From NCBI GenBank assembly GCA_964035545.1, contig OZ037773.1:463751-527750 (forward strand): a stretch of DNA of 64,000 nucleotides. Direction: 5' to 3'. Below are positions 1-64,000 of the stretch, piece after piece (position 1 is the first letter of the stretch; each line of letters starts with the position of its first letter). The position numbers and the translations under genes are program-made. Source of the DNA: Bugula neritina (lineage: Eukaryota > Animalia > Bryozoa). Under the pieces are notes generated by a model. It had not been told where the DNA came from. It did no database searches and saw only the letters and a list, made by a program, of their open reading frames with translations.

Positions 1-246
1 TTGTTGGAGTAAATGTTCCAAGGTTGATTGACTGATTGATTTATTTATTGGATATCAAGACATGAAAACATGCGGCGAAATTCAGTGTAAATACTGGCTA
101 TAATAAGTAGGTATGAACAAATATATAAAAAAAAATCAAAACTCTGTTGGATTTTTTACTTTTTTCCCATTTTTGTTCCCGCCTACTTATCATAAGTTGA
201 AAGCTCTTAATATCCTAAATACTGTCACAATGAACATAATACTCAC

Positions 247-3200
247 TAGACGATTTAGAGGAGAGGCTGACAGAGAGGGGGTTGGCAGAGAAGGACCTTC
301 TGGTAATCCACCAGGTTGTTTACCAGAAGGTTGGGCAGCAGATACAGAGCTGATAGATTTCTCTAAGATTGTTTCAGGTCTGCAACATGATTTACAGACT
401 CAGTACACCAAACAATATCAAATAAATAAAACATAATATGCTAACTTATGAGAAAATTATTGCTACTAAAGATTGTATATAATTATGCATCCATCAATGA
501 AACCCAACAATGGCAGCAATTTAATGCAAGATGACGGTTTGTCATAGCATTATAATGATCTGAGAGACTATACACCCACATCTGTCAGATAGATGGCTGG
601 ATGACAATTCTCAAAGGTTTTCAGTGTTGTTGCAACTGGGAAGTTTGAGGACAAACTCTGTTATGTGTATATCAATTATAATGTTACTTTATTATCTTGA
701 ACTTGACTATACACAATACTTTATTTACATATAGTTGTGGCAGTCTGACTCACTCATAGTTTTGGTGAAATACCAGTCCTTCTATTTTAAGGTTTTAACT
801 TTAAATAAATTACAAGCAATAAGTAACCAGTCTAGCAACATACAGTTATACCAAACAAGTAATGGTTGCAGATATATCATATATCCTGACACTTACACAT
901 GTTCCTCAATGGTAGGCATGCCGAGAGAGTTGGCTGGACTATTTGATGGCAGAAAATCTTTAGGGCTTGTTATTTTACTATTTTTAGTAGCAGGCGAAAC
1001 CCATTTTAAGTGGGGCGGCATATCAGGGCCCCCTTCTTCTTTATCAGGGACACAGTCGCTACATATGCATTTTTCTGCAAATAATTATAATAAACAAGGC
1101 ATAGAATTTAAACTGCAATACAACTGTGCGATCTTTTTATATAAAATAAAAACTTGACTAAAACCTTTAAACAACGCTTCAACATGTTATGCAAATCATT
1201 ATTTTGATCAATCAGCTACTGGATGCTAATAAAACCATAAAAATGAACTGAGAAAGCTTTGAAGCAGTGCCAAAACCTCCAAAGCCTAGATTTAAAAGTT
1301 GCGCCTTGCAAAGTTCAAATGTTAGCAGTCGATAATTTTCATTGTAGGCTTCAACTGCTTCATTTTGTTTCGTTTACAAATCAATGGATACCGAAATCAG
1401 CAATGGTGCTGTGAGATTTTGCCTTTTTCTTAAGTGATCTTGCTAACTCAGATTTCTTTTGTCTGCTCTGCACAACGTCCTGATCGAAGCATTCGTCTGA
1501 GGATACTCGTTCCACACAGGAGTCTCGAGTTTTACTCAGTGCTTTCACCACTTGTTTTCCTGAATCCATAACTCATCACTCAATATGCTTATAACATGAT
1601 ATAATATGAGATACAACAATGAGATATATAACTGAGTATCACTGCGGCAAACATTGTAAAAATAATTCGAATAACATATTGTAATACAACAATACGTTTA
1701 GATTGCTTCAACTGCCAGAAATCATAAAAACTTATAAGGTTTGAGAAACTCTGCTTAAAACTCTCTACTGAGTAAAATACCTATCCCTAGCAACAAGAAA
1801 TGAAGTCTGACGATACCTGGAGAACACGGTTTCTTATGTCTAGACTTCCTGCAGTCACAGCACTCGGCAGGGGTTTTGCAGGCTCCTTTGGGCATAACCA
1901 ACTTACTTCCCTTGATAGGTATGTTAACCACCAGCTCTTCATCTGTGCAGTCGTTGGGTCTCGCGATGTAGTAAACATTTACCCCGTCAGTCACAAGGGT
2001 GCCTTCTGCAAAAAAGAGGAAGTAGTGTGATGTCATACTAGCATCATTTACAGAACAGGAAGTAATATAATGTCACAAGAGTATTGTCTACAGAAATGGA
2101 AGTAGTATGATGTCACAAGAGTATCGTCTACAGAACAGGAAGTAGTATGATGTCACAAGAGTATCATTTACAGAACAGGAAGTAGTATGATGTCACAAGA
2201 GTATCGTCTACAGAACAGGAAGTAGTATGATGTCACAAGAGTATCGTCTACAGACTAGCAAGGAGAGACATGATTTTATGGATGTCACACAGCAGAGCTG
2301 TTGATGGGAGATAAATTAGAAACGCCGCTGTACTAATATTGAGCAGGTCAATTGGCTTCCTAAACTTATATCTCACTCTCTGTGTGCATGTAACGGTATC
2401 GGTTGTTTATGGACACTAACCAGGAATGTTGAGAGATCGGCGTTCTAGCTTGTCCAGCATGCTTTCACTGTCACAGTACACTTCACAATCATCATCTTCA
2501 TGTTCACTCTCACATCTGCTTGCATTCTACAGTTTGTTACATTAATTTACATGATAAAACAATACACATATGTCAAATAAGGTTGTAAATGTAAAGCTTA
2601 GCAAATTATTTTTGTTTAAAATTATAACTTTTTAAAAGGATGAAACTTTGTGTGATGTTAAGTTTCCCCAATAGCCCCCCCCTCCCACCCCCTCTAATGG
2701 TTAGCACGCTGGCTTGCAAGTGGGAAGTCTGTGGTTCAATTCCTGATGGGGGCAATTATTTTACTCTTTATATATTGTATTCATATTATTGTGCTGGAAA
2801 TGCACATAAAAACTTGTCAATAGCAAAGTAGTATCTGTTACAACATTCACCTTTCTAGAAAGAGATCTCTTTGATATCGAATTGGGAGGTCGTCTGCTAG
2901 ACTCTGTAACGCTGATTCGTCTACTCCTGTCTTTCTCTATAATTCTACTTCTACTCTTGTCTATTACAACGTGGCTTTTAGACGCTGGGCCCTGACTCTA
3001 AGACATAAAGTCGTTTTAGTCAATGAAGCTGCGACATAAACTAGTAAACCCTATAGAAAATATCTTATCAAAATGAAACAAAACAGTTGTAAGATGAGAG
3101 AGCTGACAGAGAGCTGCCGGAGAGCTGAATACCTGGTTAGTGACGGACAGTCTACTCAGTATTCCACTTTTATTTTTATGTCTCTCGGCATCTTCTACCT

Positions 3201-6200
3201 CGCTGATCTCACTCTCATCATAGCGTGCTGCCGGTGCAGTAACTAACCCCTTAGAGCTCTGCTGCCGCATGTTGGCCTCAGAATCAAAGAATTCCTGGGC
3301 CTGATGGTACTGCTGGTGAGACGACTCCTCGGATGGCAAAGTGCTGGAGATGTTGTGTTCTGAGAAGTTCTCTACTGGATGCAAGGAGTTAACAGATTGG
3401 TGGTTTCCTGCTGCAGAGAGTTGCTGGTTGACTAGTTGATCCTCACTGAGCCGAACTTCACTTCTGGCATACGGAGTGTGACTTTGAGAGAGACTGTACT
3501 TGGGAACACTGAAGTCACTGGTCAGTACTTGAGATATGTTCTGGTGGATTTGCTGACCAGCTGATGAGCTCACTACTGGTGGCTGGAGCTGCGACTGAAC
3601 GTGCTGGGAGTGGCCAGGCTGCCACTGACCAAAGTTACTGGTCTGAGGTTTGCCCATCTGCGATTGATTCATCAATGCTGACCCTAGCTGTGATTGGTTA
3701 ACATGCTGTAGCTGACTATGTGGTGGTAGGTTTGAGGGGCTTTGCTGGTAAATAGCTGGAACCTGGCTGTGCAGAGGATGGAGTTGAGAAGCAGACGTCT
3801 GTGTCTGACTCAACTGCTGCTCTGCTGCAGAAGGATGGTGAGTCAGAGGATGTTGATCTGCAGAAGGATGGTGAGTCATAGGATGTTGATCTGCAGAAGG
3901 ATGGTGAGTCATAGGATGTTGATCTGCTGCAGAAACTGAGAAGTGTGGCTGCTGATTATACAGTCGCTGAGCTGAATGGTGGGAGTATGTAGGTTCAGGT
4001 ACATTTGACTGACGCCTGCCATGATGTGATGATGAAACGTGAGCATCGTGAATAGAAGAGTGCCATTCAGCTAATGCTACTTCTTCAGCTACAGACACAG
4101 AGCTTATACTATTCCACACACAAACCTCCACATATCTTGTTTATTATACAATATAAGATCCCTCAAAGTTCTTACACAAAGTATTTAAAAGCTACATGTA
4201 GCATAATATAATGGCATAGCAGGTATTTCCAATACATTAAGACTAAAATATTATTATGTAGTAATACTGCATCTCTCCACACTATAAATATGCTGTACCT
4301 TCACGAGATGCATTTGGTTTTACAGATCCTTGTCGTGCAGAGTAAGAATGGACACTTCCAAGCTTCTGACTAGAGAGTTTACCAACTGGCACAACTTTGC
4401 CAACCGAAACAGCCTCCAATCCATTGACAAGACAAGACTTGAGTTGACTGGCTGACCTCCTTCTCGGCCTACACTCAGCTTTTGATCTGGAAGCAGACGT
4501 TCAACATAGAAACATGCATTCGTGTGTAATAACTGTGTTACTGTATTACTGTATTACTATATAATACTGTATTACTATATAATACTGTATTACTATATGA
4601 TACTGTATTACTATATAATACTGTATCACTATATAATACTGTATTACTATATGATACTGTATTACTATATGATACTGTATTACTATATAATACTGTATTA
4701 CTATATGATACTATATTACTATATAATACTGTATCACTATATAATACTGTATTACTGCATGTTACTATATTAATGTATATTACTGCATGTTACTATACTA
4801 TTACTATAATTACTATATTACTGTATATTACTATATTACTGTATATTAATATATTACTGTATATTAATATATTACTGTATATATACTATATTACTGTATA
4901 TTACTATATTACTGTATGTTACTATATTACTGTATATTACTATATTACTGTATATTACTATAATATTACAGTATATACTAAAGCAGTGTATATTACTATA
5001 TTACTGTATATTACTATATTACTGTATATTACTATACCACTGTATATGCTAAAGCACTGTATATCACTAATACTTGTGAGTTGCAGACGGCCTCTGACTG
5101 TGACTACGAGAATGAACTGAATCTATGACAGAGAGTCTCCTTTGGTGTGACCCGCCCACCTCGCTGGACCTCTGTACTCCGCCATAAGTATTGCTGCAGC
5201 TAAAACATGGTAGTATCACCACTACACCAGCAGCTGAATAAACACATGATAACTAATGCTAGTCACATTAAGGGGTTCCACTTCTATTACTTCTGTATAA
5301 TGATGTAATGGGCAGGTAAATAATAACTGGAGTCTGACAGCAGCAAGCATATATTGGAATTATACACGTACATGTACACATACACATACATGTACACGTA
5401 CACGTACACAAACAGTTGAGAGTACAAAACTGTACTCTAAATATACACCTTTTGAGCTCACCGGTAAAGCTGGAAATTACAGAAGACTCAAGACCAGAAA
5501 ATGAATATAAATACTAGCCACAGGTTCTTAATTAAAACTGCATACATTTTTAGTTAAAACCCCTTCCTGAAAGAAAACTAAAGACTCATGTACTTGAATA
5601 AAACAGTGTTAAAAATGTTAATATAAAGTTGCAAGAAAAGTTTACCTCATATTTGCGAGTTGAGAGTTGGCATTATGGAGACTCGCACCACATATTTCAC
5701 TGCCAATCTTCAACAGGTAGTCCATAATCTTGGTCAGCATTTTGGGTTTCAGTGCTTTGTTTATCATCACTTTCTTTCTTAACTTTGTCAACTTTGCTTT
5801 GTTCTCCTTTTGTTCAGGTTGTCCTGACAACACACAAACAATTTACTAAAGAAAAATCCAATAAAAAGCAAAAAAGCTGAACAGCATATTCAAAGAGCTG
5901 AATTTAAATCACTAAATTTTAATTATAATTTTTTCAACTTCATTTTTTCATTACAAGTTTACAGCATAACATCCTTACGCAAGGATATGGGCAGAAGATA
6001 CACTCAGTTATACATGTATATAACATCATGTAAAGTAAGTTACAGATACACTCAAGTATGCATGTATATAACATCATGTAAAGTAAGTTACAGATACACT
6101 CAGTTATACATGTATATAACATCATGTAAAGTAAGTTAGAGATACACCCAGTTATACATGTACATAACATCATGTAAAGTAAGTTAGAGATACACCCAGT

Positions 6201-9200
6201 TATACATGTACATAACATCATGTAAAGTAAGTTAGAGATACACCCAGTCATACATATAATAACAAACTGCATGCTTTAGCTCTGCAGACGTTACAGCTGA
6301 TGTAATGTCTTATCCTCAAACAAAACTCGATTACGAGTTTGAGAAAAAGTTATCTGAAATTGATGGCAGAATTAAATTCTTAAACAATTCAGTTTGACAA
6401 TAACTCTTTCTATAGCTCTGTGTTTATATTAAAGCTATCTATTACTCCAGCTAGTGTTATGTTGTATAATATTATATTGAATTACATCTCACTTTGTAGA
6501 GCGAATGAAGTCACCAACCAACCTTCACACTTTTGTATGTAGCTGTCAGCTAGGAGTAAAAGCATTTCATTGGCTCCAAACTCTGCTGGGTCACAGTCTT
6601 CTTTTTTTGAGGAAGGGGACCTTGTAGACTCCCCTTCTCTCACTGGTGCGCAAGCCGGCATGCATGGAGCTTGGGCAAAGGAGATTGGGTAGTTGTACGC
6701 TCTGCTGTCCGGTCCATGCTGCGCTGCTAGTGGGACGCCAGCTCCTTGAAAAGAATGGTACAAAGACAGTTGCCCTGCAGGAGTGGCACTGCCAACTGCA
6801 TCAGTCGGTATATTTGAGTGGGGAGTCACTGGAAACTGTAGAGATGCTGTAGGGATCTCTTGAGGTGCTCCATGAAACATCTGGGGCTGTGCAGAATATG
6901 TCTGTGAGTTTCCAGGTAGTGCCTGGGATAATCTAGACAACTGTTGGTAGATACTATTCACAAGCTGAGGTGTGCCTGGGACCACCTGTGGTGTGCCTGG
7001 GACCACCTGTGGTGTGCCTGGTACCACCTGTGGTGTGCCTGGGACCACTTGCGGTGTGCCTGGTACCACCTGTGGTGTGCCTGGGACCATCTGTTGTGTG
7101 CTAGGCATCATTTGTGGTGTTCCAGGTATAACTTTGGGAGTACCTGAGAGGACCTTGGGAGTCCCTGGTGCGACCTGGGCAGACTCGGAGTGAGGAATTG
7201 ATGGAAAGTGGTTTGGATGAAGGGTGCTCTGTTGGACATTCATTTGAGAGGCTGAAGGTATCTCAGAGTTGGCTGGTTCCCAGGAGTTCCCCATGAAAGA
7301 TGGACCAGCTAAAAGCCAGAACATGGGTTATTGCAGTCCTGATACAGACTCAGTAAAACAAATATTTGTTAGAAGATTGAAGTGTCATGTGAGTGCTAAC
7401 GTTTGAACTAATCCACAAAACCTCTAGCTAGATTTAGTCTTTTTGCTGCTTATGTCAGCATAAGATATATCAATGGATTCTGCAAAATTTAAGCAACCTG
7501 CAGACTAATAAAATGTAGAGAGAACAATTACCTGCGGACCCGTAAAACACAGAGTTTCTCTGTGTCTGGCCACCACTGAGAGAGTTCCTGTAGTCATTAT
7601 ACAGTTTAGTCGTGGCCCCCAACTTCTCTACCACTTCAGAGTAAATCTCTTCAATCTCCTTGAACTTCAACTCTGATTCTGTCATCTTCTATCAGCCAAG
7701 AATGTCTCAGATCTACAGAAGAAGAAATGTGGGTATTACAGCTGAATCTGGGCAAGATCTGTGGGTAAGACAGGAAATGTGGGTATTAACGAACACTCCT
7801 CATTACTGGAACTTTGTCGGCTTAGATGATGCTGCAAGATACACAAGTGTTTGAATTCATTTAATGGCAGAATAGGGCCATCAGCAAAAAAAACTGCTAG
7901 CAATGGTATAACAGTTTTGATAGAGAAATAAGATGAATAAATCTAAACATAATTTTTTATTACTAGTGACAGTATATTAGTAGTGACAGTGTGTGTCAGC
8001 AATCCCTCGTGTGACGAGTATGATGTCTGCTTGCAAGCCCTAGTCTGTGCCGTGATCCGTAATCCGTTCCAGTTCAAAAATCCGTAAAACCTACTAGAGG
8101 TTGTGAGTTTTGAGGTGACTCACAAGCCCAATTCGAGATCGACAGTATGTTAGTAGTGACAGTATATTAGTAGTGACAGTATATTAGTAGTGACAGTATA
8201 TTAGTAGTGACAGTATGTTAGTAGTGACAGTATGTTAGTAGTGACAGTATATTAGTAGTGACAGTATATTAGTAGTGACAGTATATTAGTAGTGACTGCA
8301 ACTCTCTTAGCAAGTCTCTGTATTTTATTATCAAAATATTTCCTTACCATATCCGGGGCCAGTTAGAAGAGATGTCTGATACTGTAGATTGGTATATTGT
8401 CATCACACTAGGTGAACTTTTATAGAAAATTCCAAAAATTACTTAACATGCGAAATTAAATAAGTTGTGCATGTATTTGCACTCCATTGTTACACTTGAC
8501 TTTGTTAGTGTTGAGTGGGCAAGCTGGCCATTGTTGTCTTCAGAAACTCTCTACAAGCATTAAAATTATACTATAGAATTGAGATATCGTCAACCAAATG
8601 TCTCAGTAGTGTCTCTACAAACAGCATATACTGTCTCTATAAATATCATATACTGTCTCTATAAATATCATATACTGTCTCTATAAATAGCATGCACTGT
8701 CTCTATAAATGTCACACACTGTCTCTATAAATAGCATGCACTGTCTCTATAAATCATCAACATCACCTAATCAGATATAATTAGTTAAGACAACTGATCA
8801 GATATAATTAGTTAAGACAACTGATCAGATATAATTAGCTAATACAATATGTTTCACAAGTTTTTGTAAGAGCTTTTCCAGCAGATAGCATTGAGTTTGT
8901 AGACAGAAATTTATGACCTCGTTTGAACATTAGGTTGACGCCAGGTAAGTGAAAACCAAAGCTTTATGAAACAGCAGATTAGTTTACTGTCTGCATAATG
9001 CTGTACAAAGTACACTTTCCAACACAAAACATACATCAGTGTCCAACATAAAACATACAACATCAATGGCAGAGAATTGTTGGGTCCAGTCCCGCTGGAA
9101 GAAGTTCCTGTAGACAGTTTCTGTGAAAGTCTTGTTTCAAGGCTGGAAATAGTCTGATGCAGAAGAGCCATCTTGTACTTCAAGTCATCTGCCATGTTGC

Positions 9201-11692
9201 AAGCTCCGGGGCTTTCTGCTGCGTTGTCTAGCAACAAATAAACTGGGTTGCCTAGCAACAAGCAAGTAAGTCAATGATATTCTAAGCAACAAAATTCTCA
9301 ATTTCAGGTTTAAAAGCTTAATGCAGTTGACCATGAACACCAACTTTACTAAAGGGAAACATTAAATAGTATTTCAAATAACCTAAAGTGGCAATTAATT
9401 TCAATAATTCGTAGATTTGTTGTGCGGCTTGCTGTGAAAAAAATCTTTGGAGAACTTCCAATACTTGTTTTTTAAACTTGCTGATCATAACAAAACAAAT
9501 CAGAAAATCAAACCTGAGTTTGTATCTGGTGGTATAGAATCAGTAGTTGAAAACTCTTTTCTCCTAATTGACCAATCAGAAATAATATTATCCATTCTCT
9601 GCTGGATACTTGTACTTGACTTCCTGCTGGTTGCCAAGGTAGCGGTTCTGTCCTGACTCGTACGTCTGCTTAAGCTAATTGTGTCAAGGGACTTCACAGA
9701 GCTGAGAGCCATATTGCTTGGTTCTTTGGCAGAGTGGTACTCCTAGCAGCAACCAATAGCAACAGGCTTTACATATTGAAACAACCATACACTGAAGGAC
9801 TACCATCTCCAATGGTTGACCTAAGATGACTCAGGATATGACTCATAGCAAAGCTTTCTTATTTGTACTCCACATGAAAAATCAGAATCTACTATTAAAA
9901 GCTTACTAAAACGAGTCTGTATTTGTGACACAAATATAACTGTTAAAAATGGGTTGCACTTGGCTGTGGTTTTATTACTTTATTGATGCTTATATGCTTA
10001 CAACTTATTCAATTTTTTCACCACAAATACAGTATAATATCTTTCTAATTTACATAGAAATCTGGGCATCAAAAGCATAAGAACTATTATGATATAAGGC
10101 AGTAAAGTAGTCTTATCAATGCATTAGGTAATATTAAACTTTACATAGCAGATATACATTTTAATATTTTGGTTGCCCAGCATAATATATATTGTATATT
10201 ATAACGTATAACACACAACACAGCATATTGTGTCCTCATCTCTCAACCAGAAAAGACCTGCACACAACATATTCAGTGTATCCTCAGAACTGTAGGCACT
10301 GGTTACCTCTTCTGCAGCACCAATAGAAGCAGACGACGTTCTCCTCTCCAGCACCTCATTTATCCTCTGTATCATCACTCGGAGACCTGTCTGCTGGTTC
10401 TGCAGGATGTCCAGCTTGTTTATTATATCACATTGCCTTGGTTCCTGCTCCCCCTCCAACTCATTCAACTCTGTGTCTTTAGAGCACTGTCCCTTAGCAG
10501 TCTGCTTCCTGGATAGAGAAAATGTGGGCTACTGATTTCAGTAGCATGTAATGTATATTTACCATATTCGATCAACTATTACTAAATGAGTTACCTACAG
10601 TTGAAAATGCAACACTTTACTTTAACAAAATAAATAATCTTGCAAGTCAAAACCAATTTGCTTTGCCGTTTGTTTATTTTAGTTTGTTTGAGCAAACAGC
10701 AAGAAAACTAAAAAACATATTGTAGCCAAAACAAAGAACTTATTTTACATTCTCACAGCCGTTTGGCTACACATACAGAACTACAGTTGTTATAGCCTTA
10801 GAGTGAGTACATATAGCCTTAGAGTGAGTGCATATAGCCTTAGAGTGAGTACATATAGCCTTAGAGTGAGTGCATATAGCCTTAGAGTGAGTACATATAG
10901 CCTTAGAGTGAGTATACATAGCCTTAGAGTGAGTACATATAGCCTTAGAGTGAGTAAACATAGCCTTAGAGTGAGTATACATAGCCTTAGAGTGAGTATA
11001 TATAGCCTTAGAGTGAGTATACATAGCCTTAGAGTGAGTATACATAGCCTTAAAGTGAGTATACATAGCCTTAGAGTAGTATACATAGCCTTAGAGTGAG
11101 TATACATAGCCTTAGAGTGAGTACACATAGCCTTAGAGTGAGTATACATAGCCTTAGAGTGAGTACACCAACTTACACTTCAGTTTGGGGGGGTTCGTTC
11201 ACAATGTCTGGTGATTCCTCTGCAGAAACTAGAACTGTCGCTATGGCTGCGTCTACCATCTGTGTGCAGCTCACAGCTGAATCGAGTTGACTTCCTGTTC
11301 CTGTGTCTCTCTTCTCAACTCTCGTCATCTTCTGAACTAGACTGAGCACCTCATGCTTTGTCTCCTCATCAGACAGGGCATCCTTTATACGGTCCACAAA
11401 TCTCTCTCGTATCTCCTTAAAGTAGGATATCAAATATTCTGAGTTCAGACTAGCAGCGTTAGACTAGCAGCGTTATACTAGCAGCGTTAGACTAGCAGAA
11501 TTATACTAGCAGCGTTAGACTAGCAGAATTATACTAGCAGCGTTATACTAGCAGCGTCATACTAGCAGTGTTATACTAGCAGCGTTAGACTAGCAGAATT
11601 TACTAGCAAAATCAAAGCATACTTGTTCAAATGTTCTTGATATTTTTCGTTGACTAGGAAGTTTTATATTTACATGCAACTGTGAAAATAAA

Positions 11693-11752
<60 letters not shown>

Positions 11753-14700
11753 CACTCTGCTACATACATTTGTTCAGGCATGTCTATATATACTGTACAT
11801 GTAAATCCGCGTCCATAGAGGAAGGTTTGTATCAATTGACCACGAGTTATTACTTAAGTCTGATTACTATATTACTACACTTATTAGAACACTTTCAACC
11901 TACTAACCCCCTGATTGTATTGCCCCACAAAATCACAATTTATTATTTTGTTAATAAACATTTCATAGATTCTGTAGAGCGGACAACTTCTACTGCTATT
12001 TTCCAGCAACTACAAGTATTTAGGTCACGGATACCTCATCTGACACACTCTGCGTAGATTTGGTTTCCACTTCAACCACAACTCCATGTTTTTCTCTGAG
12101 TACTTTTAGCTGTTCCATTTTCTCTCTGTTCAGTCTATCCAGCTATAACAAGTTACCAACACAGTTTTACTAAATGAAAGGCAAGCTGATAATTGGCCTT
12201 CCCTGACAGAGTAAACCAATCAAAATCATGCTAAGACACAACCTTCTACTCCTGAGCCGATCAAGTATGTAATCAATTCTTACCAAAGACTCAGTCTCCT
12301 TCACTGGTACTATTGTTGTTTCAGTGGAGGTGGAGATGCTGTTCACAGAGCTACCTGAGCAGAACAAATATATTAACATTCTCTCTAAACCACACAGTCA
12401 CATATTTGGCCATAAAATCACAACCTCTGTGAAACCACTGACTGCGTGGGTTTAGACAGGTTTTGCCTTCAACTACGAGGGCATTAAAAAGTAAATCACT
12501 GTAGGATGTCCGCAATCCAGATAAAGTTGCAAATCAGATAGAAGTATAAATTCACCGTGTTTGTTATTAGCAACTATATCACTCCTACTAGCTGTTTACT
12601 TGAGATATTACATGAAAAAATCTTTCAGATTCTACCACTTGACATAATAATATAATTGAGAAATGTAACTATCCAGTATCCAGTACACATAAACCATAAT
12701 ATATGTGTAATATTACAGTTTTAACAGTGTATACATTAATACTATTAACACAGATAGCCGTGATAGATCATTTCTAACATAAAAAGCCATGAAGTATTAT
12801 CCAAGTACAAAGATTGAGATAGCTTACAGAGCATAGTGGTATGCATGCACATTAGGTTAGAAAGTATAATTAAGCTCTCTCAAATAAGTCTTCATACCTA
12901 CCTTCAACTGTTCCAGAGTTATCTCCCCGTTGTGCTATCCCAGAATACACCTGTGATGTTCTCACTGAGCTTATACTTCTGCTTAGCCTCACTTCTTCAC
13001 TAGAACTGCTCACGGCTCGTTGCAAGTTGACTAGAAGTGTAAAACCACAGGCTATAGTAAACATCCTATGACACGCTGAATAATGAAACAAATGCATTTA
13101 ATATGCAAAACAATTCAAATAAAATTATTCAAACAGATATTTTTTATATTATTAGTTAATGTCATTTTCATATCTGTATAATAAATAAATGAAAGTATGA
13201 TTTGTCATAGAATAAAACAAGAATGCCGAGTATTTACCGAGCTTTGACCTTTTGGTGACATTGAGGTCTAAACTATGTTCCTGCTTGATTTGTGGTTTCA
13301 TGAGCTGATAGACCTTTGTCTTTCTAGAGAAATCAAGCTGAGTAAAAAGGTGTCTATTGGATACGGTTGAAACTTGAGCTTTCTTCAGCAGATTATGTTT
13401 CTGCCGGCACTCAGTTATTTTTGCCAAATCAAGTTGTTCAATTCTGGTCTAGGAAAACAATTCATACTTATGTTATGCTACAATTATGAATTTATTACTC
13501 AATAGTTATCTCCCCTGCCATGCAGAGAAACACTAGCTAAAAATAAGTCAAAATGCCACCGCAATATTGAGTATAGCGTGGGTGTGGCCTGTGCGGTGAC
13601 AAATAATATAATGGGTTAATAAAGGAGTGTAGAAAGAAGAAGTTGAGGGGGTGCAGCAGAGCAGAGCTGAGAAGAGTTGTGAACTTGTGATGTAGCGTAA
13701 GACTGGGTGATCAACTCAAACGCCTGGGCTGTGGAGCAGTACCCGGTGAGCACCCTAATCTGGTGGCCATATCAAACTAGAAACTGCAGCTATTATCACA
13801 TCCACGCTGAGGAGAACTCTGTAAAATCTGAGAGAATAATAAATAGAATGCAATCATTGCTTTATGAAATTCCATTATCAGATAAAGAGTTAGTAAAGAA
13901 TAGCTGCAGACACTAAGAATGGTACCTCGGCATGAATGAGTCTACATAAAACCCTTGTATTTCTGCCAACAGTTTTCACCCTTTCTAAAATCTTCTCTGG
14001 GACGAGGGAGATAGTGGGTGCAGAGATGCGGACAGCTGACACATTTGATACTCGCCAAAGTTCCACCTTCTCTGTGCACCAGTAATCACCAGCGTCGTAT
14101 GTCGCAGGTTCAGTGACATCACTTCCTTCACTGCTGATGGTCTTGCATCGTCTCTTCTGACACAAGAGCTCGAGACTATCCGAGTGAGAAGAGAGGCGGG
14201 CACCCACTTCCTGTTCTGTATTGCATAAAGAAGCTGAGATATCAAATAGTAAGAGGATGATAGAAGATAATAGGAAGTGATTTTGCAGTATTTTTGCTAT
14301 TATGTGTTATAAGAACTATTGATAGCTCCCATCGCTAGTAATAAATGTTGCTTGATGTGCAGTTAAAAGACATGTTCATTGATTTGATCAACAGCTTGTT
14401 GTTCATATCTTTGAATTTCATAGAACGGCATAGCAAAAACACTGTTAGACTCTAATTCAAATGGAAAGGAAGCCTCAACTCAGTGTAGCAGTCATAAAAA
14501 ACTTGTTTGTCTGTATATCCCCGGGTAGAAGTGAACTCCCCACCTGGCAGCTCCCCGATACATTCATCTATCGACCAGCGAACCGCCTTCAAGTGACTCC
14601 CTCTCTTCTGATCTGTAGACTTCAGAGACAACTGGCTAGGTGAGTCGGTCAAAGTCGTAACGTACAGTTTTGACCAGTCGACAGTCTCGGTAGACGTGCA

Positions 14701-17700
14701 GTAGATCGGCAAGGATACGTCTGTCGGCCTGTGGGACACTTTCTCTGCAATATTCTTAGTATTTTAAACAGATCAAGTTTAATAAACTAGTCTTCTAATA
14801 AACAAGTATTCGAATGAACAAGTCTTTTAATAAAGAAGTTATTCCAAACCATACACTCTTATTATCAACCATATAGTAGTAGGTTTCAGTTAATTCAGGT
14901 TTCTTATATAAAAGTTCCTTTTAAATAAGACTAGATTGGTGTGAATGAGTTCACATACCTGTATCTATAGGCTCAGAACCTTGCGAGTGGGCAGTGAGAA
15001 TAACACTGGGGGTGTTCGCATCCCCCGGATCTAACCTTCTGTGAGACATCTCTAGCCTAGATGGCCCTGAGTAAAACCTTGACCTTCTGCAAGCATCACA
15101 GAGGTTATGATGGTAATTTGTCACATAGAATTTTGATAAAGTATGTAAAAGCAAGCCTATCTATGTAAACCATAGAAGGAGCTAAATGACATTCTATCAA
15201 TATTGTAGTATATTTATTAAAGAACCAGCTATCCACTAAGGGCATGTATAATATCCTTTAAAATCTCTTTTAATAGGATCAACTCTCATTTTGTCTTTTT
15301 CATATCGGCACTTAAACTTGACATGACATACTGATGAGATGTTATCTGCAGTAGCTAACAGGTATGCAAGTCACGAGATAAAGAATTTCCAAACTGCTCA
15401 GCTATTCACAGTACTTGGTTGTGTAAACAGTACATGTATGTTTGTCTCGGTATTTTGAAACAAGTAAAATATAGAGCATAATGAGTCATTGGGCTTCTAA
15501 GAAAGCTGCTATAAAACAAATGATTACATGAATGAATGGGGCGTGTTACTGATTAAACTATGGGGGCTGCCGGGGAGTTACAACTCCACAGATTCAACAA
15601 CCACCAAGGAAACATGTCAATGTGAAGGAAATCTGAGAAGTAAATGATAAACAAGAAACTCGGACCAAAATGCATAATATGAGATGAACAATGATCACAA
15701 GTAGAAGTTAAGCCTACAATATAATGCAATATTGTAGAACATACAAAATCAAAACTCAAGCAGGTAAAACTATTCACCTGAGAATAGAGTTTGCAGGTAC
15801 GTTGACAGAAGGGAGAGATTTGTTGAGGAGAGATTCTCTCCGAGCCGTGTAAACTTGTCGACTGACTTCTGGGTAGTTCTGGGTAATAGCAGACGTGAGG
15901 GCTTGGGGGAGAGGCAGGTAGCCAGTTCTGGTGAAATCAGCGTTTAGCAGGCGAATAGGGTTATTATAATCATTCTAGAACATGTATTTGAAGACAACTC
16001 CTAATAGCTTAACATATTATCTTAGCAAATATGTGACATATAACAGCCTCTCATTCGCTTATGTGTAGGGCCACACGACGCGTTTTACTCGAGCGTGATG
16101 GGCATGACGTGCGAGAAATCCCATTAGAACACACGCTAGTGACCTGCCACACACAGTGCATGTGTTGCGAGTGCAAAAAATTATTAGCCGATGATGTTAT
16201 CGTTAAACTTTACTGCTCGCCTACAGACGTTTGTTTCTAAACTACGTCATCGGATTTGGATATCATAAAAATGGAAATGCAAACTATATAAAACTGTTTT
16301 AATTCAGCTGGCTAGAAGTTAAATCGTAAATTAAAATTAAAAAATGTGCTCGCTAAATATTACATGGTAATAAGCCAATTAGATCAAACTGTGTCGCACA
16401 AGCGTGTCGCACTTTTCGCTCAGCATGTTAGACGCTTGAAAATCCGCACGCAATGTCCAATTTTTGGGCTAAATGGGATTTCTCGCACGTCACGCTCATT
16501 GTAAAACGCGTCGTGTGGCCCTACATTATATCTTTTGAATAGCTTGCTACTGCCATTAAACAATTACTTTAATTAGAAGTGTTTTATTTGTTTGATGCAC
16601 TAATTAACGGTATTATTTACTAAACAGTGTAAAATGTCTGTTTTTAAATGCACAACCAAGTTCCTTGTATACTTCAGTAAAAGGCAAAGGAAGTAGGAGA
16701 GGCATGGCCAATCTTCTTAAAAACTTGCAAAAGAATTTGATTAAAGATTCCACTTACCAAAATTAATGTCAAGAATATTGGATGAACTATAGCAAACCTA
16801 GATTAATGTAAAAGATTTTTAAATCCCTAAAATGAAGTTTGTAAACACTAATTAGTGAGGATACCTCTGTGCTACCTTTATTCCTATACAGCAGGTTAAA
16901 GGTGAACGGAATACTATTAATAAACCAAAAGATAAATATAGAATACACTTCTGTATGTTGAAATATCAGTATCTCAATGATAATACATGACTATCAACGC
17001 GACTAAAAGTTTTAGTGTCAGACTATCATACTAAGGGGGGGGGGGGGTGAACCAATCCAGCCTTCCTTTATTAGAAGCTAGAGAACTGTGGGTTGAAAGT
17101 TTATAAAATGCTAAAAGACATCTTGTCTAACACTAACCGGTCCCGGAGCCTGTTTGTTGTACCGCCTCCGTCTCTGGTTGTTCTCATTTAGACTCAGCCC
17201 TTGCCATGCATTGCCATCTGTGCTGCAAGATACACACATCTACTAATTTGTTACTATGCAGCATTTATGAAGTCATTGTAGCCTGAGGGCAGAGATATTA
17301 CACTAACCGGTGGAGTTGGTGGACGGGGGACCAAGGTTCAAAGTCTACACTCTCGTAGATATGATCTGCAGAATTCGCTCTGGATGACTGTTCGCTGTTT
17401 GCAGATGTTGGCTACAGAAAAACCAGCTACACTGATACACAACTGTCAGCATTGTACCATTACAAATAGAAATGTAAAAGAAATCAAAGACTAAAATTAC
17501 AGCAAAAATAAACCTGATACATAATTTAGCCATTGTAAAAAATAGTTTTTCATTATGAATAACTGCAAAATTTTATAATATATTGCATAGCATGTTATTT
17601 ATGTCCTTTGCATATTAAATTGCATTACGTTATGTTTATATTCTATTTTTACATTATGATATATATTTATTATATCAAATATTATGTATTATAATGTTAT

Positions 17701-20700
17701 GTTACATAGTATTATATGGTGAATTATCCATAAATCATACTACATATAAGAAAACCATAATGCATTACCCAATTACTATGTTATTATGATACAGTATTCT
17801 ATAACATAAGATGAGTATTGCCTTAGGACCATCAACACACCTGAATGTGAGGTAGGGAGGTCTGGTTAGGGCGAGGTCTCCAGGAACCCCCAGAGAGTCC
17901 TTCTGGGAGACTATTCAGAGGTAGCAGACTGATGTGGCCAGCAGCGTTCCTGACAGGCACAAGCATCAGGTGTTCTCCGTCAGGACCGCTTTCAGCTAAC
18001 AGACGCTGACCTGTGCCCTGGTGTGGCAGCAGGAAATACCATGTAGGCAATATAGACAGAGGTAGAAGTACATGATACAAATATACTCATGCAAGTTTAT
18101 AGTCACCATCTCTGGGAGAAAACCTCTTATGAAAAGGGTTTTATTAAATCTGGTTAAGGACTTATTCAGATGAGGCACAGGAGCAATTGTGACTGGATGC
18201 TCTTCCTAACATCACCAATGACTTTTGTCTGGGTTCAAACCCATGACTTCTTAGTTTATAAGCAAATTTTCAAACCCCGAGATCCTTGGCTGCTCCCTAA
18301 GTGCGTGACACAAATACTCAAACGTTTTGCGAGGATTATAAAATTCAAAACTCCTAATGTATAAAGCATGGCTATAATAATCCTAAATCTACTAGCCAAT
18401 GTATTATTAAAATAGCATACGAGTGTTTGGTTTGGAGTTTCTGGTGAGAGAGTGTTTCTCAAATAATAATCTTCAGCTGTTATCAATGTTGGAGAAGTTG
18501 CCCTATAAAAGAAAACAAATCATTCCAATATTAAGTAATACTCCCTGAATTTTGCTGTACATCAAATTTGACAGCAAACTTCTACAGCTTTTTGAAATTC
18601 TCTTAAAACCAAATTTAAACTGTAACTCAGAATTACCGAGTTTGAGTGGCGGTTCTGTTTTGATTTCCTGTTTCTGCAGCTTGTCTGTTGGTGACATCTC
18701 GGGGAACACCTTCTGGTGAATTACTGAGTCGTGCCATTCCCACTCTTTGTACATACGGAGGAGACAAGTAGGAAAAGTCCTTCTACAGAATGTATCCAAC
18801 AGGGTATAATGTGTAATCATTTCCACTGAGCAGGCATTCTGGCTGTAAGGTGAGGGGATATAATCTAATGAACAGGGAGGGGGTTCTAAGCCAGCTAACA
18901 TGGCAGCAACAGAAAAAGCATATTCAAGCTTAAGCAGAACAAAAGGAATAAATAAATTTCAGCTGTAATATGCAGCAGCCGATTGAAATCAAATATTCTA
19001 TGAATGAAGAAAGATGATAAACATGAGATGTACATACTTGTAAAGCACCAGTTGGTGCTAGTAGCTGTTGATAGAGTTGATGTCCCTCTGCATGTACTTT
19101 CTTACTAACTACTGGCTGGGTGTCAAGGACACTAGGTGACGTCTGCGTCTTTCTCCTCACTCTCTTAGTCCTGTGTCTCGAACGTGAACTGACATCAGTC
19201 AGAGCTTCTGTAGACACGTTTTCTAGGCCGCTGTTTGCTGTCACTTCCAGGGTTCTACTTTTCTCTGACTGGTGTACGGAACTATAGCTATAAGGTAAAG
19301 ATTGTGCAGAGTTCAGACTCTCTACTCTACTTTGACCAGAAGTTTGCACTGCAGCATCAAGTTGGTATTTGAAGGAACTGCTGCTGCCCACCACAGATGT
19401 CTGTCCCGACATCAACTTTGTGCTGGTAATACTTTGGTCACTAATGTACTCTTGGAGTTGTCTTATATAAAAGTCTGCCGCGCTTGGTGACAGTGAGCTT
19501 TTCTTGGTGCCTTTGGTGTCAGTTTGAATGACCTTCAAATGAGACTGTGAACTTTCGGAGCTGCAAACATTAATGTGTTTTTGCAAATAATTCTTACTAA
19601 AACTTCATTGGAATAGCATACTATGTTTCATGACAACATGTTCTATTTGCAAATATCTTATTAAAACAAAAACAAAGTCACTTTGACGTTTTGCTATATG
19701 GTTTTTACAGTTGAAAAAACTTTGCATGTTGGCTTTATTCTTTATTCTAAGAATTTTTTAGTTGAGGATGCTTGGAATTTATTTTATTTCTCATTTTGAC
19801 AAAGCAGTAAGCGTAATGTTTGATAGAAATTATAGTATAACACAGCCTACCCTACCCTACACTAGTACAGCTTACCCTACCCTACCCTACCCTAGCACAG
19901 CTTACCTTACCCTAGCACAGCTTACCCTACCCTAGCACAGCTTACCTTACCCTAGCACAGCTTACCCTACCCTAGCACAGCTTACCCTACCCTAGCACAG
20001 CTTACCCTACCCTACCCTAGCACAGCTTACCCTACCCTAACTAATCTACCCTACCTTACCCTAGCACAGCCTACCCTACCCTAGCACAGCTTACCCTACC
20101 CTAACACAGCTTACCCTACCCTAGCACAGCTTACCCTACCCTAGCACAGCTTACCCTACCTTACCCTAGCACAGCCTACCCTACTCTAGCACAGCTTACC
20201 CTACCCTACCCTAGCACAGCTTACCCTACCCTAACTAATCTACCCTACCTTACCCTAGCACAGCCTACCCTACCCTAGCACAGCTTACCCTACCCTAACA
20301 CAGCTTACCCTACCCTAGCACAGCTTACCCTACCCTAACTAATCTACCCTACCTTACCCTAGCACAGCCTACCCTACTCTAGCACAGCTTACCCTACCCT
20401 AGCACAGCTTACCCTACCCTAGCACAGCTTACCCTACCCTAGCACAGCTTACCCTACCCTAACACAGCTTACCCTACTCTAGCACAGCTTACCCTACCAC
20501 AGCTTACCCTACCCTAACTAATCTACACTACCCTAACCTCAATTATCACAGCCCAACTTATACTTCAGCTAATAAATACTGCTAGCAAGATGTTTCGTCA
20601 CCAAAATATAAATGAAAAACACTTCTAATTTACTTCAGCATACCCATCGGCAGCAGTGAGCTGTGCACCCGCTGGGAGTGTCAGCGTAGTGTCATTGGTA

Positions 20701-22647
20701 TAAGCAGCATATCTGGAGTTGGTAATAGTTGCTTGATTGTTTAATCCCAAATTTTCTAGCACAGTTATTTCTTCAGAGTTGTCCATACTGATGAGTGGAA
20801 GAGGTGGAGAGGAAGCCTCAGTAGCAAGAGGTAGAACTTCTAGCTCAAGGGCTTCTGGGAAACTAGAATTGGGAGACCAAAAACATATGAAAAACAATAA
20901 ACAATGATACTAGTCGGCATTTTAAAATTAATCAAACAAATTTTATTTTATTTGCCACAGAAATCAACTGTTGAACATGTTTATACCTTTTAACCCTTGA
21001 CTCTTGAGTTTGACTTTCCATATCAGCAAGATCTTGTCTGCTGCTAGGTGACATTGACCTCAACTCTAGGATGTGAGACCGCGAGTTTGATGCGGTGAGA
21101 TACAAGCTGCTTTGATCAGAGACATTATCTGTGGATCTTCTATTTTCATTTAACCCAAGCTGAATAACTTCAGCTGGTTGATTAGGCTCAGCATCTGGTA
21201 GCCAATACCTTTCATTGTCCTTGAAAGTATGACTAGTCTTGAAGCAACAATAAAAACCATTATACATCCTATTTGTATTGTATCAGAAGTAGTAATTTTT
21301 ATCTAAAAGGTGAAATGCTAAGCTATGAGGGATTCATAGCAAATTCAGTTATGTGAAGTAAATTCAGTATAAGTTAGGGCACATAACCGTTAAACACATA
21401 TTTTGCCAAAATGCAATTTTGGCCCTGTTAGGCCCAGGCAAAGTAGGGCAACAATAATAAAATATTTCTCTGTTTTAAATCCTTCACTGAAAACATTTTG
21501 AAATAAAAAACTATTATGCTTTGTAAATTTGCTCCTTACTTTGAATAGCTCAGAGACTGAAATATTATGAATTGCCAGGATTTTAGTTTATAGATATGAC
21601 TGTTGTTTTATAATTAACATTCTAGTTTAAACTAGCAGACGGTCTCTTTAACTCACTGTTGGTATTGTGTTTCTGTTTACTACCCTGTTGGCATCTTCAT
21701 GTCTCTCACACTCTTCAGTCAAATGGTCAACCACCTCACCATATGTGTCAAATGATTTCTGACACTGAGGACATCTGTGAAAAGTGCCATAGTTATATTT
21801 TAATTAGAAGCAAAAAGTGCAGGAAAAATGATCTTTATTTTATTCTTATTTTAATATTTTGTTAGAATCAAAAAAATTTAGTTGAAACTCAATTCCAGTA
21901 AAACATTTTTGCCACTACCATGAACCTCAAACTGAAAAATTGGATTTTGGTTACTTAGAATCAGAATGATGGTCATAAAATTAACTTATATTCTAATAGT
22001 AATAGGAATACTCAGACTACCAGTATCTAGTATCTAGCTACACTAATACTAGTACTATGACTATATAGTTATAGTGATACTAATAGTAATACTAATTAAT
22101 AATATTAGGAGTATAATAATATTCATAATATAGTTACACCAACACTATTAGTCTATACTCTATTACTATAACTATTGTCTATTAGTAATTGAGTATTACT
22201 ATTAGTATTAGACTTAGTATTACTAATAGTAGGTATAACTATGACCATCTAGTATCTAGTTACACCAACACTAATACTGTGACTATATAGTTACACTAAT
22301 ACTAAAACTATGACTTGCGTGAATGCAATAAATAAAACTAGTTACACTAATTCATAATATAATATGTTCGTGCACCCACAGCAATTACCTAACATCTACC
22401 AGCTGATAAATTAGTGCAGCAAATGAGTTGAGAAGATTGCTTAGTAACTTAGCAGACAACTCCAGCTACTTTGATGTAGAACACCGACCTCTGGGCTTCT
22501 GATGACGTACTTTAAACCAAAATGTGATAATCAAGGACACACGCACAGCAAACACACACCATGTAATTGTAAAATGAAAATGTAAAGCTTGGGTACTTAC
22601 TCTATGGCTAACAAATAGTCGTCTGTGTTATCCAAATCAGATGCCAT
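247..22647 (-). CDS. Large multi-exon gene (possibly two genes) for an uncharacterised Ser/Gln/Pro-rich low-complexity protein with a candidate N-terminal C2HC zinc finger; 3' end probably outside the window
   Basis: More than 25 GC-richer open segments, all on the minus strand and bounded by GT/AG (e.g. ~3133-4077, ~6522-7308, ~19037-19560, ~20632-20864, ~20987-21237). Candidate first exon MASDLDNTDDYLLAI (22601-22647, phase 2) joins in phase to an exon at ~21656-21775 encoding CPQCQKSFDTYGEVVDHLTEEC. The full exon chain was not resolved and no family was recognised. Confidence 0.6.
2010..2253. repeat. Intronic minisatellite, 40-bp unit, about 6 copies
   Basis: Unit CTACAGAACAGGAAGTAGTATGATGTCACAAGAGTATCGT, directly abutting a minus-strand splice acceptor at ~2007. 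Confidence 0.9.
2690..2775 (+). mobile_element. Degenerate tRNA-derived SINE-like fragment
   Basis: A-box-like TAATGGTTAGCAC and B-box-like GGTTCAATTCC; no intact cloverleaf; a similar fragment lies at ~26868-26950. Confidence 0.4.
4538..5045. repeat. Intronic AT-rich minisatellite (TACTGTATTACTATATAA-type units)
   Basis: Direct inspection; it generates the spurious Tyr/Ile-rich ORFs. Confidence 0.9.
5996..6256. repeat. Intronic minisatellite, 48-bp unit, about 5.5 copies
   Basis: Unit AGATACACTCAGTTATACATGTATATAACATCATGTAAAGTAAGTTAC. Confidence 0.9.
6960..7175 (-). repeat. Coding 21-bp tandem repeat encoding (VPGTPQV)-type heptads, about 10 copies
   Basis: Lies inside the open exon of ORF 6482..7324; copies differ partly at synonymous positions. 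Confidence 0.85.
8140..8297. repeat. 17-bp tandem repeat GACAGTATATTAGTAGT
   Basis: About 9 copies, with further copies at ~7963-7990. Confidence 0.9.
8608..8753. repeat. 22-bp tandem repeat CTGTCTCTATAAATATCATATA
   Basis: About 6.5 copies near a minus-strand acceptor. Confidence 0.85.
10791..11166. repeat. 21-bp tandem repeat ATAGCCTTAGAGTGAGTACAT
   Basis: About 18 copies ending next to the minus-strand donor at ~11175. Confidence 0.95.
11448..11606. repeat. 15-bp tandem repeat ACTAGCAGCGTTAGA
   Basis: About 10 copies; an (AT)n microsatellite follows at ~11700-11751. Confidence 0.9.
16068..16521. mobile_element. Non-autonomous DNA transposon (MITE) with long terminal inverted repeats
   Basis: Left end GGGCCACACGACGCGTTTTAC and right end GTAAAACGCGTCGTGTGGCCC are perfect inverted repeats; subterminal TGACGTGCGAGAAATCCCATT is also inverted; TA on both flanks; no ORF. 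Superfamily uncertain (ends resemble PIF/Harbinger). Confidence 0.85.
19840..20537. repeat. Compound minisatellite, 20-bp unit CCTAGCACAGCTTACCCTAC with ACCCT sub-repeats
   Basis: Direct inspection; strongly C-rich on plus and G-rich on minus. Confidence 0.95.
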
Positions 22648-24120
22648 GCAATTCTATTCCACCTTCACTTACATTATTATAATCAACAAGTGGGACTAAT
22701 TAGTTAGCATTTATAACTAGCAATGTGTTGCAACATTTTGACAGACACAATGACATTGGGTCAAAAACTATTTTTAGTAATTCCATTGTTGCTCTTATGT
22801 AGCTTGATTTACAGAGGCAACTTTTAGTATAATGTTCTACTCTATGAAGTTCATTTTAACACCATTTGATTACTGCGGGCATTTTTGTATCCCATCTTCA
22901 AATATGTAGAGAGAACACAACTTCGAATCAAAATCATTTGCCAGAAGCAATACAAAACAACAAAATGAAATGTGGTTCACGAAGTATATACCTATGCCCT
23001 ATGGTGTGTCTGTATGTTTTTGTCGAAAAGAAAAGCAAAATTCACATGAGATGTAAAAACCAAAATAACTAAATAACAGCTAATTGCAATGAAAACCAAC
23101 TTTGTAAATTATACACAAGCAAAATAAATGCTGGTGGTGTCCAGCTAAGGGGTATGTCTACCTTAGATCATATTAACTCCCCCTGCAGGACCTTGGAACC
23201 CACCCTTCCCATTCCTCTAAATTATACCCGAGACTATATTATGTTCTGGTACAATAAACTTGAATTGTTTACATATCAACGTTGCACGTTATATTCATTG
23301 CTGATATAACAATTGTATTGTTTATTTTTTGTTCATTTATTTTTATCTATTTCAGAGCTATGGGAAGGCTATATTTTGTATTTACTTATATATTATTATA
23401 TATCATTATATTTACTTATATACTTATATATTATTCATACTTTGCCCTGACAAACACTTCAATAGCAGCTGAGTTTTTTAAGTTGCTATACATAAATGTC
23501 TTATATTTTAAATATTATAGAGAAAGTTAATATTTAAAAGCAGAGAGCACAGATTACTTTTCAACGTGCTTTTTAATCCAATAAATTATTTTGCTGAATC
23601 TAGAATCAGATGTAAACAGTGCAACTTTAGATTTCATAATGTTTTGCTAGTTATTCCTAAATACTACGTTTCTACTTGATTAAGTCATATTCAGTGTTTG
23701 AATATAATTCCATGTAGGTAGAACATGACTTAAAGTAGAGACTTGAATATCATGGAAAAGTAATTGTTTATTGCCAAAAATAAAAACTGAAGTTATCTAG
23801 GATTTCAGACCAAAACCAAAGCTATTGCAACAACATAAATCATAAAAAACTATACATACATGATCATGCTTAAACATAAGTTTTGCTTATAAATTAGTGA
23901 TTTCAGTAACTAATAGTTATTTTGCAGTTCAAACCGAAAGATTCAGAGAGAAGTGTACGTAAAATTGAATAGCTTCCACTGCTCTAGTTTTAGTAGAATA
24001 TGTCAGCATGGAAATATTTCTGTATAACTACAAAACAAAACCATGATGTCCCAAACTAATAATAAAAAATAAACTCAAACATTTGATCCGCAGGAACAAA
24101 TGAAAAGCCAATCGAGTGAA

Positions 24121-27100
24121 TCATCTTTCTATTTTAAAAACATGCAGTTTCCTGTCACTCCATCCTGGCACGGCAATAATTCCGTCTTTAATGCTTGGCA
24201 CTCCGCCAGTTTTTGGTAAATCATCGTGAATGAGAGTCGTAAGTAAATTGCCTGCAAATTGAAATTAGTTGTACTTTAACTAATGCCAAATGCATTTCTC
24301 ATTGTCCCTTTGGCTGGAACCAAAATGTGTTTGTTAATAAGACCTTGATTTTGCAACAGTATTTAAGAATGGAAAAATATTTAGTCGCCTTACCTCCCAG
24401 TGAGATGATGTAGATTGCTCTTTGGTTATTTCTGGTAGAAACGTAGATAAGTTCGTCAGAGTCTGTGCACAACCTGTTTCCGCTTTTTAATTTGTCACAT
24501 TGCCAGATACTTGTCAGAGCCCCATCTTCAAACTTATACTTGATCAGTTTACCTTCACCAAGCCCGAGCAAATGACCGTCAGACAAAAAGTGTAAACTCC
24601 GTGGGAAAACTGCGGGAATAAAACTTTCCTTTTGCTCAGTCTGTAAATCAAAAATGATAAGTTCTTTGCTGTCCGGATTATTGAACGCAATGTATCTGTC
24701 CGAGACCGTCATATCTGCTGCACCATCACCAGTCTGTTCAAAGCTCAACAGCTCTTCCCTTTCTGTGAAACAGCCATTCAAACACATTTCTATTTTACAT
24801 TTATTAGCATCTTTTTGTAAAATGTAAATATGATCTCCGTTGTGTTCAACAGCAGTTGTTACTGCAACTTTATCTGTCATCTTCCGTGTAACCATTTGGT
24901 AGTTCCTGTTCAGAAGCTGTACTCCGGAATGAGTAGCAATAAGAATACCGCGCTTCCGTTTATGACTTGCTGAGTAACAAAAACCATCTGTTCCATGTTC
25001 AGATAGGGGCTTCAGTGCAGAGGGCAGCGTCATGAGTCTAATATTAAGCTGAGAATCAGTGTCGTAGCCTGCAATACAAATCAGACATATACATAAAGCT
25101 ATAACTTTTGGACACAATATTTGCTATGGTTCTCTATTTATGAGCAAATCCAATAAAATGCATTTGATAGGCTGTCATGGTTTGACAAGTATAATGCATG
25201 GGTGATCCTATTGCAAGTCTGAAACGCATGAAACTGACTAATAGAGAAATAATTTGCAAATAAAATCAAACTACCGTCTATAAATATTTCAATTTCTTAT
25301 GATTGAGTTCTCTAACAATATCCATGAATTTGACCTGTTATGTAAGGTGTACCATTTTAATCGGTGCCGTTTTTACCAAGCACTGCTTAGTACTTATAAA
25401 GACTTCTCTATTTTAAAAACATTTATAAATTATTCATAACGAAAACAAGTTTATAGATATGCTTCTACTTCAGTTAACACTGTACTATACTCTGTCCTAT
25501 TACTGTGAAAAACACTCGCACGGTACTATACTTTGTCCTATTACTGTGAAAAACACTCGCATGGTACTAACTCTGTGGGTCGAGGTTCTCAACAACACTT
25601 GGTGTGTTATCAATAAGAATCTGATCTGGGCCCTGTTTCTCTATTGTCTCTACTCTCTCAGCTAATCCCTTCTTCTGCTTGATCATCTCAGTAATGTGAC
25701 CATTATTCAGCAGAGTCTGCATTTCGGCAGTCAACTTCTCCAGGTTGTCTTTCTTCATCATCAGCTGGTTGTAATGATACTCCACCTGACTGGTAATCTT
25801 TGCTCTGTGATTAGTTATCTGTTGTATCAGTGATTGACTCTCTTCCTCTATTGTCCTGATCTGCTCACACATAAAACATGGTAGTATATGTGGTGAAGAC
25901 CAAGTTACATGGAATAGAACTTTAAAATTACATGCCTCAGCTAAATTGTTAATTCAACTTATCTATTACTATTGGAAACCTTCAGTAATCAACAAGGAGT
26001 AATACATAAATAATTGGCTAAGCTTATTCAATAGAGAGACAGTGTATTCTATATAAAGCAATAGTAGACTGATTCATAACACAAAACATTGCTACATTTA
26101 TGTTTACAAAATGTTGTGTGTGTGGGTAGTAATAAGTAATAACATTCTAATTAAAATTATCAAACTAACAGGACAATGAAACAAAGTGGGGTTTTATTGG
26201 TCAAAGTAAAATTAGGTTAATTCACTGGTTGATGACAGCCTATTTCACATAACAGCCTTTTCTATCAGTTATAACTTCCCTTTTCTATGATTGCTATATC
26301 ACTTTACAACGCACGCACGCACACGCGCGCGCACACACGCGCCCAAACGCATGCACGGGCACACACATGCACATGTGATTGGATAGTTAAACAATCCTTC
26401 ATTATTAATGACTACACCTCATATATCTTTGATTTGCAAGCATTCTATTCCTGTCACGTTAGCCTGATGTTTCTCACTTACTCTAATGTGCTTTTAAAGG
26501 AGGTAAAATATGTCACCTCATTACTTGCTTCAGTTAATTCAAAAGCACTGAGTGTAATTTAATCAAGGTTAAACATGGTGGATGCTGTAGCTGTACCAAC
26601 TTGAATATTTTTAACTCTTATAATCTCCTTCAACATTTCTCCGCATTTCTGCTCTTGAATGTCTAAGTCTCGCCATATTTTCTTGTCCTGCTCTAACACT
26701 TCCATTTTTTTCTGAGCAACGCTTTTAATCTGAGCTTCTAAATACGAGTTGACTTGGGCTTTCAACGACGTGAGGGATTTGAATTTATGTGATTTCAGTC
26801 CTAAAACATATTGGAGTTGTTTTAGCACATGCAAGAACTCCATTATGCAGTGTTGAGTTTACCCAGTTGCCCCTGTAGAGTAATGCAAGTTTGTAAGCCG
26901 GAGGCATCCGGTTCAAATCCCAGTAAAGGCAAAAGTTTTATGCATTTTAAGGTACTGTATTTTTACATTAATTATACTGTGCGGGTTAAACTGTGAACCT
27001 AACGTCTTTGATTAACAATCAATGATATTTTGCTACTAACCAGTGAGAATGCATAAGAATGTACCTGTGCAATCAGTTGCATCAATCTCGCACTCAAAGC

Positions 27101-28532
27101 AGACAAGCTTATCACATGTGATGCAGGCTCTCACAAGGACATCTTCGTGCTGGGGGCATAATGGTCTACTATACTGAGAGGGAGCTTTTTGATAGATGTT
27201 AATATCAACTTCCTTGTGTGAACTTCCAAAGTGTGACTGGTGTGTCTGAAATATAATATTTTAATTTGTAAAAACTACGTATATGGATTTGATAAGATAT
27301 GCATATATTTTTAAACAAACTTTCAAAAATCATTTTAAAAACAAAAAATTCTGTCTGTAGGTTAAAGCTGCTATATATATATTGGCCAGTAAGAAACTTG
27401 TCAACCTACATGGAAGTATTGTTGATTGCATAGCAATGGAGAGTAAACTGACGTTAGAAATATTATTAGGAATTGTCTTCCTTTTTAGAAAGAAACATCA
27501 GAAAATATACAATAAAGAACATAATGTTAATATAACTACTAATCCTAAACCTTTGTTTCGTGTAGTTTTATGTAACATAAACAATGCAACAGATGAAATG
27601 TTTTTTGAAAATATAAACTTTACAAATTTCTAATAATAACATAATCTGTTTCAAGAAAAATTTTGCTATTAATTTTCTATGACTGTTTTTCTTTAATTTA
27701 GTATAAATTTAAGTTTAAAACTTGCATAGAAAACTGAGCAATTGAAATAGTGTTTTGCTACACAAAAATGAAAAAGCACAAGCTTGGCAAAATCAAATTT
27801 TATAGAGGTTTTTGACAAGCATTAAATAATATACTTTAGTTTATGTACCTCCCAATGCCGAGAGCAGAGCTTGTCTCCACATGTCACACAATAACATTTG
27901 GCTATTTGACCTTGACATTTGTTAGCCGTGCAAAACAAATCTTCTCTTGCAGCAACTTTTGCTAAGCTATCAACATTCAGTGACCTGTGCACCTTCCTGT
28001 GAACAGAAAAAATATCTTTTCTAACATGCGAGTTAACTTCTATAGCAGCATACTCTGTGTGTTGTTGTAACTTTGCTAGTTACTACAAGTATGGGTTATT
28101 AGTGTGTGCTTGCTGTGCTAGAACATAACTCTTCTAGATAGGCTTCGGGGAGAGAACCAAGTATCAGTTGTAGTTGAACAAAATTGTAATGGCTAGCAGA
28201 AGTAACCCCCCCCCCCCCCGTGTCCCCCCCCCCAGTGTTCTCTGGTAAACATAATGTGATGGATTATGGTCAGGAACGCCGTCTCTATTCCAGTCATGTC
28301 GCCTGTACATGCGGCGGCGCCTTCATTTGATACACTTACTATACGAATATGTCACGTGTGACACTTACTTGCAGGTAGGGCAAGTGACTGATTTGTGTTT
28401 CTTGTAATGTCCTTGAATACAACTCAGACAGAATGCATGTAGACAGGGCAACTCCCTTGGATCTCTCATAAATTCCTTCCTTGAAATACAATAGCCACAC
28501 TCGTAGTTGGTTGGTAGAGATGAGGCGGCCAT
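24121..28532 (-). CDS. TRIM-family E3 ligase: RING, B-box, B-box, coiled coil, divergent NHL-like beta-propeller; 7 exons, about 595 aa
   Basis: Exons 28532-28369 (MAASSLPTNYECGYC...LPCLHAFCLSC...CPTC, C3HC4 RING), 27996-27849 (CTANKC...CYCVTCGDKLCSRH), 27245-27065 (CPQHEDVLVRACITCDKLVCFEC), 26800-26601 and 25860-25572 (coiled coil), 25068-24394 and 24251-24121 (beta-rich repeats, TGA). All junctions are GT-AG and phase-consistent, 1788 nt in total. Confidence 0.9.
26868..26950 (+). mobile_element. Degenerate tRNA-derived SINE-like fragment in a TRIM intron
   Basis: B-box-like GGTTCAAATCC followed by GGCAAAAGTTTTA, resembling 2690-2775. Confidence 0.35.
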
Positions 28533-29094
28533 TTTGAATGATCATTAGCCGATTGGCTGCAACGCATGGATTAAAGGTATTACACATAGCAAATAAATAT
28601 TCAGATTTATACAACTTTCTTGAGTGTCAGAGTAAAACAGTCACTCTAAATAACATATTATTATTGTCTTACCATATTTGAATGATTACTGTGTACACAA
28701 TATTTATGTGTCAAATAATACACAGATTTATGCCGCAAGTTGGGAGGGAGAAAAAGGCTAAACCTTCTGCAATTAGCGAAATGTGGTTAGAAATGTGTAT
28801 GATTTATGGAGCCTGACCAATCAAAATGGCACAGGTAAAAATGGAATAGGTAATAATAGCACAGGTTATAATGACAAAATTGGAAAAGTAAGTAAAAGTG
28901 GCTCTATCTTAGTGAGTAAAATGTTTATGCATTTAGTTTTAATGGACAAAAACCGCAACATAATATAACTAATTTTCATCAGTTTCATGGTGCTGGTCTT
29001 AATTGGATTGGCAAAAAAGTTCTCCAAACTTATGCTCAAAGACACTATTTTTGGTGCGACTATAGTCCCAAGCTTCCCTATATCAGTTTTATTT

Positions 29095-29401
29095 TGTGGT
29101 GGCTCGTGGAGCTACCAGCAGCACGATACACAGGGTCGCGTAATTGACCCGGAACAATGACAGCCAATTAGCGGCTCTAGTAGTTAGTAGCAGTAGTAGT
29201 TTTCCCGCTGTTAGTCAGTCGAAGTTAGAGTGTTGAATAGCCTAGATGTGTGGAATTATTAAATGTATTTGTATCGTTTTTGTAATGTGTTCTTGTGTCT
29301 AAAATATATACTCGTTCACTCGACTTAACCTGGTGAAGTTTTCTAGCAAGTAATTAGACTCTCTGGATTGCATATCAACCCTAATACTGAAAATCATAAC
29401 A
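29095..29401 (+). repeat. 5' LTR of outer element
   Basis: TGTGGTGGCTC...AATCATAACA, direct repeat of 40326-40632. Confidence 0.97.
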
Positions 29402-29402
29402 G

Positions 29403-29420
29403 TGGTGGCAGCGGTGGGAT
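29403..29420 (+). promoter_or_regulatory. Primer-binding site, tRNA-Leu
   Basis: TGGTGGCAGCGGTGGGAT is the 18-nt complement of the 3' end of metazoan tRNA-Leu(AAG/TAG), ATCCCACCGCTGCCA-CCA. Confidence 0.9.
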
Positions 29421-30163
29421 AGTGCACATCCAAGATGGAGACTGAAAACGCTGGAATGCAACCACCGGCAGTAGAAGGTGAGCGTAGAGACAATGCTGTA
29501 GAGACAATATGCCTGTCAACCATGTAGTAGAAGAGGGAAGGGTTCCGCGAGAACTAACTGAAGACCGCTACCGGTTAAAGGCGCCCACCTTCACGGGCGA
29601 AGAAGAGGTGGAGCAATTCATCCAAGAGTTTAGCGACGTAATGGACGTCGCCCAGTGGCCCCCTAGGGTGGCCCTGCTGAAGCTTAGAATGGCATTGATG
29701 GACAAAGCCAAGCCTTATGGGCTGGGCGTAGACATCGATAATATCTTTGCTTCTCTGCGGGCCCGCTTCGGCTTCTCTGCTACAGATGCCCGAGCCCGAC
29801 TGCAAAGGTTGCGGCGTGATTCCCGCACCCCGCTACGGGAACATGCCGCCGCGGTCATGAAGCTGGCACAGATCGCATACAGCGACTTGCCCCCAGTCAA
29901 CCGCGAGAGGTACACCCTTGACGCCTTTATAGCATCGGTCGACGATCTGGGTCTCCACTGTAATGTTTTGAATGTGTGCTGCATGCAATAGAGTTGTTTA
30001 TTATTACTGCATGAATCAGAAGATGTTTGGCAACTGTATGATGTCATATTTTGTATATATATAAGATGAAGATTTACAAATATAAGTTAGTTTTTAGCCC
30101 TCAACCGAGTGTAGTCTCTACAGCATAAACATATAATAACTGCAAATTAACACAACATAAAAT

Positions 30164-30176
30164 TGGCGACGAGGAT
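30164..30176 (+). promoter_or_regulatory. Primer-binding site, tRNA-Ser(GCT)
   Basis: TGGCGACGAGGAT is complementary to the tRNA-Ser(GCT) 3' end ATCCTCGTCG-CCA. Confidence 0.85.
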
Positions 30177-30206
30177 AATCTGATAGTGGCAGCTCAAGAT
30201 TTCAGA

Positions 30207-33166
30207 ATGACTACTGGATTTATACCGCAGTTTAGTGAGAAGATAGAACATTATATGCAGAGGTTAGAAAGTTATTTTCTTATACACAAGACAGATGCTG
30301 ACTTGAAGAAGCATGTACTGATTATGGGGCTTTCAGAGAGTCAATACGAAACTTTGACAGACTTGGTATCACCAGAGATGCCACAAGATGTCAGCTATGA
30401 CAATCTAGTACAGCAGCTAAAGAGGCATTATGGTACAGTGACAAATAAAATGGTTGAGAAGGCAAAGTTTAGAGAAGTCAAGAGATCACCGAATGAATCT
30501 GTGACAGACTTCGTGGCTAGACTGAGGGCACAAGCTAGATCATGTGAGTTTGGGAATGTGCTACATGATAATTTGCTTGAACAATTTAGAATAGGGGTGC
30601 AAAGTAAGACAATCAGAGAGAGGATAACTGCTATGGCAGCAGAACAGCAATCCAAGCTTCAAGCAGTGATAGATGTTGCACTGCAAGTTGAAGTTGATGA
30701 AAAGATGAACAGTGTCAAGTTAAACAGTGCACCGGAAACTGTTTCAGCCGTGAGAAATGGAAGGGTCAATAGTGGAGCAAGACCTAAGCATACAGAAAAT
30801 AATAGCAAAAGTCAAGCTATTTGCTACAGGTGCTCTAGGACCAGACATTTGGCGAGTAGTAACAGTTGTCCAGCAAAGGATAAAACGTGCAAGGACTGTG
30901 GCAGGAGAGGACATTTTGCCAAGTCGAAGTTCTGTAAAAGCACAACAAAGCACCATACAGTGGCAAAAGTAGAGGAGATGAGCGAGGAAACGTTGTTCGC
31001 TGTGAAGGGAAAATCTGAAATACCAAAATGTGATGTGACCGTTGTGGGTGAGAGTATTTTATTTCTAATTGACACAGGAGCTTGCAACAATATCATAGAT
31101 TTGGCTGCCTATAACAGGACCAAGCACAAAGTTATGTTGCGGCCAATAAGCGAGGCTTTGTATGCTTATGGCAGTGACAAGCAATTAAACATGATTGGTT
31201 GTTTTAATACTGAAATGGAGTGTGCTGCATATATTGCTAAGGCTACTGTGTATGTTTTTAATGGTTATGCTAAATGCTTACTAAGTGGTAAAACAGCCAC
31301 AGATTTACATCTCTTGTCTTTTGATAGTAATGTTTATAATGTAAGTGCTGAAAATCAGTGTGAAATTGTTAGACAATTTCCAGAAGTTTTTCAAGGTGTG
31401 GGAAAACTCAAAGGGGTGAAAGCAAAATTTCACGTTGATAAAACAGTAACACCAGTTGCTCAGCCAGTGCGTAGGTTACCATTGGGGTTCAAAGATAAGG
31501 TGAAGCAAAAGCTAGATGATTTGTTAGCTAATGACATTATTGAGCCCGTTGCTGGAGTTGGTACGACATGGGTGAGTCCATTGGTGGTAGTTTTGAAAGA
31601 TAATGGGGAAATCAGACAAACAGTTGACATGCGCCAGGCAAATAAGGCTATTTTGAGGGAAAGACACCCTATTCCAACTGTTAAAGAGATGCTAGCTAAT
31701 TTAGAAGGGGCTCAAGTTTTTTCAAAGTTGGACTTGAGGCAAGGTTTTCACCAGGTGGAAATTGAGGAAAATTCAAGGCCTATTACAACTTTTATCACAC
31801 CCTTTGGCTTGTTTAGATATAAAAAGCTAACGATGGGTACAAATGCCAGCCCAGAGCAATTTCAGTATATCATACAGCAAGCATTAGCAGGTTTGGCAGG
31901 AGTCCAAAATATGGCTGACGATATTATTTTATTTGCATCAAACAGGCTAGAGCATGATGAGAGGTTGAAAGCATTACTTTTGAGACTCAAACAAGTAGGC
32001 TTGACACTGAATGCTAGCAAGTGTGAATTTAGAGTTAGCTCAGTGAAGTTCCTTGGCTTTATTATCTCAGGTAGCGGAATTTCAGCTGACCCAGAGAAAG
32101 TTAAATCAATAGTTGAATTTCAACCACCGAAAAATGCGACTGATTGCAGGAGCTTTCTTGGCTTGGTAAATTTTGTGGGAAAATTTATTCCAGATTTAGC
32201 TAGTGTATCAGAGCCTATTAGGCAAGTCACTCGAAAGTCTGTTCAGTTCACTTGGGGTAAAGAACAGCAAGGTGCTTTTAACAAGATTAAAACTCTCATG
32301 GCCAATGCTAAGACGCTGGCTCATTTTGATTCAAAATTGAAAACCAGTGTTGTGGTTGATGCTAGCCCATTTGCATTAGGAGCTGTTTTAGTGCAGGGAG
32401 ATAGAGTGGTGGCATATGGACACCGCGGGTTGACAAATGTTGAGCGTAGATATAGTCAAACAGAGAGGGAGGCTTTGGCAATAGTGTGGGCCTGTGAACA
32501 TTTCATGATGTACTTGTTAGGCATTGAGTTCGAGCTAATAACAGACCACAGACCCCTAGCATTTATATTTAATAATCCTAGCTCTAAGCCAGTTCCTAGG
32601 ATAGAGAGGTGGTCATTACGCTTGCAGTCATTTAGATTTACAGTGAAATATAAACCTGGAAAAGGAAACATAGCTGATCCACTCTCTAGGCTGTGTAATG
32701 TGATGAATCACAAAGTAAACAGCATTGCTACAGTAGCAGCAGATGATTATGCTAGGCAGATTGTCAAAGGGGCAGTGCCAATAGCTATTAAATGGAAAGA
32801 CTTGGTAGCTAAGTCTAGTTCATGCAAAGAATATGCAGATGCTAGAAGTGGGGCTAGGGAATCTGAAGTAGAAGTAGGGGATGAAGTTTGTTGAGGGAGG
32901 AGGATAAAGGAAAATTAAGTTGCAACTTTGGCAATGATAGGCATGTAGTAACATCCAAACAGGGCTCCGATATTGTATGTGAAAACCCAAGCAATGGCAA
33001 GGTTACGAGGCGCAATTCGACTTTTGTCAAAGTTATCCCCAAAACACCTAGTTTAAATAAGAATGATTCACCTGTGGGTGATGCCAACACCCAGCAAAGG
33101 CCTCAACGTGTTAGAAAACAACCTGATTGGTATGGGGATGTGGTAATTCATGCACTGGATGAGTAA
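30207..33166 (+). CDS. Gag-Pol of inner element (gag, protease, RT, RNase H; integrase HHCC and DDE core missing; tail frameshifted at ~32888)
   Basis: Knuckles CYRCSRTRH...C and CKDCGRRGH...C; protease FLIDTGA; RT KLDLRQGFHQ and NMADDII; RNase H VDASPF, EREALA, TDHRPL, IADPLSRL; then a jump to integrase C-terminal KEYADAR..VGDEV and RPQRVRKQPDW. Confidence 0.93.
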
Positions 33167-33248
33167 TATAAGATAATAATGAAATCTTTCAAATCCCAAT
33201 TTGAGATTGCCACACCTTTTAGCAATATTTACTTATGATAGTCTAAAT

Positions 33249-33587
33249 CAGGGCTGTCCAACAGGCGGCCCTAGGGCCGGATGTGGCCCGCAGCCTACAT
33301 TTATGTGGCCCTCGAAGGCATAAAGCTAAAATTATTTTTCACTGTTTACATGAATTAAAATAAAAAGCCACCTTTTAAATGCCTTATTTATACAAATAAC
33401 ACAAAAAATGCAGCTGGCAGTAACTATTGAGACTTAATTGTGTAATGATTCATAAAGTTTTGGAATAAAGTAGTTTGAAAAATACTGATGCTGTGGCCCC
33501 CAGCACAAGCTGAAGCTTACAATGTAGCCCTCCACATAAAATATTTCATTTCTGTGGCCCTCGGTTTGAAAAGGTTGGACACCCCTG
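33249..33587. mobile_element. hAT (Charlie/Buster-like) MITE in the 3' UTR of the inner element
   Basis: TIRs CAGGGCTGTCCAAC and GTTGGACACCCCTG (13/14 match); perfect 8-bp TSD GTCTAAAT (33241-33248, 33588-33595); subterminal TGTGGCCC repeats. Confidence 0.95.
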
Positions 33588-34352
33588 GTCTAAATGCTGT
33601 TTGTTTTTGTTAAAGCTACTATATTTGATGAGTAGCTAACTGTTTATAAATTGCTGTTTATTAGAAATTACTATTTTATCTTAACTTAGTCTAGAGCACT
33701 TGTGAAACTAATTACTTTTAGATGTTATGGGTAATTAATTATCTTTTTGAAGAAAAGAAGGGTTGTAATGTTTTGAATGTGTGCTGCATGCAATAGAGTT
33801 GTTGATTATTACTGCATGAATCAGAAGATGTTTGGCAACTGTATGATGTCATATTCTGTATATATATAAGATGAAGATTTACAAATATAAGTTAGTTTTT
33901 AGCCCTCAACCGAGTGTAGTCTCTACAGCATAAACATATAATAACTGCAAATTAACACAACATAAAATCCACCACCAGTTTCTAGCTAGGGGAGTCACCA
34001 CCGTTGAAGATGCTCTGACAGAGGGGGAAGCTTACCTCTTAGCCAATCAGATGCATAAAAGTCGCGGGAACTCCCGTCAAGTGGAGGTAGACCGCGCGGA
34101 CACGGCAGCGGGACGAGAGGAGGAAACCTCCGCAACGGCTGCCGTGGCTCAGTTAGCAACAGCATCGAAAGTCACTCAACTGACTGACATGCTGGCCAAA
34201 CTGATAGCAACACTGACACCCCAAACCCCAGTAGGTACCGCCGCTGAGCCCCTACGGCTACCGGCGCCGCCACCGGGGGAAACGGTCAGTTTTTGCTGGG
34301 AATGCGGAAATCAAGGACATTTTCGCAGGCACTGTCCCTTCCTAACTCCGGG

Positions 34353-34417
34353 GTTAAACTACTGCGGCCCGCAGATGTTCCCACCTTTTGCGGGCCGACG
34401 ATGAAACCTCCAGGGAA
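34353..34417 (+). promoter_or_regulatory. Candidate -1 ribosomal frameshift signal between gag and pol
   Basis: G TTA AAC in the gag frame, 5-nt spacer, 11-bp stem (34365-34375 with 34387-34397); the pol frame is -1 relative to gag and open across the site. Confidence 0.7.
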
Positions 34418-37400
34418 GAAGAAACGCAGGTCACCCAGACGGGTGCCGCGTGCTGGCAACCAACAGTGGCAACAGGCGCGACGGACCAGCAAAGGGCTTC
34501 GCCCCGCCGCTACATTTTCCATGCCCCTCCACAGTCGATTCGACGGGCTACCAGCCCAAGAATCTGGATGGGAGCCAGCAAAGGTAGCCGGAAATCTAGC
34601 CTCGGCATCTCCAAGGCCCACTTACCACCATCCCAAGAGACCTCCTTCGCGACCCGAAGCGAGGGAGGTACTCCCTGCGAGAGCAAGGCCTGAAGAGAGC
34701 GTTCAGGTGTAGCCCCATGGGAACAGCTATTTCTTGCCCGGTAAATTGGAAGGCAAAGCTGTCACTTTCCTCATTGACTCGGGCTGTACCACAAACCTCC
34801 TAAGCCGCCAACTCTTCGACACCCTCAGTGCTAGGGTCAGGGGCGAGATGGAATCGTACGAGGGAGAGTATGGCACCCTAGCTGACGGGTCATGCCTTCC
34901 CTTTTATGGTATAATTGAGCTGACGGGACGGGTCCGTGATTAAACGATCCAAGAGACTTTTATCGTCAGTCAGCTCAAAGAGGACGCCATCCTCGGGATG
35001 CCATTCCTAAAACGGCACGGATGTCACGTCGATTTTAGTAAATCTGCGATGGTGATGTCCGGGCGAGAACTCACCTGCGTCGACAAGTTCGGCCGCCCTT
35101 TAGTGGGAGGTGTGCAGGTGGTACGCAACCGTACCATACCAGGCCGCTCCCGGGCTACCATTCACTGCAAGGTGAACAATAGCTGGATCTCTGGACTCGG
35201 GGTAGTCGAAGGCGCGCACGAAAGGATCCAACTTGCCAGCAGTCTGAACCAGCTGACTGAGCAAGGGGAGATCTTAGTGCAGTGCGACAACCCCTTTATC
35301 GAGTCTGTCAAGCTTCCGGCTGGGTCTATGCTGGGCCGGTTTCACTCCGTTCAGGAGGAGGACGTGGGCCCGTCGCTGGGTGACGCGACGGAGGCACCCC
35401 CTTGGCACCCTACTCAAGGGCGAGGGACAGTCCCAGCACATCTCCGGGAGTTATAGAAACAGCCTGTGGTGGCTGCGCGAGTAACAAGGAGCGGCAAGCT
35501 ATGGCGGAGTTGCTACGCGACTACGGTGATGTGTTCAGCAGCGGAGATCATGACGTGGGACTGACTGGAGTTGTCAGACACGAAATACCGCTGACTGCAG
35601 GGACGGCCCCTGTCCGGCAACCCACACGCAGGCTGGGGCCGGAAAAAGAGAAGGAGGTTAGCCGACAAGTACGGGATCTTCTGGACCGCGGCCTCATAGA
35701 GCCCGCCCATAGTGCGTGGAGCTCGCCGGTCGTACTGGTCCGGAAGAAAGACGGCAGTTGGCGGTTCTGTGTGGATTACCGCAAACTCAATAGCGTAACC
35801 ATACAGGACGCCTACCCTCTACCTCGTATTGACGAGTCATTGGATGCCCTAGTCGGCAGCAAGTACTTCAGTACGTTAGACTTGCTGAGTGGCTACTGGC
35901 AAGTTCCTCTGAGTCCCGACGCCCAGGAGAAAGCGGCGTTTATCACACGGGACGGTTTGTGGAAGTGGAAGGTGTTGCCTTTCGGGTTAACCTCCGCCCC
36001 AGCCACCTTCCAGAGGCTGATGGAGCAAGTCCTCAGCGGGCTCCATTGGAAGACACTGCTGATCTACCTCGATGATATCATCGTGATCTCCCCAGACTTC
36101 GAGACGCATGTCAGTCGTCTGCGGGAGGTCTTCAAGAGACTCCGAGGTGCCGGTTTTAAGCTCAAACCTTCCAAGTGCGCTCTATTACAGCCGGAGATAA
36201 AGTACCTGGGGCACGTTGTCGGTCGAAACCGCGTGGCAACGGATCCCGAAAAGGTACGGGCGATAGAAGACTGGGTCACCCCTCAAGACTTGACCGGACT
36301 TCGGGCTTTCTTGGGGCTGGTAGGGTATTACAGGCAATACATACCAGACTTTGCGGGCATAGCACAGCCATTAAACCGGCTCACCGCAAAGGGGGTGACG
36401 TGGCAGTAGACCCCAGTCGAACAAGGAGCGTTCGACCGCCTCAAGGGTTGCCTACTAACGGCGCCCATCTTGGCCTACCCAGACCCCACTCTGGAGTACA
36501 TCCTCGACACTGACGCCAGTGACCAAAATGTTGGCGCTGTGCTGTCTCAAGTGCAGGAAGGCCGAGAGGTGGTAGTAGCCTACTACAGCAAGTCTCTCTC
36601 ACCCACTGAACGAAATTACTGCACTACCCGCAAGGAGCTGTTGGCAGTAATCAAGTCAGTGAAGCACTTCAGACCATACTTATACGGCAGGAAGTTCCGG
36701 CTGCGTACGGACCATGCCTCGCTGATCTGGTTGTGCAAGAGAGCAGAGCTCTCCAGTCAGGTCGCCCAGTGGCTCGAAGTCCTAGCTGAGTTCTCGTATC
36801 GGATCGAACATCGACCGGGCAAGAGACACAGCAATGCAGATGGGTTGAGCCGCCGACCTGATGGAGGCTGCAAACAGTGTCTCAACATCGAGAGGAAAGA
36901 CGGAGGTCCCCCGCGATGCGAGTTGGAGACATTGGCTCACCACGGAGCACCGTTTGACTGGGACCAGGGTCAACTCAGGCAGGAGGTTGACGAGTCCCCG
37001 GAAGTTATACAAAATCTCCGCACCAATCCTGTACTGGCCGATAATGTCCAGGAGCTGAAGAAGCTCCAGGAAAAGCTGCCTGGGGTAGTGGCAGACACAT
37101 ATCGGGCCAAAAGGGACAGGCGACGACCCAGCGAGGAACGCATACGGCAAGGATGCGCCGAGTTCCGGCTACTCTGCCAGCGTTGGGACTCGCTGAGGAT
37201 CGGGCAGGATGGTCTATTGACCATTTCTCTAGCTGCCAACGGCAGACACCCGGAGAGGAAAAGGGTGGTCTGCCCCAGCGCCATACGCCGCGAGTTAATT
37301 TGGGACACTCACAAACAGGCCCACGCAGGGGTCATGAGAGTGATCTCCAAATTGCAACTCCGGTGATATTGGCCCAAAATGGGGCGGGATGTCCGGCTCA

Positions 37401-38930
37401 GAGTAAAGCAGTGCGAAATTTGCCAGGCCAGCAAGCATGGCCGTCTCCCTGGTGAAGCGGGACGGCGGAGGCTATATGCTGGCAGGCTGTGGCAGGTGGT
37501 AGCTGTTGACCTGGTCGGACCCATGCCCCTGACCCCCAGAGGCAATAGTTGGATCTTAGTACTGACCGACCACTTTACTAGGTGGGCGGATGCTCTGGCT
37601 ATCCCAGTTGCGTCAGCCCCAACAGTGGCCAGGGCGCTAGACCAACATGTATTCTGTTATTTCGGACTCCCCGAACAGATACACTCTGACCAAGGTGCGC
37701 AGTTTCAGTCCCAACTGATGAGCAACCTTTGCCGCCTCTGGGGAGTGAATCAGAGCAAGACCACTCCTTACTACCCCCAAGGTAACGGGGTGGTGGAGCG
37801 CAATAACCGAATGCTAGGTGATGCGCTCCGGAGTCTTCTCCTCGGACGCAGTCAAGAGGAATGGGACACGGTATTGCCACAAGTCATGCGTGCATACCGT
37901 AGCACCCCACACACCAGCACTGGTAAGACCCCAAACCTCTTGATGCTCGGGAGAGAGACCCGAGTCCCTGACCATCTCACCTACCACGTTTCAGAGCGAG
38001 ACAACTCGATTCACGAGTATGCCAGTGAACTAGTGGAACGGATGAAGGTCGCACACGGTATACTGCGCGAACAGCAGTGGAAGGTGCGACACGAAGATTC
38101 CGAGGAACCACCCCTCTACCAGACGGGGGATAAGGTGTGGATGGTCAACTACCGTAGGCGTCGCGGACAGGCGGCTAAGCTACAGCCTAAGTTCGTGGGA
38201 CCCTACGTGATCATCGAGGCGATGCCCAACCATACGTACAAGATTGAGCACTCAGGACAGGTGTCTATCCAGAATGAGTCTCGCTTGAAGCCGAATTGGG
38301 CTAGCCCCGACGTGGTGGGAGAAGCCCCCCCCCCCCCCGTTGTTGGAGCCCAGGAGGCAGACAACAACGCGTGGGCGACGGTGGCAGGGACCCGAATATG
38401 AAGTGGTCGTATCGCGGGAAAAAGACTTGGTGAGAGACGAGCGACCGCTTTTACCAATAGAAGTGCGTCCGCCCCCGCCAAGTCTGATTCCATCACTTCC
38501 AGAAACCGAGCCGGTTCCGGAAGTGCAAACCCCCACGGAAGGAGGGGCTCCATCCGGAGAACAAGAAGAAGTGACCACTAACGGTGAAGTAGAAACGCCA
38601 CCAGGGGCCCCTAATAAAACACCCACGAGTGCGTCACCTCCCCTGGAGCGGGGACAACGTACGAGGCAACCCCCCGCATACTTGAAGGACTTCATATGTG
38701 ACTGCATTAAAAGCGGCACGTACGAAAGTCTGGGGGAAAACCGTACGGGGAAAGTATCGAGCAAAAGTGGGAGTTGTCAACACCATGGAAATATCAACTT
38801 TGGTATCGGCGGAAGTAGAAACAAAATTCATCCGCCGGATACACAAAGTCTTAATCACGCACCCCAACCACGTTGCTCGATCTTTTCATATGCTGATGCA
38901 GTCAAGAGTAGACGTGTTCCTAATCAGTAG
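34353..38930 (+). pseudogene. pol: pol of outer element (protease, RT, RNase H, integrase) with 4 in-frame stops and 2 frameshifts
   Basis: FLIDSGC (PR); LDLLSGYWQ, LPFGL, YLDD (RT); DTDAS, KELLA, TDH, NADGLSR (RH); H-H-C-C, AVDLVGP, HSDQG, VERNNR, PKFVGPY (IN). Stops at 34710, 34941, 36407 and 37364; frameshifts near 35454 and in the poly-C run at ~38326-38338. Confidence 0.95.
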
Positions 38931-39245
38931 TCCAAACCATTTCACAAATTCAGTATGTCTTACGACAACGGATCGTGGGGTGAGATAACTTTATCTTGAT
39001 ATGGAAACTAGATTGCATCACTCAGCTCCGACTCACCGAGTCAAATGAGCTGGAGATAGGCTAGTGAAATACCGTGGTAAGAACTCATTTTGACTTAGAG
39101 ATTTTATAATCTCATTGCAAAACGTGTTCTATCTGACTATTCACTACCATAAATCTCTACGAGTGTAACTGAACGAGAAGTTGCCAGGCTGTTTAAGCTG
39201 ACAACACTGCAGTGTATTATACTAACGCTGTTGAAACTCTTTCAG

Positions 39246-40027
39246 GTCACACTCGACCCGTTACGACCAGTGTACGGGATAGAGCACTTCCCGCTCCGCA
39301 TCATGAGAAGTATACCAATGGTGATCGGCCCGAGCCGCTGCGCCGCTGTTGGCGGTGGGTGTCGCCAGAAACAGAGGAGCAGATAGAAACAGCCTGGGGA
39401 TCCAAAGGAAGGACGCGGTGCCAGATTTGTGACGAAGAGTGCGCCTCTCACCGCTCCTTGAAGCTGCATGTCAACGCCCACCTGCTACTCACATTCTGCC
39501 CCTGTGGATATAGTGATGTCTACCCCTACCCCGTCACCAGACATCGGGCGACGGGCTGTTTCTCCGGAGAGAATTACGTGGTAGATGCCAAACTCTATCC
39601 CGAATTCTTAACTCTAATACTACCCCTAGTGAAGAAGGCGATGTTGTTGGCCGTCCTGACCTCGGGTTTCCAGCGCGTACTAGACTACGCCAGGCAACAA
39701 TCTCCATTGGTATCCGACCGCCCTCAGATTGTGTACACCCCCAAAGAGTTTTCCTATCCCGAAGAAGGAGAAGTCTCCCCTATCCCGACGAAAAGACGGA
39801 CCCGGTCTCCAAGCCCCCCTCTTCGTCGAAGACGGACACCGTCCCCAGATCCCGCTCGCCTAGCCACGGTGGAAGAACGCCTCCTCCGATTGCAGGCTGA
39901 GTTTACCCAGTTAGCACCGGATCTGCTTAATACCACGACGGGACTCTTTCAGTTAAAAGGTTCGGTTGGCCGGATTAAGAGGAAGTTACGTACCTGCCAG
40001 GCCAAACATCGGCTTGCCAAACACTGA
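39246..40027 (+). CDS. ORF3 of outer element: zinc-finger, Arg/Ser/Pro-rich, coiled-coil accessory protein, predicted to be spliced to leader exon 29435-29477 (about 274 aa)
   Basis: Uninterrupted ORF between pol and the 3' LTR; C-x2-C-x12-H-x3-H and C-x-C-x12-H-x4-C motifs; branch point TACTAAC (39220-39226) and acceptor CTCTTTCAG (ends 39245) in the same phase as donor AG|GTGAGC at 29478. Confidence 0.8.
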
Positions 40028-40325
40028 CTCTGGTTCTGTTGCCCGGAATGATCCACAAACCTCATCCTTTTGGGGGGGAACCCAAGACTGTCGTGTAAAT
40101 GCTTGACTGCTCGACAGCTCGATTCCTTGTCCAATACTACAACTAGCCGGTATTCTCTCTCTATAGCTGGCCAATTGTATGTGACCTGCTGTTATAATGA
40201 CTCTGTCTGTTATTGTATATCTTTATATATATGTTATGTCTTTTCCTTTGGTCTACTGATGTATGTGGTTAATGATGGAACAATTCTTTTATATCAGAAA
40301 GAGGGCTTTCTGCTGGTGGGGGCGG

Positions 40326-40632
40326 TGTGGTGGCTCGTGGAGCTACCAGCAGCACGATACACAGGGTCGCGTAATTGACCCGGAACAATGACAGCCAATT
40401 AGCGGCTCTAGTAGTTAGTAGCAGTAGTAGTTTTCCCGCTGTTAGTCAGTCGAAGTTAGAGTGTTGAATAGCCTAGATGTGTGGAATTATTAAATGTATT
40501 TGTATCGTTTTTGTAATGTGTTCTTGTGTCTAAAATATATACTCGTTCACTCGACTTAACCTGGTGAAGTTCTCTAGCAAGTAATTAGACTCTCTGGATT
40601 GCATATCAACCCTAATACTGAAAATCATAACA
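40326..40632 (+). repeat. 3' LTR of outer element
   Basis: Direct repeat of 29095-29401, preceded by G-rich GGTGGGGGCGG (PPT-like). Confidence 0.97.
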
Positions 40633-40788
40633 ATTTACACTTAGGAAATACATAATGATATTAAATATGTTAAATAATACATTATTATTTCCAAGTACAC
40701 CACTTTTTAAACTCACATCAGAGTGATTTAATAAATACATAATTTATACTATATGACTTTACAACTTGGTTGAAGTGGAAATATGTTT

Positions 40789-40924
40789 GGAGAGGAGGAG
40801 GGGAGAGAGGGAGGGGGAGGGGGAGGGGAGGGTAGGGAGAGGGGAGGGGAGAGAAAGAGAGGAAGGGGGAGGGGAGAGAGAGAGGGAGGGGGAGGGGAGG
40901 GGGAGGGAGAGGGGAGGGAGAGAG
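40789..40924 (+). repeat. Polypurine (GGGA/GGGGA) tract
   Basis: About 135 nt, almost exclusively G/A. Confidence 0.9.
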
Positions 40925-42260
40925 CTGGGATGCAAAAAATAAGTATCATTCAAGTGGTTATTAAGTGAATTATTTATTATCCATTCTATGTACGAAATGG
41001 ACAGCAGTTAGTATACAAAATAAATTGTGTACAAAACGAAAGTAACCCTGTATGATGATGCAATTAAATGAGTGAGTGAATGCTTGCAATTATAACGATA
41101 TTCCTGAAGATGTCAATAGTGAAGTCATCTACTTCCTATTGACATCTATTCATGATGAACTTCAAGTTTGCATTACACAGCAACTGCAAGTCATACTCAT
41201 TGTTAAACTAGTCAAGTGGTTGGTCCAGGTTATGCAATTAATTGTGATTACATCATCATCATAGAACAAAACAAAAGTAAGTGGATAGAACTTACCACTA
41301 CTATCATTTGTTAATTAATTCTGCATCAAGCCTTCAATCAAGTAATCCAGTAATTAGTATGACACGATTAGTCGCAAATTGTTGCAAAAACTTAGCACTG
41401 TTTCCACCACAATTGATGTTGTTAACAGCAACTACCTACTAGCAACTTAGTTTTCAGGCTTCCTTCTGTTTTCCTACTAGCACTATTGATGTTGCTGCAG
41501 CCGACTTTTTATGTTGGGGAAAACCCGAAGTAAAATTCCCCACGTTATTCTAAAATCTAAATAGGCTACTACACTGAGCTGGAATAGACCTGGAGAGGCC
41601 AAGGACGTTTTAGCGTGGCCAAATAGTTTAGCTCCGCCTTAACATGGAAAACTTAACCACGCCTACTTGTTTTGCACGCAGTAGTAGTAAAATCCATTAT
41701 AAATGCAAGCTATTAGAGCTTATATATTGAGGTAAACACTAAAAAATAATGAAAATTCAGCAATGTGAAGCAGGAACCAATTATTTTGTTTATTTTACTT
41801 TTGGTATTTGTAATTTCATGACTAATTATCATTTTATGAAGCATGTACCTCAAGTATATATGATAATAACTTTAATAACCTAACAAATGCATTACATATT
41901 TATTGATTAGATCAACACATTAGTCAAAATTAAATGAAAAGCAACAGCAAAGCAAATTTCAGCCTTAGTACATGAACACTGGCAGTAAGGATAACAAGTA
42001 TAAAAGTTTATAAATAATATAAAAAAACCGGTGGTAAGACACAGCTTTACAACACAGGCAAGTAACAGATTTCCTTAAACCTTTCAAAGTTTTAAATTCT
42101 GTTTTCAAGTGCTAATCTGAAAGCAATAAGTGATTAAAATGGAATTACAGAATAAACAAAAAATAATATTATATTGCAATAACAATATTTGTTATCATCT
42201 AATGTTATAATATAAATACTGTTGTAATAACTTCTAAACGATTAATTACCCACATCCTTA

Positions 42261-43726
42261 TTACTGGCCTCTAAACAGTACACTTTTGTTGCTACATTGC
42301 CTGAAATTTAGTTTGTGCATAGCAATATTTGTTAGTTTAGCAATGTGGTGCTGAAATAAGTCATAATATACTTCAATGAGTAAATTTAAAAGGGAGAAAT
42401 GATGATTTTCGATGCCTAATGATGTCTCCATGAATAACAGTTGTGCTATCTAATGGCTTAGAATTTCCTGAGTTGCCTGGATGTACACCACATCGGGTCA
42501 CCAATTTTCTAAAGATAGACTGAAAGCCAGTTACAGATGCGTTATTATTCCATCCACCTAGAACAGATATTAAAAAAATGCTTGGACATCAATTGCCTGT
42601 TCACAATTAATGATTGGATTATGTTTACCCAGAAAAAATGATGTTTTTTAGAACACAAGCAAAACCTTGCATGCAATTAAGCCAAAAAAGTCATTTAATT
42701 AAAAAATGCACAATTGCTTTGACACCACAGTTTTGGAAATTTTTGAAAATTCATTATCTTTGTCTCTTGGTATTCAAAAGTTAATAAAATTTACTTCATA
42801 TTGCGTGCATTTCAACCGCTAAGCTCAAGCAAAAAAATTCACTTTTCAACACAGTTGGTCCAACCGACCATCTTAGTTGCACCTATCAAAGCAAAGTGAA
42901 AAACCGAACACCTGAAGGAAAGAGATAAGAGAGCAAGAGAACAAATGAACATCTTAACATAAGTGCATGCAGACTGGGCTTCATGCATAGCAGTTTAGAG
43001 CTATAGCATACCACAGCTCTAAATGGTCTTGCGAAAATTTATACATTAGCAGATAGTCGAGCGTTTTAGGCACCAACAGTTTCTCCACCAACCCAAATAC
43101 TGTGTCAATGGCACATACAAGTCCAGTAATACAAACATGTCTGCAAATAACACAAATAGGGACAGGCACATATTAGATCTGAAATATAAGCAAGTAACAC
43201 TTTCTATGGTAATAGGAAATTTACCTTTTGGTCTTGTACAGAGGTATCTTTTCATTATTCTTTAGGCCTAGCAAATATTGCCGTGTATCTTTCAGAAAAG
43301 GAGTGATGACACTGATACCATTTAGATGTAAAGGCTGCTTGTAGCCTTTAGCTATTGCTGATCGACTATTCAGGATGTCAAACAACCGATCAACTCGCTA
43401 CAGAAAAAGTAACATCAGCAGAACATGGGACGATTGCAGTTACAGTATTTTAAAGAAATAAAACCAAAAGCTGTAACAAACCCTAATGAAGTTGATGGTA
43501 GCATCACACTGCTGGAATTTAGAGAGTCCCAACTGTTTCAGCGTATCTAGTGAGTCAGCCACTGAAGCTGACAGCAACTGGGTAGCAAGAGACACCTGAG
43601 TAGATGACACAATAAAGATATTAGTTCAACACTCAATTATAACTGCATTGCCAAAGTAGCGCTTTACTAGTAGTAGTAGTAGCAGTAGGCTAGTAGTAGT
43701 AGTAGCAGTAGGTTAGTAGTAGAAGT

Positions 43727-43806
<80 letters not shown>

Positions 43807-44538
43807 TAGCAGTAGGCTAGTAGTGGTAGTAGCAGTAGGCTAGTAGTAGCAGTAGGCTAGTAGTAGCAGTAGGCTAGTAGTAGTAGTAACAGTAGGCTAG
43901 TAGTAGTAGTACTAGTAGTAGCAGTAGGCTAGTAGTAGTAGTAGTAGTAGCAGTAGGCTAGTAGTAGTAGTAGCAGTAGGCTAGTAGTAGCAGTAGGCTA
44001 GTAGTAGTAGTAGCAGTAGGCTAGTAGTAGCAGTAGGCTAGTAGTAGTAGTAGGCTAGTAGTAGTAGTAACAGTAGGCTAGTAGTAGTAGTACTAGTAGT
44101 AGCAGTAGGCTAGTACTAGTAGTAGTAGTAGTAGTAGCAGTAGGCTAGTAGTAGTAGTAGCAGCAGTAGTAGTAGTAGTTGTACTATCATACTGATACTG
44201 TAAGTATAACATTAGCCATTAGCCTTAGCTATTAGTATTAGTATTACTACTAGTACTACTAGTAGTAGTAGTAGTAGTAGTAGTAGTACTAGTAGTAGAG
44301 TACTACTAGTAGGCAGCAGCACCGCTACCACAACTATTAAGCCTACTGTTACGCTAGTTCATGTATTACTTTCACTGATTGTTGTAACTAAAGCCATATA
44401 CTTACTTGTGAAAAGAGATTTTTTTGTCTTTATGTAACTGCTGTACTGGTAGTTGCGGCAATTGTATGCATAACACTGAGACTCAGTGGTCTTGCTTCTT
44501 TGACCCTTAGTTTGCTTAGGATACGGAGAATTCGACAT
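42261..44538 (-). pseudogene. THAP9-like transposase remnant
   Basis: THAP start CYAYNCRN...ISFH (~44405-44480); VSLATQLLSASVADSL (~43482-43596); RVDRLFDILNSRSAIAKGYKQPL (~43320-43397); YLLMYKFSQDHLELW (~43011-43060); GGWNNNASVTGFQSIFRKL (~42500-42558); C-terminus ...RQCSNKSVLFRGQ-stop at 42261. Confidence 0.88.
43665..44312. repeat. Compound (AGT)n/(AGC)n microsatellite with AGGCT interruptions, inside the P element
   Basis: Direct inspection. Confidence 0.95.
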
Positions 44539-47500
44539 GTTTAACGAAGTAGAGGTGATAGAAAACACAATTAAATAAAAATATAGTCGCTTCAGATATA
44601 AAGCAGGACAAAAAACAAAGTTTAAAAGTGAGATTCACTCAATCGAAATGATGGACGACCGGCTCTATTTTCTCCCGCTAGAAAAAGAGCATGCTCGGGC
44701 TCACAAAGCCAATCGGCAACGAGGTTGCATTACAAAGTACAATCGTACCCATTCCAGTTAATAATTATTGAGTTCATTGGGCTACTACCATTACTATGTC
44801 AACATTCTATTTTAGTGAGAAAATAACTTCTAGTTTAGAACACTGCATGTAACTTAGTACAGGAGTTGTTCTTTCATTTCTGATTTTGCTGGACTGGGTT
44901 TTTTTTATGTTTGAACATATATTTTATGTAATACATAAAAATTAAATTAAAAAGTATTTTTAGAAATTTTATTGTGTATTTTGTTTTATTGTTCTGTAGC
45001 TTTGTGTTTCATTTGTTTTGAGGCTACAACCCACTCATGGCCGATCCTGATAATTCGTGCAGTCTATACTGATACGCTCATTACGGTACTTGGTTGAGTC
45101 AAAGGCCCAAATTGTTAGTGCTGCATTTACTAATTCTGGAATATACGGTTAGTGTTGCTTCAAGAGCAATTTTTGTTTATCTTCCATTATTCCGTCGAGA
45201 GTATTGCTTCAGCATAATGATAATGACACAGACAAAACAGATAGACTTAGTCTTACAGTTACACTTACTCTTAGTCTTAGACTTCGAGTTAGAGTTAGAG
45301 ATACTCAGATACTCGTACTGAATCATTATAACTATAAGTATAATTGACTACTCAAAGTTCAAGTTGAGTCAAAGTCAATAATTTAAGTTGTACTCATACT
45401 GATACTCATATTTTAACTTTAAGTTTAAGTTTAACTTATTCAGTATAACTTATATTAACTTATAGTTATAGTAAATCACTGTTTAGTAAATCACTGATTT
45501 AGTAAATGTGATAGTAATACTATAACTATAAGTTAATATAAGTATTACTATTACTATTAGTATTACTTAGTATTAGTATTAGTAGTACTATTAATATAAG
45601 TATTACTATTAGTTGTAGTTATACTTATGCTTATAGTTATAGTCTATACTCAAAGTCAATACTGATTGGTGATTAGTCTAAATTGAAATTACTAATTCAG
45701 TAATTGAGTATTACTATTACTATTAGTATTAGTATTACTATTAGTGAATAGTCATACTCATTATCGTACTCATACTGATACAGTAATAACTATCACCGAC
45801 AGTTAAACTTAAAGGTAATGTTATCAGTTGTGTATACTTATAGTTATACTATAACTTATAACTTATAAGTTATAGTTACACAGTTACACTTATACTTAGA
45901 GTTATATTTAATAATTTATAGTTGTTAGCAGTCACATACCGTACCTTATAACTATTACTATACAAGTTTATACTTATAGTTTTAGTAAATTACTTCACTT
46001 CAAGTTTATTAATATTACTTATGAACTATGGTTATACTAAGTCTAACAGTAACTCACAGTTAAACTTATGGTAATATTAATACTAATACTAATACCAATA
46101 GTAGAATTAGATGTAATAGACATAGTTGCAACTTACAAGTATAATTTATACTTGTGGTTATAATAATACCATTACAGTATTACTATTACTATTACTATTA
46201 GTATTACTATTAGTAATAGTAATACTGGTGGTAATACTGTTACTTTATGAGTGAGTGTAATAGTAATACTAATAGTCAATGCGGATGCTTATATTTATAC
46301 TTACACGTTTCGATGAATATTATTATTTATAATAATTTTGAGAATAATGATAACGAATATCACTGATTTTTAATTTGAATTTGATAAACTCAAAGTTAAA
46401 GTGATAAACATTAAGTGATTAACATAATCTTATTATCATAATCATAATGAGTTGATGACCAAGTCTAATGGGCCAGCCACAATGGCTAATTGTCATTGAG
46501 TAGTTAATTTTTATTTATTATAATCATAATAACTATAAGTATTAGTAATTTACTAATTATCAGTAGCCCAAGAATAGTGATAAATAAATATCACTAACAA
46601 TGACTTTAGTCTAGTCTCTAAGTGTTACTGTTAGGGTAAGTGATAATCATTATGTTAAACTGAAAGCTAAAGTAATTAAAGCTAAACTAATTGAATAAAT
46701 GTAACACAAATAAAATAATATAATTATTATAACATACTTACAGTTGCTGCTTAGTATACAAATGACAGAGTATAAAATTTTCTATACATAGTTACTTACT
46801 CTTAGTATTACTATTATACTTATAGTTATGCTAATTTACTAACTAAAAATAATTTAAATTGTAATACAAGTACTAGTAGCAATAGTAATGCTGTTATAGT
46901 ATTACTATTATCAATGCCATGTCTACTAACAAGTATTATTATTTTTGCTATTAGATTTATTCTCAAGGTTAGCATTAGTCATTAAATTCAATGTCTAACA
47001 ATTACTCACCAGTCTTAAAAGTAAAACCATAATTATAATAATTATTATTGTAAAATATTATAATCATTATCACAGTGATAGTCAAAATTATAATGTCAAT
47101 GATGATGAAGTTGAATAAGAATTTAAGATAAACAAATGGAAATAGTCTAATACAATAGTAATAGTTACAAGTACTCCAGACTAAAAGTAGCAGTTGAGTA
47201 GGCCTACAATAACTTCAAGTATTATCATTTACTATAATTGATAATACTAGAATTAATCACTATAGTCTTGCCTGATTTAGTGTAAGCATTGCTTAATACT
47301 ATGCCTATTAATAAAGTGAGTTATAGTATAAAAATACTAATACATTTAGGAGCATAGTGGAGAAATTTCCATAGCCTAAGTTCTTTAATTTTCTTATTAA
47401 ATTTGGTTTTAGACCAGGGTTGAATAAGACAACGTAACGTCATTTGCTACATTTCTTATTTAGAACACAGACTTTTCTCGATTTCTCCATTACTGCCCCG

Positions 47501-50116
47501 CCTTTACTATTACCTCCATGCCTACTACTAGTGGCTCTAGTGATATCAGTATGACTTGAGCTATAAACTTGTATTATTTAATTAGTCTAGTTCACTTTGA
47601 GTTTAGCCTTGTTTTTTTGTTTAATTTATTGTTTTATTGTTTAATTGTGTTTAGTCTCATCACTAGAACTAGAAGTAATTTACTAAATAATATATCAAGA
47701 TGATCATGACAATCAGTAGAGTGGAGCCGTTATGATTGTACCTATTTTATTATGAGGCCAATAGTGATTGACCCACTATAGTCATAGTGGTTGACCCTGG
47801 TCTAAACTTTTAAAGTTTATGCTAATAATAAACTACTAGGTTCTCATCTAGCTGCTTGTTGTAATGCTAATAGACACTTGTTTTAGTAACAGTTATACGA
47901 GTTTATAGTCAAAATAATAAGATCAGATGACGGTTGTTGTTATGCTAGGCTAGTACTAGTACTATCTCAAACTTGTTGTTACTTGAGAGCTTCCTTTGAC
48001 ATTATTACTATGTCTAGCAGCTGTAATCAACTGTCTACTGCTCTAGCATGGACTTAGTACTGTATTTGAGAATATCTTAGTTTGCGTTTAAATCCTGCCT
48101 TGAGATGGGACCTACGCTGCTTATTAGGGTAAAGTTGCTGGGTTCCACCATTGATTCTGATTACCAGTGACCTATTTAGGGTTTAAAGGCAACACTTTAA
48201 TTTAAAAGCATACCTGGTTATTTTAAAGTGAAATTTTATTTTTGCCAGTTTGAATATCACTGGCAGTTACCAGATTTATTTCTCATCTTGTCAGCATATT
48301 AGAGATTTTATATACTTCATATAAACCTCGGAATTAGATCTTCAAATCTATTTTTTATTTATAATATGACTGCTAGTTTTTCAGTCTTTATACTTAGCAA
48401 TCTTATGTCGCTTCAATCACATTCATAAGTATTTAATGTATGTAAATGAAGTTTTCTTTGCTATTGATTAGCCAAATTGTAATTGAATAAGTAGATGACC
48501 TGGAAGTAGGATATATGCTGAGTTAGTTTTTATTAATTTAGTGAAGATGCTATAGAAAGATAGATTTTTTGGCTTTCTGTGAGCGTCCACTCTAATAAGT
48601 TGTTGGAATCAGAACTGCAAGCTGCAAAGGGTACAAGTTAGAAGTGTGTTTGAGCAATATAAATAAAATCTTCCGTCATTTTTACATCACTAGAAATATG
48701 AATATTTCATCAAGTCATGTGTATAAAATTATTACATTAAACTTTAAACATCTTAAACCGTGGTACAAAACACCATGTTGATGCTAAACCATGAACTCTG
48801 GCTTTCTGGTTATATTCAAAAAATGCAGCAACAGTAAACTTTTCAGCTGCTCTGTAAGCTTACAGATATATTTTCTGGCTGAAGTTGGCTCATGGTTTCT
48901 GCAGGTCACAATCAATTGCCTCTTAGAAAATAATTGCTATATACATTTTGTTGCATCACCAGTTTCTTTGGGTAATCTTTGGGTTAATTTCAGCCATTTC
49001 CTGAATTTGTTTTGTCAACTGATGAGTTTAATATTATGTAACATCTGTTGATAATTGCCAGTGCCTGTTGCATAATGGCCAAGTGTAATGAGGTACAGAT
49101 GTAAATGACTCATACAATCACAGTATTAAAACTTGGCATAGTTGCAACAAATACAATTAGACAACACAATAATGTTATTCTATTCTCATCAGTAACAATA
49201 GATTTTATAGATGATTTTGTAATAGATATTATCTTTTTATTATGTTTTTATTACCAAACATTAAACAAGATTTGGCATGTTATAGGAAACTGGTACTGTA
49301 AGCTCACTAAACTCCTGCAGAGTTTAATATCAAGCCTGTGAACATGCAAACTCACTGTGTACTGAAACAATACATAAACTAGACATAACACAGTTTAACA
49401 TAACATTAGTGTTTGTCCTGTAAGTTACATGCTCATGCAAATTGTCACCAAATCTATCATTTCTCCACCTGCTTTCCCATCATCTATCTGAAAATTAATT
49501 TATCTTCCAACAAAGAGCCTAATAAAGTTACTAAATTGCCTAAATGCAATTACTTTCCAGTTTGGCATTAAGTGGTACTTGGAATATGCTTGAGTGCCAC
49601 TTGAGTGATCTCAACAGTACATTCACAGTCTATACTCTATAGTCTATACAATAACGCTGGTTGTGACAGTCACCTCTGATTTATTGCATCTTTCAACTAA
49701 GTAGTGGTTCTTATTTTAGAAACATATTTGATTGCAGCATAAATAAATTACCTCAATTCCCTTCACAATAAAGCAAACCAAAGATTGTAAATCATTGGCA
49801 ATACTGCAAACTGACGTGGAAGAACTTTTTTCACTTAGATGAGAAAATACAATTATTGCCAATGCTGGTATCAGCAACCCCCTTTCTAGTTTGTATTACA
49901 CCACTGTATCAGCAACTCCCTGTCTAGTTTATATTACACCACTGTATCAGCAACCCCCTGTCTAGTTTGTATTGCACCACTGGGTTTTGTGTGAACTGAA
50001 ATGGAATTGAGGAAGTGCTGATTGAGTTAAAGATTTTCTCTAAATTCTCACAGAATTACTGCTAGCATGAATGAATATGATTCATAATGCTTTGTAAAAA
50101 TCTAACTAGTGCTTGT

Positions 50117-50316
50117 ATACAGGTATACTACTATGTGGTAACACATACACAGGTGTACTACTATGTGGTAACACATACACAGGTATACTACTATATGGTA
50201 ACACATACACAGGTGTACTACTATGTGGTAACACATACACAGGTATACTACTATATGGTAACACATACACAGGTGTACTACTATGTGGTAACACATACAC
50301 AGGTGTACTATTATGT
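50117..50316. repeat. 30-bp tandem repeat ACAGGTATACTACTATGTGGTAACACATAC
   Basis: About 6.5 copies just upstream of the acceptor at 50337. Confidence 0.92.
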
Positions 50317-50422
50317 AATACCAGGTGCTGTTTGCAGGTAGTCACAGTCAAGTGACTGAAAGATGGCGAGCAGCTGCCTGTGACCTTCACCTTTTGTCTG
50401 TGAAATCTCCTTTCGATCAAAT

Positions 50423-53400
50423 ATGGCGGAGAGAGGTCTACCAACTCGAAATGAGCTGCTTTTGGTGTGTGACCTTCACCTAGAAATCGACTGCGTATTG
50501 TGTCAGCGTGATGAGGACACAGTCATGTCCCGCAGACTAGAGGATTCCCTGAGGCTATATTCCAACAGAGGTTTGAGACCCGCATCTCAACCACCCGTAT
50601 CGCTGCATATAGCCTCACCTGGCGTCCATAGCAACCGCTGGTCCAGTGTGCTGTCCACTCCAAACAACCTTCCTACCTCCCAGCACAGAGTCAGTGCAAT
50701 GGTGCCGCAATGTGAGTGTTGAGCAGTGAGTCTGTCACCTCCTGATGTTGAAGTCAAGTAGTCATAGGATAGTTTTTGCTGATGTATTCATTGTGTTTAG
50801 GAATCTTTATCAGCTTTTAAGAAGTGCTGCGGAAATGTTGAATAAAATGTCCAAGTATACTGCCTGCTGTCTCTCACCTCTACATGTCTTACTCTCACCT
50901 CTACATGTCTTACTCTCACCTCTACATGTCTTACTCTCACTACACAATGTCTTACTCTCACTACACAATGTGTTGCAGCTGAACAAACTGCCACTTCTCT
51001 CTCAGCAAGTAATTACTCAGCAATCCCTGCCCACAATTCCTCAGGGCTTCCCTCGGCAGCCGTGGCGTCCAGAGATGTCAATACTCAGAACTCAGGCCAT
51101 GACTACAACGGTGCTAGACCAAGGTGAAGGTCACGCTATACACTTACTACTTACTCTATACTACAGTTCACTAGTTACTATATACTACAGTTCACTAGTT
51201 ACTATATACTACAGTTCACTAGTTACTATATACTACAGTTCACTAGTTACTATATACTACAGTTCACTAGTTACTATATACTACAGTTCACTAGTTACTA
51301 TATACTACAGTTCACTAGTTACTATATACTACAGTTCACTAGTTACTATATACTACAGTTCACTAGTTACTATATACTACAGTTCACTAGTTACTATATA
51401 CTACAGTTCACTAGTTACTATATACTACAGTTCACTACTTACTCTATACTACAGTTCACTAGTTACTATATACTATAGTTCACTAGCTACTATATACTAC
51501 AGTTCACTAGTTACTATATACTACAGTTCACTAGTTACTATATACTACAGTTCACTAGTTACTATATACTACAGTTCACTAGTTACTATATACTACAGTT
51601 CACTAGTTACTATATACTACAGTTCACTAGTTACTATATACTACAGTTCACTAGTTACTATATACTACAGTTCACTAGTTACTATATACTACAGTTCACT
51701 AGTTACTATATACTACAGTTCACTAGTTACTATATACTACAGTTCACTAGTTACTATATACTACAGTTCACTAGTTACTATATACTACAGTTCACTAGTT
51801 ACTATATACTACAGTTCACTAGTTACTATATACTACAGTTCACTAGTTACTATATACTACAGTTCACTAGTTACTATATACTACAGTTCACTAGTTACTA
51901 TATGCTACAGTTCACTAGTTACTATATGCTACAGTTCACTAGTTACTATATACTACAGTTCACTAGTTACTATATACTACAGTTCACTAGTTACTATATA
52001 CTACAGTTCACTAGTTACTATATACTACAGTTCACTAGTTACTATATACTACAGTTCACTAGTTACTATATACTACAGTTCACTAGTTACTATATACTAC
52101 AGTTCACTAGTTACTATATACTACAGTTCACTAGTTACTATATACTACAGTTCACTAGTTACTATATACTACAGTTCACTAGTTACTATATACTATAGTT
52201 CACTAGTTACTATATACTACAGTTCATAATAATGGTGAATAGTGATAACATTTGCATTGCATCAACAGAATACCCAGAGTTCAAAGGTCAATAACCTCCC
52301 CTGATAACCTGACATCTATTGGTCAGAGGAGTGAGGCCTTGACCTCTCTGCAGTCACATGACGATTCCGTAGCCTCAGGATCCACTACAAGACGCTCGTC
52401 ACTCATCAAAGGACTCGACTCACTTCTGAAGGCCACCAGAAAAAGACTAAACAGAAAATCTAAGCATGGGCCAGGTATGTCAGTGGTGGATATATTGGGG
52501 GAGAGGTATGTCAGTGGTGGATATATTGGGGGAGAGGTATGCCAGTGGTGGATATATTGGGGGAGAGGTATGCCAGTGGTGGATATATTGGGGGAGAGGT
52601 ATGCCAGTGGTGGATATATTGGGGGAGAGGTATGCCAGTGGTGGATATATTGGGGGAGAGGTATGCCAGTGGTGGATATATTGGGGGAGAGGTATGTCAG
52701 TGGTGGATATATTGGGGGAGAGGTATGCCAGTGGTGGATAGAAGAGTTGTTCTAAAAGCAGCTCCGAGTTGGGGGTGAATGAGTGCAGTAGTTTGAGATT
52801 CTAATCAGGAGGTGTGTCAGTGGCGGATAGATTAGGTGAGGTAATCCATAGAAAGGTTGTATATTCCATACATTTATCACCAGTTCTTCCCATTGCATTG
52901 CTAAATGGCCATTTATTTTACCAATGAGTTTTGATTTCATGTTTCACTAATCACAGCAAATTTTACTTTTCAGATTCAAAGGAAATTAAGGCGGGCTCTT
53001 CTGAGGTCTCTCAAACCGCTTGTGTTCAACCTGTAGGAACTCGTTCTACCCTCACCACGGCTATTGTTGTGCCCCCTATGAATATGGGACCCCCCTCTGG
53101 CGTTATGAAAACAGGTGTGTGTCCACTGTCCACCTCAGTCAATGTATTGTCAGTGTTACTGTTGTGTATCTGTAGTCAGCCATCTTGGATTACTTACATG
53201 ATATAGTACACAGCTGGCTATTGGTTAGTAAGGTGTCACATAGATTAGTTACATGATATAGTAGACAGCTGGCTACTGGTTAGTAAGGTGTCACATAGGT
53301 TAGTTACAGTCAGCATTGTCAACACCTTGACATATATGTGTGTAAATATCAGGCTGATCCAATGATCAAGCAAAATCAACTGAAGACTTCAAAAAGCAAA

Positions 53401-56249
53401 AGCTGCAATAGATTTCCATTCTACGTGTTGTTTATTGCACAGTTTACTGCCCATAGTGTAGAAGCTCTAAGTGTGTAGAGTTTTTAGCACATCCTGTGCT
53501 ACACCGTGTTATGGTGGCATTATCTCAGTGTGCTAGAAGTACACTATATGTTTATGTCTCAAAACAGTTCACTGTCATTTCCTGATATCTCTCTCCTCAG
53601 CTATAAATAGAAGCGTTATCCTGGTACTGTGGTAACATGCGCTCATCTAGATGGATGTGTTGTTAATCCATAACTCAGCATCTGCTCGTCTGTTTGCTTC
53701 TGGCGGAGAACTGAGAGTAAAACCTGTTCGAGCATGTCCAGCCACTCTCATTGGTCAATGCAACACGTGCTAGCTAATTCAGTAGTCATTGTATTGTAAT
53801 ATGAGCATGCAACAGGCAAACCTTAGTCATCGTATAACGTTACTCTACAGTCTACACCTTGTTTGTGTGCAGCTGATGTGAAACTGTAACCCATCACTGG
53901 CTTTGGCATAATTTATTTATTGCACAAAGCATCACATCTCCCTAAACTAGTTTCTACTGTGAAATGGAGGGAGATAAGTTGATAGACTGTGGTCCACAGA
54001 TTCTCACCCAGTGTTCCTTGTTGTAGAGTGGGCCGAGCTGCCACACATAAGAGCACATACTACGGTAGACTATCTCCACTATTTAGTGCCGCAGCTCGTT
54101 AAGGTCACCAACTGCGGGTTCTACTGGGGCATTATGGACAGGTATGAGGCCGAGTCTCTCCTTGAAAACAAGCCAGAGGGGACGTTCCTGCTGCGGGACA
54201 GCTCACAGGTTAGAAACTCATGCTATCTTAGTTCTGTAGCTTCTCAAACAATAGCAGTGGAGCATGAGTGGTGGTGGTAGCAGCAGTAGTAGTAGTAGTA
54301 GCAGTAGTGGTAGCAGCAGTAGTAGTGGCGGTAGTAGTAGTATTGGTAGTAGTAATAGTGGCACAAGCAGAAATCTTTGTTATTTATGATCAGTGGCAAA
54401 AAACCTAAAATTTATATCATCAAAGGTAAAGGGAAGTAATACTTGTATTTAAAAATATCATTAAACTGACCTGGAACAAATTTCGCAACATTTTTATGTG
54501 CGGTTTGTGTTTTAAATATCAAGTGCCTTCATGTTAGAAAGAAAGTTGTTTGGCATTTTGTAATCAATGAGTTTGAGATCATGTTATATACAGTATACAC
54601 TACACTATATACAGTATACACTACACTATATACAGTATACACTACACTATATACAGTATACACTACACTATATACAGTATACACTACACTATATACAGTA
54701 TACACTACACTATATACAGTATACACTACACTATATACATATATATACGTACAATGTTTCCTCATACCAGGTATTATTAGCTTACTCTAACGACTCTGAT
54801 GACTCATGACTTCCCTGTAGAATTGCCACAACATGATATCAACACTCTGGTAGAGCAGGTGATACCTGCAGTAAGACAATGTGGTGAGCTCTCTTATTCC
54901 TTTATCTCTTTCAGGACGACTTCATCTTCTCAGTCAGCTTCAGACGGTACGGCAGGTCTCTGCACGCCAGAGTGGAGCAGTGGAACCACATGTTCTCCTT
55001 TGATGCTCACGACAGCGGAGTGTTCAAGGCCAAGTCCATCACTGCTTTACTAGGTAGTGACTGTAGATGTAGTGACTGTAGATGTAGTGGCTGTAGATGT
55101 AGTGGCTGTAGATGTAGTACCAATACTCTGCGGTGCTTAACAGGGGAGATAACTCCTCTACATATGTAGAAATATACCTCACTGATCCACACCACAATTT
55201 GCTTCAACTTATGGGGCAATCAGACTTGTAATACCAGATATTATAATACTGCACCCTGTAAAACTAGTGTAGAGGTGCTCAAATATTTTTTTGAGTTTCT
55301 GTTTACTTTCAATATACTTCCTGTAAGTGTATTGAATCTTCACTTAAAATAGCTCTTTCTGTGGGTGTACATTCATCAAATAGACAAAACAATAAACCAC
55401 ATGTCCAGGTGAATACAGATGAAGTGTGTTAAGTTTAAAAATTTTACACATTTTATACTATACACTGGACACTTTCTATGCCTCTTGTAACATCTTAAAC
55501 AATTAAGTGCCTCCCTGCAATATACTACTCATAATACTAGCATCACAAAGACGTTAAATAGACTAATATACTTCAGCTCAAATGTAGGGACAACTCCCAC
55601 TAATAAGTTTGCCTATCGTATGCATTGTACTTACAGAGCACTACAAAGATCCCCAGACGTGCATGTTCTTTGAGCCAATGTTGACAAGACCTCTCAACAG
55701 GCCCAACCCCTTCAGCTTGCTGCATCTTGCAAGGTATTAGAGCTCATTGCTGAGATTAGCTTCAGTTCCTTATGCGTTTCATCAATGTTAGTTTATAATG
55801 TTGTGGTTTCACCTCATAATCATAGTTTACATGAATACACTTTGTCAACTTCTATAGATGTAAATATAATGGTTGGAAGTTTTCTACCATTTCTTCAGTA
55901 GACAGTTAGAGACTTAAAGATAACCCATGTAGTGTTGGGAAAAGCACATCAACATGACAGGATATTATTTAACCTCGTATTTTAGTCACCTTTGCTCTTG
56001 TGTTTTAGAATGTATCTATGTTAGGCGTTTATGATATATAAAGTCACAGAGAGTGTTCCATGGATATTTAGTTTACATAAAAAAATTTGTATTTGCAGAG
56101 CGGTAGTATGCGATAGTATTGACTATGACTCCATAGACAATCTCGCCATTCCCAGAAACCTACAAGAATATCTCCGCTACTATCACTATAAGCAGAAAGT
56201 TAGGGTTCGCAGGCATTCCAACATCACCCAAGCACGGGTGCAGCACTGA
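50423..56249 (+). CDS. SOCS5: Suppressor of cytokine signalling, SOCS4/SOCS5 (Socs36E) type; SH2 domain plus SOCS box; 8 coding exons
   Basis: Exons 50423-50711, 50979-51123, 52269-52474, 52974-53114, 54027-54208, 54915-55053, 55637-55733 and 56099-56249 are phase-consistent. Motifs [10 protein letters not shown]...[77 protein letters not shown]-terminal exons and the start codon are less certain; the symbol denotes the SOCS4/5 group. Confidence 0.92.
51150..52226. repeat. Very homogeneous 24-bp minisatellite CTAGTTACTATATACTACAGTTCA, about 45 copies
   Basis: Fills almost the whole SOCS intron 51124-52268. Confidence 0.97.
52473..52741. repeat. 31-bp minisatellite that repeats the splice donor AG|GTATG
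   Basis: Unit GTATG(T/C)CAGTGGTGGATATATTGGGGGAGAG, about 8.5 copies starting at intron position +1. Confidence 0.95.
54586..54737. repeat. 21-bp tandem repeat TATACAGTATACACTACACTA
   Basis: About 7 copies, intronic. Confidence 0.92.
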
Positions 56250-56907
56250 ACCCACCTTCAGAGTCGTGTTAGTTCTTACTGAGGACTATGGCTTCTAACT
56301 AGCTCTTGCGGTGTATTGTGTACTGCTGCGCTTGGTACACTGTATTTGTAACTATATTTATATACTGCACAGATTATACAGAGGTTATTGTATTTTTATA
56401 TTAACAAAAACTGGTTGTAAATGTTCAGTTGTTTCATCACTTCTTGCAGTAGTAGTTCATATTTTTACCAGGAAGGAAATATCTGTTTCACTTCACCTTT
56501 TACTGTGTTACTCATTACTAGGGTATATCCCAGCTGGTTCTAGTCCAAGTGTGGCCGCTACTGTTAGTGTAAAACATATTGTTGTATTTATAAATACTGT
56601 CAAGGTTTATTACAACATAAAGTCTATGTTGTTTTATTTTATGCTTTTATTGCAAAAATTATTCATATTTCTATGTATGCAACAAATTATATAAATTCTA
56701 TATATTTTTATGTTATATCGGTGGCCATAATAAAACAAATAAACTTGTTAATAAAGGATCATTTTTGCCAGCTGATCAATTTATTATAACAAACACTGAA
56801 TATTAAGAAAATATGTGTGGAGTCCCAACTGCTTACAATTTGAAAACAATTTAGCAGTGAAAAGCTACAGCAATGCTCTCGGAATATCTTTGATATCTCA
56901 TTCATAT

Positions 56908-57690
56908 GGGGCTGCCACACTACAGTCAAAACGGCCATCTTGAACGCGTTTTCGAGGCTAAGCGTTGACCTCTGTGACGTCACAACTGAACGCAACTGTC
57001 AGTTTTTCGCGATGCGATGAAAGTTCAACATGTTCAACTGTCATCGCTGAAGTTGAGCGATCAGCCAATCACTGACTGGCCAGGTAAACCCTGATTGGTT
57101 AAGTGCTTTTACTTTTTCCGCGTGCTACTAGCGAGCATTATTATTTGATTTGGTTCTTCGAAAATTATATTAATTTACTTTTAAAATAATTATGATGAAG
57201 TTATGTATGAAAGTTTCAATAAATCATGAAAATAAGTATTCATTAGATAAATTTTGCTAAATTTTATCTGCATATTTAGTTTTTCTAATTTGGTTGAATT
57301 TTATTAGCGTACTATAACTATTTAGTTCTTTAGGCTAGTGAATGAGCTTGAATAAAGCTAAGTAATATCATTAAATAAAGCTAGTAATTTTGAATAATTG
57401 AAGCTAGTAAATTAGAATAAAAATAACTAGAAAATCTTATTAAATTATGCTAGTAAATCTAAAAAAATTGCGCTAAGATTAATTGTTGGTTACTGTGGAT
57501 ACTGCAGAAACTGGTTTATGGCATTCCTATTGGTTTAAAAGTTTACTGCGAGACTAGAGACAGTTAGCTTTCATCGTTCGTAGTGAACTGTAGTGTGACC
57601 AGCAAAAAGTAGGACGTGACGTTGAAGGCATGCGCAAGCAGCTCCAAAATGGCCGCCACAGTCGCGTTTCGACTGTAGTGTGTTATGGGC
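56908..57690. mobile_element. Harbinger-like MITE between the convergent SOCS and TMED 3' ends
   Basis: Inverted repeat CACACTACAGTCAAAACG (56916) and CGTTTCGACTGTAGTGTG (~57665-57682); GC-richer subtermini, AT-rich core; no clean TSD, so ends are approximate. Confidence 0.6.
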
Positions 57691-58231
57691 ATGACACTGT
57701 TTATGGAATGATTACTAAGCAATGCAGCAGAGTTATGATTAAAAAGAATCTTTATTGCTAAAGAAGGTATATATCCTGGCCATCATAATTATAGCAATTT
57801 TGTTCAAATTAGGTGGACATACAATGGATTGTAGTAGCAGCAACCAAATAAATACAGATATAACAGAGGAAGCTAGCTCAACTAGCCACACAATTCAGTG
57901 GACATAACAATTAGCTGGTGTGTTTCATAAGAGTTGTCTGTCCTTACTATAAATACTTTATGTTCCATGCAGCTGGTAAAACATTCCACAGGAAAACCGA
58001 AAAACACACTTCGCTAAATGTTAATTAAGTTCCAATAAGAAACTCGGTGATTGAAAAGAATATACTAAAACTTGGGTCAAGTCCTGCTGGCTTAACACAG
58101 GATCACTATACAGTCAATTTACAGTTTGGGAAGAAAAATATAGTTGAAAGTATAAACATTTTACAGCATACAATCAGCATACAATCTGAGCAAAATTTGA
58201 TCTATTTGTAAACAGAGTGTTGCCCACATTG

Positions 58232-60892
58232 TTAGGTCGAGGTGGTGGTTCGATTCTTTTTATCTGAGAAGAAGCCTCTGACCACCATTACTTGTCCAAT
58301 CATAATCACAAGAATGCATACAAACTCTCCTATACTCCACACCATCACTCTACAAGAAGTAGTACAGTAGTAATCCACCAGTGAGTAAACATGATGAAGA
58401 GCGAGTAATTGAGTAGAGAGTAAGTGAGTAAGTGAGTGAGTGAGTGAGTGAGCGAGTGAGTAGTGAGTAGTTAGTAAGTTAGTAGTAAGTAAATATCCCA
58501 ACCTAGAATTAATATCCTCTGCAAAGGCTCTGCCGCTCATTTCTCGTAGCCTAAAGTGCTTCTGGTAATCAGATATAGTGTTTAGGGACTCGTGTATACT
58601 CCCCGTAGACATCTCAATCTAAACAAACCAATATGAATGCAGCAAAACCAACAAACCAATTAATGCTCATTTGATAACTTTGCACAAAAACTAGAAAAAA
58701 AGAGAAAGCAACTCCAAATTCCAGCTATAATATATATTTCTGTTTGCTAAAGTTGAGTAATTTCCACTGTAATAATACAGCCACACACAAATTGCTCTCC
58801 CACAAAACACTACAATAAGACATAAAAACAAACTGCTGTCATGGCCACTCCAGTGCCTGCTGATGCCTTATCAGAGTAGAGTCCTGGCTCATCTCCAGCC
58901 AGGAAGTCAAAGTAAACCATTTTACTGGTGAAGGTGGAGAATTTATTGCTGAAGCACCTGTAAAAAAATTACAAAGTTAACAGCACAGTATTATGGGCTA
59001 CTGTGACATCAGTTGGGAAGTTGGTAATGAGAGAGTGTGTCACAAGATATAGAGCAGGCGTGACAGGGGCGCATGTGACAGCTCGCCATGTTGAGAGTTA
59101 ATTTAATTGTTGACATTGTGAGTTGTGCTGGTAAGACACCCCAAGATACCAAACACTCACCAAGTGTAGACAGTCACCAAGTGTAGACACTCATCAACTG
59201 TAGACACTCACCAAGTGTAGACACTCACCAACTGTAGACACTCACCAAGTGTAGACACTCATCAACTGTAGACACTCACCAAGTGTAGACACTCATCAAC
59301 TGTAGACACTCACCAAGTGTAGACACTCATCAACTGTAAACACTCACCAAGTGTAGACACTTACCAACTATAGACACTCACCAAGTGTAGACACTTACCA
59401 ACTGTAGACACTTACCAACTGTAGACACTCACCAAATGAAGACACTCACCAACTGTAGACACTCACCAAGTGTAGACACTCATCAACTGTAGACACTCAC
59501 CAAGTGTAGACACTCATCAACTGTAGACACTCACCAAGTGTAGACACTTACCAACTATAGACACTCACCAAGTGTAGACACTTACCAAGTGTAGACACTT
59601 ACCAACTGTAGACACTCACCAAATGAAGACACTCACCAACTGTAGACACTCACCGAGTGTAGACACTCACCAACTGTAGACACCAGCCTCCGTAGTGGTC
59701 CAGCTGTGAGAGTCGTACTGCTTCTGATTTTCCTGGTAAATTATCTGCCCACCAGGAGCTTTCAGATAAACATCTACGTCTAGATTACCTCCTTCCACCA
59801 CCTGCAACCAGACATTTCAGAACATTCTTAGCTCTCAGCAATTCCACTGTCTGATAGCTACGAGATGTTACAAACGGAGGTGTCATTTTAATGTCATATT
59901 TTACTAAAATATTGGAATAAATATTTAGCTTTAAATTGGGAATGAGATTATATAAATGTGCAATGACAGATAAATTGCTGTTATAAATGTAATAAGTTTA
60001 AGTTAGTTAGCTGATACTGATAATCGCCTCTGTGCCCCTAATAAACAATCACTTACAATAAACTAATACATTAGTATTGTAAAAACTCCTAAAAAAGTTA
60101 ATACTTACCATTAGAGCAATTTTTCAGAATCACTACTGAACAATCAACCAGATAATCAAACTTATCACTCACTTTATGTGTCTATTTTATTTATAGTATA
60201 TTATTATTTAATATGAATATCCTTAAATAATAATATTATTAATATCAATATAATATTCAATAAATATTTAATTTGGTAATAATAATAATTAAATTTAATA
60301 TAATACTAGTTATAACTTAATTTTATACTGACTACTGATCATCTATTTCTAATTAGTAATTACATATCAATTAGAATTTAATGTTAATATTCATATTATT
60401 ATCGATAATTAGCTTGATATCAACATTTAGTTTTACTTATAGACTAGCCTATAGTTATACTTATACTTATAGTTATTGATACTCATATTAGTATTGGTAT
60501 TGACTACAGCTACAGTGATAATGATATTCAGATCAGTATCTTCAAGTTTATGCTGAAGCTCTTTGCTCTGAGCTTAAGCTAAAAAATATTAATAATAATT
60601 AATATTATAATTAAATTTAATGATAATTAAAGTAAATTTATAAACCTACTCATAATAGCATAACAATATAAATATGATAGAAAGCAACACCAACTGATAG
60701 TAATTCAGACTGACGTTGACTTTTCGCTACCTGATATTCAAGAATAGTTTCCTCCCCTATTTTCACATCTTCGTAAAAACACATCTCATCATTTGCATCC
60801 AACATGAAAGTAAGTTCTGATCCACTTATGACAGGTAATAATACTAACAAAGTTGATAAAACCAGTAACTGTAAGCCAGAATTTAAACTCAT
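58232..60892 (-). CDS. TMED7: p24 / transmembrane emp24 domain protein, gamma subfamily (TMED7/TMED3-like); 5 exons
   Basis: Exons 60892-60731 (signal peptide, ELTFMLDANDEMCFYE), 59801-59671 (VVEGGNLDVDV...GVYS), 58957-58834 (CFSNKFSTFTSKMVYFDF), 58618-58503 (DYQKHFRLRE..GRAFAEDIN), 58349-58232 (TM helix, FF motif); phase-consistent. Confidence 0.9.
59153..59683. repeat. 17-bp minisatellite amplifying the TMED exon 2 / intron 2 junction
   Basis: Unit CACTCACCAAGTGTAGA (minus strand contains TTG|GTGAGT), about 31 copies; the first copy overlaps the exon end. Confidence 0.95.
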
Positions 60893-62396
60893 GGTGATGG
60901 TCAGTTGAAATAGTTAAAAAGGTTAATTTAAAAATCAAGAGCAAAAGTTCTATTTTAAAAAAAAGTAAAACTACAGAACAGGATTTGAAGTGGAGAATAG
61001 CCAAGTTATCTGTCAAATCAGCTTCTATGTAGTCCAAGTGCAATAGCAAGTTTTAACCGATTATCGGGGAGATGTAGCATATCTGTTTAATTTGCACCAG
61101 TAGCTTTATTTTTAAGTTTGTTTGCTGTTATAAATAGGCTCGCTAAGATAGCCTACAATGACGTGGCATAAAATATTTAAAGAAAAAAATCAAATTTTAA
61201 TAAGTGAATTTTTAAAATTGAATAGTAAATGAAATTTTTCTGCAATTGCATAATATTATAATTTGTTCAATTTTGAATAAAACATAGTTGGTTAATGTAG
61301 AAAACAATTTGTATAGGTGATTGATGAAAAAGAGCCAAGATGAGACAAGTCTTGAAAAGCTCATTATTTTCTATAAGTGTGCAGGGTCACTATTTGGCTT
61401 CTACTTACCAGAGGTTATTTTAATGATTCCCAAAGACCGATAGATTGCTACACATAATATAAGCAGTAATCAAAGTTAAGAGAAGGTAGTGTTGAGCATT
61501 ATTTATGTAAATAAAGAGCAGAATTCATTATTATAATATTTCAGTTATCTTTATTTTTAAGAAGACCTATAATGTTTCAGTTTTAAAGTTGTCAGGCAGT
61601 ACAATTAACGGGTTCTTTTCTTTGACAATTGATTGTTCAGAAGATCTCCTCCCTGCCCCTGAGCATGTCCTACTACTGCTTAGTGATGGTGAGTCTATTA
61701 TTATATTTATTACATATTGGTAAACTTAACTAGGGTGCATGTACACATACATACTCATGAGTTACAATAAAACAGCACCTATACTGTACACCTAAGTTCA
61801 GATATGATTTGTCCAACATGTTTAATATTCAATTCACAAGGATTTCTGCAGGTTCATAATCTTATGTTTATTGTTGATAAAAAGCAAGTGAACATCAATA
61901 GTACAAAAATAACGGGTCTTTGAATACAGTGCATATATAAATGGCACAAAAGAGACCAAAAGCCAAAATAGCTGAACGCATGCTGTGACAAATTTAATTA
62001 TTTCCTAAAAGAACAAATCATCATTTGAAAATATGAATCAATGTTTATGAATACCGACTATGTACATCTTATCCGAAAGCCTAGAATGATATAAAAATAA
62101 CTGTGAAATACACATGCAAACAATAATCTGAGGCACAAGATATGTGCAAGTGAGAGTTACCCCCCCCTCCCTTAAGAGTGCCAATGGCGTACAGGTGAGT
62201 CATAAGTGACAACTATGAGCAGCTGTTTTGTAGTAAATATTCCTACACTGCACAATCAATATAGTGCAACATGCAAGCGTGAACACAACTCCTAAACCAA
62301 GTTCAGTCACCCGGAAAGACTCGTAATAAAGGCAACGTTTCGCACATTACTCCTGCATCTTCGAACATATCTAACTCAAAGTTGGTTGCACGAAGG

Positions 62397-63885
62397 TCAA
62401 GGGCTGATACTTTTGTCAGACACACTCTCGCATGTCTGGGTGGTGCTAATTCTGTCGTATCTGTATTTGGGTGCCACCGGAGTAGATAGGATCTGAGATA
62501 TCTCCGCTGGCATGAATGCCCATGGGACAGTCTTACTGCTAGAGAGACGACATCGCTTCCCACTTGGACAGAACACTTCATTTTTCACACCTTCAAGAAC
62601 AAAGAGCATGTTTCATTATCGTATGGAGCTGAAAACTGTAAAGGTGGGCAACATATGAATGGAATTCATAAGATATCTCACTCCCATCATTAGTATTATT
62701 TGAAAACTTCAACACACTGAATGTACATAAGCTTTAAATTTCTATCAACATCTTCAAAGATTACGCATGGTTTTATTACAGTCTATAAAGAGAAGACAAT
62801 GGCACCAGAAAATCTACATTCACTGTAAATCTAAATCGGCTTAAAAATAATCCAATAATCCAGCCATCAAGTCTATTAAATTGCGACCAAATGAATTTCT
62901 GTTGAATTTCCTGAAATGATATTTAACTTTAAGAGGAAAGATTTAATCATTCACCTCTACAGTTGCTAAAAGTATACTTCTATCATATTAACATATATAA
63001 TTATTATAAATTTATGTATTATTATAAATATATTATCATATTCAAATATATATTATAAAATTTAAACCTCAAATATAACTGAAAAAAATATTGTAGAAAA
63101 ATATACGTTCTGTGTTTCTTTTTTTTAACTACTAGAGATAAGACAGCAGACCTAGAAAGAGAAACTAGCAAAGTGAAACTACACAGATTCATTTCCTGTA
63201 ACTACTTTCACTTCATAGAGATGTTCACCTTGCTGTTTGATGCTGTCCTTTGAGCAGGGAAAGCAGAACTTGTGTTCCTGTACAGCCGGACACTGTACGA
63301 AATGAGTGTCTTCTAACTGAGAGCAACATAAGAAGCACTTCATCACGTCGTAGTTTGGCGGGGTGGTGCTCGACTGTCTCTGAATATTGTGAGGTGATCG
63401 CTAAAAGGTTCAAGTAAAACTGAGGCTATCAACGACGAAAATAAACTTGTAAAATTCTAACAACCCAAAGAGCAATAAAACCCTAATTTTTCCCAAGTTT
63501 GTTAATTAGTTTTTCCGAAGAAGTCATTTCAAATTCTATTTGCACACAAGCTTTAAATTTTCAGTTGAAGAGAAAAAGAGAAAATAGTAACAGAAATGCC
63601 ATCTTAAAAAAATTGAAGGAAATCAACCAACATTGATAATAGTTTAAAAAACACAACACTTAGTAAACCGAAATAGTCGTGTAGCTGTGGTAGTAGCACT
63701 AGTACTACTAATAGTAGCACTAGTAATACCAGCAGAACTACTACTAGTATTAGCACTACTACTATTAGTAGCGCTACTACTAGTAGTAGTGCTACTAATA
63801 CTAGTAGTAGAAGAGTAACTCACTTGAGGGGAAGAGCCAGTAATATTGGTTGGAGTGGGAGGTGCCAGTGAACTTGTGGAATTCA
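62397..63885 (-). CDS. IRF2BP: IRF2-binding protein family gene, last three exons (C-terminal RING); 5' part outside the window
   Basis: Exons 63885-63824, 63400-63229 ([38 protein letters not shown]) and 62590-62397 ([10 protein letters not shown]...[14 protein letters not shown]) match the diagnostic IRF2BP1/2/L C-terminal motif. Confidence 0.92.
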
Positions 63886-64000
63886 CTGCAAAAATAAATT
63901 GAGTGTAACATTGTTAGTTAGCATGCATGAGTTACTAACACAATTGTAAAATACAGGGTGAGGCCACGCCCCACCCACACCGCTTGCCAAGTGCAGTGAA

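Follow-up and report, generated by a model that had tools for sequence, protein, structure and literature searches.

A putative spliced, non-envelope zinc-finger gene behind pol in a Ty3/gypsy retrotransposon of Bugula neritina

How does a retrotransposon express an open reading frame that lies behind pol and has no early start codon of its own, and what might the product do? Few animal LTR elements have a known route by which intron-bearing genomic RNA leaves the nucleus and gets past silencing, and in the literature searched CERV of the Caenorhabditis elegans element Cer1, confined to nematodes, was the one spliced non-envelope regulator found for an animal Ty3/gypsy element. In this study, we analyzed a third open reading frame (ORF3) in a 64-kb stretch of Bugula neritina DNA, hereafter the window, for which a preliminary description had proposed expression from an mRNA spliced out of the start of gag. 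Our sequence-based analysis suggested that this splice very probably takes place in vivo, with one LTR transcript either kept whole or losing all of gag-pol.

The element and its splice signals

ORF3 lies inside a Ty3/gypsy LTR retrotransposon (29095-40632, + strand). Paired LTRs, a target duplication and a primer binding site, the hallmarks of the Metaviridae, are present, and gag is followed by protease, RT, RNase H and integrase in the gypsy order. The domains were assigned with Pfam, except that the protease of this outer element had no Pfam hit and was recognized by motif only. The features are as follows, all on the + strand.

29095..29401: 5' LTR, 307 nt, TG..CA, one mismatch against the 3' LTR
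Either side of the outer element: target duplication ATTT, read on both flanks
29403..29420: primer binding site, presumably of tRNA-Leu type
29435..29477: gag start codon, 14 codons plus 1 nt, the coding part of predicted exon 1
29478..29483: predicted splice donor GTGAGC, phase 1; top-scoring GT, codon kept in gag relatives
29488..29958: first (5') part of gag, in the window copy not in the frame of the ATG at 29435
29959..33968: nested second Ty3/gypsy element within gag, 4010 nt, LTRs of about 205 nt, target duplication CCAC
33973..34404: remaining (3') part of gag, including the CCHC knuckle
34358..38930: pol, comprising protease, RT, RNase H, integrase and a tail, with frame changes and in-frame stops in the window copy
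39220..39226: predicted branch point TACTAAC, without listed variant among 34 contigs
39236..39245: pyrimidine tract and predicted acceptor CAG, phase 1; one contig reads TAG
39246..40027: predicted exon 2 (ORF3), an open frame of 259 aa beyond the junction codon
40326..40632: 3' LTR, with a purine-rich tract just ahead

The window copy is defective and cannot make intact Gag or Pol, since its ATG is out of the gag frame and its pol carries frame changes and in-frame stops. ORF3 and its splice signals are whole although gag-pol is broken, a contrast that is not significant alone, ORF3 being short. The LTRs differ at only 1 of 307 bases against several breaks in gag-pol, which suggests a defective copy mobilised by a helper. 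In a close relative, P0075, gag runs directly into the last part of RT/RNase H; its contig measures 5319 nt, and the copy carries an internal deletion.

The nested element has LTRs with 2 mismatches in 200 nt that end in TAAAAT, not CA, and a single 921-aa gag-protease-RT-RNase H frame; an integrase domain was looked for in it and not found. The insert is absent from another copy, one contig (run X2) joining 29950 to 33968. The predicted intron measures 9768 nt with the 4010 nt of the nested element and 5754 nt net; the preliminary description had noticed neither the nesting nor that the ATG at 29435 is the start codon of gag. In addition, an element of about 350 nt with short inverted ends (33240-33590) sits inside the nested retrotransposon and is skipped by contigs of both runs. 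Elsewhere in the window, pieces of host genes were observed on the - strand (8914-9270, VPS9-like; 25570-25953, actin-like; 58235-58618, a p24/EMP24 match), together with many minisatellite arrays, including 51002-52200, 59034-59781 and 19754-20571, with units of 24, 17, 20, 21, 18 and 31 nt. Long open reading frames across these arrays were without Pfam support where scanned.

The splice signals proposed in the preliminary description lie where it had placed them. The ATG at 29435 reads into the donor AAG|GTGAGC, the TACTAAC motif and the AG ending at 39245 hold their coordinates, and both sites are in phase 1, so that a 43-nt exon 1 and ORF3 would give an open product of 274 aa. The donor GT at 29478 scored best among the 57 GTs in 29098-29960, and with the nested insert set aside the outer element has AGGTRAG a single time. 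Between the branch A and the acceptor AG, 20 nt on, there is no other AG, and TACTAAC followed by a pyrimidine tract and YAG had one match in the window with both strands scanned. In simulations, for which the patterns were picked post hoc so that the figures flatter the signals and have supporting value only, AGGTRAG arose in 165 of 20000 first-60-nt stretches, the strict branch and acceptor pattern in 18 of 20000 400-nt spacers and a looser one in 2967 of 20000. The 34 contigs covering the acceptor, in which TACTAAC and AG showed no listed variant, are near-identical close copies and carry little weight. Neither a 29477-39246 joint among the 15 of 300 contig joints listed nor a loose contig end at the acceptor among the 8 of 9 listed was seen; contigs drop rare forms, and both results favour neither side.

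Conservation of the junction among relatives

The ATG at 29435 is the gag start in relatives: among 37 gag relatives, P0075 and P0092 have the same beginning as the window copy and continue into capsid. In the N-terminal alignment of 35 rows, of which the shortest hinge on gap placement, 32 retain the donor codon's G and 29 the E that follows, these being the best columns between the Met and the capsid core in an otherwise variable region. The distance from the Met to the donor codon varies by whole codons. Furthermore, 24 of the 37 gags have [ER]GE before their capsid core, against 3.5 (maximum 11) in 2000 shuffles, a control that overstates significance, the relatives being kin. This conserved E/R-G-E corresponds to AG|GT-GAG translated in phase 1.

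On the acceptor side, 19 of 79 ORF3 relatives extend to the junction motif, 17 with Ser before it, one with Leu and one being the protein P0025. In phase 1, TCAG would yield Ser and YTAG would yield Leu, and all 18 unspliced relatives that span the junction fit a CAG or TAG acceptor in the same phase. The conservation of the signals in relatives was read from amino acids, not DNA. DNA of ORF3 relatives was not found in metagenome, viral or prokaryote contigs, nor that of gag and integrase relatives in viral contigs; the gag search of metagenome contigs returned one weak 1.7-kb locus (L001).

In the natural protein P0025, gag sequence gives way to ORF3 sequence precisely where the junction was predicted. 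Compared with seven gag N-termini it has 12-13 identities in 14 residues before the junction and 0-1 in 10 after it, whereas against its ORF3 sister P0030 the counts are 1 in 14 and 8 in 10. The contig of P0025 (5320 nt) is shorter than the net intron, and other records of the same origin are translated across the intron end without interruption, so that P0025 is most likely a natural sequence lacking the intron, whether as an RNA contig or as a spliced copy that was reinserted. The protein alone does not appear to tell an RNA contig, a reinserted spliced copy and a gene-model origin apart. P0025 was the only joined gag-ORF3 protein found; a search with its residues 1-48 returned P0025 alone, a weak test with 2 candidates only. 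Thus the joined protein and the conservation of the donor codon and acceptor phase, checked at the protein level, supported the earlier proposal of a non-envelope 3' gene spliced from the start of gag.

The ORF3 protein and its possible roles

ORF3 encodes a domain with two zinc fingers, a variable linker, a coiled coil of seven heptads and a basic tail (all + strand).

39320..39712: compact domain with both zinc fingers, from alignment and model
39419-39481: C2H2 finger, within the compact domain
39497-39559: CxC..H..C finger, within the compact domain
39848..40021: long seven-heptad helix plus basic tail, from model and alignment

A word search, which may favour the C-terminus, found 74 relatives among 942 candidates (42-94% identity, none named), and a profile search found 123 cluster representatives with E up to 0.001. 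Across 79 sequences of 16-89% identity, two zinc-ligand cysteines are invariant and five more C/H positions are kept in over 90%. Column conservation is 0.75 in the domain, 0.87 in the coil, 0.88 in the basic tail and 0.52 in the linker; at least six R/K occur in 48 of 57 full tails, and the SR/SP-rich linker of the window's ORF3 is confined to its subfamily. As far as alignments can tell, this pattern is that of a selected protein and a real gene.

The full-length model was poor (pLDDT 60.6) and placed a helix at 202-258, with a hydrophobic residue at every seventh position over seven heptads. With a deeper alignment, the 141-residue core reached a pLDDT of 92.6 and a pTM of 0.84, and in this model helices wrap the C2H2 and CxC..H..C fingers into one globular domain. 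Sequence and fold searches matched the fingers only, the best sequence matches being DNA-binding C2H2 fingers. The fold searches returned no match with E <0.001 (best Z 4.2) and no whole-domain match, which does not prove a new fold, and ESM Atlas hits were all <0.9. Pfam gave ORF3 no family at cut-off, and 4 of 73 distant relatives weakly matched C2H2 models. The coil homodimer prediction scored 0.11 and spoke neither for nor against a dimer. In our view the ORF3 protein is probably a nuclear, self-associating nucleic-acid binder, and the evidence in hand does not separate RNA from DNA binding.

The domain is found beyond the window's family. P0239, a gypsy RNase H-integrase whose integrase is 60% identical to that of the window, carries it (32%, E 1e-11) in frame and C-terminal, about 500 residues behind the integrase; its presence there, in the same slot, indicates that the module is older than the window's family. 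Named relatives of the domain are bryozoan gene models. The C2H2-type proteins KAF6037488.1, KAF6040922.1 and KAF6040923.1 of Bugula neritina and XP_067940963.1 and XP_067944745.1 of Watersipora subatra have the two-finger domain in common with ORF3, and several of them a C-terminal coil as well; unlike ORF3, they are annotated as host genes, uncharacterised, and some have the domain twice. A tree of 42 domains, from which 4 rows without the motif were omitted, united the window and P0025 within a supported 15-row group, left the named host genes scattered and did not settle capture versus domestication. A wider scenario strikes us as rather unlikely: that a lophotrochozoan gypsy clade evolved a Rev-like switch from an undescribed zinc-finger arrangement, independently of retroviruses and Cer1, with spliced RNA reverse-transcribed and reinserted (P0025) and the bryozoan host genes as domesticated copies.

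We propose the following use of the splice. A single LTR transcript left whole would give Gag, Gag-Pol and the packaged genome, while a splice 43 nt into gag would give the accessory ORF3 protein at the loss of gag-pol. With a strong donor in that position, splicing would be the default fate of the first transcripts, after which the ORF3 protein would tip the balance toward full-length RNA. An element with such a donor would need an export route for its intron-bearing RNA, a requirement established for retroviruses and Cer1 in the accessible account (PMC10309623). The ORF3 protein would be the natural candidate because it is basic, zinc-binding and coiled-coil and would be made from the spliced RNA, and CERV provides a precedent. 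That it acts in the nucleus on the element's own RNA and exports the unspliced form is, by this analogy, the leading reading, plausible yet somewhat short of probable.

Rev/Rex-type export factors hold an arginine-rich motif, an oligomer helix and a leucine-rich export signal. Of these traits, a basic tail and heptads are present in ORF3, and its four NES-like patterns all fall inside the folded domain, with none in the coil. The intron is also the more structured part of the element: in a scan of overlapping segments with 25 shuffles each, 24 of 55 segments over 29495-39272 folded below z -2 versus 0 of 13 over exon 2 and the 3' part (39173-40572), which loosely fits a role at the RNA level. 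The spacer between pol and ORF3 folds at z -2.66, ordinary among the intron segments, and no single response element stands out.

The main rival to export is that the spliced ORF3 protein binds element DNA in dimeric form and either activates the LTR or protects it from silencing, in the likeness of Tas or VANC. We regard this as possible but doubtful. Its C2H2 finger pair matches the fingers of SALL, HIC2 and ZBTB (fold Z 3.0-3.6 over 50-60 residues), its heptads are leucine-zipper-like, and bryozoan host genes hold related domains. On the other hand, the domain is no Kruppel-type array: only the first finger is canonical, the second being CxC..H..C, the linker is LLLTF and not TGEKP-type, helix position 6 is hydrophobic and the model packs both fingers into one globule, all of which DNA binding could still accommodate.

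Both export and DNA binding start from the spliced product, and it is very unlikely that ORF3 is made mainly without the splice, whether by initiation at an exon-2 Met, through an internal promoter or as a Pol tail. The preliminary description had noted that ORF3 lacks an early ATG and had counted an in-frame ATG upstream of ORF3 in intact copies against splicing. In the window its observation holds, the first in-frame ATG (39641, codon 149) standing behind the zinc fingers, and the subfamily of the window, P0001, P0002 and P0049 has no Met before the fingers; such a Met is nevertheless present in exon 2 of 39 of 43 relatives, which in part bears out that objection. The P0239 domain, in frame with pol, likewise points to other expression routes in the clade. 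Yet P0025 is joined to gag despite possessing its own exon-2 Met, and in the window a stop codon lies 50 nt ahead of the acceptor.

An envelope substitute or a particle or egress factor, such as a small fusogen or scaffold, would suit the env position, the env-style splice, the long heptad repeat and a 19-residue stretch (residues 120-138) with a hydropathy of 1.95, but we consider it highly improbable. In the model that stretch forms an amphipathic helix within the folded domain, and a membrane segment is not conserved among the relatives, hydropathy exceeding 1.8 in only 3 of 74. Exon 1 is acidic and the product has no signal peptide, and Pfam gave no envelope match. ORF3 thus does not have the signal peptide and membrane anchor of an F- or gB-type glycoprotein, and its earlier designation as non-envelope stands in Pfam, sequence and model. 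Finally, a captured fragment of a host zinc-finger gene with an old acceptor, useless to the element, is scarcely credible: named bryozoan genes do have the domain and do not form one group in the tree, but the 74 relatives preserve ligands, heptads and tail against a drifting linker, a distant pol has the domain in the same place, and the gag donor is kept.

Comparison with known systems

The gene plan is already known from CERV of Cer1, and the ORF3 protein family was not found in print; no description of it appeared in the openly accessible literature, a scope that leaves aside subscription papers, Repbase, Dfam and supplements. In a survey of env-carrying animal gypsy elements, the strings 'zinc' and 'splic' were absent from the main text. 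The supplements of PMC13524379 are indicated to list bryozoan elements and may bear on the placement of the clade.

Besides the bryozoan proteins, three groups of systems were compared with ORF3. First, in the idefix subclade of Drosophila errantiviruses, the available text reports that env, the third ORF, is spliced to a short Gag peptide on a subgenomic RNA (10.1101/2023.08.03.551782). The splice plan predicted for ORF3 matches it, whereas that env is an F-type envelope glycoprotein and the ORF3 protein is without envelope features. Position behind pol is by itself no ground for calling a 3' ORF env-like. Second, plant LTR elements have conserved extra ORFs lying after pol and ahead of the 3' LTR, some of them nuclear and proposed to be accessory factors (PMC7264820, in the part accessible). 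The nuclear ones there are antisense and the sense ones are membrane proteins, and ORF3 differs from them in kingdom and sequence (PMC7264820). The extra gene brtn of the Botrytis element Boty, as cited in that source (PMC7264820), can be likened to ORF3 and is likewise of a different kingdom and sequence.

Third, Cer1 comes closest. The env-style organisation given in the preliminary description was supported as a splice plan, but its nearest precedent is Cer1 with CERV rather than Drosophila env, which makes it less new. As far as the accessible account goes, CERV is a spliced nuclear export factor in env position with its N-terminus in common with Gag; it has a leucine zipper and a cysteine finger, is needed for export of genomic RNA, is encoded by 5 exons, measures 517 aa and lacks homologs beyond the nematodes (PMC10309623). 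Cer1, like the window element, is a Ty3/gypsy element with a non-env ORF located after pol and ahead of the 3' LTR, and CERV, like the predicted ORF3 product, combines a spliced-on Gag N-terminus with a zinc-finger-like motif, a leucine zipper and a basic signal. The joining of an env-position ORF to the Gag N-terminus, as in CERV, is seen here in the natural protein P0025.

The two proteins also differ in the features described. In CERV the zipper lies in the part shared with Gag and is accompanied by a C4 loop and a G-protein-like domain, whereas ORF3 has a C2H2/C2HC domain and a C-terminal coil; the predicted ORF3 product takes 2 exons and 274 aa with only 14 Gag residues. The H, M and G-protein-like domains of CERV are not seen in ORF3, whose 130-residue zinc domain and long helix leave no room for a G-like one. 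No link in sequence or fold between them was seen, ORF3 being set apart from CERV by the latter's description. The nuclear export role of CERV is experimentally shown, and that of ORF3 is proposed by analogy; being small and well-folding, the ORF3 protein is suited to direct assay. If the proposal is true, a second, unrelated protein would occupy the slot of CERV throughout a clade whose integrases diverge by at least 40%, and accessory regulators would be recurrent in invertebrate retrotransposons.
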